Below, one piece after another: positions 1 through 64,000 of a DNA stretch of 64,000 nucleotides; the first letter of the stretch is position 1; each line of letters opens with the position of its first letter. A program made the translations under genes and the position numbers. This DNA is from Vermamoeba vermiformis (lineage: Eukaryota): positions 1 through 64,000 of the forward strand of contig JBEWZL010000083.1 in the NCBI GenBank assembly GCA_045837725.1, in the 5' to 3' direction. The notes beneath the pieces were generated by a model that was given only the letters and a program-made list of their open reading frames with translations, was not told where the DNA came from and ran no database searches.

Positions 1-229
1 TCCAAATCTCGATCAATTCTTCCATGGGCGGGTGTCGCCATCTACAATTATCTCCGTATCCGCAATATCCATATGTAACTAACGGATTGCAATTAGATAG
101 GTCCCAGTACTTGACTGGATTTGGCGGTGGGAATTCGCAGTCTAAAACTAATTCCTTCAGCGGGTCTTCTTCTTTCTTCGGCTTGTAAGTACTGAATTTC
201 TTATTAAACAAAATTCTTTCTGGTTGCAT
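1..229 (-). CDS. CCCH zinc-finger protein, 5' part (runs off the window)
   Basis: Open frame from ATG 229: MQPERILF...CNPLVTYGYCGYGDNCRWRH, a C-x8-C-x5-C-x3-H pattern. Confidence 0.6.
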   Translation of the reverse strand, partial: MQPERILFNKKFSTYKPKKEEDPLKELVLDCEFPPPNPVKYWDLSNCNPLVTYGYCGYGDNCRWRHPPMEELIEIW

Positions 230-547
230 TATTAATCGCTCCTGACGCCATTTAAAATCGAAAGTTTCGCTTTTCGTTCAAATCCAAACTTTTTCGTTGA
301 GAAAGCAAAGAAGGATCCAAAAAGAAGCATTGATATTTATATACTCCGTTTAGTTATACTTTAATGATATTTTGCGCTAAAGCTTGTTTTTGAACGTTAC
401 CAAGCCGAATTTATCGAGCTGAGCTAATTATAGGCTGTTACAAAAATTATACGACCAATTAACGGGCTCAATATCTTATACTCTCATTCTGCATGCTTTA
501 TATAAGCGTAGTAGCACAATCTAACGTCAGATCCACTCCTTTTGAGA

Positions 548-2546
548 ATGAATCTGCTAATAGTTATATTTGTTGTTATAGCGGTCGTGGGATTGCTTGT
601 TATACGAGCTAAATCTCATAAATATGCCTCTGATTTCTTAGAAAATATCTCTTTGTTCGAATTCCTCTTAAACAAAGGCAAGTTGCATTGGCTTTACGCG
701 AGGATCAAGAGCAGCAAATCCAGATTCATCCAACTGGGTCTTCCTGGACAAACCGCTATTATCCTCAAAGAACCTGATGACGTCAAGGTAATTTTAAAGC
801 GATTGCACCTTTATAGACGGATACTAAGCACTGAATTTTAGATCGTTTTATCGGATCCCGAGCTTTTTATCAAAGCTCCACTTCCGGCAACAAAAATTCT
901 TAAAAAAGTATTTATTCCATCGATAGTCAGTGAGAATGGAACGCCATGGCGGTACGTATTGCTCTAATTATTTTAATTTTCAAATTCTGAAATTTCGCGT
1001 CGGATCCACAGCCGTTACCGCGAATCACTGAGCCATCACTTCCACTTCGACGTCATTAAGCAATGGATTCCTTTCTTCAACGAGCTAGACGACATATTTT
1101 TAACGGAAATGAGCAAACATCTCGGCCAACGATTTGATATTGTTCCTTTATTAACGAGACTGACCATAGATGCGTTAGGTTAAAATTCAATATTTCAATG
1201 AATTAATACTAATAGTTAATATTATAGGTCATACTGTATTTCATACGAATTTTGATGCGTTAAAAGGCAAAGAAGATAAAACTGCTGATATGGTGACCGA
1301 ATTAATCGCCGGTCTTACGAGCCCTGGGCAATTTATCGCTGGAAAAGCACGTATTATATATTTATATACCATCTATATTAATTTTAATCGCTTAGATTGA
1401 AAATTTGACCGGTTACAACTTAGCATTTGCTACAAAAAGAAAGTGCGAAGAATTATTGCAATATTTTACCGCGATGATCGATAACCGCAGAAAAGAATTG
1501 CAAAACAGCGAACCCACTCAAAGTGTCATTGACGTCATGTTAACAAGCCCTTCAAACTTCACCGAAGATGAGGTACGGATCCATTGTCCACCTACCACTT
1601 TTCGGATCCGAACTAACGTTTCTATTTATAGCTCATCGCTAATATAGTCAGTATATTCTTGGCAGGGTTCGAGACAACAGCTACGTCACTGACGTTTTTC
1701 ATGAAACACTTGGGACAGTTCACTGAAATCCAACAAAAGTGCCGTGACGAAGTGAAAACAGTCTTGCAAGGCCGAACAATGACAGCTGAAGATATGCGAT
1801 TGGTAAGCACTACCATATATAGTTATACCTTTAGAGTCATTAACGATGCTTTTCTAAGCTGCCTTATGTTACTGCAACGCTCAAAGAATCCATGCGATAC
1901 GATACTGTTGTGGGCATTATTCCTACGAGAATAGCGAACGAAGACACGGAAATCAACGGTCTGGCGGTTAAGAAAGGCGTACGTGACTAAATATAGTCAA
2001 AATTGTCATAGTCATATGCTTACTATTGTCTATTTTAGACCATGATTTGGCTCAGTCCGTACGGTGTCCACATGAACCCAAAATATTGGCCAGAACCGGA
2101 GAAATTCGATCCAGAACGCTTCTTAAAGTCTGAAAACTCTACAAAGAGACATCCATTTGCGTACTTGCCTTTTGGAATGAAATCTCGTGCCTGGTACGTT
2201 CAACGAAATTTTTCAGTTCTATCTCCGGATCTACGGAATTCAACTATCAATTTCATTTCCTTATTATATATACCGATATACTATCGCTTACAATATTGTA
2301 ATGAGAAGATCGTATAATAATAGCCCTATCAAATCTTATGACACATTTGCCGTTTGATCCACCAAACTAACACCCATTTATATTTTTAGCATCGGAAATC
2401 AATTCTCATTGGTGGAACAGACCGTATTCATCAGCGCATTATTACAACGCTTCAAATGGGTGACGCTTGATTGCATCAGGGCTGACTTTTCCGGCGTCAG
2501 CGTGCGTTACTTTGCTGAAGTATACGTTGAGCTTAATACCGTATAA
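548..2546 (+). CDS. Cytochrome P450 (multi-exon)
   Basis: N-terminal membrane anchor, I-helix AGFETT, K-helix ESMR, PEKFDPERF. Heme motif FGMKSRA-C-IG has its Cys codon split by an intron (TG|C). Confidence 0.92.
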
Positions 2547-2675
2547 TTTATCTAAATTAATAAAATAGACCAGTTTTCGTTCCGTTTGTACGAGGCGGAA
2601 GTACTTTTGTTACGACGGAAAAACAATAAATTAAATTTTTTTGGTTTTTTCATTAATTCGCAATTAGTGATCAAG

Positions 2676-4516
2676 ATGATTGGATATATTATAATAGCTT
2701 CTATCGCTGGAATAGTTGTGTATTTCTATATTAAATTCCAGAAGGTAGCTGAGAAATACGCGTCCATTCCCGGCATCTCGCTTCGGGAGTTCTTTACGGA
2801 TGCGAAGGATATTCCTATTAAAACTGGTAAATATTCTAAAGAAAAATTTGCCAAAATTATCACACCCGTGGTTACTTTTGTTCTTGCTACGCATCCGGAC
2901 AGCGCAAAGGTAAAATTCAATACTCGATTCAATTTTAACCAAATTATTGATCTTCTTATTTTTTAGTTTGTATTAAATGATCCAGAAAACTTCCCTAAGA
3001 CCACTTTGACTACATACAAAAATTCAGAAAAGATCTTCAGCGACAACATCGTGTTCGCGAACGGAGAGCAATGGAGGCAAGTTTTAATAGGCATATTTAT
3101 CGTTTTTATCTAATTTTTCCACTATTTAAGACAATATCGAAACGTTTTGTCTCCTCCATTCCATTTTGACGCTGTCAAGAAATGGATCCCGGACTTTTAC
3201 AAATTGTCGCTTGAACTTATGCAGCAGTGGGAGAAAATCTACGATAAGCCCGTAGATGTCATTCATTGGCTGCCTCTATTCACACTAGACGTGCTTGGTG
3301 TGACAGTTCTGAGTCGAAATTTCAATGCGATGAAAGGCGAAGAAAGCGAGGACTTGGAAGCCGTTAATAATATTATTGGAAAGCCTGCTTCTCCTAAAAT
3401 GTTAATTAAGGGTGCCGTAAGTCAATGCAATTGTTTACCTCGATGCTCGTGTCACTAACTATTCGTCAGATCGAGCGAAAATTTCCGTTCCTGAACTTGA
3501 ACAAAAAGATTAATGACTCTATTGACTACATCTACAACTCAATGCTTGATATCATTAATGTAGGTACACCTTATTATACAAGCACTATATATTCATAACG
3601 TTGTGCTAGGCTCGCAAAGTGAAGAAAAATGACAGCGAACATTTCGACTTGATTGACGTCATGTTGAACGCTCATGATCCGACTTGGAAAGAAAAGGAGG
3701 TCCGTATTATTTTGTATGCTTATTCTAGGTCCCACCTATAACACTTATTTACCAATAGCTCGTCTCAAATGCATTTATCATGTTCTTGGCTGGCCACGAA
3801 ACTACGTCGACCGCATTGGGTTGGATGGTCTACCATTTAGCCACTCTGCCAGACATTCAACAGAAACTCAAAGAAGAGGTTGATCGGGTGCTTAAAGGAC
3901 AGCCTATCACTCAAGACAACATTAGCGAGGTACTTTTCAGATCGCGGGATCTGATCGGATCTGATCTTAAACTTTGCTAACTTCCTTTTTAGTTAAAATA
4001 TATGAGCAACGTTATTAAGGAAAATCTTCGGATTCAACCACCAGTGGCTTGGATTCCTAGTCGTGAAATGAAAGTCGATACTGAGTTCGAAGGACGAATG
4101 GTCATTCCGCAAGGCGTAAGTAACAGAAACAGCCATATTTGAATTATTTTTTGAAATTTGATATGACAGGCGCGTATTGGATTGAATATCTATGCTATTC
4201 ATCACAACCCCGAGTTCTGGCCTGAACCGCAGAAGTTCGATCCAGAACGTTTTACAAAACCAACAGTTCCATTCAGTTTTCTTCCATTCTCATTGAAATC
4301 ACGTGCATGGTGAGTACTCGAAACCTATAATATGATATGAGTACTAACATGCGATGCGATAGTCTTGGTAACCAGTTTTCACTTGTGGAACAGACAGTGT
4401 TTATTGCCACACTGATGCAACACTTCAAAGTCAGCGTCAGTTCACACACGCCTCCGCCATCAGTCTCTGCTATTAACAGAGTCGGAGATCTCAAATTGAC
4501 CTTGACTAAGTGGTAA
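2676..4516 (+). CDS. Cytochrome P450 (multi-exon)
   Basis: Membrane anchor, [33 protein letters not shown] introns join the ORF-track pieces. Confidence 0.93.
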
Positions 4517-4841
4517 ATAAACACTCAAGCTCAGTTCGAACAAAGAAAATTCAGCCCATTTTTCTCCGCTCAACAGCGACAAAAATTTTTTGCGTTCCGC
4601 CTTTTTTTTTTTTAAATAAAAAAACAAAAACCACGGGAAACAGAAAAAGGTAAAAATTAAAAAAAAACATCTAAAAATAAAAGTAAACACTAATATTCAT
4701 TTCAAGATCTCCTATTGAAAATTTCCGACACGTGATCGAGAAAGTCGTAAAATGCACAATTTGATGCGGTTCTTTTGATTTTTGATTTTTATCTGTTACA
4801 TAGCCCAATACAACCTATTTGTTGGTGTTCTATTTAATAGC

Positions 4842-6418
4842 ATGCGTGGGCTATTGATTTTTGTGCCGCTGTTAGTTGCGTTTATTGCTCAGCAAGCTAT
4901 TTATCGGTTCAATGTCGGCTTAAAAATTGAAAATTATTCTCAATTTACAGATTGCAAGATAATAGAAGGTAAGCAAAGAGGATCCGTAAAAGATTGCGAA
5001 TCAAATTAATTTTAAAAAATGCCAATAAATGCTAATTAAGTCAAACTAATTAACAAATCGAAGGTTAAAATGCGGTATTAATATTCAAAATAGAATTAAT
5101 CGGCTCTGAAGACCTGGAAATCGACCACAAAACTGGGATCGCCTACATTTCCTCTGCTCCCCTGGTGGTACGCTGTATAACTATAATTCCTTATTTAACG
5201 TATCAATATATGAAGCCGAGAAGTGCTAAGTCAAAAGCAGGCATTTACAAGTTAGATCTTGCGAGCGAAAAATTAACAAAGATGACACTCAACAATTATC
5301 CCTACGAATTACAAGAACTGCCTCATGGACTTAGTTTATATCACGCAGGTATTATTCTGATCATATTTATAATACGCTATTAGATTTACTAAAAGATTTT
5401 TTTGTAGGTGACGAATTATTACTCTTTGTGATTAATCACAGCATGAACAAATCTCACGCTCGAGATAGCGTTGAGATATTTAAAGTCAAGAACGATGAAT
5501 TGTAAGTACTCGAAAGGAAAATATCGAACAGAAATCCAGTCTCAAGATCTGTTTTTGAATCCGTACCTGCCAAAGTATTAATAACCGATGTTATTAGGCA
5601 CTATGTTAATGCTATGTCACACGAGTTATTGATTAATATCAACGACGTCAAAGCCATTAGTGATCACGAGTTCTTGGTGACATCCGATCACGGTATAAGT
5701 CGTCGAGATCACGGGACATTTGCCATGTTAGAAGATGTATTTGGACTTAGCATCGCATACGCATCTTATTGCAATGCCGAGACAAAGCAGTGTAGAAAAG
5801 CGATCGAGAATATTGCTTCTCCTAACGGTAAGTCAGTGGCACAAAGTGACACCTTGACAAGTGTCGTTTAGTTTGGATCTGACACGTAATTAAGATTCTT
5901 TTATTCCGTAGGTATTAATTATATTCCTGAAACTAATATGGTGTATGTTGCGTTAACTCTTAGCGGTCACATGCTGGCTTACAAAATGGATCCGGTCTCG
6001 CGCAATCTCACTTTTGTCGAATCTGCTTTCATCGATCGAGGTACTGACGGATAGATTATTGTGTTCAAATTTTCTGCTAAAAATAATTACCAGGATTGGA
6101 TAATATCGATATTGACGAGAACGGATTGCTTTGGGTGAGTGCGCATCCGAAAATTGTGGATGTGTTCATGTACATGTTCGGAAAGACGGAACAATCTCCG
6201 TTTAGAGTGTGGAAACAAAACGAGGTAATCAATCTTCACTTTATGTGGCGAATTAATCGTAATACTTTGAAAAATAGGTCGGCAAGTTGAACTTTACGAT
6301 TGTTTATTCGAATACCGGCGAACAACTCTCTGGCGGCAGTACTGCAGCACAATACAAAAATCACGTGCTGATTGGATCTGTAGCATCACACGCTATGCTC
6401 TGTAACGTCAAGAAATGA
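4842..6418 (+). CDS. Paraoxonase/arylesterase-like six-bladed propeller protein
   Basis: Signal anchor, GSEDLEID, PHGLSL, LFVINH, INDV, ASPNGIN, LDNIDID, WVSAHP and LIGSV, all typical of the PON family. Confidence 0.85.
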
Positions 6419-6556
6419 AATTTCAAATTTCCTTACTTATGTTAGAGTTTGTTTAATTTTTCATGAAATTGTCGGATCGGATCTGACTCCGAGTCAGTTA
6501 TATTTACAGACTTTATTTACAAGCTTAAATTCAACACTTTAAGGTGCTTCTTGACA

Positions 6557-8287
6557 CTAGTTACTCTTCTTGTTAACAGATTTGATCGCACCGATAGCGA
6601 TTGTTTGTTGCCGGTCACGCACAACGATTCGACCCAACGGAGCAAATTCAGTGAACGGCTCAACGATCATAGATCTGATTGGCTCCAAACGGACCAATGC
6701 CCAATCACCTTTTTGCAATATTTTGATGTTCGGCGCAGCTTCTACTACTTCTCCAGAACGTTTATCGTACTTGGCCAATAATTCCGTGAATTTGCATGGC
6801 ACGTGACTCGCGTGACATTCAACCAATGGCACGTAACCTTCACGGATCTCACCAGAGTTGTTCAGAATGACTAAATCAAGTATTATAATAGCTTCATATA
6901 ATAAGGTATTATATAATGAAACTTACGAATTTGAGCGACAAAGTCAATGGCTTCACACGGAGGCTCATCGTAGGTGTGTCCGATAACGGATCCACGACGC
7001 ACGTCTTTTCTTGAAAGACCGCGAATACTAAAGCTGATGACGTCACCGGGTATCGCCTCATCAACAGTTTCATAGCACTTTTCGATAGATTTGACGTAAC
7101 TGTTCAAATTTCCAGGAGCCACTGTGATTTGGTCCTTTACCGTGAGCACACCTGTCTCGACTCGGCCGACGACCACAGTGCCAATTCCACCAATACGGTA
7201 CACGTCTTGCACGGACACGCGCAACGGAAGGTCTTTGAGATCGGTCTTTTCGAGCGTATCAAGGGCCTCTAACAAAGTGGGCCCGTTGTACCACGACAAC
7301 TTGTCTGACTTTTTTGTGACATTTTCGCCTGTCCAGCCACTGACTGGCATGAAAGTAATCATCTCAGGAGCGTACCTAAAAATAATTCATGAGTATGACG
7401 TGTCAAACTGAACATCGATGACAAGCATTAGTAGTAAAAATCGATGTTACTATTAATACTAACAAATGTCATACTGCAAACCAAATGTATATTTGACACC
7501 TGTCAAAACAAACTTGTGTAACGGATCTGAGGTGACTCAACACTTACCCTACGATGCTTAAGTAAGCAGATATCTCTTGTCTAACCTCTTCATAGCGCTC
7601 TTGGCTGTAAGTAGCCGTATCAGAGTCCATTTTATTGACCAATACGAGCACTTGTCTGATGCCCAAAGTGTACGCCAAGAACGCGTGTTCGAACGTCTGG
7701 CCTGGCTCGCGGATCCCAGCCTCAAACTCGTCCTTTGCAGCAGATACTACCATCATCGCGACGTCGGCGTGTGAAGTGCCAGTAATCATATTTTTGATTA
7801 AGTTGTGGTTCTCGGATGCGTCAATAGTGCTGAAAGAGTACTTGGTCGAATAAAATTTATACGGCTGGATGTCAGCTGTCAGGTAATCTCCGCTTCCATA
7901 TTTGAGCCTTTCCATGATATACTCGTATAAAGAAGAGAGTTTATTATCACGACGAGCGTCCTCTTCAATTCGCCCTTTATAGAAGTTAAAAATTGTTGGT
8001 AAGCTCAGTAAAAAATCTTCCCAATAAAAAATTAGCTTCGATTTATAAATTCATACGAAGATTAAGTGGCCTACAATATTAGAATATTGCCGAATTTTTA
8101 AAGAATTTGTTTTTTTTTGTTTTTTTTTAAAATTTATAAAATTGGCCGAGACCAGCAACTTACGAAACACAGATTCATGTAGTCCTCCGCAATCCCTTAG
8201 TAAACGGCCAGCAATTGTTGATTTTCCTGCGCCGTCGTGACCAAGGACGATAACCCCCAGATGTGGCTTCGTTGAATTGTAAGCCAT
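6557..8287 (-). CDS. Divergent elongation factor 1-alpha-like GTPase (multi-exon)
   Basis: GHDGAGKST, IKNMITGTSHAD, GQTFEHAFLAYTLG, NKMD, PLRVSVQDVYRIGGIGTVVVGRVETG, PLGRIVVRD. Confidence 0.88.
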
Positions 8288-8620
8288 CGAGCTAAATATG
8301 ATTCGATTACAGAAAAAAGTATGTTTCGGGACTTGTTGCTATTTTGTTAAGGGGTTAAAGGTTTGAATAATTACGAATTTGACACTTTTTGTTGTTTAAT
8401 TTTAAAATGTCATTCGGGTAGTAGATTAAGCTGATACTAACTGATTATTAGGACAACGAACATACATTCAATAAGAAGCTGCTTTTATTGAGACATTTAA
8501 ATTGAACAAAAGTTTAACAAATCAATCACTGCCTAGTTTTTTTTGTAGTTTCAATCGCGTGATTAATTTTCTTTTCAAAAACGCCTGGCAAATTGCTTAA
8601 CTACGATACTTTTAATATGT

Positions 8621-10419
8621 TCAGTACCGTTTCAGCTGATGCGGAAAAGTTTCAAGTTGCGTCAAGTGTGTAAACGTGGAGCTGACCCTCGATTCTGTGT
8701 AGACTTCCCAGTGTCGCAAATGCTGCAAATGAGTCAACATGAGCACTTCATCTTCACTATTAATTTGCGAAATTCCTAAACGATAAAGACGTGTCAATTT
8801 GGCGACACTTTGGATCAGATTCGTTTCTTCGATGCCTGGCCAAGTAGTCAGTTTTCTAAGCGGCAGTTGTGAAATTACACTGTAATCTATTTTCTTTTTT
8901 GCTAAATTTGTATTATTGTCGTAAACAACGTATAATTGCAACTGAGTAAGATTTTTCAAGTGCGACAAATTGTTCCAGCCTTCGTCGGGCAGATCTGCTG
9001 CTTCTATTTGCAACGTTTGTAAAGTTGTGAGGTATATGTAATCATTTGACTGTAATGTTGTCCTTCTCAATGTTAGCTGTTCGAGATCTGTCAAAATTGA
9101 AATACTTTCTAATCGAATATTTTCTTCAATGTCATCGGAGATGTTAAGTTGCAAATGCTTCAATTTCGTAAAGCTATTTATAAAATTTCCGTATTTGGAA
9201 TAATCTGTACTCTTGGAAGCTTCGAAAAGACGTAAAGTTTCGAGATTTGTTAGATGCGTCAAACTTTCATGATCAAAATTGTTGGAAATATGCAAATGAA
9301 GTTCCTTAATTGAATCGCATAATAGTGATAAATCCCCTGTTACTTTTAAGGATAAGTAAGTCAGTCGGGAGTGAGTTGAAAATGGATTCGAGCTTGCGTT
9401 GCAGGCAATTGACTCCTGTAATGACAAGCACCGTAGCCTTGTTAATGGTCTAATCTCTTCTAATATATCTACTGTATTTAGAAACTCGTATGGATCCATG
9501 TAGAAATGGAGCTCTGTCAGATTTAAATTGTTGCGGATGTACGGTACGTTCAAACTTGATACTCGAAGGCTTTGGAGCGATGTTATATTACTGATATCAA
9601 TTCCTCCATACGAATCGTTCTTATTTGCAATATTAAGTTGCGTCAAATTGGTTAAATGGTTCAGATCGTGGTCTTCGGATGTTGCTTCGAATGTTAATTT
9701 CAACGAATTTAATGAGCAAGGTAATTTTGCTATCAAATCGACTCTTTGTTTAATATCAACTGATAATTCTTCAAGTTGTAAGCTATTATTAGGCAGGCAA
9801 GTTAGATTTGGCAAGTGGATCTTCTTGAGTCGAGGAAACTTGCTTAATAGCTCATATCCCCAGGATCCTATAACTTTCCAGCTCTCTAAATTGATCAATG
9901 TTGATAATTTCAGCCAATAATCTTCGGCTACATCTTGTGCTAATGAACGTGGGTTGATCTGAACGGATTTGAGTTGTGTAAGTCGGCATATTTGATCAAT
10001 AAACTGTTTCGTTGATACACTACGTGGTATAATATGCATTGATATATCGAGTGGATAGTTATACTTCGATAAACGGTTCATAAGCCAAGAAAAAATATTA
10101 GGACCAAGATCGTAAAACTTGAATTGTGAAATCTTGACTGATTTAAACCACAATAAGCTGACCAATCGTGCAGATCGCTCACTTGGTCCATCTAAAAACG
10201 TGAATAAGTGTTCTAAAATCTCTGGAGGCAATGATTCCTAGATGAGAAAATAATTAACTTTTATTATTATTAATAATTCTCGTTCGATAATATAAATAAA
10301 AAAATATCTAAATTATTGTGCAAATATTTTAATGAAATTAATTTGATTGAACAGAGACGCTCTGAGATCAGCCAAGCACGTAGACAAATTTTCGTACGTC
10401 TTGTTTTAACTCTTACCAT
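8621..10419 (-). CDS. F-box/leucine-rich-repeat protein
   Basis: An ATG-only exon at 10419-10417 splices to ESLPPEILEHLFTFL (F-box), followed by LxxLxxLxL repeats in one long exon. Confidence 0.8.
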
Positions 10420-10555
10420 TCTCAGTATCGCACGTGGTCTTCGATTCTGTATGGAAATATAAATGACCGAGCGCGCAAGATATTTTTGTCGCTAATGCGC
10501 GGAGAAAAATGGTCTGAATTTTCTTTGACGGAACGATCTCGAAATAGTTTTTATT

Positions 10556-12373
10556 TTACCACTTAGTCAAGTTGACTTTAAGGTCTCCAACCTTATTAAC
10601 ACCTCCTACCTCTGGTGCAGGAGTATGAGAGCTCAACGTGACTTTGAAATGTTGCATCAGTGTGGCAAGAAACACTGTCTGTTCAACAAGCGAGAACTGG
10701 TTACCAAGACTATCGCATCACATGTTAGTACTCATATGATATTATAGGTGTCGAGCACTCACCATGCACGTGATTTCAATGAGAATGGAAGAAAACTGAA
10801 TGGAACTGTTGGTTTCGTAAAACGTTCTGGATCGAACTTCTGTGGTTCAGGCCAGAGCTTGGGGTCGCGATGAATGGCATAAATATTCAATCCTATTTGA
10901 CCCTAGCAATAGATATAAGCTATATACGACAATAACGTGGGTCTCGTAACCGCATCTACTTACGCCTTTAGGAAGAATCTTTCCTTCAAATTCAATGTCT
11001 TCCTTGACAACACGAGTAGGAAGGTAAGAAACAGGTGGTTGAATACGAAGATTTTCCTTAATAACGTTGCTCATGTATGTCAGCTAAAAGAAACAAGTTA
11101 GATCCGGAACTTGATCAGGTCAGATCCAGCACTCTGAAGCGTACCTCTCTGATATTGTCTTGAGTAATAGGTTGCCCTTTAAGCACACGGTCGACTTCTT
11201 CTTTGAGTTTCTGTTGAATTTCAGGTAGAGTGGCTAAATAATAGAACATCCAACCAAGTGCTGTGGCAGTAGTTTCGTGACCTGCCACGAACATGACAAA
11301 CGCATTTGAGACGAGCTAATAGGTAAAATATATTTTAGATGACGCCTAATATGTATTATTTGGCTCGAAGCTTACTTCTTTCTCGCTCCAGTTGGGGTCA
11401 TGAGCGCTCAACATGACGTCAATCAAATCAAAGTGCGCGTGACTGCCGTCTTTAATCTTCATTGCCTTACGAGCCTAAAAGAATAGGATTAGCGTTATAT
11501 GATGAAAAATTTAGAATACGTACATTAATAATATCAAGCATTGAGCCGGTAATGTAATCGATTGAATCGTTGACTTTTTTGACGATGTTTAAGCCAAGTT
11601 TTTTCTCGAGCTGTAGTACAGTTAGAGAAATTATAGGCAGCGAATTGGTACGTACCATGCCAAGCAATATCATTTTGGGCTTGTTTGAATTTCCGATAAT
11701 ATTATTAACGGCTTCCAAGTCCTCGCTTTCTTCACCTTTCATCGCATTGAAATTTCGACTCAGAACTGTCACGCCAAGCACGTCTAATGTGAACAAAGGA
11801 ATCCAGTGCACGACATCGATAGGCTTATCTGAGATCTTCTCCCACTGTTGCATTAGTTCGACAGTCAAGTTGTAAAAGTCCGGGATCCATTTCTTGACAG
11901 CATCAAAATGGAATGGAGGAGACAAAACGTTTCGATATTGTCTTAATTAAATAAATTAATTATCAACGCGCACCAAATAAAGCGCTAACTCACCTCCATT
12001 GCTCTCCGTTCGAAAACACAATGTTGTTACTGAAGATCCGCGTAGAATTTTTAAAAGTATCTAATTCTGTCTTGGGGAAGCTTTCCGTGTCGGTTAGCAC
12101 GAACTAAACGGCATTATTAAAATCGTAAAATTAATTTGGATTGAATTTTACCTTTGCGCTGTCAGGATGCGTCGCTAAAACAAATGTAACGGCAGGTGTT
12201 ACTATTTTGGCGAATTTTTCGTTATACAAAGCTGTTCGTAGAGGCAGATCTCGCGCATCCCGGAAGAACTCGAGCATAGAAATTCCCGGGATGTGCTTGT
12301 ATTTATCAGCAATCTTCTTGAGCTTGTAGCCTATATACACGCAAACTCCGGCTATGATTATCAGTACGATCAT
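10556..12373 (-). CDS. Cytochrome P450, inverted paralog of 2676-4516
   Basis: Same exon structure as 2676-4516; AGHETT, ENLR, DPERF, FSLKSRACLG. Confidence 0.93.
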
Positions 12374-12753
12374 TTGATTTGTGTTCACTTGTATTTAAAA
12401 GGGAGTGTAATAAAGCAATTACCCATTTTGTCTAAATGGATTGAGATCCGTAACAATTAAACCGGAAGTTATTTTTCCGAAATCTAAAAACATGTGCCTC
12501 GTAACAACCACTTCCTCTGCGCGTAATACTCAGGGTTTTAAGATACGCGGCACTAATTGTGATGTGGATCCAGCTCAGATCTGCCTTCCGAAGAAAATTT
12601 CTCTCTCAGAGACCATAGTTACGAAAATACTCTTAACTCGTAATCAATCAAATAAATTACTAGATTTTTGGCTAATACTCATTTATTGTCTGTATCGAAA
12701 TCAAGCTAACATCTTTGCTCGATTTCTGTTAAGATCTAATAGCCATAGCTAGC

Positions 12754-13931
12754 TTAAGCTAACTTAGCGGTCTTCTTTGAAGCGATAGTTGCAATGACTT
12801 GATCTACATTGCCGTTGAACTTTTCCAAGAGACGAACATGACGAGCAGTAGCTTTCAAGCCCAAAGCTCGGATCTTAGTCAATTGGTCGTCATACTTGGC
12901 GAATTTTTCAGCGCGTTGTTGCTTGCGCTCAGCGGCCCTTAATTTCTTATCGCTGACCTCGCCTTGATCTTGTTCAGCAGTTGCCTTGCTTTCAACGACC
13001 ACTAACTTGCAGACAAGTCTGGACAGTCATTAGAATGAGTCAAGTAATAGAATTGTAGTCATAGAACTTACCGTCGACCAAAGCGTTTTCCCTCGCCATT
13101 GACGAGTCTCCAAGCACTCTCGTAAGTGCCAGGCTGATTTGGAGCGCGCAAAGGAATGTTGATCTCGCATTCAGTGCCCGGAGCAACTTCGCGATTGAGC
13201 ACCACAGAGTCGGGAGCATTCAATACGTTCTCGCCCTTAGATACTTGCATGACTTTGAACTCGGGAGTCCAAGGCAAAGTACCAGTGTTGCGAAGTTTCC
13301 AGGCCTTGAGGAAGTCGATATTCGGAGCGATCTCTTGACCAGTCGGGAGATTTACGTGAGCGATGACACGTGCCAAAAATGGACGAGGGCCACGGACTTT
13401 CTTGTTCTTGATTGAACGAGGAGCTTTAGTCACACGCTTCTCTTTCTTGATTTTGTTCACTTTTCGGCGTAGCAAGGTCTTCTCGCGCTTGGAAACTTTA
13501 CTGCCTCGTTGACGGGACAAAGACTTCTTGGCCTTGGGAACACGTTGCTTGCGACGAGGTCTTTTCTCAACCACGACTTCAGTAAGCTCGGTATCTTCCT
13601 CTTGAGTAGGCTGAGGCTCGTTAGTGCTTTGTTCTTTGACCTCTGGAGCAGCGGTAACCAAGGGTTCGACAGGGCTAGTTTCGGCCTTGGGCACGTCGAC
13701 CAAAAGCTTCAAGCACTTGGCAGGCAAGGCACACTGAACCGCCTCGTTGAGCTCGAAGGTGGAGTTGATGTTGATGCGGTCACCTTCGTCGTCAAGGTAG
13801 GAAACGATGAGGACAGATCGATCCAAGCCGAATTTCTTTCCGATCTCGTTGACCAGGTTCTCGAAGGTCATTTCTTCCAAAGAAAAGCGACGGAATTTGC
13901 CGTTGAATTGAACTTTAAATGAAGCTTGCAT
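12754..13931 (-). CDS. NBR1: NBR1-like autophagy receptor (PB1 + FW/N_BRCA1_IG + UBA-like C-terminus)
   Basis: PB1 (FKVQF..RRF..YLDDEGDRINI), FW domain (KAWKLRNTGTLPW...APNQPGTYESAWRL..GKRFG), C-terminal LLEKFNGNVDQVI; one intron. Confidence 0.75.
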
Positions 13932-14228
13932 TGTTGATGGTGTTGAGTAGTGGATGTTGTTGTACGAAACGGATTTGTTGTTTGTTAACGGATATCTTAC
14001 GGTTGGGTGTATAGGTAAGCCACCTCTTGTTGTAATCTATCTGTTGTTGGTTATATAATGACCTTAATACGTGCCACCTTTTTATATTTTTAGACGGCCA
14101 TTCTATTTTTAAACGGACCAATCGCGGAGCACCTTCTTCAAAGAACACGAACCAATTTCAATAAAAGATTACCTGTTACACGAGACAATATCAAGCCCTG
14201 GCAAATATACGCTAAAGGGACATTTGCA

Positions 14229-15880
14229 ATGGGCATCAAAAGCTCCAAGGCTTTCTGGCCGCCGAACTTTCCTTCTGAAGATAGTACGTCATCTGCTCTC
14301 TTAAGTTCAATTAGCAATTATTTAACTACAAAATATTACGCTCGTGTCGAGGATTTTACAATAAAAGCAATAGGAGTGGAATTAAATAATTATTAAAATT
14401 TAAATTGACAATTATCAAACCATCGCATCCACAACCAAAAATTAACAAATGCTAATATGGGCCACAAGCAGAATAAATTTATTGTTGAAATAATTTACCA
14501 TTAGAACACTTTTGAATTGACGCTTACCTATCAGAGACAATAACTCTGGGCAATGGACCAGCAGCAAAGTTTGAGTTAGATGAACATATTTGGATAAAAT
14601 ACAACAATCGCACTATTGCAATTATGCCTTCTCATTATTCTACCGATCCGCATACCAAAGAAGTTCTTTACACGCATTACGTCATTGGTTATCCAAACAG
14701 ATCTTTCGCACCGATAGAAGTGAATGTTGGAGAATCATTTACGTAAGTGTTGGTTCATTCGATAGTCGAATCTGGATTTAAACAATTTCTGCATCTAAAG
14801 TTTTTTTTCAGCCACAGCAAAGCAAATTTTCTAATAACACGATTGCTATAGATTATTCGATGTAAAAATTGAATTGGCTGAAGCTCAAAACGCTCCTACT
14901 GGCATAACTACCAAACATATCGCTTCAAAAGCTGTCAAATCCGATCCCGTCGAACTTCAGTTAAATACTACGACGCAATTTGACTTCAAAACAGTTATGA
15001 GATATTACGACAACGATTCTTACTTCTATCTTACCCTTGGATCGATCGGAGAACGACACGTTGAGTTCTTTATTTGGAATGGTGTGCTGGACCTCGTTGA
15101 AACCGTCTCTTTTAGATCTAACAAATGGTTCAAAGTCGGAGATTTCGTTTTTACTTTGAAGGGTTCTACGAAAGAAACTGCTGAGCTCTATATTAAGAAA
15201 CAGACTACGTAAGTTTCTTCGGATCAAAGGATGACGTGTACGGTAGATCTAATTGTTCGGTTAGGCGTGATGTTGCACTTGGCAAAGTTACTCTATCATT
15301 CGATGAGATTATAAGAATGAAGGATAATGATAAACTGGTTACTATGCAAGTCGTTAAAATCGCACCTTTGCATCCAGGCTATTTCGATCTGTGGTGCACA
15401 TTGGATGTCGCAGGTCTAGATCAAATTACTGGGTATCTTAAGGACATGCGCGAAAAGGAAAAACAAGAATTTGCAATAACTTATTCTGTTCGATGCAAAT
15501 CGATCCAACATCCCGAGAATGAATCACCAAAGTATAATTTAGAGATCAAAGTCGTTGACTCGCCGACGGTTAATTTCAACGAAGAGTTTACGTTAATGAA
15601 AGGCCAATCAGTTACATTCAAAGGAACGGATCTGAAGATCAGATTCGATGGTAGCTCGCATAAACACAAGGCTGATGGAGGTGGACCCGTTGGATTTTTT
15701 CATTTGACAACGACGTTAAATGGGAAAGAGTCACCACAAGTACGATATTCGGTCAACAAGGACGGCACTGCTGCATTTGAAATCGATTCATTTGCAGGCC
15801 AGTTGCTCCGAACTAAGTACGATCAGTCTGTTACGTTGATCATTTCACGGCCTCCAAACAAAAGAACCAAAAGAATATAG
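14229..15880 (+). CDS. Uncharacterised beta-rich protein with probable N-myristoylation (tandem copy 1)
   Basis: Exon 1 reads MGIKSSKAFWPPNFPSED. Exon structure and sequence are shared with 16243-17905. Confidence 0.7.
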
Positions 15881-16242
15881 TGCTATTATTATCGCACCTG
15901 AACGGTCGTAACGTACTGTACACTTGTGTAATAAATCATCCTTTTCTCAAGTTCGATTGACTTCAATCCACCTAAGCTCACGTTAAAGAGCTCTAAACAC
16001 TCGAAAAACTTACTTTTTTTTAGATACGGATGCGATCCTCAAAGATCTGCGCACAGAACCGAGGTCATTGCCGCTACAATATTATCTCTTTGCCTACAGT
16101 TACACCAGGCAACGCTGAAACGTAAATCTTCCAACTAAGGCCACGAGGTCTTTCTTCGAACCAATCAGGGCACAAATTTTCATTTTTTGAGATTAGTTAT
16201 CACGCAAGATACACGAACAAGAGTCTTTGCAAGTGCTCTACG

Positions 16243-17905
16243 ATGGGTATTAAAAATACGAAAGGTTTCTGGCCACCGAATTTTCCTGCCGAAGATAGTA
16301 TGTGATCTGTTTACAAATCGTTGCTTTGGATATTTGTTCGCTTTATTTATTATGCAAATAATCGATTACCATTTAATTCCTAATTACTTTCTTCGTGGCA
16401 GCACTCCTACGACATCAGGAATTTTCTGAATTAAATTATTTTTTAAAATAATTACTCGCAGTTCCCCAAATTAATATTAAGCTATAATTTACTAACGTAC
16501 CTCCTTAAAATGATAATATAATTTGATTATTCATTAATTGTGACGATAAATTGAAAATAAACCTAACTCGGCTCTTCAGAGACAATAACCTTAAAAGTTG
16601 GATCGACAGAACAAATAGCATTCAAAGGACATACGTGGGTAAAATATAATGGTCGCACGATCGCAATAATGCCCTCGCACGTTGGAAGCGATCCAGTTAC
16701 TAAAGGCGTTCGAAATGTGAATATGAGGGTTGGGTATGCTAGCAAAACATATGCGCCGATAGAAATAAACGTTGGGGAATCATTTACGTAAGTATTGGCT
16801 TAATTTTAATAATTAAACGGAATTTGGATGTACACGATCGGATTTAAAAATTCAAACAACAAGTTACTGATGCTTCTGCTTATAGATTATACGACGTTAA
16901 ATTCCACTTGACCGAGGCGCAATCTACCAATGAACTTAGCTACAAATACAACGTCTCTAAGGCGACTAAATCCGGTCCTGCAGAACTAAAATTTAATACG
17001 GCTACACAACTGAACTTTGATACGGTATTAAAACACACTCATAATGGATCGGACTATTATCTTACTCTTGGATCGATCGGAGAGAAACACGTGGACTTTT
17101 TTATTTGGAATAGTTCGTTTGAAGTTATCGAAAGTGTTTCTTTTGGAGATAATAACAAATGGTGCAAACGTGGAGATTTCATTTTTAATTTGCAAGGATC
17201 GACTCAGGATGCTGCCACTATTGTAGTTAAGAAGCAGACAACGTAAGTGAAAAACACAAATTTTTGAATTTTAAGGCTGATCCGGATCTACGTTACAGGC
17301 GTGATGTTGCACTTGGCGAAGTTACTCTATCATTCGATGAGATTATACGATTGAAGGATAACGCCAAATCGGTCACTATGCAAATCGTTAACTTTGTGCC
17401 ACCAAGACTTTTCGATCTTTGGTGCACACTGGATGTCGCAGGTCAAGATCAAATTACCGGGTATTTAAGCAGAATGGTTGAAAAGGATTTAGAGGAATTT
17501 GCAATTGCATATTCAATTGAATACAAGTCGGTCCAAATGCCTGTCAATGACGCACCGAAATTCAACCTTAAAATCAAAGTGATTGACTCGCCGAAGGTTA
17601 ATTTCAATGAAGAGTTTACGTTAATGAAGGGCCAATCGGTTACACTAAATGGAGCGGATCTGAAAATCAGATTCGATGGTAGCTCGCATAAACATAAGAC
17701 GGACGGCAGAGCGGTTGGCTTTTTCCATTTGACGACGACTATTCGTGGAAAAGAAAAAGAAAATCGGTTCTCGGTCAAGGACAATGGTACTGCTTCGTTT
17801 GATATTGATTCGTACAATGGCAAGTTGATCAAAACTTCGTACGATGCATCCGTTACGCTACAGATCCAGAATGAGGAAGAATGTAAAGAAAGCAAAGAGT
17901 ATTGA
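16243..17905 (+). CDS. Uncharacterised beta-rich protein (tandem copy 2)
   Basis: Exon 1 reads MGIKNTKGFWPPNFPAED. Shares FDLWCTLDVAG and NFNEEFTLMKGQSVT with copy 1. Confidence 0.7.
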
Positions 17906-18026
17906 AGATATCCCTTATTAATTCGCAAACTACTGCCTCAGTAGTCTTTAAGATTATAAACGTCATTTTTTACTGATCTTGGGTAGATCTTCCAATGTTA
18001 TTGATATCTTGACACGACTAGCACAA

Positions 18027-19224
18027 ATGAGCACTCCTTCGCCACCAAGTGCATTAGATAAGTTCTTGTCCACAAGCAACCTGCTGAAAGTGCAAGGTAA
18101 GAACCGCTATTTCAAGTTAACTTCCGGATGCACTCAAGCCAACATCCACTCTCTAATTTATAAAATTATCAATCCTGCCAAAATAATGATTGCGATATTG
18201 ATATTATTCGGAACTCGTATAATTGGAATTTAGTAAAATGTTAGTGCATTTATTTACCGGATGAGTTCAATTTTCCTCCGCTCCGAACCTAAGAGAGTTA
18301 TAAATAGCTGCCAGCGGCACTGCCTTTTCGACGTTCTTATTCGGCCATATTGTAAACACCCTATTTGCTCATACTGGCATTGATGGCTACGAAGAAGTGC
18401 AACGATTTTTAAGGTGGACCTTTAATTTGACTATTCCTATTATCATTATCTAATCATCTAATATCTCTATATTATAGGATATACTATCAAAATACGCTTA
18501 TAGAGCCTATCCTTATTCTCGGCAGTATCAGCGTTCACGGCCTAGCTAATGTTATTCTCGCATCTCGCAGATGGGATCGAGAAGCGCAGGCACGCAAGAT
18601 GAAGGCGGAAAAAATAGACAACAATCCCGAAGAATCACTTACGAGCGAAACAATGAAAAATAAGCCAAACACATGGCTCACTTGGGCTCAAAAAATTAAT
18701 CGTTACGCGGGGTAAGTGAGCGGATCTACTGGCTTTACTATAGCACCCTAACCATCGACTTACTATCAATCCTCCAACGCTACTCGGCCTAATATTAATC
18801 CATCCTTAATAGGTACTTCCTTGCAGCATTCGTGCCCGGGCACATGATCGCAACTAGAATGCCCGGCCTGCTTAAAGGATCTGACTTCCAAGCTGATTTT
18901 CCACTCATTACGTTCACGCTACAAAAGATGGGTGCTATATTCGTACCATATTATATCGCACTAGGCGTATCTGGCTTATACCATATGACCTACGGTCTGT
19001 TACAATCATCGGATCGACTTCTCAAAACAAAATTAGCGCGAAAGGCTACTGGAAGCTCTTGGTTTTTGCCTATTATGGCAATCGGCGCTGCCGCGGTTAC
19101 ATCGGCGATATTTGCTTTTAGAGGAAATTATTTTGATGTTTGGAACGATCGTTTGCGGTTCTGGGCCAATCAGTACAATCGATATTTCGCTTCATTTGGC
19201 GTCAAAACTAATTTCAAATATTGA
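18027..19224 (+). CDS. MCP1/DUF1691-like multi-pass membrane protein (copy 1)
   Basis: KVQ..S..F.TFL..H, YYQN..IEP....S..VH, and GLYH..YGL; His residues in TM helices resemble the Mcp1/DUF1691 family. Confidence 0.6.
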
Positions 19225-19412
19225 CCAATGTAATAATATACCTCTATATGCAATAAACATCTTTGTAAGTAGCTTACCATAAAAGGAAATTAATCAAACG
19301 GAAAAACGGCACCTTGTAAAAACGTTGTTACGTTCTTACGAATAAGATTTAATAAGCGAACATAATGCTAGTTCATGGATAAATTTGTTCGTTAATACAG
19401 TCAAGCACAGGA

Positions 19413-20391
19413 ATGACCGAGAAAGTGGAGTCAACCAAAGAGTTTTTATCGCGGTTCTCTAATAATATCTTGGTTAGAGTGCAAGGTAAAATCGCATACT
19501 CATCGATAAAGCCACTTTTCGACAAGTCGAGCTACATGCTGGTGTTCGATCATTAATTCTAACTTTAATTTGAATATTTATTCAGCGTGCTCTGGTGCAT
19601 CATTTGCTACGTTCCTAACGCTCCATATCACCAATATTTTCTCTGCCAATCTCGGTATTAGCGTATTTACCTCGGTACAGAAACTGTTTCGGTGAGTAGT
19701 CAGATCCCGTTACAAATCTGTTAACTCCGTTCTAACCAGCTTGTACTACCAAAATCCTTTTGTCGAGGCTACCTTAGTGCTTGGAAGTCTTGTCGTTCAT
19801 ATAGCAGCCAGTTTTGTGCTTTACATCCGTCGACGACAGCGCGAGAAGAATCCAAAAGCCGTCAAGACCGTGCCACTCGCACAAAAAATTAACCGCATTG
19901 CTGGGTATGATTTAAGCATCACATTCAATATTTGCTGATGATTTGCTAGCCTTTTGATCAGTCTTGTTATATTCGGACATACCTTTGGCTTTCGATTGCT
20001 AGGCTTTTTGGATCCCGCTCACGCTGGTGATTTTTCGATGGTTACTTTCACGCTCTATGCTAAACCTGTTATGTTCACGACCTACTACTTCTTGTTCGGA
20101 TCCGCGGGTCTCTACCATCTCTGCTACGGTCTCCTGAAAGCATCGGATCTGGTGCTCGGCACCAAGTTGTCAGACAAGGTGACGAAGAGCAAGTGGTTCT
20201 TCCCTATAATGATCATGGGCCCAGCGCTCTTCGCGTCTTCAATCTACGCCTTCCGTGGCGGTTACTTCGATGTGCGTGACTCGCGAGAGAAAATGACAAT
20301 GTGGGCTGATCACTTCGCTCATGTCATGGGCATGGCGTACCAGATGAAATTTGACTTTTCAAACGTGGCGGTCTATTTGTCGAAGGATTAG
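19413..20391 (+). CDS. MCP1/DUF1691-like multi-pass membrane protein (copy 2)
   Basis: Paralog of 18027-19224 with the same intron positions; YYQNPFVE, AQKINRIAG, GLYHLCYGL. Confidence 0.6.
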
Positions 20392-20596
20392 ATTTGATAA
20401 AAATAATAAGTTCTGTAAACGTTTACACAACGAAAGGAAAGTTCCGAGGGCCATGAACTGGAGACCCGCCCTATGTCGTCGCCGACTAGTCGCCAACTTG
20501 TCCAAAGGTTAATAAAGAGGACATCAACAACCGCGGTGTATCGCAAAGCAAAAAAAAGAACAGGGGTTCGAAAGAGCCTGCAAGGCAAAAAAAATT

Positions 20597-20669
20597 CGCT
20601 CCCACCTGGGTTCGAACCAGGGACCTTTCGGTTAACAGCCGAACGCTCTGCCGACTGAGCTATGGAAGC
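20597..20669 (-). tRNA. trnN: tRNA-Asn (GTT)
   Basis: GCTTCCATAGCTCAGTCGGCAGAGCGTTCGGCTGTTAACCGAAAGGTCCCTGGTTCGAACCCAGGTGGGAGCG folds into a cloverleaf with anticodon GTT; a T-run Pol III terminator follows. Confidence 0.97.
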
Positions 20670-20933
20670 TGGTTGATTTTGGAAAGTAGCCAGTACAAGA
20701 CCTCACCTGGTCGGACATTGACCGTAGTGCCAATGAAGTTTACGATGCTTTGCTGGTTGCTTTGCGTCGTTGGTGATTTGACTCCTCGGCTATGTTGCTG
20801 AGGTGCTTGGTTGGGTTGGAGTAATCCCGCGGGATGAGCTGTGGTTTAGTGGACGAACGGAAACGTAAAATGAGCGGGCAGGCTGTTTAGTGTATAAACA
20901 TTTCGGTTTTTTTTTTATTGAAGCTTAATTTAT

Positions 20934-21431
20934 TTAAGCAGTAGCCTCTTCAGAGCGAACCTTGGCGTTAGCGTTCATAACCTTAATGTCCAATTGAGCA
21001 GCGCGATCGACGATCTCCTTTCGCTTCTTGGAGGAAACAGCGTGAGCGATTTGAGCGGCGTACTTCTTGTTTTGCATTAACAAAACGTCCAAATCTGCGG
21101 CGTTGTGAACGACAAACTTGAGGAAGTGGTTGGGCATCAAGTGCTTGGTCTTGTTGTTAGAGCCGTAACCGATCTTGACCATAGGGCGGGCTCCCTTGAA
21201 TCTTCTGCGCACACGGGAGTCAATACCGTGGGGTCTTCTCCAGGTTTGCTACGAAGAAAGGAAGGGTAAATATCGGATTCGAAAATAATAATTAATCAAA
21301 AATAAAATCAGGTTGATTTCTGTTGATCGTAGAACACTTACACCCATCTTCTTGAACTTGTCAGTTTGGTGACGCAAGAAAGTGCGAGTGGTCTTCTTGA
21401 CGATCTTCTTCTTGTTGCTCGGAGTAGGCAT
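20934..21431 (-). CDS. RPL32: 60S ribosomal protein L32 (eL32)
   Basis: [49 protein letters not shown]. One coding intron, plus a likely 5'UTR intron (donor near 21776). Confidence 0.97.
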
Positions 21432-22076
21432 CTATTTTCAAAATTATTAATAACTGCGGTCGTTACATTCTATTTAAATAATTAACGCCAATATGCTAGA
21501 ATAATTAATTAGAAGTGGACACTGCATTCACTGTGCGCGATAAAATATTTTGATCCTACAAATAATTATTGTGTTGTCCAATATCGTTGTTACTAATATT
21601 ACTATTGATCACAACAGTAATATCAACAATATTATTATTTAATAATGCTGTAATTAAATAAATATCTTCGAATGCTGCTCGATTTCGTCCAAATCAAACG
21701 GCGCACAGCTACATTAACAGTATCCACACATCCAATAATCGCATATCCAGCTATTAATAATAGTCCAGTAACTCACCTTGTGGCTCTGCTTATTAACACG
21801 TTCGGGAACGAAGAAAGGATAACGCCAGGAAAGGAAGACAACAAGCAGGCCGAAAAAAAGCAGCCAAAAAATTCTGGGCGAAATTTTGTCCCAAAATGAT
21901 TGAGTTCGGTTTTGACCGTAGAAAGTGCTTGGCCGAAGTTAGTGTTCTTAATAGGAGACGTGTGACCAGTAAACTTCGTCTTCTTTGTAGTATTTGCATT
22001 CATTCCACGAGAAGATCACTCATCGAACGATCGTGACCAGACCTTATTTACTTTATCTATTTATAAAACAATCGCA

Positions 22077-24364
22077 ATGGCCACAGATGTACAGAAACCA
22101 ATAGTCGAAACAGCATCCGACTCTGGTATTTTGCAACCAGTTGGTGACGCGAAGGGTATCCTACAGATTAAAAAATTTATTAGCGCTTTAGAGCTATTTA
22201 TTGAAAATAATTATAATCATAACTATTATTAAATATTTGTGTGCAATTTATTTTGCATGTAAATCAATTTATCTAATTATTGGACGGATTTCCTTAACAA
22301 AAACAGAAATTATTGACAAAACAGCAACATTCGTGGCGAGGAATGGTCCTAATTTTGAACAGAAGATTTTAGCAAAAGAGAAAGACAACCCAAAGTTCGG
22401 CTTTCTTCGACCGGGCAACCCGTACTACGCATACTACCAACAAAAAATTCGCGATATTAGACGAGTAGAAGGACTTTCAGATCTCAGCGATCAAAATAGT
22501 CTTATTAGACAAGCAGAAGAGAAATTGAAGTTAAAGAGACAGTTATTAGGCGAAGAAGAGGATGAAGCGTCAGCCGGTAAAAAGAAAAAAGACAAGAAAA
22601 AGGAAAAACAAAATATTCCCCTCGAACCTCCTCCAAAGGACGAATGGACTATTGAACCACCCACATTGACACCTTTAGAAGTCGATATTATCAAATTGAG
22701 CGCACAATTCGTCGCTCGTAACGGCAGACAATTTGCGATGGGCTTGCTCAATCGTGAGATGAAGAACCCTCAATTTGCTTTCTTACAACCAAACCACTAC
22801 CTTCACACATATTTCAACAAGCTCGTAGAGAGCTACACTAAAGTCATTTTGCCGCCTCGTGACATGGTCGACAAGCTCGAGATTTCTATTGCGGACAAGC
22901 AAACTATTCTCGACAGGGTCATGAAGAAAGTTAACTGGGAACGAGCGCAATTAAAGAGCGAGGAGGATATGCGCGCCGAAGAAGAGAAGGAGCGTAGCTT
23001 AATGGCTGCTATTGATTGGCACGACTTTACTCTCGTTGCTACTATTGATTACGAGGACGAACCTACTCCCGCTGCTGGTGCCAGCACTGGTAAGTCATAT
23101 CACTGTTCGAACTATATGAGACTCGATATTGACCTTGACTGTACAGCTGCTGATGAGGAAATGGACGTCGAGATGGACACTGATATGGAGGTTGATAAGC
23201 CTGCAGAGCCCATTAAGATTAAGCCTAACTATCAACGAACATCAGCAGCTGCTCAGCGTGCCACGCAGTACCAAGTCTGCCCTCGTTGCGGTCAAGAAAT
23301 TCCTTTGGACGAAATGGCTGAACACATGAAGATCGAGTTGAGCAGAGCTGGTGATCGAAAGCCTGGCGCACCTGCTGCACCGAACAAAGAGGCCTTCTTG
23401 CCTGAAGGTGACGATATGGCTCGTTACTTGAACAATATTGCTAAGCGCAGAAGCGATATTTTTGGTGGTGAAGAAGACGATGATATGGACGAGATTGACG
23501 AGCGAAACAAGAACAAAGGTAAGCTTCTACACTTAAGCTCGTTATGTTACGTCGAGCAGTAATTGATGGTTTTGTTTGTAGTAACTTGGGACGGTCACAC
23601 GAGCAGTATTCAAGGCACGACAATGGCTGCTTTGAGTCAGATCAAGCCACCTCCTCCAAAGCCCACAGAGGCTCCTCGTGCCCCTGTCGGTCCTCAGATG
23701 GGCAGTGGTGTTATTGCTCAACCTCCCAGACCCGCACAAACACTCTCGATGCCTCCTCAACCCGTTGGTCAGACTGCCCCGCTAACGATGCCCCCGATGA
23801 TGTATCAACCGCCAATGGGTGGTGGATTCCCACCTATGGGAGCTAATCCTTATATGATGCCTCCTGGCATGGGTGGTGCTCCACCAATGGGAATGGCTCC
23901 TTCGCATCCACGACCGGATGCAGAAGACGAAGGTCCTTTCAAGAGACAGAGAATCGACGAGGAAGGTGCTTCGAACGCCGCCGAGTCTAAGCTTATGTCT
24001 GAAGACGAGTGGTTGATGAATCACCCTGTAAGTATTAATTTTTTTATCTTCGTTCGAACGGATCTTACCGATCTATTTTTAGGCTCCTGTTACAGTCAAG
24101 ATTTTAGTCCCGCGCAACCCCGAAAAGCCTGAGTGGTTCATGAACGGCCAGACTATCGACTTGACTGTCTCGCCTTCTGAAACTGTTCGTGCTTTGAAAG
24201 AAAAACTCCAAGAAAAGTTGGGAGGCATGCCTTCTAACAAACAGAAGCTTAGAGCTAAGGAACTTGGCTTCTTGAAGGATGAGAAGAGTATGGCATACTA
24301 CAACTTCGTTTCTGGTGTCGAATTAGAATTAGGCATCAAGGAACGTGGTGGAAGAAAGAAATAA
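22077..24364 (+). CDS. SF3A1: Splicing factor 3A subunit 1 (two SURP domains, PRP21-like region, C-terminal ubiquitin-like domain)
   Basis: IIDKTATFVARNGPNFE, IIKLSAQFVARNGRQF, IDWHDF, EHMKIEL, VTWDGHT, LGIKERGGRKK. Confidence 0.95.
22156..22306 (+). other. Probable U12-type (minor spliceosome) GT-AG intron
   Basis: 5' splice site GTATCCTA; branch point TTCCTTAAC at 22290-22298, 8 nt before the end of the 3' CAG. Removing it gives in-frame GDAK-E-IIDKT. Confidence 0.8.
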
Positions 24365-24587
24365 GAGGAAAGACGATCTCGCCCAGGATCTCGATCTGGT
24401 TAGGTGTGTAATTACTGCGACTTACTTTTTGTAAATGAATTAACAATAAAGGGCACTTGCGTAAGAGCGTTAGTACGCGTTAAGTTCATATTCATCCGTC
24501 GCGTACTGGAAAATTTCCTCCCTAAATTTAAGGGAGGCAAAGAGTCTAGGAAGAATCTGAGCGGGCCATAACGCTCTAGTACGCATA

Positions 24588-26171
24588 ATGGACACCACAA
24601 GAAGTACTATTGGTGCAGAGATCGCTTTAAAGACTGTTTTAAAGCAAAGAGAGATCTCGCATGAAGAGGTACGCTACTTATTCGAATTATTCTTTAATAA
24701 TGTTCTTAGGTAATATTCAGGATAGAATCGTTAGTATTGTCGTTCGTAGATCAGCTTGCTGAAGGTCATATAGCACCTCTAAGCCTCGTAAGTAAATTTC
24801 AAAAAAAATTAATTTGGATCTGATTAAATTTTTTCTTAGTCTAATGGCTCTTCAATTCAAGAGTTTCCAAACGATAATTACGACGAAGAGATAGGCGCCA
24901 AGCCCGAGTCTATTCGAAGAGCAGGCAATAAGCGAGGCATAATCAAGTCATATTTCCGAACTTGGGCCGTTATATCGAATTTCTATAGCATTTTTAGCGA
25001 TGAATTGTCGTCAGGCATATCAACTCAGTCGACACTAAGAGATGTATATTATACAATGAAGCCTAAAGAACTGTTCAGCGAGTGCACATCCGGTCAAGTC
25101 TCGAAAATAGTCTCGGACGTTGCAACAATTCTAGATTGTAGTAGAGACTCACTTAAAATTCGTCCTTCAAGTCATGGCATGGTATTCGGTCGTTTGGCAG
25201 TCCAAGTAAGTCCCAATTCCTACGACTGAAATTTGTACTGGATCTGATCTTCCGTAGTCGGGGATCTGCGATTGGATTGATTGCGAAGAGTCATCGGTTT
25301 CGATTCAAGTACTCTACGACTTGCTTTTCAACGAGAATAAGAACGTCCCGTTGAGCGAAAAGATCGATGCCGAAGGCTGTCAATATTTACTGCTCGTTGA
25401 AAAAGAAGGAGTGATGGCGAGTCTCATTGAATCAAATTTCCACCGAAATTTCATTCCAGGAATCATGATTTGCAGCCAAGGCGTGCCTGATTTGTGTACG
25501 AGACAAGTCGCATTTTTGTTGCACCAGTACTTGGGCTCAAATGTGCCAGTCATCGCTCTCACTGATTACAACCCTGGTGGACTCGTCATTTTGACCACAT
25601 TCAAAGTACGTTTATGACCTGAGTATAATGACATATAAACAATACTAAAGATAAATTCATAGTTTGGATCCGAGAACCTTGGATTTGATGGCATGAAGTA
25701 CAGTAAGTGAAGCGATTTTGATATTGATATAGGTCAAAAATACTCATTATTTTCATATGACAGCGATTCCAACGACAGGTTGGCTCGGCATTAGAGCTCG
25801 AGACATCATCGAGACACAATTGCCGTCAAAGTACTTTGAGTGTTTGACCAGCAGAGATTACAGCTTGATGACTACTTTGGCCGAGAAGCCTTTCTTTCAC
25901 GTAAGTGGCCTGTTAATTCGATTTAAACTTTAAGACTGCATTCAATTTTTTAAAATACTTTTTCATTAATTTTGTTTTTTTAACAAAATGCCAAGGGCAT
26001 CAATTTTTTTGTGGCACTAATCTTGGTTTTTCTTTCCAGAGTGCGGAATTCAAGCGCGAGTTGGCAATGATGCAAATGAAAGTTCAAATTGAAGCGTTCA
26101 ATCACTTCGGATTTGATTTTTTCCCGCGCTTACTTGCCGCAAGAATACAACAACAAGAATGGATCGTGTAA
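24588..26171 (+). CDS. SPO11: Meiotic DSB transesterase Spo11 (SPO11-2-like)
   Basis: VIFRIE, FRTWAV, STLRDVYY (catalytic Tyr), TOPRIM LLVEKE, SQGVPD, DYNPGG, C-terminal KVQIEA. Confidence 0.88.
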
Positions 26172-26305
26172 CACGAGATTGTTAGAGAAAGGGTAGTGTG
26201 ATAAGTTTACATGTGGGGGTTTAAATAAAAAACATTAAATAAGAAAAAAAGTCGAATCTACAAGCACAATAAATTAAATATTTCTTCGAGCGATAAAAAT
26301 TATCA

Positions 26306-28106
26306 TTAAGTTGTGCTGATGATGTAAAACATAGCAGCAGCAACGCCCAGCAAGCACATAACGAGAATGCAATCGCAACAGCAGTTCTTGGGCGATCGGA
26401 CCTACGTAATGATGCCATTAATATACGGTTATAATAAATAGAAAAATTGCAAAAATAATTTTAGATCCGCGGATCCAGTCGGATCTCGGACACTAGATCT
26501 AAATTTGTATATTATAAAAAGACTATATACCTTCTTCAGAGTCTTGCTAAGCTGAGTGTTAAGTGTTTCTAGTGTAGCACGAGTCTTATCGACACGAACA
26601 TTGAGTTGTTCAATTTCGGGATCTTGTCGCTTCAATTCTCCGTTAATATCCACTGCAATGCCCTTCAATACTCGAACTCCTTGCAAAACTTCCTCTAAAC
26701 CAGCTTCCTATAATTAAAAAACAATAGGTAAGTATTTTTTCATCATTTTGGCGCTACTCATCGGATCCAATTACAATTTTCCATAAAAGGAAAAAATTTC
26801 AATTTGCTTTGTTTAAGCTTTGACAATATGTTATATAAGCACGCCATGATGCATTATAATATTATAGTACTTACGATTTCATCGTCGTTAAGTCGCAACT
26901 GAACGAATTGAGGGTCATCAATGTCAGGGATGCCGCTAACCCAGGCCTGTCCTCGATCAATTTCCTCTGTAATAATAACGAAAGGTGAGTCATATATTAT
27001 TATTTAATACATATTTCACAAATATAACAAATTAGAAGGATTTTTTGCGCAGAGAATGTGATCCGGATCTTGTTGAAGAAATTTACGAAAAATTCGTTCT
27101 TATATCAACATTTAATATTCTACGAATACTATAGTATGCTTATATGTCTATATTAATTTACCTTGATCGATTCCGTCTGTAAATAAATTATCATCGTCGT
27201 CCTTAGATGTGGTGCCATAAGCTTCAGTCTTTTTAAGCTCTTTAATGTGTTCATATGTCAATTTAACTACTAGCTGTTCCTTTTCGAGTTGAGCTTTGTC
27301 TTTTTCGTCTTTATCAGCCTGAAAGCGGAGAATTAATAATCCGGATGTACCGCAAAAATTCAAGCCTTTATGTGGCTTTATAAACGCTTATTATAATGAT
27401 ATTATGATACATATCACTATCATATAAGCCATTATAGTGATATAGATCGTTTATAGAGGTACTGCATTATTTTTAAGCGACATCTGGTTCGCGTGGCGGG
27501 ATTTGTGACTTTCGCTTGAAAATTGATATTTTTAAATAATTAATTATACTTACGGTCTTAGCCAATTTACGACCACGTTTTTCTTGTAAAGCTTGTAAAT
27601 CCTTAGCCTCTTCTTCGAGTTTTTTAATTCGTTTTCGGATGGCGGCTGAATCTTTTGCAACTTGCGCCCGATCTCCTTTTTTCTTGCCCAATAATTGATT
27701 TCTTTCTTCGATGGCCTATTATAAGCGATTAATATCATGTATTATATGAAAAATAATTTAATAACGGTTATTTGAATATTTTTCAAATTTCTCATCCGCA
27801 TTCGGTTATTAACCATGAAAATAACGCATATATGATTACCAATGCGTATAATAATATAATACTACTATTTTAATATCTTTACGTCGAATGCATTGAATAA
27901 TTTGATAGATTAGTTTGTAACGAACAAAAAATCATTGGATTTGTTACCTTTCGCAAGTCACGCATTTCAGCGGCCATACGACGCTTCATTTTAGTAAAAT
28001 TATCCAAATTCTTTTCAGTTTCTTCTGTTCTTTGCTTTTCAATCGCATCTGCGCATTCGATCTCAATTTCGTACAAGATCTTCAACAAGGGATTAAATCG
28101 CGACAT
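26306..28106 (-). CDS. Qc-SNARE, SYP7-like syntaxin
   Basis: Coiled-coil N-terminus, SNARE motif (EAGLEEVLQGVRVLKGIAVDINGELKRQ...), VRSPKNCCCDCIL, C-terminal TM helix. Confidence 0.75.
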
Positions 28107-28725
28107 GATGCTATATTAATATCTACTATACACTCTATATACAACAAACAGCACTAATAATTGAACACTTGTGCTGTTATTTGTGCCTTTCAATTCAAAT
28201 AAACTGGGCAAAATACCCGAAGCTTGAAACTACCGTATTTTTTCGAATTTTCGAGCTCTATTAACATAAAAACCAGTATTATTGGTATAAGTATATGACC
28301 TACAAGATATTAAGCCATCTACAATGAAGATAATGATGTACAAGGATGCAGATTCAGTTGTGACCTCATACCGGAGTACAAGTAAGTCATAAGTAGTCAG
28401 TACTATAAGCAGCCTAATAATATTTCATACTTATTGTATCACTAGGCAGAAATTTACCTTTTTGATTAATTACCGCGATCCATTACTTTTTCAATTGTTT
28501 TCATAACAATTATTAGATTATTAATATGAGCAAGAAAATAATTACAACGACCCTTATATTTTATTATCCGGCTGAAAAAACTAGCAAATTTTATTCGTGT
28601 TTTGCAACCGCAACAATCGGTACATCCGCAACAATTCCTTAAATTAATAATTAATTTAATGTGATTGATAACACAATGTTTATTATAATACAAGATTATT
28701 TTTTGTTACTTTTCCCGCTTTGCTT

Positions 28726-31700
28726 TCACTGCCGCGCAGAGAATTTGAGTACAGTCATGCTAGGCAAGCTCTCCAATCGTTTTTGCAGCTTGTACGTGAT
28801 ATTAAAGTCATTTTTGCGCAAATCAACTTCTTTGATGAAACAGTTCTTGGACAGCAAGCCGATCCAATCGTCCAAACAATGGTTCGACAACGAATTTTCT
28901 TGGAGTGATAAGAATTGTAACGTTGTGTTCTTACTCAACGCGCTAATGATCTGTAAATATAAATATATTAATATCGTCATAAATTACCGCAAATTTTCAT
29001 TTTTTGGATCTGATCCAACAAAAAATGACGGATCTTGTTCTATATTACTATGATTGATTAAACGAATATATGGTCTCTATACTTACTTCTTTAATGCTAC
29101 TATTTCCTATTTGATTCTTATCCAGCGAAAGTCTAAGCAAAAAAAGATCAGGATCCCGATACAACCACTCAAAGCTATTACAATTGACTACGACGTATTT
29201 AATAGCATTACTTACGATAAAAGACCCTTATTTTTGCCTAGTGCGATTGAAATATGCGTGATTGAATCTTCTTTCAGCGACAGACTGGTCATATTTAGCG
29301 TGGTCAAGGTGTGATTGTTGATCAATGCCTCGGCCAATAGTGCTACTTCTTTTTTCTAAATATGGTAATCGTGGTTAGTACTCGGCACTGCCAAGTATAT
29401 TTTATGTCACTTACGCCTAGTGAAGTCGAAGAAATGTCTAATAATCGCAGCGAAGTGTTGACCTTAAGATGTTCGAACAGCGCGGATGCACCGGTCTAAA
29501 TAAGGAAATGTTAGCGATCATATAGCTAGCCTAATATGGACTTACGTGGCCTAAACTGTTGCCGGATAAATGTAACTCTTGAAGATTCGAGTTTTGCGTT
29601 AAATAGTTGCAAAGTAACACAGTCGAAGATTTGTCGAGACCTAACGAGGGAATCGTAAGCGGTCATATTACCATAAAAGGAAATAAGGACTCACCGCCAT
29701 CAGGTACTTCAAGTCCTAACAGATTTGCATTCTTGCCAACAGCGTCTAAGATCTGAAAAAAGTGTCAGTATCAACGGTTCACTGAACCGAAAATAAATTT
29801 GATAAAATCATTATTTACCTCTTTCCAACCCTTCTTACTGAAGTTATTATTACCACATTCTAAGTGCAATAAGTTTCGTGCAGTTAATAATCCTCGGGCC
29901 AAAATTCCGGCTTCTTTGTAACCCAGGCCGTTTTGACCAATCATAAGTCTAATAGTAATTATATTAATACGATACTATCATATATATAGATTATAGTCGG
30001 GACCTACTTTCTAATCCTATTATCGGATTTCAAATAATCAGCGATGGCTGTCAGTCCACGTGCGCCAAAGTCATTGCTGCGCAGATCCACCACATTGAAC
30101 CGGCTAACGAATACAATCAATTAATATTTCCTTATTTGGTCATTTAATAGAGTATTACGTACCATCCCGAGGCCTTAAAAGTATTAAACAGTTGTTCGAT
30201 ACCGGTGTCCGTGATCTTATTGCTGGCCAGTGAAAATTGTTCGAAGAATTGGACTTTCGTGAACAACTTCAAGAACACTTCCAAATTAGTCGATTTGATC
30301 ACGTTGTTGCTCAGATCTAGCACTCGTAAATTCGGCAAATACTAAAAAAGGAATTAGAGCCACTCGCATGTTTTTGCAAAAAAAAAAAAAAATGACCGAA
30401 GTAATGACCATATTTGGTAATCGATTAGTGATACTTACCGAAAGGGCTTCAATGAACGGGACCATGTGTTTGTCCGTGAAGTTATTGTGCGTGAAATAGA
30501 ATTGTACTAATTTGGAAAGACGAGGCAAGTACGGCGGAATCATCTAAACATAATCATTAGTGATTCATTTCCTATTATAGATAATAATTATACTTACAGC
30601 TATCGTATCTTTATCAAAATTCTCGCTCAAGTTCAAGTATTCCAGATCCGGTGTGTAATCGAAAACTTTGGCGCTGAAGTCATTTTAAAGTTAATCATTT
30701 CCTTATTTGGTAATAGCGACTAATCTATCAACTTACAACTGTGCGCTGATCGTATTCTGCTTCAAATTGATTTGTTTCATTTTAAAGTTCAATTTCTCCG
30801 GTTCATTTGCGACCAACCTGTAATTATCAATATGAGCAAGTATTATTATCATGATGATGATATAGTTATGCGGACCTATTATAGCTTTGATTCAATTCAA
30901 TGGCTTTCAAAATTTGCATGCTCGTGTTTTCATCCATCCAAGATGACGGCAATGCCTAAATAAGGAAATGTTAGCACCCGATCGAGCTAATACATTGCCT
31001 ATATATAGTAGGTGTCGGCTACTTACAAAATTAGAAAGAGGAGTGCTTGAATCGAAAGAGTTGTTGACCAAATGAAACAGAGATTGCGGTACTTGACTTT
31101 TATCAGCCACACAACTAAAATTGATAAAAATAAGTTAGAGTCACTGGTAATTACCAAATAAGGAAAATATCTATTTGCTTACACGTTGCGTAGTTGTGCC
31201 ATAAAGTGACTTAATTGAGATCCAAACGCGTCACGTGATTTCAGACCGGTCAAAGCACGTGACAGGGTCGTGTTGTGCAACTGATGAGTGGCAGCATTAG
31301 CAGCCAGGGCAGAAGAGGGTTCCACACCTGGTCTCGGCGTCTCTTCTAATATTCTGCCGCGTATTCTCACTGCCGTTCTGTACGGTGCGTAAGTGTACCA
31401 CGGCAACAAACCCGCGTACGTCACTCTAAAAGAAACAGGATTAGTAGAGTACCTCACGTACTATTATAATATAATATAAGATTAATATGCGTTATATAAG
31501 TTAAAACTAAGATTTTGAAAGGAAATAGTGAAGTTCAAAGTGGATCTTGTTCTCCGAAGAATTCTTTCGGAGACAAAAACGATAATTTAAATCAAAAAAA
31601 CTGGATGTAAAGCTTAGTAGTATCAACTATAATTAGGAGATATTCTCATCATGGCACGAACTAAACAATCAGGTCGTAATCCTCGCAAAATGTTAATGAC

Positions 31701-34700
31701 CATCGAAGCAACGAACATCAATACTAATACGAACAGTAAAACTGCCAATAATAATGTTGAAAAAAAGCCTCAAAAGGTTTCTCAAATAAAAAAACCATGG
31801 CCACATCGATATAAAATTGGAAGCACTCCTTCTAAAGGTAAATTAAATATTTTGAAAAATGATGTTCGTCATTTCAAAGTTAATATAATTATTATTTAAA
31901 TCGTTATATTAATACAGTTGCATATATTTTGTAGCTATGCGAGAGATTCATCGGTTACGCAAGTCAACAGAATTATTAATCAAGCGACGTCCCTTTGAAC
32001 GCGTCATCAAAGAAATTTCGCAATCTCTCGAGCATGTGACAGTCAAATTAAGGTTTCAAAAACAAGCTTGCGAGGCACTACAAGAAGTGACTGAAGCTTA
32101 TTTGACCGGACTGTTAATGGATGCGGATCTGTTGGCCAAACACGCCAAGCGAGCAACATTACAAGTCGCTGGTAAAATCGATACTAGTAACACACATATA
32201 TATAATATTAATATATTGTTATATAGATTTACAACTCGCTCAAAAAATTCGTGCCAAGAAAACAAAAAGTTGCTAACGAAACAAAACTTTATGCTGTTTC
32301 GTTAGAGTGTCTCAATAACAATTGAGTGTACATTTATAATATATTATTAGCAATAAATAATAAATAATTAGGCAAAGAAGCGGCCGTAGTATTACGCAAA
32401 AAATGTACTCAAAAAATTGAACGACGAAAAGAATAATAATTGTTTTTTCCATATTTAGACGTACCTCTTTTCATCGGGCGAAGGATTAGTAGTGCCAGTA
32501 GTCAGCGATGAATATCCATCTAACAATTCAATCACTGCATTTGCAGCTTGGTCGTCAGATTCGTACTTGATCCGTACTTCAAAGTAATCAGAAGTCATTT
32601 GATTTTTCTTCAAAAGTTTGATCGTGAATCCGTCTTGCAATCTGCGCCATTCTTTCAATTCGGGGAAAAAACTGAACTCGAATTGCGTCCGATCTGCATT
32701 TCTATCTTCATGGAAAAAGATACCAAATTCATTGATGCCTAATGTGATCTGAACTTTGCCTTGCTATAGTTAAAATAAGCATATTAATATTAATGTCAAT
32801 ATTTACGGCAACGGATTAAGCTGATAAAAGCGCCGTTCCTAGATCGGTTCATTTTTTTGTAGCGGCTTTGGACGTAAAAATTTTAAATGATAAATTAGGC
32901 TATTTTCGCAATGAAATTTAAGGATTGAATTATATTCGGTTCGCAATGAAGTTTTTTTTGGTTGGATCTGATCTGTTTTCGTACCGTGACTTCAAAGTAG
33001 GTTGTTCCAAAGCAAGGCAATTGTCTTGCAATCATCAAATAGCACCATTTAGCGTCGTCTTGAGATATTCCTAATTTAGAAAGTTCGAAATTAAACCTTT
33101 GCAAGTATGCAACGTAATCAAACAAAAACGTACCGGTCAATTGTTTGTACAGATCTGAAATTCTTTTAGCCCACTGATGGTGCGGTGTTGATCTTAAATA
33201 GTCTTTCGGCAAATAGTTCTTGAGAGATTCGGCACTAAAATAGGCAATTAAAATAAAATTTTATCTCGTGTTTTCTAGCGGTACTTTACAAATAAGGAAT
33301 TAAGGCAAATTTACGAATTGAATCAAAGAAATAATATTGTAATTTATACACTTCTATATATGGATACTTACTCTACGATGTTATTCTTGAATTTGTTTTC
33401 GTCGTAGTTTCCGAAATCGATTTGAAATTGATATGCAGCCAATTGGGCAGCAATAAGCTCAGGTACATAATAATCGCTGTTAATGACCGACTTTTGAATC
33501 TAAAAATAATTAAATTAATATTTTATTCGTACTGAACGATCCGGCATTAGACAGAAAGTATTTTCTTTTTAGCGTTTAAATATAGACTTACTTGGGCATA
33601 ATAATAGTGGTTCGCTTTAAGGTCTAACGAATATTGCGGCAATTTGAAGAATTTAACTTTGAGCATCAATTTTGATCTGTCGCTAACTCCTTGATCTTTC
33701 AAGCCTCTGTCCAGATCCAGCCATTTATCTAAATATAATACATTAATGAGCAACGAACATATCTTATGAGTTAATGCTATTGAATCATACCATGAATCGT
33801 ACTGGCCGTAATATCGGACAGCGCAAAGTAACCGATTGCCTCGAGCTCAAAACGACGCGCAATTATCAGCAATAAATCCTAGTTATAAATACTTAGAATT
33901 TGATATGGCAGTGGTATATTGATTTGTTTAAGATATTAAATTAATTTGGCACCGTTATTTTACTATATTTGGCAAGTCAAATACAAACGCAATTGCGTTT
34001 GAAAATTTCAATTCGTAAATGCAAGACTAGAGCATTATCATTACGTTAAGGATGATAATAAATGCGCGGGTTTAATAAGATGCAATTGTTTTCGAGTAAA
34101 TACGCTTCAACGGATGATTACGATTTTGTGAGCTGCATCCGTCGAATTCGCCAAATCAAAAATCAGCTAATAATTAGGAAATATAACTTACTCTTGCTTT
34201 CATATCGCTTTGTACGTAAATACTACGCGGATTTTCGTCAACAACAGAGATGTAGAGCATTATGCTTCCGGATTCTTTTGCTGATGATTCTCGCAGTAGA
34301 CTTTGTGTGTGTTTGATAGCAGTGGTAATATCTTCAGGTAGAGGCTTGGCAGGTCGATAAATAGGTATTCCAAATGCCGTTGTAATCAAACGCTGAGAAA
34401 TGGGGGTTTTCTAGATTCCAAAGTTAATTTTGTTCGAAATACGGCGCAAAAAATTAATTTGGCTAAATATAAATATTGTCTTATTATTATAGCGATGTAG
34501 CGTCTTTTTATTATTATTTAATTTATTAAAATTAATTTTCGCGTGCAATTTAAATAATAATAATTACCCTCCACTGGAGATTCAAGCGGATCAAACATAA
34601 TATCCGTAAATGCAACTGATGCATGTGCGTGCACTGAAGTGAGACTAACAGAGCTTGAAAAATCAGAACTGTTTGAAGCAGAATGTCGATCTCCTCGTTT

Positions 34701-34901
34701 TGCTTTTTTAATAGCAGGTGCTGATTTAATATTGCCTTTAAATACTGAATCGACAGTAACGGATTTCATCATAGTCTCCGTAGCCACTGTTTTAGGCGAG
34801 GGAGGCAATGGATTTGGTTGTGGATCTGTTCCGATAAGGTCATCAAGGAAGTTGTCCAAGTCCTTCGCCAAGTTCTCTAAAGAGGCGTCCGTATTACTCA
34901 T
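28726..34901 (-). CDS. FERM-domain + RNI-like leucine-rich-repeat protein (FrmC-like architecture)
   Basis: FERM motifs (KWLDLD..LKDQG, LKVKFF, YYAQ, LAAYQFQIDFG, YL.IARQLPCFGTTYFEV) join the LRR exons through a phase-compatible 1039-nt intron at 31426-32464. Confidence 0.75.
29530..31163. promoter_or_regulatory. Cluster of intronic CArG boxes (CC[A/T]6GG; SRF/MADS-type sites)
   Basis: Perfect CArG boxes at 29530, 29671, 30130, 30408, 30701 and 31154, several with Mcm1/SRF-like TTT/TTA..TAA/AAA flanks. Confidence 0.5.
31651..32276 (+). CDS. Divergent histone H3 variant, probably CenH3/CENP-A-like; nested antisense in an intron
   Basis: Three exons: MARTKQ...PHRYKIG / AMREIHRLRKSTELLIKRRPFERVIKEI...LRFQ...ALQE.TEAYL...HAKRATL / DLQLAQKIR. 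Confidence 0.85.
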
Positions 34902-35216
34902 ATTATACTCGAGTAACGCCGTCTTTTGTGGTGGTGCTGTATCGTGTGTACAAAAAAAAAGCACAAATTGAACTCGGGCTTTGAACCTCCGAAAGAATCT
35001 GATACCACGTATAAATATAACGTAGTCAGACCTTTAATTGCAATCGTTTAGCTGAAGTAGCGGTGTAATTGATTCGGTTTTTTTCGGAGGCATCCGTAGA
35101 TCGGAAAATTTCAGTACGAGTAAAGGGTAGGTTGCAAGTTAGAGAGCGCGTACTTCGATAAAGCTATTATCGAAGAAATAAAAGGGTTATTTAAGAGCGA
35201 TTAGTTCGATTTAAAC

Positions 35217-36399
35217 TTAGTTATTTATTTGAGCGTTGTGAGTCTGTTGCGCCATCTGCAATAAATGTTCTTTAACGTGCTCCCAATGATGAACTCGCTT
35301 AATATGCTTATATTCGGGGTGTTCTCTAATAGATTCATGCTCGTGGTCGTATTTGTTCCAAGGGTAACTTCCGTGCAGATCGAACAAAAGAACCTGGACG
35401 ACAATCCATCGGTTAGTTATTATAGCCTTATATGGAAATATGCATATTATAGACTGGATCGTACAGGAATTCCATGCGCACTGCATTCTCTGGCGTATTT
35501 TAACGAATCGTCAATCAACAAAACAGCGCCGTGTTTGCGGCAAAGTTCTGGCTTGGGGTATTTCTTTCCTTCGCTATAATATACGTTAATAAGCATATAT
35601 ATATATCACAAAATAGTATTTTATAATAATAGGATTGAAGATAAGGCTTACCCATAAATGTTTCCAAACTCCATCTCCGAAAAGATCTCAGGGAAGTGTC
35701 GCTCGATCCTATTGATGGTAAATTATACGTTAATATATGTTATATAACATATCGATATGGTATATTTACCAAGTTCGCGTGTGCGGCTCCAGATTTGTGT
35801 TTCTAGAAGTAACAATTATGAACTCGAAGTGTCCTGTTTCTTTAAGCTCTTTTAAAGTCTATAGTTCGATAACATTAATAAAATTATGCTAATGACACGA
35901 GGTTGCGTAAATAACAAGCTGGCAGAAATTGTCCGAGATCCGATCGTAACGGAATCCAGCAGGGAGCGAACAATAGCCACAATAAAGATATAATTACCTC
36001 ATATGCTTTGGGTACAGTACCAAGTTGAAGGAAATAGTCCGTTTCAAAGAAATGGAGGACTTTCTTTGCGGTATCTTCTTGACTGCCACCCCAAACTTCA
36101 ACAAATTCATATGAATGAAAATTAGCGAGAGTTAATTGAGTGCCGTAATGATGATTATGAAAGTTAGCTAGGCCTTCGACGAATGTGGCGAGCACTAAAA
36201 TTAAAATACGGAATATTAGTCAATTATTCGAACGTGCTATAGTAAAATCGTTAATAATATTCAATATTTATATTTAGAAAATTATTGCAGCTGGTAATTA
36301 ACAAAATTACTCCGGATTTGGAGTGGATTCACCCCAAATCTGTTTGATCACGTTACCTTCATCGACGTCAACTGCGATTCTAATCTTAGAGCTTTCCAT
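35217..36399 (-). CDS. HAD-superfamily 5'(3')-deoxyribonucleotidase-like (NT5C) protein
   Basis: RIAVDVDEVL (DxDxV), IVTSR, KPELC....AVFVDDS, LFDLHGSYPWN. Confidence 0.8.
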
Positions 36400-37154
36400 G
36401 ATATTGATATTGTTGCTTAATGCACTTGAGATGTAAATTAATGAAGATCTGTCTGACAGGACAAATTTCTGTTGTCTCGTGATTGCACGCAACAATACCG
36501 ACGAAGCGGTTTGAGAACAACAATTACATTATACTATTATTTCATATGGCTCTATCGATGGCGCTTACGGAGGCTTCTCAGATGCGCAGAGAACTTTCAA
36601 TATTTTAAATTCGGTTATGCAACGTGTAATGTTGTTTACGCAAATCCTCGCCGTCATATATATTACCGTACTATTATTCGACCTTACGAAATAAAGATTG
36701 AGTTTTGGTCGAACAGGGATCCACCAAAAATACCTATTATTAGCAAAGCTTTCAATATGATCGTGTAGTAATAGATTAAAATGGTGTACAATCCTCGAAG
36801 CGATAAATAAATTATGAGCTGAGCTTTGGCACCTTTATTATTTAACCGCCAGTTCACAAACTGATGGATCTTTACTCCTGCGCTTTTATAAACGTAAATT
36901 ACGGTATGATGCAGGTAAAGTAATTTAATTTCTTAGATCCCTAACATACAGAATGGTTTCGGCAACCATTACAGCATTTTGAGGCCGCGCATCAGATTCG
37001 AGAAGTTTTCGAACCAAAAATTTACGGTTTAATCATGAAACACGCTTTATTAAATTATAATAAATAGTTTTTAATAAATTACGGATAATACACGACCCTT
37101 TAATATGGTGAGAGGCCACTGATATTTTCGGTCCCAAATAATAAAAAATTCTGC

Positions 37155-37673
37155 TTAAGAGGAAGACTGCTCGCTTGAACTGTCAGAAGAGTTGCTAGAA
37201 GAGCTGTTGGAGCTGCCTGACTTGCTGGCGGATTTGCTGGCGGACTTGCTGGCAGATTGGCTAGCGGATTTAGAAGCTGATTTGCTAGCTGATTGGCTGT
37301 TGGAAGCAGAGCTAGAGCTCTCGCTGCCAGAGCTACCTTCTTGAGGAGGTTGAGCGGGGGCAGGAGCAGCGGCGCCAGACGATTTGCTTGCAGAACGGCT
37401 TGCAGAGCTGCTTTGTTGCGAAGAAGAGTCCTCTGATGCAGATTTGCTCGCGGATTTGCTGGCTGACTTGCTTGCTGATTTGCTGGCTGATTTTGATGCA
37501 GCGACTTGCTTCTTATTTCCAGCGTCACTGGATTTGTCCGAAGAGCTGCTGCTTCCTTCGCTGCTGCTTGATCCAGATTTCTTTACGTTCTTGGCGGGTG
37601 CGTCATTACCACCGCCACTCTTAGGTTTTTCTACCTTGGGTTCCTTGGCTTCCTTGCTCTTTCCACAACCCAT
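37155..37673 (-). CDS. Ser/Ala/Lys low-complexity protein with MGCGKSK lipidation motif and (SASK)n repeats
   Basis: Intronless 172-aa ORF, GC-richer than its flanks, with synonymous variation among the SASK repeats. Confidence 0.75.
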   Translation of the reverse strand: MGCGKSKEAKEPKVEKPKSGGGNDAPAKNVKKSGSSSSEGSSSSSDKSSDAGNKKQVAASKSASKSASKSASKSASKSASEDSSSQQSSSASRSASKSSGAAAPAPAQPPQEGSSGSESSSSASNSQSASKSASKSASQSASKSASKSASKSGSSNSSSSNSSDSSSEQSSS

Positions 37674-38235
37674 TCTTATTTATTTTGTAGTTATTATTAT
37701 TTCTTTCAATAACAATATTTTTCTAATATACAATAATGCGAAAAAGCTGACACAGGTCGTGGTGCTTTTCGATGTGCTCGATTGAAATAATAACGTTAAG
37801 TTTTGTACATTTTTTACCGTTGGGCGGTTGCTTTGGCCTGAATTTTTATTTTCCGAAAGATTTCTTCGGAGAATGAAAACAACTCCGAACAAGCTGTATT
37901 TTGCCCGTATTCATCGTCTAGCATACCACAATGTTATAAGTGTTGTCTGTATTCAAGTAGCTGCAACGATCGTCGATATGATGTTTCAGATTCGGATTTC
38001 GAGATTTTGAAAGTTTTTTATTGTGGAAGAAGACAACAATCGAATAGCGTGACTGCTGCATTATTAACGGTATAATGGCATGGTGGTTACCAACAATATA
38101 CAATTTTGTTTGAATTGATCCGTTTAAAAATCGTTTTTGCTCTTCTAGTTTAATCCATTACGCACTATTTATTTGCAATTAATTTCGCATTTAATTTTCG
38201 TAACGCAATCTCGACTGTGCTCGAGCGGATAAATT

Positions 38236-38301
38236 CAATCCCAACTACTTTTCATCTGCTACATGTTACAATCCCAACTACTTTTCATCTGCTACATGTT
38301 A
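38236..38301. repeat. Perfect 33-bp tandem duplication
   Basis: CAATCCCAACTACTTTTCATCTGCTACATGTTA occurs twice in tandem. Confidence 0.9.
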
Positions 38302-38554
38302 GTTTTAACCTTACACCGAACTGTAGCTGCAACATTATTATAATTTTTAGCATTTACTATGATTGTTAAGAGAAAGGGTGTTGGATGCGGAACTGTGCCA
38401 GTACGCAACCCGAAATTTACGTGCGAAAAGATTATTGGCACTACCGACAGCATTTAATGGCGCAAATCAAATTGATTTTTCATTCAAATTACACTTATAA
38501 TCCACCACAACACCTCCATAGTGAATAATCGTTATAAACTGGACCTCTAAATCA

Positions 38555-39360
38555 ATGCGATCTCTATTGCTACTCGTTGTTGTTATTGCCATAGCTCAAG
38601 GTAAGCAAACACAGTAATTAAATAGCAATTAATATTATCGTTCAATATATTAAGAGTTTTATTGTTATTAGTGGCTATTGGCGGCAGTTGTCCTGCATCT
38701 CAACTTGGATCTCCTTTTCTTCAGAACTCGAAAAGCGTCGTACGTATTCAATTGACAATTTAATAACGTCTAGCATATAATACATAGAAGCAATCTCAAT
38801 GATTTTCGATTCAGATTTTCGGCAATACGCGCCACAATGTGATCTCAAAAAAATTGACATCCGCTTTTATTTTATAGAGCAACGCTGAGAGCTGCGAGTG
38901 GTACGAGTCAGATAGCTGCTGCGAAGCTTCAGTAAATACCTCTACCATCGTCGAAGATTACGTTTGGAAAGACGCCTCGAAGAACTGTCGCGAGTTGGTA
39001 AATCTGGCTTACTGCGCTCCTTGCTCGGGCCAAAGTTCCGTATTTATGTCTGTGGATAATCAAGGTACTATAATTAGACTATATACCACAATCTAACGCA
39101 ACGTTAATTTAGGCCGATTGCAATACAAGATCTGCAAGAATTTTTGTCAAAGAATATTCGACTCGTGCAAGGGCGACAAGTTCAATGGCAAGGCAGTGAG
39201 CGACTACTCGAGCAGCGATGACTTTTGCGCGGCTGCATTCACCAACATGTACGGTCAGATCAGCGCTTACACTGCATCCGGTCAGTGCTTCAATGCGGCA
39301 ATTACCTTGCGTCCTATTATAGGCGTAGTTATGGCTATTATTGTTGCATTGTCCTTTTAA
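38555..39360 (+). CDS. Folate-receptor-family Cys-rich secreted/GPI-anchored protein
   Basis: Signal peptide; CEWY..SCC, C......YCAPCS, ICKNFCQRIFDSC; hydrophobic C-terminus. Confidence 0.7.
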
Positions 39361-39485
39361 TAGTAACATTCGCAGTGTAGCTGTTACATAAAGTCCATTC
39401 TCGATCTAAGTCCTCAAAAACAACGCTCTTTATTCCAATTAAATGAACACCAACGATAAACAATAGGGTGAGTTATCGAGTGAAA

Positions 39486-42400
39486 ATGAAGAGTATTAAT
39501 ACGTTGTCTAAGGCAGATCTAAGGTAAGGAATCTTAGTAGTCCACTATAGGAACAACGGCAAAATTTACTCCCCTCTCGGATTACGTTGATCTTGCACTG
39601 ACAGTACCTAATAAGGCACTATCGTCACTACTGAACAACGTCAAGTCGGTAGCTGTCCATTCGTCTATTTAAAGGTAAGTATTTAATCGCTCTCGAAGTG
39701 ACGACCACAAGCAAGTTGTAGAGGCGATATATTCTAGGCTAAATAATAAGAAAATAGGTAGATATAACATTGTCTCACGAATTCGCAAGCCTAAAGCACC
39801 TCTCGGACAGCTGAAATACATCTGGTAAGAAACTAGCTGGATGTCAATTAGTATTTAAATAATTATGCAATGAATTAATTCATAGTCATTATTTATATTT
39901 CTATAGTTTACCAATCTAAACGCGTTTCATAATAATAAACATATTGAAACAACAGAATCACAATAATCAGAAAATTGCCAGATTTACTCATGGAACTGCC
40001 GCCGTTCGAGTCTAGCGGCAGTGTGAATGAAAATCCTTACGGATATAAATTCAAGGAAATCAACGCACCTGGCAAAGATGTCTCGCTCGCGTTTTGTGGC
40101 GTGCATGCGGATCACTTGGTAGACCTGACTGGTGCCAGAAGTTCTTTGGCTACTCAATACAAAAATAATGGTAGGGTGTTTAGCTATTCTATTATAAGAA
40201 TGACATTGTTTTCGTCGCAGTTAAACTAAAATTTCTTCATTCGAAGTTTGGATTCGCAATTTTTTTATTAGTCTCTGGATCTAACAAACTCCATCTATAG
40301 AGGTTAAACTGCAAATACATTCCGAAAGTATATTTATGGATGTAAAACTGTCGTTCTTGCAAGAGTACGAGAACGCGTGGTTTTTCAAGCCGGAAGTGGT
40401 TAAACACCAAGGTTTAATTCTGCTAGTAGGCTCGTTTGACGAGAATGAACTTGGTGGTGTTTTTGATACAGTAAGCATATGTATTTATTACTAGTTTTCC
40501 TTATTTAGTTTTCATCAAGCGGATCCAAAACTAACTATTTTGTTTTTTCAGAACTTTTTGTACTCCATCAAAGTTAATAATTCTATGCGCTACATGCTTC
40601 TCGAAATGCAATATGATGCAATGGCTGAACGGGTCCCTGATGATATTTTAAATGCTGTTGGCAAGTGGATCGGATCTGTGTAAGTAACATGTTTAAATTT
40701 AAAAATCATACTGACACTAATCATTCAGATCAAATGCGTCGATGGTTTGGACAGTTCCATTAACTGATGTACAAAAACGCTATATGTCAGTTATTGTGAC
40801 AAAGAAGCTTGCTAATGCACTCGCAAAAGAATTTATTATTCCGTAAGCAGATCTGATCCAACTCATAACGGTTCTTTACTGACTAATAGCTATTTAGAGA
40901 GTACAAGAAGCTTAGACAAAAGCACCAGTATTTAGCTGATGCTCGTTGGGGAAGTTTAAAGAAGTTCCTGTCATATCGCAAAATGGATCCAATCCAAACG
41001 ACAGATCCACTTGGCAACACTATAGCACACTTATCAATATTCAATCAGTTCTTAGATGTGTTTATGACAATAGCCAAGACCCATCCAAAGCTCATTAACA
41101 TTCAAAATATCTTTGGCAACACATCTTTGCATAATGTAGGATTATTGCATTTACGCAAAAAAGATCCTTCATATTTCAACTGGAACTTATTCTGGGAATT
41201 ACCGTGGGACTTTTCAATTAAAAACAAGAAGAACGAAACTGGCATTGAAAAGTTGTGTCAGATGCCAGCAACAGAGATATTTGCAGCTTTTCAAGCATTA
41301 GTAGCCAATGTTGATGCATGGAGTCAAGTCACCAAGTGCCATGATGTATCAAAATTATTGTCACAAGCTGTCATTGGCTATCTCTCATATTATACAGACA
41401 AAACAGTTACTAAGAGTGAGGCTGATTCTTTGCATGCTGTGCAATTCTTTGTTGAAACAGGTAAGCTAATACTTGTTTTATTCTATTGTTTGTGGATGAA
41501 ATTTCTTATTTGACTATATTATAGGTGCCAATGATAAAGATGCCATGTTAACTGCTGCTTTGTCCAATCACCAAGCCTCAGTTGCTAATTACTTGTCACA
41601 GCTTGGTATGTACACACATCAGCTGTAATCTTTGTATTGTACACACTAGCTAATTCCTGTCTTAGTCACAGGTGCAAATATCACATTTGCACATGTCACC
41701 ACTGCATTTCAATCTTTGCATCGGCCAACTGCTGATGTTGTATTGAAGAGGTTCAATTTCAGTTCTATCACTTTGGCAGAAATCAATTTACTCTGTTCTG
41801 ATGCTGTCATTGCTGGGTGGACTGATGTTGTCAGGTTTCTTGCCAAAAAAGGTAAAATCCCTCTGTGAAGTTGCTATTGGTAGACATCATGTTTGATTGA
41901 ATTTAACCTGCCTTGAGAATTAGCTAATTCTGTTATCAGGGGGGAAATTTCCCTTGGAATTGATCAGCAAAGGCAAGCCAATTTTGTTGTCAATGGCAAA
42001 TTTGATTGCTCAATTGAACAGCACCACAATTTTACCACTGAAGTACCTATGCATTGATGCAATTGAATGTATGGAAAGGACAGATTTCATGCAAATATTT
42101 GCAGCCATGCCAGAAGAAATCAGATTGCTGTTTCCTAATAAGGAATTATGGAGGTGGACTCTTTTTTTGGACAATGAATGCAAACGAAATCGATTTTTGC
42201 AGCTGTATAGAGCTATACACAGAGCACAATGCTCACAGTACTACAAAGAGCAGAAAGAACGTGCCATGCAAATTTGTATTGGCCAAGTTGAATTTGAAGT
42301 GCATCGTGAAGTGCATTACAGCACTGGTGGACTAACAATTTATCTTGGAAAACAGTTCTACAGACTTGTTTGTTGGCATCCAAGATTGAGTACTGTTTAC

Positions 42401-42685
42401 AAAGTACTCCCAACTAAGGCTGGAGAAGAAAATGCCCAACTACTAGATAATCTATTGCAATTACTTGGATGGCCATTAGAAGATGCCTATGTATTCTTAA
42501 TGATATGCTACAATGCTTTGCTGGAACCCAACGCCAAGTCAATGACAGATCAGGTCTTGAAATTGAAAGCTCATCATTTTTTCTTTCCAGAAACAGTTCA
42601 TACAAATATGGCTCCTCCTGATTGGTACAAAACATTTGTTAAAGAATTTTATGGATTAGATCCACCAAAACATCATTTGTATTGA
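39486..42685 (+). CDS. Multi-exon ankyrin-repeat-containing protein (5' end approximate)
   Basis: DPLGNTIAH, NIQNIFGNTSLH, VQFFVETGA, GWTDVVRFLAKKG. Confidence 0.6.
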
Positions 42686-43711
42686 ACAGAGCTCCAAATT
42701 GTAACTATAAAATTCAGAATAAGGAATAAACCTTATGTTTAAACCTGAGATTTGTTGGCATTAATGCAAATCTGATCAGATCAAAGTCATTCTACAACTT
42801 ACATCATGATTTACTATATTTGGTAGTGTCGTCATAGCATGATATGTCTGTCAAGTGTCACTGCGTGGTGAGGTGTTTGGTCGCGTGTCACGTAACGAGA
42901 AGCCAAAAATATATCTGTAATTACGATACTGATCTTCAATCACGTTCGCAGTGTTTGCACTAGCTTTGGTCTTGATTTGGAGCGCTACATCTTGTACTTG
43001 AACTACATGTTGCACGCTTGTGCGTGGATCCAGGGTCACAAAACGAACTTCGGCGCATTGACCTTTGTATCAATAGTATGCCAAATATGTTTAGCTGTGT
43101 AGTGGGCCTTTTATTAAGGCAAATTAGATGAAATCTGCTGAAAGGCTTCGTCAGGTAACTTCGTGTAACAGACGGATCCAGATGCGACTTACTTGCTTGT
43201 GGGAAATACCAGGAGCATCTATCCGCTTGATGAAAATGCTCGTAGTGGTCGTATTATGCTTAGAGATAATACGAACGTCTTTATCTCGAGGTTTGAACTC
43301 TTCTTGAGTCAACAAACTCGCAGATGGAGGCACTTTTAGCTAGAAACATTGCACCGTGAGTTTAACTCGGATGAACTCGCAAAATATTATGCTTTGAATC
43401 ATTATCGGTTACCATATTGTTTTTCAGCTTTGTGGGTTCATTGTTGGTTGAAAAGAGCTTCGGATGTTGAGAAACTATTTTTACGGTCCTAAATTGAATA
43501 AAAAATATTTAAAAATAGTAACAATAATTGTACAGCAGTTAAAACGATGCCACTGTAAGCAGATTTAAATTGTTTCTGTAGAACTAAGAACTAAACTACC
43601 CATTCTACATAAAAAACTCTCTGAGTACGTACTTGCAAGCATTTCGACAATTACAATTATTAATATGTTATTACATTCTGGTCTGCTTGTCTTGGCGCGA
43701 ATGAAAATAAT

Positions 43712-43832
43712 CACTACCGAATGTAAAACCGCAAATCACACCCGTGATTTTTTTCACAAATCACAGAGTATCTCTTGTGATGGAAACTATTCTCACCGGG
43801 ATGGAACTCACGGTGGGATTTTGGTTTGCGGG
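43712..43832 (+). repeat. Left TIR and subterminal repeats
   Basis: CACTACCGAATGT followed by CAAATCAC x2, GTGATTT, TTGTGAT and CTCAC x2, in both orientations. Confidence 0.8.
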
Positions 43833-44049
43833 GAATGAGTCATGAAACACAACGGCAGTTGTACCGATATCCGATGCATGCGTTATTGATTAGGAGCAGA
43901 ACACACATTTGTATTGCAAGAATGATAAAAGTCTTTATTGAATAACAAGACAAATAGCATTTACATGTACCTAAAACAAAAAACAATATGCAGTGTGCAC
44001 TCAGCAGCGAAACAAAAAACTGGCAGTAATGCATTTCTAATTGTATCTA

Positions 44050-45094
44050 TTAATCTTCTGCTACGGACAACTTGTCTGCAGTTTCATCTTCATCGTTATC
44101 GCTGTCTGCGGGAGCTGATCTCTAAGAAGTGTCAGTAGTGATTTGATAGATGATGCGTCGCTTACAGGGTAGGTTCGGTCAACTTTTCTTTTCTTACGTG
44201 GAGGTTCGTCCAACTAGTTAAATCATTAACAACAATTGATATCAAGATTCGCAGTGAGTTAGGATACTTACAGGGTTTTTCATTCTGTCCAAGATCAATT
44301 CCTTAATCTGGATTATAGTTAAATTAGTTAGTTTGGCGAATATTTAACTTACGACTGTTTTGGCTAACTTTTTGTCTTCCGGAGTAGGATTTGTTTTGGT
44401 CCACTGACCAATTCGTAGTATTCGATCTACATGGTCGGAAATATCAGCCTCTTCAATTGTAGGATTTTCTTTAAAGTATTCATTAACGGCAATAGCAGTG
44501 TTATCGACGAAAGTTTTATATAAAGTGCAGCGTAGGTATTCCTTGGACTTAAATAAACTAGTTAAAACTAAGTAAAAAAGTTAGTCATACTCACTTTGTC
44601 AACTGCAACTTTGAAGACAGCTTGATTTTCTTCATTGTCGGGGTCTAACGCAAGAGCTTCAGCAATAATCTCGGTTATCTTTCCAACGTTCATGTATTTA
44701 TCATTAGCCCAATGCTTTTTAAGTGCATTTCTAATTTTCTCCTATAGCAAGTGTGAGTCAGTAGTAGTTTATTAAGTTTACTTACCCATTCGTCTTTGTC
44801 CAAAAGAGTTTTAGATACAACTTTCCGCATTGAAGAGCGCAAGGTGGTTACTTCGTCGAAAAGGGTTGCATTTTGTTGTTTTATGGCTTTCATTTCGGAT
44901 TGAAGAGTCGCAAAAAACTTTTCAAAAGGCTTTAGTGCTTTAGCCATTGTCGCCGATGAAACCTGCAAGGTAATTGAGTAAAGAAAAGGAGAAGTATGTA
45001 GTACCGTTGAGGAGTCCGCAACTTTCTGGTCTGAGAACAGGCTATCTTGAAGCTGTAATCTTTGCCAAACTTTATTAGCAGTGTTGTTGCTCAT
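44050..45094 (-). CDS. Transposon accessory protein (coiled coil + helical domain + NLS), multi-exon
   Basis: Splices in frame: MSNNTANKVW...LQSEMKAIKQQNATLFDEV...EKIRNALKKHW...PPRKKRKV...SVAED*. Confidence 0.65.
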
Positions 45095-45158
45095 TGAAAC
45101 AGGATGATAAATTACCGAAGAAACGTGAAATTTGGTACTTGGTAAAAATTTATTAAAT

Positions 45159-48100
45159 TTATTTGGCCGAAAAAATTAGGCTGTGTTTTTTGTTATGCTT
45201 GTGAATTACATCACAGTATACGCAAAAATACATATCGCAGTCAGAGCAATACAAGGCGTAATGAGAAAACATCTTCTCGCAGTTGTTATTCGCGCAAATA
45301 CCTGGCTTGTCGAGTTTTTGCTTGGTAGGTAATGCAGCAGCGGTGTTAACTTTGTTATGCAGCGCTTGCATTGAATTGTTAATGCTTAAGTATAGCTTAT
45401 TAGACGCAGATATTTGTTGAATAGTTGCTGCGTTGCTGAAGTAGATATCTTCGAAGCAATATTCATCCGTACTAAAGATTGTATTAGTAGTGCGGTTTAG
45501 GTAGAATAACATACGGTTTGGATTCGTAAAGCCAATTATGTCCATATTCGAACAAATATGTCATAGGCAAAACATCCCATTGCAGCAGCAATTGATTAGT
45601 TGTATGCGGCACAAGTGTAATGTTTGTTGTTGACTTGGCGATGAGAATCTCACCAGGATACAGCGTAAGCACTTTAAGTCCTGCCTGTTCTGCTTGTGTC
45701 TTTGTTTTTTCTGGATGCAATAGTTAATACGGAGCAGTATATTTTGGTTCGTTGTACCTGAAAGTTTATTGAGGGCTTGCTGCTCGTTGTCAGTTGTACA
45801 CATAATTGCGTGCGTCATGCCTGCCTCCGTTAAATTGATCGCAACATAGTAAAAGTCATAAGAGCTCTGGGAAGCGTTAGAACCGTGCGGCAATCAATAA
45901 ATTATTATACCTGGTTAATCGAGATTGATTCATTGAGTGCAATTGTAATTCGATGGAACATCTTCCAACGCGCGCTGGCAGTCAGCTGAAAGAAATTGGA
46001 AGTTGATCTGACATCGTCGGGTAGAATTTGATCTAATTGCGTAAAAGGTAGTGACAAAATTTTCCTACTGTCAACTTGAGTGCGTGCAGTGGCAAAACGA
46101 AAGCCAGGCAGTAACGCGTTTCTAAGTCTGTAATATGTCTGTTAGTCTAACCGTCGCGTTTGTTAAACTTGTGGAATGCTCACCGTTTTACAGTGGTAGC
46201 AATATCTGCTTGCTTTGGTCTAGTAATAAACCATTGATGTAATTCAAGCAAGCAATAGAAATGCTGCTCAATCTGTGCCGTGTCCAATAGGGGTCGTTTG
46301 TCGTCGACAATTGGAGGGAGCGGTTGGACTTTGAGAAAGTAGTGCTCCCAGAATTGGTAACAAAAATTACTGACGGCATTGTGTGAAGCGTTCGGAAGGT
46401 CTGTGCTAATGTTGCGAGCAGCCATTTCCACTGCAAGTTCCACGTCGTCGCCGGAGTCCAAGTGCACCACCCTTTTAATTGCCGTCTGTTTAAGCAGAAT
46501 TGCAATACATAGTGCAACATCGTGATATAGTGTTTTTGACGTCTGTAAATGGGTTAGTAAAAAAGCGATGGTGAGTCAGTTAGTATACTTACAGTGCCCT
46601 CGAAAATATTCACATGCGCAGTTAATTCGTTTTTGACGTTATACGTTGTTAAGGTGTAAGTAATGTTCGATCCAGCGTCATAATCTTGTAATACTAAAAT
46701 ACGTTGTCATTACTGTAGTTGGTTTGGGTTTTACTTACCCGCAATTGGAGTATTGCTACCGACCCATTGCCGAACGGTGTCAACCTTCAATTGTGGGCTC
46801 CGTACGGCATTAATAAACACTAAGCAATTGCTAGGTTGCAGAGCGTCGCAGAAGATGTTTGTTTCGCAGTCGTAGTTCCAAAATGTAAGTAGATTTTCCA
46901 GCGCAGGTGTCAAGCAATCTCGATATGTCTGTTGATCAACAGAATAGGGCAGCAATAAGTGTTTGTGTTGATGCCACGATACATCAATACTATCTGCAGT
47001 TTTGAATTTCTTTCCGTTCGTGCAAGTAAATGGATATGAGGAGTCGAACAGTTGCGAATTACTTGTTGACTGCAGGCCTTGTTGCGTTGATGTTGCACTA
47101 GGCACCGTTGAGTTGATCGATTTTCCGTGTGTGACTTGTGTGTTTTTGTTGGTGTCGTTGATGTTTTCCTTTGAGCTTAAATGGTTGGCTAGGCTAATAT
47201 TATTCCTGGGTTTAAGCGCTACTTCGTAACGAGGGCGCTTATTCCTTGGCTGCGTTTCGGCATTGTCATCTTCATCATTGCTATCGCTATCCGAAATTTG
47301 TCGTTTACGTGGCAATTTTTTGTGCGTTGACTGTGAGTTTTCGTCGTTTTGGTCGTCGACGAGGGCTAAATCTTCATCGTTGTCTTCGGAGCCGTTCATG
47401 ATACTTTGGAGCTTGTCAAACACGTTTTTGGAAAAGTCATTATTGACGTGCAAGTTTGAAACTTCCTGCTGTTTTGTCTTTAGATGATCGGCTGAAGTAG
47501 GTTGCCGAATGTTTTCAATGGCAGTACGATCGATTTTGGTTTTGTAAATATCACTAAACAGTGTTAATTCATCGAATTTAAAGCTGTGGTGTTAGCAGTA
47601 CATACGTGACTTTTCGCCTCAAATTTTCCAATTCTGCATCAGCGATGGCTGCAATTGTAAGGTGTGCATTCTTGTCGATGTTAGAAAACTGGCGCTTTAG
47701 GCTGTCGATCGTCGCCTTTATCTCACGTTCAAGACTAATTAGCTTATCAGGATTGTCAACATTCGTAATAGAATGAACGCAAAAACTCTCGGAGAAGACC
47801 TGCATAGTTGGTGGTATCAGCTTCTCCAGCTGCTTGAGACAATCCTTGATTCCGTCGGTAAAGTGGTTCTTCCAAAGTAACACTACCTTTCGGAAGTAAT
47901 CTATTGCAAATTCATTAATTTAGTTTAAATTGCATCAAAATTAAAGTAACGCAAATTACCTTTACTGGTCGTAACAGCGCCGCACTGACTTTTGAGGCAG
48001 CTGTACGCTTCCTCTGTGACCGCTTTTTTGTTAATATTTTTGCCTCTGGTAATTGAAAGTTAGTACGTGGGTAAAAATGACTAAGTTAGTACTTTGGAAT

Positions 48101-48739
48101 CAACGAGCAATAAAGCTCTGCTAGTTCGGTGAAGGAAAAGTAGTCGACTAGCTTATTTGCCGTCGCACAAGCGACGACCACCTGAAGCAAATTAGAACAA
48201 CACAAGATTGGTTTAATTTAATTCACATACTTTCTTGAGCAACGGCCGGATGTTTTCAACGCTTCCTGGCTGAGTTAGCACGATTGCTCCCCATTGGGTG
48301 ATGCCAAGAGCCTTGGCAGCATGGACCCGCTTAAATCCATCGACGACACAGTATGTATTACGATGGAGCTGGTCGGACAGCTCCTTGCGTTGTTCGTCGT
48401 CGGGTCTCAAGCAAAAATTAGTTCGGTAAAAGTTGGTAGACGTTCACTTACTCCCATACAAGTAACGTAGAATGCTCCAAAATGCCATTTTGGAGGTGTG
48501 TGACCATCATTTTCAAGCTTTGTTCATTGATGGACTTGACGGGCCCCAGCAGATCAATTGTTGCAACGTCGTTTAACTGGACTTGAACATATTTTGTTTT
48601 AAAATTAAGTTGTCTAAAAATGAGATAAATTAATACGTTATTTAAGGGCAGCACAATTAAATACAACTTACTCGCAGTATTTTTTCTGCTGATCTATTGT
48701 TTGTTTTTTTGAGGACGTGCCCTTTTTTTTTGCAGACAT
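45159..48739 (-). CDS. Transposon-borne ParB/Srx-like + degenerate KDM6-like JmjC + Cys/His Zn-finger protein
   Basis: Phase-compatible GT-AG introns link all exons from ATG 48739 to the stop at 45159. Motifs: YCVVDGFKRVHAA; FRFAT...LPDDVRSTSN...FYYVAINL...LYPGEILI...LQWDVLP; C..NC...C.DC..YFC.YC..H. Confidence 0.7.
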
Positions 48740-48794
48740 TGGTGGAGCTCAACGGTTATTGAATTAAAAATAAACAGCGAATGACGCGAACCGT

Positions 48795-48887
48795 GCGTGT
48801 CAAAAATATCGAATGAAATTTCCCGTTAAGTCCGCTGCGTTGAATCAGGCTTAACTGCGGGAGATTTCCCTTCGTTATTTGACACGC
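48795..48887. promoter_or_regulatory. Imperfect inverted repeat in the divergent promoter at the element centre
   Basis: GCGTGTCAAAAATATCGAATGAAATTTCCCGTTAAG versus the reverse complement GCGTGTCAAATAACGAAGGGAAATCTCCCGCAGTTAAG. Confidence 0.65.
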
Positions 48888-48925
48888 GTTCTACTTTGAA
48901 TATTTATTGCAACGTAAACACCACA

Positions 48926-51461
48926 ATGGACAAACAAATACACTCCGACGACGTTTATGAAAGCATCATTGAGGCCCAAATTAAACGAGGCAAGTTGACA
49001 CATCTACAAATCGATTATTACATTATAAGATTAAACTAATTATAACTAATAACACTACGTTAATATTCATAAATATAGCAGTATTTATTAATTAATACTG
49101 TGCTGTGCTCGTATTATTATTTTAAAATAAAGAACGGAAACTAATCTGTATTTTCGCTGCGTTAGTGTCTAAAAACGGCAAAAGAATGGACGACATGATA
49201 AAATATTTTATTGAGGCCTCCAAACAACCGCTGAATGAAACGTTAAAGAGTACGTTGTAGATCGCAGCAATTATTTGACATCTAATATTTTTCATTTTTA
49301 AAGGAAATGATATTATACGGGTTAGGCAATTTGAATGGCGAGCTGAGCAGTTTTTGCGCGTACGGCAAAACTTCTGGTTGGATGACGTTATAGTAAATTC
49401 CCTTGCCATGTAAGTTTTTGCCAGATCGCGCGTACTTTGAAATAGTATTAATTTAAAATACAGGTTGTTTGTAGAGAAAGCAAACGTAAACGATAAAGTC
49501 ATTGACTCTATTTTCTTGGAGGCCAACGAGTCGCGACAGCTTGTGGAGCTTCGTAATTATCGCTTCGTATACGCACCGTTATTTGACCGTACTATCTCCC
49601 ATTTTCAATTGCTTATTATCGACGCAAAGCGCAATTCTGCAATATTTTTGGATCCGAATCCACAACAAAAGAAAGGTATGTTCTTAAACAATTGTTAAAA
49701 AGTGCGTAGTATACTCATTATTGTAGGCACGAAGGCAACGCTGAATGCTCTGAAATCAAAGCTGGAGCGTGCTATTCCTGAGTTGTCTGCAGTCGCCAAC
49801 TTCTCTGTCGTGTATCCACAGGCAACGCAGCAAAACGCGTTCGACTGTGGGTTGTATGTACTATCGTACATATACGAACAATGCAATACAACGGCTACCG
49901 TGAACAAATTTTCAACTTGCTTAACGCGACAGCAATTGCTCGATTTGGTTCTTTCGTGCGTCTCAGAGGTAAGCAATCGGTACGAACATTGAATAAACAT
50001 TTATTCTAACGCAAAGTAGGGTGACAAATCTCGAGTGGAGCGCACGTTCAAAAAATTCGACGAGTCTAATTCAAAATTAATATTGGGCATCAGTACGGCG
50101 CATGAGCTTAGAGCGTTACAAATCAGCGAAGGTACGTATAGTTTTCACAAACAGCGCTTATTTATATATAAAATTAGATGAGTTGCTGCGCTACCTTGAA
50201 AAGTTAAGCAAACTTATTCCGCAGTACGTTCCGAACGAGCCCTCAGCGAGCTTGTGCGACACGATTGCGCATTTACACGATAAATACATGTACAATTATT
50301 CTTATGCTTTCATTTAATAAAGTCAACGTGGCTGACTACGAACGGCCTGTTCTACACAGTCACCTTACACTCGTTCGCGATGCAGCGCAGCACCTCCAGC
50401 CTTACATTTGGAATTTACTAATGGATCCAGCAACGGAATGGTGGTTACCGTTGCATGCTTTTAACGGTGGAAATGCCATGCCAAAGATCTACTGCGCGTT
50501 CTCGAAGGATGTTGACTCATTACGACACTATGTACCTCATAGTACTCGCGGAGGAAGGCCTCTTTTGGCTTACCGTGCGCAATCAATTGATCAATTTACA
50601 TTGAAAGCAGAATTCGACAAGCTCCTAAACCGATACGGATTTGCTTCTTGGAATTACGTTACAATTGTCCTTTACTCGGGAAGCAACTCAGGGATTAGTG
50701 CGCACCGAGATCGTCACCAACTACTTGGCTATGGCGAAGCCGAAGAACAAATAGCGTCGTTCATTTTTGGAGACGAAAGGTAATCACATGCTTAATACAT
50801 AATTTCAATACTCACATATTTTAGGACATTGACCATAATTGCTGGACAACACGAGGTTTCCATTAATAATCCGTCGGGTTGCATGTACCTAATGCAAGGC
50901 ATTCAAAAGTACTCACAGCACAAGAAGGACGGCGATACTGGAACTAGTGTTAGCGTCATTTTTAGGCAATTACTTCCTTATGCCGGGAATCAAAGCCAAG
51001 CAGACACTCTGAACGTTCGCGTTAACGTTCCGTGGTCTGATTTGCAGTCGACACCTCAAAGTTGGAGGCCAACTGCGATAGACTTGCATCAGGACATTCC
51101 GATGAAGACTGCGTGGTTTAATCGACTGCACTTCAACTTAAGTGGCAGACACAAAGCCGATAGACAGGCCGTTTTCAGTCAACGCAACAAGATAATTAGC
51201 GTTCTATCTACGTCACCAAGCAACATCGTTGACGACAATGCACAGCGGATTCTTTTCTATCTACCAACTTCTCACCCAAAAGCCAATGCGTTTGTCAAAA
51301 CGAACAAGCTCAGAATCAGTTTTAGGGTGTATTGCAAGACGTTCTATTTTGCGGACATGCCCAAAAATGCATACCTCTACTGCGGCGAGTATTATATCTC
51401 ACACAAGATTAGACGCTGCAACAAATGCTTCTATTTACTAATTAGGAAAACAGCAACGTAA
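48926..51461 (+). CDS. Transposon-borne Ulp1 (C48) protease + AlkB-family 2OG-Fe(II) dioxygenase + SRA-like fusion
   Basis: Ulp1: WLDD, SHF.LL, FLDP, QQNAFDCG. AlkB: NY..VLY, AHRD, IASF.FG..R, QKYSQH, SVIFR. SRA-like: W.NR....SGRH, IISV, DD, FRVY, YLYCGEY. In-frame introns (including 50290-50359) join the domains. Confidence 0.75.
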
Positions 51462-51571
51462 CCGCATTTTCGACGAAAACTACGGAACAAAGTTTGACCG
51501 GAATTGTGCCAGGATTTTGCGTGTTATCTGCATTACTTTTACCGTTCAATTTAATAAACCACAATTGTACA

Positions 51572-54208
51572 ATGAAAGTCAAATGGACCTGTACTTTGTG
51601 CGATAAGACACTCCTCGCACGTAACCGAAGTCGACACCTACTGGGCAAGAAGCACCTGCGAAAAGCTGCTGAATTGAACGACAACGAAAAAGATATAACC
51701 CCAATATCGGTAACAGGTGCATATTTGCAATACTGCTATTCATTAAATGATAAAATTGTATTTTTTAATTAATTTTTCGGATTCGAATTTAACTTAATCT
51801 TCTCAGCCAAAGACGATGAGATACTACTGGAGGAGGAGAGTCCGCACACGGCAATCGATACGGTCCAGCAAACTACTAGCACTGATAATTCACCTGAATT
51901 GACTATTGCAATGCTGATCCATCTGTATTGCACGCAGAAAAATGTCTCTCTTGCAAACGAGAAAACTCTGTTCAACATTCTATCGCTACCTCAATTCCAT
52001 GCACTTGATGTTCCAACATTTGCAAGCTTTCAAAAGCAAGTTAAGGCAATGCTTCAAATTATCCAATACGATACGATAACGACGCGCTTCAAGCATCCGA
52101 AGCAAAAGAATTACAAGCCACAAGATGCGTTCAAGCTGGGCCCAATTTGCGAAGTTCCTGTCTACAATGTACTTCAACACTTGGAGCTCTTCCTTCGGGA
52201 TCCACAATTCAGTGCTAGCATCGTTACGCACTCCAATTATAACGGAACAACGTTCTCTACATTTGATACTGGAAAGTACTTTCACGACTTGTGCCTTTCT
52301 CTACCCGTTGGAACAATTCCTATCTGCCGTAAGCATGAACGAAACTATTCCAAATAGCAAAATTATCTAACCATTCGCAGTTGATTTATACTGGGATGAC
52401 ACAGGAATTTCCAGCAAAAAGAAGTGCGGGCCAATATGGATTGGCATAGCCAATTGCAAACCAGACGTAAAGCGTTCAACCCAATCTCGAATGTTGCTAT
52501 CAATTGTCCCTGGCAATGCTGATATCAACGTTGTTCTTTCAAATTTCGTAGAGCAACTGTCTAAACTCCGAGTGCAGCAATTCTACTTTGGCTGCTTTAA
52601 CTGCTTCCTTACGTGCCATATTACTCTTTCTTTGGTACTAGGAGACGCTCCTGCTAGTAACGGCGTTATCGGACTCCGTGCACCAACTTGTTCAAATCCT
52701 TGCCGCTTGTGTTTGGTACCACTTCAAGAATTGAAGCAGATACCTGTCATTGATTTGACCATTAATACCGTGGACGATGTTACTTGGAAACTACGACGAG
52801 TTGATAAGCACATAGAGCTAGTATCTGACGTGCACAACAAACATAGACACGGCACAATGGAAGCACAAGAAAAACGATTAAAGGATGTTGGCGTATGCTT
52901 TTATTTGGTAAGTTCAATGCCCGACAAGCTACGGTTATTCATTTGTTGTTCAGAGTCCGCTATGCAAGATGCCTAATTTTGACATTTTTGCTCAATCGCC
53001 GTACTGCTTGTTGCACAATGAGTTTCTTGGTAAGTATTCTAAGTAGCAAAATACGAACTAATTACCTTAGGATTGATACCATTCCATATTGATTGCACCC
53101 TAGCATCGCTGTCTCTGAGCGACATCGAAATTGTCAACGATAGAATCGTCAGTTTTCCCAACCTTCCCAATTTACCTTCTTTAAATGCCGATATAGAAGA
53201 GCGCAAGGGATGGGAAGGCAAAGCATATACTGCCTTTTACAAAATGGCATTATTTGTCTTTCGGAAACTTTTGTCGAACAAGGCAATGCTTTGCTGGTGA
53301 GTGTTACTGCAACTGTTGCAATGTGGTTAATTATGAGTTTTAGGCGTGCCCACTGCCGCTTTATTAGATACCTAATGAAGCCATCAATTTCAAACGATAA
53401 AATTGAAAACATGATGGCAAGTTATTGGCAGTGGAAGCGTTTGTTCATCGAACTGTACCAAGCCCATGCTGACGCACAACCAAAAGCAGCTAACAAAAAA
53501 GCAATGACTTTTATTAATTTACACGTTGGCGAACACTGGGCGTACTATATAAAACAATACGGAATGCCAGCAGAGTACTCGACGCAACATTGGGAGTTGC
53601 TCCATCAACAAGTAAAAAGAAAAGAGAAGAAATCCAATCATCAATTCCCAGCACATGACATTGCCAAGCAGATAATCGAACAGAAAGTGCTTCAGTATCG
53701 CTTTGGTTCTATTGACGTATGTTTAACATTCTAATAACTTTCCGCTAAACTTTTGCAGGATATATGCAAGAGTCAAAGCAAAATAACCCGATTAGTGGTC
53801 AACGAATGTGTCCTACTGAACGTCAGCAGAAAACAAATACCGGACCATCTCAAATCACTTATTACAGACAATTTGGTGAACAAACAACTTCCCCTACACT
53901 ACAAGCAGTACAAGTCAGTAGTCTTTGGCGGTAGCAGATTTTCGCATGGGGACAACTTTAGCTTTAAGATTGACGGCGAAAAAAAGTTTGCCCAAATTCT
54001 TACCATAATCAACGTTGACTCATACACGGCATTTGTCGCTCAAGAATACAACTTCATGACACCAACTATCGATGTCAATCAAACAGAATATTACTGCATT
54101 TACCAAACTGACTCCTACATCGTAATGGATGTTACCGGAGCTCGCAAAGAGCAACTCCTCTACTGCGATGACTTGGATTGTTTCCTTGTCAATTTTTATT
54201 ATCAATAA
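51572..54208 (+). CDS. CACTA/Plavaka-like DDE transposase with N-terminal C2H2 (U1/matrin-type) finger
   Basis: CTLC...HLLGKKH; LYWDD (D1); VLGDAPA (D2); NPCRLC; FD...PYCLLH..LG; STQHWE..H (E); beta-rich C-terminus. Confidence 0.85.
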
Positions 54209-54309
54209 ATTTTACTATTATTAAAAATTAATTGCGCTATTGGTACTCAAACGATCAGATACCACTGTACATGAGGTTGTGTTTTGCTCTACATACGGTG
54301 CTATCTAGC

Positions 54310-54413
54310 TGTGATATGTATCACGCCGAGGAATTAATCACTAGTGATCACTCCTTGTGATCCATGCGTGATTTGAATCTCGGAGATATTCCCGAGTTCA
54401 ACTTTTGGTAGTG
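54310..54413 (-). repeat. Right subterminal repeats and TIR
   Basis: Dense GTGAT/ATCAC array (GTGATA, ATCACG, ATCACTAGTGATCAC, TGTGATC, GTGATTTG), a CTCGG..CCGAG hairpin, ending in ACTTTTGGTAGTG. Confidence 0.8.
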
Positions 54414-56339
54414 ATATCCCTTAGAGGCGGGATGTGCATAACCGAAAAAAAATTGATATCTTTTGTATTTTGCATTCTATTGTTAATCAGAAACATATCT
54501 CTACAGGAAATCGACCCCTGTGCATCGAACAGAAGCATTGCCTTCACAAAATTCACTCTGGTAAGTCCAGATCCAGCCGATCCCCCAGATCGGCTCCGGC
54601 CAAACAACCCCAAACTAACCAAACCCCCATTTATTTCTTTAGTTATTAATAAAAAAGTGGTGCTCTTGCGGGGAGATGCAGATCGGGATCCCGGGCCCAT
54701 CGCACAAGATCTGCACCTATACTTTTCCACCCAAAAAGTACGTTGTACCACAACTTACAAGAGCGGTTAAGGATGGATTTGCACACCAATAAGTTGTCAA
54801 TGAAAGATATCAATGACCCCGGGTCGACGCGGTAGGTGACTGTTTTTCGCGTTCATCAAAGGACTTCGGCGAGTATTTGGATCCCGTTCATAGAAACCAG
54901 AACTGTTCTGCGCCTTGTCAGCTAAGGAGTTGGAGCATAGGCAGCCAGTTAATACTTCAGGGAGCTGATAGTACACCATACGGCCAACCACGAGCTAATG
55001 GAATCAACCATCGCCCAGGATCCACTAAATTAACTTTATTTTTACATAATAGTCGTGCCAATAAATATTTGGAGGCATATGTATTGGCCCGACAATTTTG
55101 TTGCACCGTCAATGCGCGTGTAGTGTTGATCCGTGTTGAATTCGCAGCACGTTACTAGCCGTTTTGCCTACACCATTTAAAAAATTATTTTAATTAATTA
55201 ATTATAGTATATAAGCACAAAATAACATAGCAAATACTTAATGACCCTATTTGCTGCAGATTCGATTTTTTTTTAATTTCTATTAAAAATTATTAACAGA
55301 TCGGGCTTAATGGTTGCCGCCTTACCTAATATGTGTCACCATAATTTAAATAGACGCTGATATGGTGCGCTTCATTGAATCGGAGCCAATCTGGCTTTAT
55401 TCTCACTTTAGCCAACCACGATCTGACTTACACCTTAACTGGATAGAAACAAAGCCTTTCAATAGTCATCAAATGGCTTGAATTTCGCAGCGTCGGTGCT
55501 CAGTTGTGGTTGGTTGTTGCAAGACTTCGAGATCAACAAAAAAGCAAAAAAAACGGCTAAATCGTTTTGCCGCCGAATTTCGTGAAGGGCAAAGTTGTTC
55601 GAAGATGCAAAGTTCATCTAATTTTCACATAGAGCTGTTAATAAATGGTGATCGAAGCGGATCTACTAGCCATTTTCATTTTTTGACCAAATCCGCTTAC
55701 CACCACAATTTTCAGCCAAAAAAAACGCTGATATACGTACTCCATGTTAAATTGTTCGTAGGAAATTGCAACGCTTTATTATTACAACAAAAAGTAAGCG
55801 ATAATTTTTTGGTTTTGTTCTGTTCAGCTTTTAAGGGATATTCAATTTATTTCTGTTCTTACCTCGTGCAACACAATTAAGCTTTTATTTGATACAATTG
55901 GCTAAGTTGGTACCACTAATATGGGCTCTATTATCGATATGCTTCTGTACTGCGGGCGAGCAGATTTGTAATTTCAAAAGTTCAGATCAAACCGGTATGT
56001 TTTACAATTAATTGAGGCCATTTACATATTTCTAATAATGTTATTTACCAAGAGAAAGTATTAATTAAGCGTATTCCATTTAAAGTTAATTTTTTTTTGA
56101 TGTGGATCTTAAAATCGCTAACAAACGTATTTGGCATAACAATTCGCTCAATTTATCACAAATATATTATTTAAACAATTATTAGAATTTGTTGAAGCGG
56201 TTGCTTTCAAAGTAGACTTTTCAGTGAATTCACAAGCGACAGATTGTCACAAAGATTTTGCGGCTGGCTTAAAATCAGGTTTAAAGCTTTCATTTTAGTA
56301 TTATAACATAAACAACAATACCACAAAGCTTGTTAAGTG

Positions 56340-58594
56340 ATGAAAATCATTATAATTTTCATTGTCGCGTTGATAGCGTTTGCAAAGTGCCAAGATGTAG
56401 CCGGCTATCCCGACACACTGCTCGCCGACATTAATCCAGGACCTGATTCGTCATTTCCTGGCACTTGGTATATTATCGAAAGTGCAGGCAAGGCGTATAC
56501 CAGCGTCAACATTACAGGTATGAACAAATCCGGATTATGTTTTTTTAAAGTTCGAATGTGATTAGCTTTAAGCGAATAATTAGTCTATTTATAATACTAA
56601 TATATACTTATAGTCGTTTTGCAATATCTAACTTAATTCGGTGCGCAGGCAAACTTTTCAAGCAGATCGTCGTTACGGATGGAACTACCGAAGGCACCAA
56701 ATTGCTCAACGAAATTAATATATCGCAAAGAGGTGATGCCTACGCTAAGGATCCTTTCTATAACCCTGAAAAAGATTACCAGATCGGTTTCTACGTCTTC
56801 GGCGGAACCTTATGGGTGTCCTTGTACAACTATAATACCTCGACTTGGGATGTTTATACCGTTGGTACGTAGCAGAATCATATTTTCGGATCCGATACTT
56901 AAATAAGCAATGATTTCGAAAATTGGGGTTTTGGGATGTGACATTAATTATTTTTAAACGGGATTTTAAGACGTAGCTTTGTATAGATCCTGCCGAGGAT
57001 ATCTTGCGAAAGTATGAAGGCGGCATAGTCAAGACTATCAACCCAATTTATGGAGATCACTATCTCAACATCCAGAAGGCCGGAATCTTTAAAGGCGAAT
57101 ATTTCGCTTTTAGTCCTGATGTCGTCAACCACGGCCTCTATTTCTTCGATAAGAAATTCAGTAAGTTGTCTAAATAAGCCAGCCAAAGAATTCTTTTTAG
57201 TCACATCCGATTTTTAATCTTTACTTTTCAGCCTCGGCGTACGCTATCAACAATGCGTCTCAATTTATGATCACGCCCGATCTTTACGATCCTTTCACTG
57301 GCTTCGATGACAGTAGCTCTGCTTACTATGTCACCGATGATTTGCTTATTATTTCCGGATGGGTTCAAAACAACGGTACGCGAATATTTAAAACTAGCAA
57401 AATAACGATTAATTTATAATCCTACATATATTTTAGCTGTTTTTTAACGTATGTATGGCTATTTAGGAGGATTGTGGGCTTTTGACGGAACAACAGTTTG
57501 GCCGATCAACTTGGGCACGTTTAAATTCCACGACGAGCTCAAATACCACGACAAAGTGCACAACAAGTTCTACTACATTGCATTCTTCAACGATTTGCCA
57601 CAACTCGTGGTCAACGATCTCAACAACTTGACGACGAATTATACCATCTTGACCAATCTCAATCAAGACTGTTTCCCGTTGTACGATTGCTTCTCGTACT
57701 TGGGCGCAATGGACGAACAAAAAGGCACTGTTGCGTTCTCATATAACACGCAACTTGGTTTCACTGATGGAACTCTTGCCGGTACAACTTTTTTGACGGG
57801 AAGTCCGCGTGCGTTGAGCGTGCTTGGCGCGTACAATGGCAAGCTATATTTCGAACAGTACGTGGATGTAGCGACTTCCAGTGGTCCGTTGATGGTTTCT
57901 GATGGCACTAAAGAAGGCTCTAAAATTGCTTTGGATCGCTACGTGGGCAGCCAATTCTTTTATTTTAATGGTACGTCGTTGAAAAATATATATTGCGCTT
58001 AAATTTAATGCCAATAATATTGAACTGTTATATAATAAGATTTGGCGGTATCTAATATTTCGTTACGTAGATGTGGTTTTGTTCTACGCAGGAGGATTTT
58101 GGAGACTTGATAGAAACGAGTCATTTACTCTTATTCGCGAAGATGTACCTGCATTTTACGGCGAATTTGCACGAGTAACATTGCCGAACAATCACAAGCA
58201 GTTGTACGTCTATTACAAGTCCAGCAGTAGTTGTGGTCGCGGATGCAGTAAGTTTCTTTATCGAATAGCGAAGAGAAGCTTAGTTAATAGTAATATTATC
58301 TTAGGCAAACATTATTTTTACATTTGGGTGACGAATGGCGAAGGAATTGTTCAATTTTCTGGCAACTTCGTGACTGGCGAGCAAAACGTGTTTTTGAACA
58401 ATAGATTCCTGATGGGCAATTACGCGCAAAATACAGGCTTTGAATTGTTCTATATGAATCCTGCACCCGAGTCTTATGAAACTCCTCCACCCGAGCCCAT
58501 CTCCGAACCTACGACTAGCGTCACATCCAGCGCGACACCTATCAAAGTTTTCAGCTATTTATTAATGTTAATATCTTCTTTCTTTTTGTTTTAA
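56340..58594 (+). CDS. Secreted/GPI-anchored ELWxxDGT-repeat beta-propeller-like protein
   Basis: Signal peptide; LLADINPGPDSSFP, VTDGTTEGTKLL, FTDGTLAGT, VSDGTKEGS, TGFELF; Ser/Thr/Pro stalk and hydrophobic tail. Confidence 0.7.
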
Positions 58595-58827
58595 GACAAA
58601 TAATACTAAATATCGGCGAATAAAAGCAATTTATAAGAAGTTTTTTCGACCGTGAGCTAAGATCTCTCAAGATGCAGGGAAGATTGAGGAACTACGCGGG
58701 AAGTTGTGCCGCGCCGTACATAGAATTATACAACAATGTTTCCTTGTGAATCAAAGTAGATATTTTTGAACTGAAGATATTTTTCATTTGTTCTTTTGCC
58801 CGATCGAGGAATGCAACGGCTCCAATA

Positions 58828-61709
58828 ATGCAGATCGATAAAAGCACCGCGAAACATTCTAGCACCGAGTATAGCGTGTTGCTAGGTGAGCATTGTCACC
58901 ATGAAAACAGATCACAAGCGAATCTGGAGACCGGATTTGCAAAACAACAGAAGATCCCAAAGAGCCGCGTCGATCTGCTATTTGCAAGGCGTCTAAAAAA
59001 GATTACATTGGCTATATCTAGAGACCGCAATGTATTATTAACCTTGGTGGGTCTGCTAATTATGACGTTTGGCCAAACTTGGGTGATCTCATACACGGGC
59101 AGCGTGATCGGTGGTTTCTATCAAACAATTGTGACTAGTAATATTGATGGCTTTTATAATGTGTTATGGAAATCAGTCCTAGTCGTCCTAGGGTCTGCGA
59201 TCTTCGACAGCAGCATAAAATATGTCACTGAGTAAGTAGATTAATTTACAAAAAATCATAAAAATACCCGCAGATAATATTATAATATTAATTTAATTAT
59301 TGTACATTAATATAAACGATTCCGCATATTTCCTTAATGTGAACTGAAAATCACGATTGATCTAATTTTTGTTTCAGTTTATTGGCTTGGCTTTGGCGGA
59401 GTAGATTGTGCTTGTATCTACAAGAACACTATTTCAAAAATAAGATTTATATGCAAATCCAAAATCAAATAGATAACCCGTAAGTCCCGATCAGATCCGA
59501 AAATAACGGTCCAGAAGATCTGAATTTAATTAATTCGATCACAAATAGGGATCAACGCATTACTCAAGATGTAGATAACTTCAGCACTGCATATGCAACA
59601 ATATGCGCGACTTGCATGTCAGCGCCGCTAATAATAGGATTGTACACTTATTTATCCTGGGTAAGCCAGATGTGCCAACAAATTTCGATATAATTACGTA
59701 CAATAGTATTAATACGATGGATATGATAGGTCAAGATCGATTGGTACGCACCAGCACTTGTTTTCGCGTACTTTACAGTTGGATTTACGCTCAACAAGCT
59801 CGTTATGTCACCAGTAGTTAATATGGTTTATAAACAAGAAAAACTAGAAGGTATGCATCATATATATATATTAGTATTACTATAATTGCCTATACCGCAT
59901 TTTAAATGAATTAGTTTTTGAGATCCGGATCTGTTTTGTCGTTACACGACGAATTATTAATTACTATCGTTAAAATAATATTATATTATGGATAATATAC
60001 TCACATTAATACTATATAGGCGATTTTCGATACGTTCACATGCGAGTACGGTCACACGCTGAGTCGATCGCAATTTACGGAGGAAATCCAACTGAGAGTG
60101 CTTATGCAGCCAAGACATTCAATCAATTGTTGGATAACAAGTATCAATTGATCAGATGGTACTGGTATTTGAATTGTAAGTGTCTATTCGAAGTAATCTA
60201 GATCCGCATCCAGCTTTACGTTTGATGCTAACAAATTTATTATAGCGACTAGCAATATATTGAGCTACATAGGCAGTATATTAAACTATACTGTGGTCGC
60301 ATTGCCAGTCCTCATTTCTCAAAGACAATTAACGCCTGAATCCGTTGCCGAAGCCTCTTTCCAATTAATTATGCTTATTTCTGGCTTCAGCAAGTTCACC
60401 AATCTATCAAAAGAATTCTCCGAGCTCGCTGGCTACACTTCTCGATTGGCTGTGTTCAGTGAAATGATAGAAGTTTTGGCGCGTCAGAATAACTCTGATA
60501 GTGGTAAGTATTTTAATACTGTATTACTATATATATATATATAATAATAATAATAATGTGGCGTCTTTTATGTTATGCTACATCTATGTTTAATTTTTTT
60601 TAATCGACCGGATCTGATTATTAATAGCTTTTACCTGCGTTCTATAATGAACATTTTGGGCTAATACTATGTTATATTTATAGCCGAGTACACTGGCAAG
60701 GTTGTTATAGACGAGGCACCAATCATTCGTTTCGACAATGTCACCTGTTACACGCCCAAATCCAGAACTCTCATCAAGAATTTGAGCTTCACTGTAGATA
60801 TTGATACGAATCTGTTAATTATGGGTCCTAGTGGTACGTATTAATATGGTATTATTGGCTTATTAAGCATTAGTAACCGAGTTTTTGTACAGGATCTGGT
60901 AAAAGTTCGATCTTGCGAGTATTGAACGAGATCTGGCCCTATTTCAACGGTATAATATCATACAATGGTACTTAATGGATACAGATAATTAATTATATAC
61001 GTTAATAGGCACTATTACTAAGCCTGGGCCCGAATGCAAAATTTTGTATTTGAGTCAAGAGCCCTACTTGACCTTCGGCAGTCTGAAAGATCAATTAATT
61101 TACCCGAAAATCAACAACAATACGAGCGCTAATAATAGCAACAATAGTCTTAGCGATTTTGAATTGATCGAGCTGTTGCGCAGTGTGGATCTGGGCTACG
61201 TGATCAAACCTTATTATAATTCAGAGAACTTGAATGCTCTTTCAACGTAAGTCCTATTAATGTTACATTCATATATATGCATATTTAATGTTCCAAATTT
61301 CATTGTAACCATGAGATTTTCAGTTGGATCTGGACAAAAAGATCCGCGTCGAACGCTGACTTTTAACTAATAGCAATTAAATATTAATTTATATTATATT
61401 ATCGTTAGTGGTCCATCGAACAATCCGTATTTCAACGACAAAGAAGTGAAGTGGATGGACATTTTATCCCCTGGCGAACAACAACGCCTTTGCATTGCGC
61501 GTCTGTTGTATCATCGCCCACAAATAGCCATATTAGACGAGGCTACTAGCTTCATCGACACGTCAACGGAAAAGAAATTGTACGAGCAGATCTTGCACGC
61601 TGGCATTCGTTTGATTTCTGTAGGCCACCGTGAATCTTTGCTGGAATTTCACAACACGTTGTTGACGGTCGAGCGCGATGGCCAATGGGAGATTAAGAAG
61701 CTAAAATAG
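58828..61709 (+). CDS. ABC transporter subfamily D half-transporter (ABCD4-like)
   Basis: IDNPDQRITQDV, EGDFRYVHMRVRSHAESIAIYGG, ELAGYTSR, GPSGSGKSS, LSPGEQQRL...ILDEATS, SVGHR. Confidence 0.88.
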
Positions 61710-62174
61710 GCTATTAGCGAGACTAGGAATGGAGCAATAGCTTGAATTGCCACTTGTACATAATACTCAGAAGTTTAAAACAAATCGATGGCGAAAACCA
61801 TTCGAGCGCGTTATTGTAAATAAATACTTGAATCATTCTTATACAAATTTGGCTTAATTAATTGCTGCGAATATTGCACCACGTACGAGGATCAAGTACG
61901 TAGCGAGCGACTTAATAGGCATTTGAAGGCATTTGAGCGCTTCAAAAGTTGATTTGGTCAGTCTTTGGGTGTCAACAACGGACTATTGTACCAATCGGAC
62001 GTGAGTTTCGATTTGATTGCAGTTCCAAAAATGGAAATACGAATTTTGAAAAGGTTAAAAAAGAAGGAATTTCACATAGTTCTTCAGATTACAATCTGCA
62101 ATGTCATAAAATTTACATACAGACATGTTGCGTTTCGGTCAGAGTATTCTATATGATAATTTTCAAATGAAACG

Positions 62175-64000
62175 ATGGCTGCTGCTGGATGGATCGACGA
62201 ATCTGTTCTCTTGAAGGTGATTCCGCTGTCCAAGCTTGCAGCATACGAATGGGACATTACTACGAACGTTTCTAAATTCAACGAAGCATTTTTTGAGTTA
62301 TTCGGAGCAGACAAAAATAATCCAAATGCAGTGGAAGATTTTATGTTATTGAAATACATAGTAGACAAAGAAGAGGTTATTAAAGAAACTGGAAAACTAG
62401 TTAATTATGCCAAGAGCTTGGACTTATCAAAAGAAGGTTCGTAGATTAATTAAAAATACCAAACACAAATTATCGGAGCTATTTTATTTTAAATTTCTGA
62501 ATCACCTGTGATGCCGTTCAATGCTATTATAATCATGGTAGAGCCGATCAACTATTTTTGTATATTTTTTAAAATTGTGTTTTGGCGGAAACGGCAGACT
62601 CCGGATTTACTTACTTACTTTCGTTGCCCTAGCGAAAGAATGATTAGGCCTTGTAATAATTATTCATAATAGGCATAGTCATCGAAAGTGAAGGACGATT
62701 CGATTTTACATACCGCTTGAAAGTAGCAGATGGATCGATTAAGTGGGCTAATACGAGAGGTGGCGTAGTCATAGAGGAAGTAGTCGATCAAAATACGAAT
62801 ATCATATCGAAGCACATCAAGATAGTCGGAATAGTTCAAGATTTGACGAATGTATGGGACAGATTCAAAGCTGAGGCCCACGTGCCTAACGAAAACGCGC
62901 CAAAAGAAGTAGAAAATTTTATGCTTGTAACAGAAGCAATTCCGCACTTAGTATGGGCCAATCAGGTACTAATCAAGCTAAAATACTCGAACCGAAATTT
63001 TTAAACGTTTTTTTCAGCCGTCAGGCGAGATCAGCTACTTCAACTCACGATGGGCCGATTATACTGGCGTCACTATCAACACTTTGAGCACCACTAACTG
63101 GTCTTGGCGAAGTATTTTGCATCCAGACGACGCTGAAGACATGATCCAATCTTGGAACCAGGCTTTAAATAGCGTAATGCCGTTCATGAAAAATTTCGAT
63201 GTTTTAATAATTTTAATATTTATTGTGCTCAGGGCCAAGATTATGAATGCAGATTTCGATTACGCAGACAAGACGGAGAATATCGGTGGCATCTCGGACG
63301 AGGTGTTCCTATTAAAGGATCCGATGGCACGATCAAACGATGGTTCAGCACGTGCACCGATATCCACGATCAAAAGATGTTAGAAGAGAAAGCTACCTCG
63401 TCAGAAATGAGATTAAAGTGGTTGATCCAGAGCTTCCCGGTCAATATTTGGACGATCGACAATAAAGGCACTGTCACGTTCATGAACCAGCAAGAAAACA
63501 CCGATAATATTGGTTGGGGTAAGTATAAGCATCATATTATAATACTTCAATAAGCCTAATAATCTTTGCGTTATAGTGCCGGAACTTATTGGCACATCCA
63601 TTTTCGATTATTTTGATCAGCGCGGCCTGGCACAGGTTAAGCCGTTAATTCATCGAGCATTAAGTGGCGAGAAATTTTCAGCAGAAATTTGCGTGGAAAA
63701 TACTTGGTTTGACGTGCACTACTGGCCATCTGAAGAATGAAAAAGGCGAAATGACAGGTGTCGCTGGCGTGTCAGCAGATGTCACTATCAAAAAACAAGC
63801 GGAAAAACTCATCATTAGCGAGCAGAGTGCGTTGAAAGTGGCGCAAATGAAATCGGAGTTTTTGACGACTATGAGCCACGAGATCCGGACACCATTGAAC
63901 GGGATCATTGGAATGAGCGAATTTTTAGCGGAAACGAAGCTAACCGACGAACAAACGAAGTATTTGGATATTATTCAGAATTCAAGCTCTCACTTATTGA
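62175..64000 (+). CDS. PAS-domain sensor histidine kinase (runs off the window)
   Basis: PAS/PAC repeats ([31 protein letters not shown]) and His[24 protein letters not shown]. Confidence 0.88.

Follow-up and report, generated by a model that had tools for sequence, protein, structure and literature searches.

The locus described here raises two questions. Does a gene in which a Ulp1-type protease, an AlkB-like dioxygenase and an SRA-like domain lie in tandem encode one fused protein, and does that gene belong to the chromatin machinery of its host? The gene lies in a 64,000-nt stretch of Vermamoeba vermiformis DNA (contig JBEWZL010000083.1, assembly GCA_045837725.1), referred to below as the window. 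A sequence-only reading had placed a triple fusion at 48926-51461 on the plus strand, and these limits are exact: an intact nine-exon eukaryotic gene runs from an ATG at 48926 to a TAA at 51459-51461. A single 890-nt contig of run X3, whose RNA label is only a guess, begins at 48921, extends to 50242 and has six introns spliced out (48990-49165, of the GC..AG type, 49250-49303, 49410-49463, 49676-49726, 49969-50019 and 50132-50177). For intron 8 (50780-50824) the boundaries given are the sole in-frame GT..AG option. A metagenome scan with an alignment of the family yielded three loci (L001, L002 and L003); a scan with the single protein gave 72 pattern matches, none of which was confirmed. The parts of the gene, with the evidence for each, are as follows.

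48926-48989, plus strand: exon 1, with the start codon; in the X3 contig from 48921, junction to exon 2 across the GC..AG intron
49166-49249, plus strand: exon 2; both junctions in the X3 contig
49304-49409, plus strand: exon 3, where the Ulp1 domain begins; X3 contig, homologous open reading frames in L001 and L003
49464-49675, plus strand: exon 4, with the predicted Ulp1 catalytic His (49600-49602) and Asp (49651-49653); X3 contig, Pfam, alignment
49727-49968, plus strand: exon 5, with the Ulp1 Gln (49828-49833) and predicted catalytic Cys (49846-49848); X3 contig, Pfam, alignment
50020-50131, plus strand: exon 6, a linker whose donor follows codon position 1 (a G); X3 contig
50178-50317, plus strand: exon 7, an alternative terminal coding exon; exon 6-7 junction in the X3 contig
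50323-50779, plus strand: exon 8, first part of the AlkB-like dioxygenase, with His (50703-50705) and Asp (50709-50711); fold, family alignments
50825-50978, plus strand: first part of exon 9, end of the dioxygenase, with His (50919-50921), Ser (50946-50948) and Arg (50964-50966)
51075-51461, plus strand: last part of exon 9, SRA-like domain and stop codon; structure model, fold matches

The three domains share one frame only if exon 7 is left out. Exon 7 ends in a TAA (50315-50317) that is followed by a second TAA (50318-50320) and overlapped by an AATAAA (50316-50321). Joined to exon 6, a junction present in the X3 contig, it gives a 318-aa Ulp1-only protein; skipped, it leaves the reading frame open for 637 aa, through Ulp1, AlkB and SRA. 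The junction into exon 7 is the sole one observed beyond exon 6 in the X3 data, and no exon 6-to-8 junction (50131-50323) was seen in the X3 RNA contig. Contig depth was 14.7 across exons 1-7 compared to 2-4.7 across exons 8-9. Given this junction and the drop in depth, the fusion is at best a minor form in run X3. Two raw RNA runs, X20 and X22, contributed 1 and 0 reads, respectively, counts that are no measure of expression, as the runs may not contain the organism.

Comparison of three loci nevertheless points to an exon 6-to-8 junction. The acceptor AG of exon 8 (50321-50322) matches the donor of exon 6 in phase, and the join is in frame at all three loci for which there is DNA (window, L001 and L003). 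By inference it is also in frame in P0003, a related sequence that has the exon 6 linker too. The exon 7 tail and the double stop are kept in L001 and L003. The acceptor of L003 is placed 2 nt farther from the stop codons, and the AlkB frame shifts along with the acceptor.

These observations bear on an alternative in which no fusion is made, the upstream exons giving the 318-aa Ulp1 protein only and the AlkB-SRA part being made from a transcript of its own or through internal initiation. Such an arrangement would account for the single junction after exon 6, for a Ulp1 frame that closes on TAA TAA beside AATAAA and for the approximately threefold fall in depth past exon 7, and start codons are at hand: an in-frame ATG lies at 50304 of the window, and another stands just within the AlkB frame of L001. 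However, the ATG positions differ between the window and L001, and in L003 no ATG precedes the AlkB domain's conserved start. Furthermore, the phase of the acceptor AG matches the exon 6 donor at all three loci despite the differing distance to the stops. Since exons that are never joined would leave this phase unconstrained, its conservation argues that exons 6 and 8 are joined, and we consider separate expression of the AlkB-SRA part rather unlikely. The earlier proposal of one fused protein therefore holds in part: the exon 6-to-8 join is in frame at three loci and in the window would give a 637-aa fusion, but the junction seen in RNA gives the 318-aa Ulp1-only product. A single fused protein is thus not all that the gene makes, and may not be its chief product.

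Other routes from the Ulp1 frame into the AlkB frame were considered and rejected. For a +1 ribosomal frameshift at ATT TAA, the two frames are identical in L003, and the AlkB frame tracks the AG and not the stops. For a splice donor within exon 7 at a Cys codon, L003 lacks GT or GC at that place, and the region that follows is conserved at the protein level. Canonical GT donors at 50225 or 50290 would be out of frame with all acceptors, and the RNA contig reads through 50225.

Of the three domains, the protease is the one that Pfam recognizes. Peptidase_C48 (PF02902) matched at 30.4 bits (E 4.3e-7, cut-off 20.7, profile positions 79-183 of 217) in the read-through translation P0002, in which stops are written as X; single exons scored only 15.1 and 17.1 bits. 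The C48 triad had been called intact, and its His 49600 (TISHFQ), Asp 49651 (IFLDPN) and Cys 49846 (QQNAFDCG) are indeed present as quoted. Together with the oxyanion Gln (49828/49831), they are conserved in the window, L001 and L003. These matches support the prediction of a Ulp1/SENP-type cysteine protease.

The middle domain was assigned from its modelled structure (pLDDT 77.7, pTM 0.80). When the model was compared with 48,161 chains using VIA, the closest solved folds were ALKBH3 (Z 15.1, rmsd 2.8, 180 of 211 residues), ALKBH2 (14.7) and E. coli AlkB (13.8), followed by FTO (13.7) and ALKBH6 (13.1). The first chain outside the AlkB family reached Z 11.9, and other 2-oxoglutarate oxygenases scored no higher. 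The ALKBH2/3-like core read from the sequence is borne out by the Foldseek check proposed with it: the best E was 2.1e-8, and the matches listed were all to ALKBH2, ALKBH3, AlkB or FTO. The match covers the double-stranded beta-helix and the AlkB-type N-terminal nucleotide-recognition part. Sequence searches gave a different picture. PF13532 (2OG-FeII_Oxy_2) had no Pfam match at E up to 1 in the window, L001 or L003 pieces; phmmer and a profile search of PDB sequences found no real match (a 20-residue chance match to TrwC, E 0.47), and hhalign, run with the family against E. coli AlkB as a single sequence, returned a probability of 1%. The Atlas offers only a lead, to clusters that carry the PF13532 annotation in part (scores 0.87 and 0.86). 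Because the PF13532 profile is unmatched, we describe the domain as AlkB-like by fold and not as a member by sequence, an assignment that the model supports.

The residues of this domain are partly those of AlkB enzymes. Like ALKBH2, ALKBH3 and AlkB, it has the iron triad HxD...H (His 50703 and Asp 50709 in AHRDRH, His 50919 in YSQHKK), the Arg that closes RxxxxxR and a Tyr about 10 residues ahead of the first His. Among the family members that cover these sites (window and L001 counted), HxD is kept in 7 of 7 and the second His in 11 of 11; the terminal Arg (50964, TSVSVIFR) is kept in all members spanning it. Unlike those enzymes, with which it shares 12-18% identity, it has, by motif alignment, Ser, Ser and Val at the positions of E. 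coli AlkB Arg204, Asn206 and Asn120. The first of these changes had been noted from the sequence and is now seen in every family member: the family motif is S-x-S-x-(I/V)-F-R, with Ser 50946 for the first Arg, where E. coli AlkB has R204-Y-N-L-T-F-R210 (an equivalence taken from motif alignment and not from residue-level structural alignment). Ser for Asn206 and Val for Asn120 are likewise found in all members. In AlkB, Arg204, Asn206 and Asn120 each contact 2-oxoglutarate. As all three positions are replaced, binding of this cofactor may differ or be lost.

The C-terminal region, the least certain call of the sequence-only reading, is likewise supported by its fold. Model residues 250-377 had pLDDT values of 85-97, Foldseek matched the SRA fold at E 2.1e-4, as that reading had proposed to check, and the best VIA match was the SRA domain of SUVH5 (Z 13.7, 117 residues, rmsd 2.5), followed by KRYPTONITE (13.1), TagI (12.9), SUVH6 (12.1), UHRF1 (11.9) and NP95 (11.4, for a UHRF1 range of 11.4-11.9). 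The 12 best structural rows were all SRA or SRA-like DNA-recognition domains. The fold is shared over 112-127 residues with SUVH5, KRYPTONITE, UHRF1, TagI, ScoMcrA and MspJI (Z 8.1-13.7), and, as in known SRA domains, a YDG-like motif (Y-L-Y-C-G-E-Y, 51372-51392) lies close to the C-terminus. Unlike in known SRA domains, the position of the YDG Asp holds Cys or Leu, identity is 11-16% (6-8% to AspBHI, MspJI and LpnPI), and SAD_SRA had no Pfam match in single exons or read-through translations. With that profile unmatched, we call the domain SRA-like by fold, as supported by the model. All three domain calls of the sequence-only reading are upheld, each by a match stronger than chance would give.

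The reading that in our view best explains the whole, with a probability of roughly 0.5, is that one transcription unit, a passenger gene of a CACTA transposon, makes two proteins with a counter-silencing role. Use of the near 3' splice site (50177) would include exon 7 and give the 318-aa Ulp1-type cysteine protease. Use of the far 3' splice site (50322) would skip exon 7 and give the 637-aa protein, which adds to the protease first an Fe(II)/2-oxoglutarate dioxygenase of the AlkB family and then an SRA-like reader that flips bases out. The SRA-like domain would guide the enzyme to DNA bearing a methylated base, the AlkB domain would oxidise the methyl group at the guided site and the protease would free chromatin or transposition proteins of SUMO or a similar modifier; the three activities combined would keep the element from being silenced. 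We infer this function by analogy to the TET/JBP cargo of fungal DNA transposons, dioxygenases for which an anti-silencing role has been proposed (PMC12730594). CpG observed/expected is 1.15-1.28 across the window, and because there is no CpG depletion, heavy host CpG methylation (5mC) is not indicated.

A competing view of the AlkB-SRA part is that it repairs alkylation damage (1mA, 3mC) in single-stranded or excised transposon DNA, or demethylates RNA of the element. The closest folds are those of the repair enzymes ALKBH3, ALKBH2 and AlkB, CpG depletion is absent from the window, and there are published AlkB domains of viruses and of a retrotransposon (PMC544882 and PMC9289625). For such domains in RNA viruses of plants and in a Ty3/Gypsy element of an orchid, RNA demethylation has reportedly been proposed. 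A divergent fungal SRA fused to AlkB, moreover, is described as one that may read m6A in RNA or DNA (PMC4738411). However, all neighbours of the C-terminal domain with Z of at least 8 (SUVH proteins, UHRF1 and modification-dependent restriction enzymes) read modified bases in double-stranded DNA, and a reader of a regular mark would be superfluous for a repair enzyme. The SUMO-type protease partner and the precedent of TET/JBP cargo as described in PMC12730594 also point to chromatin. We therefore think a repair or RNA function improbable, though it deserves more weight than the alternatives that follow, and continue to favour a counter-silencing role for the two products.

The second question concerns the surroundings of the gene. 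It lies inside a CACTA-type cut-and-paste DNA transposon of 10,702 bp (window 43712-54413) with CACTAC termini, the other parts of which are as follows.

43712-43750, plus strand: left terminal inverted repeat, starting CACTAC; the best CACT[AG]/[CT]AGTG pair, with 23 of 40 bases matched
44690-48666, minus strand: transposon genes, five open reading frames with same-order counterparts in L001 (28-47% identity)
51572-54208, plus strand: multi-exon gene for a predicted zinc-finger and DDE-type transposase; its pieces have collinear counterparts in L001, at 36-62% identity
54375-54413, minus strand: right terminal inverted repeat, ending ...GTAGTG; aligned with the L001 repeats

The repeats of the window were located by CACTA-anchored comparison of the flanking zones; the L001 repeat sequence itself had 0 matches in the window at up to 3 mismatches. 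L001 has 44-nt inverted repeats (82% complementary) close to both contig ends, with CACTAC at 121 and 9584, and the overlapping contig L002 stops exactly at the L001 terminus. All four repeat ends align. The dinucleotide flanking the element is AT at either end in the window and TA at either end in L001, with no 3-bp duplication; both are palindromic and could belong to the repeat instead of a target duplication. The transposase gene holds motifs that PMC12730594 defines for DDE transposases as C(2)C and H(3-4)H: C-x2-C at 52701 (CRLC) and H-x3-H at 53522 (HVGEH), both kept in L001. The Atlas linked the predicted transposase, at scores of 0.94-0.96, to clusters in which Transposase_21 (26% of members), RAG1 RNase H and Plavaka are represented; it had no Pfam match, and a search for longer homologues of a transposase piece gave 589 candidates, none significant. 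One of the minus-strand frames (45162-45560) resembles a B-box zinc finger at 23.3 bits, below the Pfam cut-off of 24.1.

All five plus-strand pieces and the five minus-strand frames recur in L001 with their order kept, at 28-62% identity, and L003 retains Ulp1, AlkB and SRA at 24-37% identity. DNA run X1 placed 118 contig pieces on 6 kb, and 27 of them are only 95-99% alike, which fits the existence of several copies of the element. Because the gene sits inside the inverted repeats and beside the predicted transposase, it is cargo of a CACTA/CMC-type transposon and not a host chromatin gene. A host or domesticated gene that merely adjoins transposon remains would explain why the window holds one copy and why that copy is intact and spliced, but the matched CACTAC repeats on either side, and an order of minus-strand genes, gene and transposase that is the same in the diverged element L001 (31-62% identity), make this very unlikely. 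Weakest of all, and scarcely credible, is a middle domain of the TET/JBP type: CMCT transposons are known to carry dioxygenases of this type (PMC12730594), the HRD motif is TET-like and the 15-residue His-to-Arg spacing agrees with that of TET enzymes, but NgTET1 ranked only 17th, its Z of 10.8 lying below the 13.1-15.1 of five chains from the AlkB family, no TET is among the Foldseek matches listed and the Atlas lead is to PF13532 clusters.

The protein family is very rare. Only 13 relatives were found among 1.84 billion representative proteins, all of them unannotated, unnamed pieces of exon size, and a homologue search restricted to proteins of 30-44 aa returned nothing. In the open-access literature, we found no description of a DNA transposon with AlkB cargo.

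A more specific form of the counter-silencing reading, which we put forward only tentatively, is that this CACTA transposon carries its own AlkB-based DNA-methylation eraser, with a splice switch between Ulp1 and the fusion, and that the SRA domain docks while AlkB oxidises 6mA, 4mC or 5mC. If true, transposon-borne demethylases would have arisen a second time, independently, and an AlkB enzyme would have an epigenetic DNA mark, chosen by a fused reader, as its natural substrate. The transposon enzymes known to undo silencing come mainly from fungal elements with TET/JBP genes. Plant VANDAL elements encode anti-silencing factors. An AlkB domain and a methyl-base reader borne by a transposon would show that the strategy arose repeatedly, by different chemistry, and would offer a natural reader-plus-eraser module with a directly testable substrate. 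Splice-controlled coupling to a SUMO-type protease would, in addition, tie the erasure of a DNA mark to SUMO-dependent silencing within one gene.

Several known systems resemble this one in part. Plant CACTA elements carry ULP1, and the C48/Ulp1 protease on a CACTA-type transposon is a feature shared with the CACTA-ULP and MULE-ULP elements of PMC2528002. Unlike the gene studied here, those elements, in the account given there, are without AlkB or SRA, and their ULP is often joined to the transposase. AlkB-SRA fusions in fungi, cited in support of the original call, are indeed published: Iyer, Zhang and Aravind (2016, PMC4738411) describe AlkBH3-clade proteins fused to SAD/SRA, which, like the protein described here, combine AlkB and a divergent SRA and have methylated bases as their predicted substrates. 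None of the 13 matches from 1.84 billion representatives showed a sequence relation to them and, in contrast to those fungal proteins, described in that source as cellular, the present gene has a Ulp1 domain and a transposon context. A further parallel is with the fungal EnSpm, Plavaka, ESTA and Kyakuja-Dileera-Zisupton transposons that carry TET/JBP genes (PMC12730594). As in those, a predicted nucleic-acid-modifying dioxygenase of the Fe/2-oxoglutarate type neighbours the transposase in an element of the CACTA/EnSpm-Mirage-Chapaev-Transib group; the termini are 5'-CA..TG-3', and a short target duplication, a TA in ESTA elements (PMC12730594), is here a candidate only. Unlike in the fungal TET/JBP elements, the dioxygenase is AlkB-like by fold and is fused to an SRA-like reader and, by way of the predicted splice, to Ulp1.

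The gene at 48926-51461 lies in eukaryotic DNA (G+C 38.8% across the window) and is a string of exons rather than a single open frame. Its introns are 45-54 nt long, except for one of 176 nt, and end in GT..AG or GC..AG. An 890-nt contig from run X3 (depth 14.7) aligns to the gene with six parts missing, listed below.

Introns absent from the X3 contig
48990-49165, +, intron 1 (GC..AG, 176 nt, far longer than the others)
49250-49303, +, intron 2
49410-49463, +, intron 3
49676-49726, +, intron 4
49969-50019, +, intron 5
50132-50177, +, intron 6

Since none of the six joints is present in the DNA run X1, we take the X3 contig to be a spliced transcript, the RNA label of X3 being a guess. Joined by these junctions, exons 1-6 form a single frame opened by the ATG at 48926. 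Mismatches between the X3 contigs and the window are T49409C, which falls at the end of exon 3 and replaces a Met codon with Thr, and A51371G, so the transcribed copy is not identical to the window copy.

The sequence-only reading had proposed a triple fusion of Ulp1 protease, AlkB dioxygenase and SRA-like domain, and each domain call was borne out. As a single-frame read-through translation with X at stops, the Ulp1 part scores 30.4 bits against Pfam Peptidase_C48 (cut-off 20.7, E 4.3e-7); the two largest Ulp1 exons singly score 15.1 and 17.1 bits. The triad is intact, with His 49600, Asp 49651, Gln 49828/49831 and Cys 49846 common to the window and two metagenome relatives. C48 proteases strip SUMO-type modifiers.

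The dioxygenase gave no match in Pfam, nor in sequence and profile searches of PDB chains. Its family is tiny: a search of 1.84 billion representatives found 13 matches, all 82-238 aa long and spanning one exon apiece, and a word-indexed search gave 2 matches in 1022 candidates. In a first model, of dioxygenase plus C-terminus, the dioxygenase half was poor (Z only 6.2-6.3 to FTO, ALKBH3 and ALKBH2). Modelled alone (pLDDT 77.7, pTM 0.80) and compared by structure with 48,161 chains, it had AlkB-family proteins as its five top matches.

Structural matches of the dioxygenase model
ALKBH3, Z 15.1 (rmsd 2.8, 180 residues, 18% identity)
ALKBH2, Z 14.7
E. coli AlkB, Z 13.8
FTO, Z 13.7
ALKBH6, Z 13.1
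Prolyl hydroxylase (first non-AlkB chain), Z 11.9
NgTET1 (rank 17), Z 10.8

Among the Foldseek matches listed, all were ALKBH2, ALKBH3, AlkB or FTO, from E 2.1e-8, one being titled just 'RNA dioxygenase'. A TET/JBP identity, to which the HRD motif and the setting in a transposon had pointed, is unsupported, with NgTET1 well down the ranking versus 13.1-15.1 for AlkB chains. The iron ligands (His 50703, Asp 50709, His 50919) and the final Arg (50964) are present in all family members covering these positions. The noted replacement of the first Arg of RxxxxxR by Ser is correct and true of the whole family, whose motif, S-x-S-x-(I/V)-F-R, corresponds to R204-Y-N206-L-T-F-R210 of E. coli AlkB; a Val two residues ahead of a conserved Tyr takes the place of Asn120, these equivalences coming from motif alignment only.

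Confidence in the first model was highest over the C-terminal 128 residues (pLDDT 85-97). They have no Pfam SAD_SRA match, and their YDG-like motif reads Y-x-Y-(C/L)-G-x-Y. Foldseek returned the SUVH5 SRA (E 2.1e-4), as did VIA.

VIA matches of the SRA part
SUVH5 SRA, Z 13.7 (rmsd 2.5, 117 residues)
KRYPTONITE, Z 13.1
TagI, Z 12.9
SUVH6, Z 12.1
UHRF1, Z 11.9
NP95, Z 11.4
SUVH9 and ScoMcrA, Z 10.0
AspBHI, MspJI and LpnPI, Z 8.1-8.4

By its modelled fold, the domain is SRA-like and divergent in sequence. On binding double-stranded DNA, SRA domains turn a modified cytosine out of the helix, in agreement with the titles of the matched structures.

The finding is weakest on whether the three domains form one protein. 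In the X3 contig, exon 6 is spliced to the acceptor at 50177 and the sequence continues to 50242, within exon 7 (50178-50317), which counts against a single product. In that frame exon 7 adds 46 residues and ends in two successive TAA codons, the first at 50315-50317, that overlap an AATAAA (50316-50321); the predicted product has 318 aa and only the Ulp1 domain. L001 and L003, metagenome contigs with related elements, conserve the exon 7 tail, double stop and AATAAA. In favor of the fusion, joining the exon 6 donor, which sits after codon position 1 (a G), to the AG at 50321-50322 leaves the frame open for 1914 nt (637 aa). This join is also in frame in L001 and L003 and, judging by the read-through translation P0003, probably in the source of that relative. 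In L003 an extra 2 nt separate the acceptor from the stop codons (TAATAAACAG versus TAATAAAG) and the dioxygenase frame is shifted along with the AG, which is hard to explain unless the AG pairs with the exon 6 donor. X3 depth is 14.7 over exons 1-7 and 2-4.7 over exons 8-9; a small X3 contig starts 2 nt before exon 9, and the 4 further letters mismatch the intron, as expected from a spliced exon 8-9 junction. We therefore consider that the Ulp1-AlkB-SRA fusion is made, probably as a minor form (probability about 0.65). Separate production of the dioxygenase-SRA protein is less likely: its frame does start immediately 3' of the double stop and AATAAA, without a conserved ATG, and L003 has no ATG ahead of the conserved dioxygenase start. 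A conserved +1 frameshift linking Ulp1 and dioxygenase is excluded by L003, where the frame follows the AG.

Scanning metagenomes with an alignment built on the first dioxygenase exon yielded three contigs. Because L001 and L002 overlap almost identically (1 mismatch in 5123 bases), we treat them as one element and L003 as a second. The window neighborhood recurs whole in L001, with order and orientation kept.

Identity of window pieces to L001 (tblastn)
Ulp1 piece, 31%
Dioxygenase exon, 53%
SRA exon, 51%
Four downstream ORF pieces, 36-62%
Five upstream minus-strand ORFs, 28-47%

L003 retains Ulp1, dioxygenase and SRA at 24-37% identity to the window (tblastn). L001 has 44-nt inverted repeats (113-156 and 9549-9592, 82% complementary), each beginning CACTAC, and contig L002 terminates exactly at the CACTAC repeat end. 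In the window, CACTAC starts at 43712 and its matched reverse complement ends at 54413, giving an element of 10,702 bp. The four repeat ends align with invariant CACTAC..AA.GT..AA. The gene is thus cargo of a CACTAC-bounded transposon. Flanking dinucleotides (AT/AT in the window, TA/TA in L001) could belong to the repeat or represent a target duplication of 2 bp. No second copy was found within the 64-kb window; 118 X1 contig pieces fall on 6 kb, 27 of these just 95-99% alike, which fits several diverged copies and is not a copy number.

The downstream gene (ATG 51572) begins with a C2H2-like finger and had no match in Pfam or in a search for longer homologues. It contains C-x2-C (52701) and H-x3-H (53522), motifs that PMC12730594 ascribes to the CACTA/EnSpm-Mirage-Chapaev-Transib group along with CA..TG termini and 2-5 bp duplications. 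In Atlas, one piece scored 0.94-0.96 to clusters annotated Transposase_21, RAG1 RNase H and Plavaka, a lead only. The transposase-ORF ATG overlaps the SRA-ORF stop in L001 (6626-6640) and L003 (about 2480-2495), as ATGAATAAA, AATAAA included; unlike this overlap, the window ATG lies ~110 nt beyond the SRA stop (51459-51574). The transposase and the Ulp1-AlkB-SRA gene may share one transcription unit. En/Spm makes two proteins via alternative splicing. A second conserved ORF set is divergently oriented (window 44690-48666, minus strand; L001 1103-4259, minus strand); one ORF encodes a zinc finger resembling a B-box (23.3 bits, below the cut-off of 24.1) and another an acidic Ser/Asp-rich stretch and a basic patch.

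The element sits among host genes of apparently housekeeping type.

Other features of the window
6883-8050, -, EF-1-alpha-like GTPase
15197-15880 and 17231-17905, +, tandem pair of neighboring ORFs encoding clearly similar proteins
22192-24132, +, product presumably resembling splicing factor 3a subunit 1
40001-44000, bin just left of the transposon with CpG observed/expected 0.66 (0.99-1.46 in every other 4-kb bin), containing ORFs 40890-41513 and 41924-42685

Combining the activities of the SRA, AlkB and C48 families with transposon-cargo precedents, we propose that the gene serves the transposon as a counter-silencing module. The SRA-like reader would bring the AlkB-like oxidase to methylated DNA, and the Ulp1 protease would act on SUMO-modified chromatin or transposition factors. 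AlkB enzymes oxidize N-methyl groups on bases. Excerpts of PMC6582317 report that ALKBH2, ALKBH3 and AlkB also oxidize 5mC in vitro. Arguing against 5mC as the target, or against enzyme activity, are the CpG observed/expected across the window (1.15-1.28), the fact that the nearest folds are repair enzymes, and the altered 2-oxoglutarate-contacting residues. A real rival to counter-silencing is that the AlkB-SRA part repairs the element's DNA or demethylates its RNA.

In the open-access literature we found no report of a DNA transposon that carries an AlkB-type enzyme, of the Ulp1, AlkB and SRA combination, or of a splice switch between Ulp1-only and fusion products. Every pair of parts already has precedent. 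According to excerpts of the sources, TET/JBP dioxygenases are carried by fungal DNA transposons of several lineages (PMC12730594), ULP1 domains are carried by plant CACTA elements (PMC2528002), and AlkB-SRA fusions occur in fungi, where Iyer and co-authors suggest that divergent SRA may read m6A (PMC4738411).
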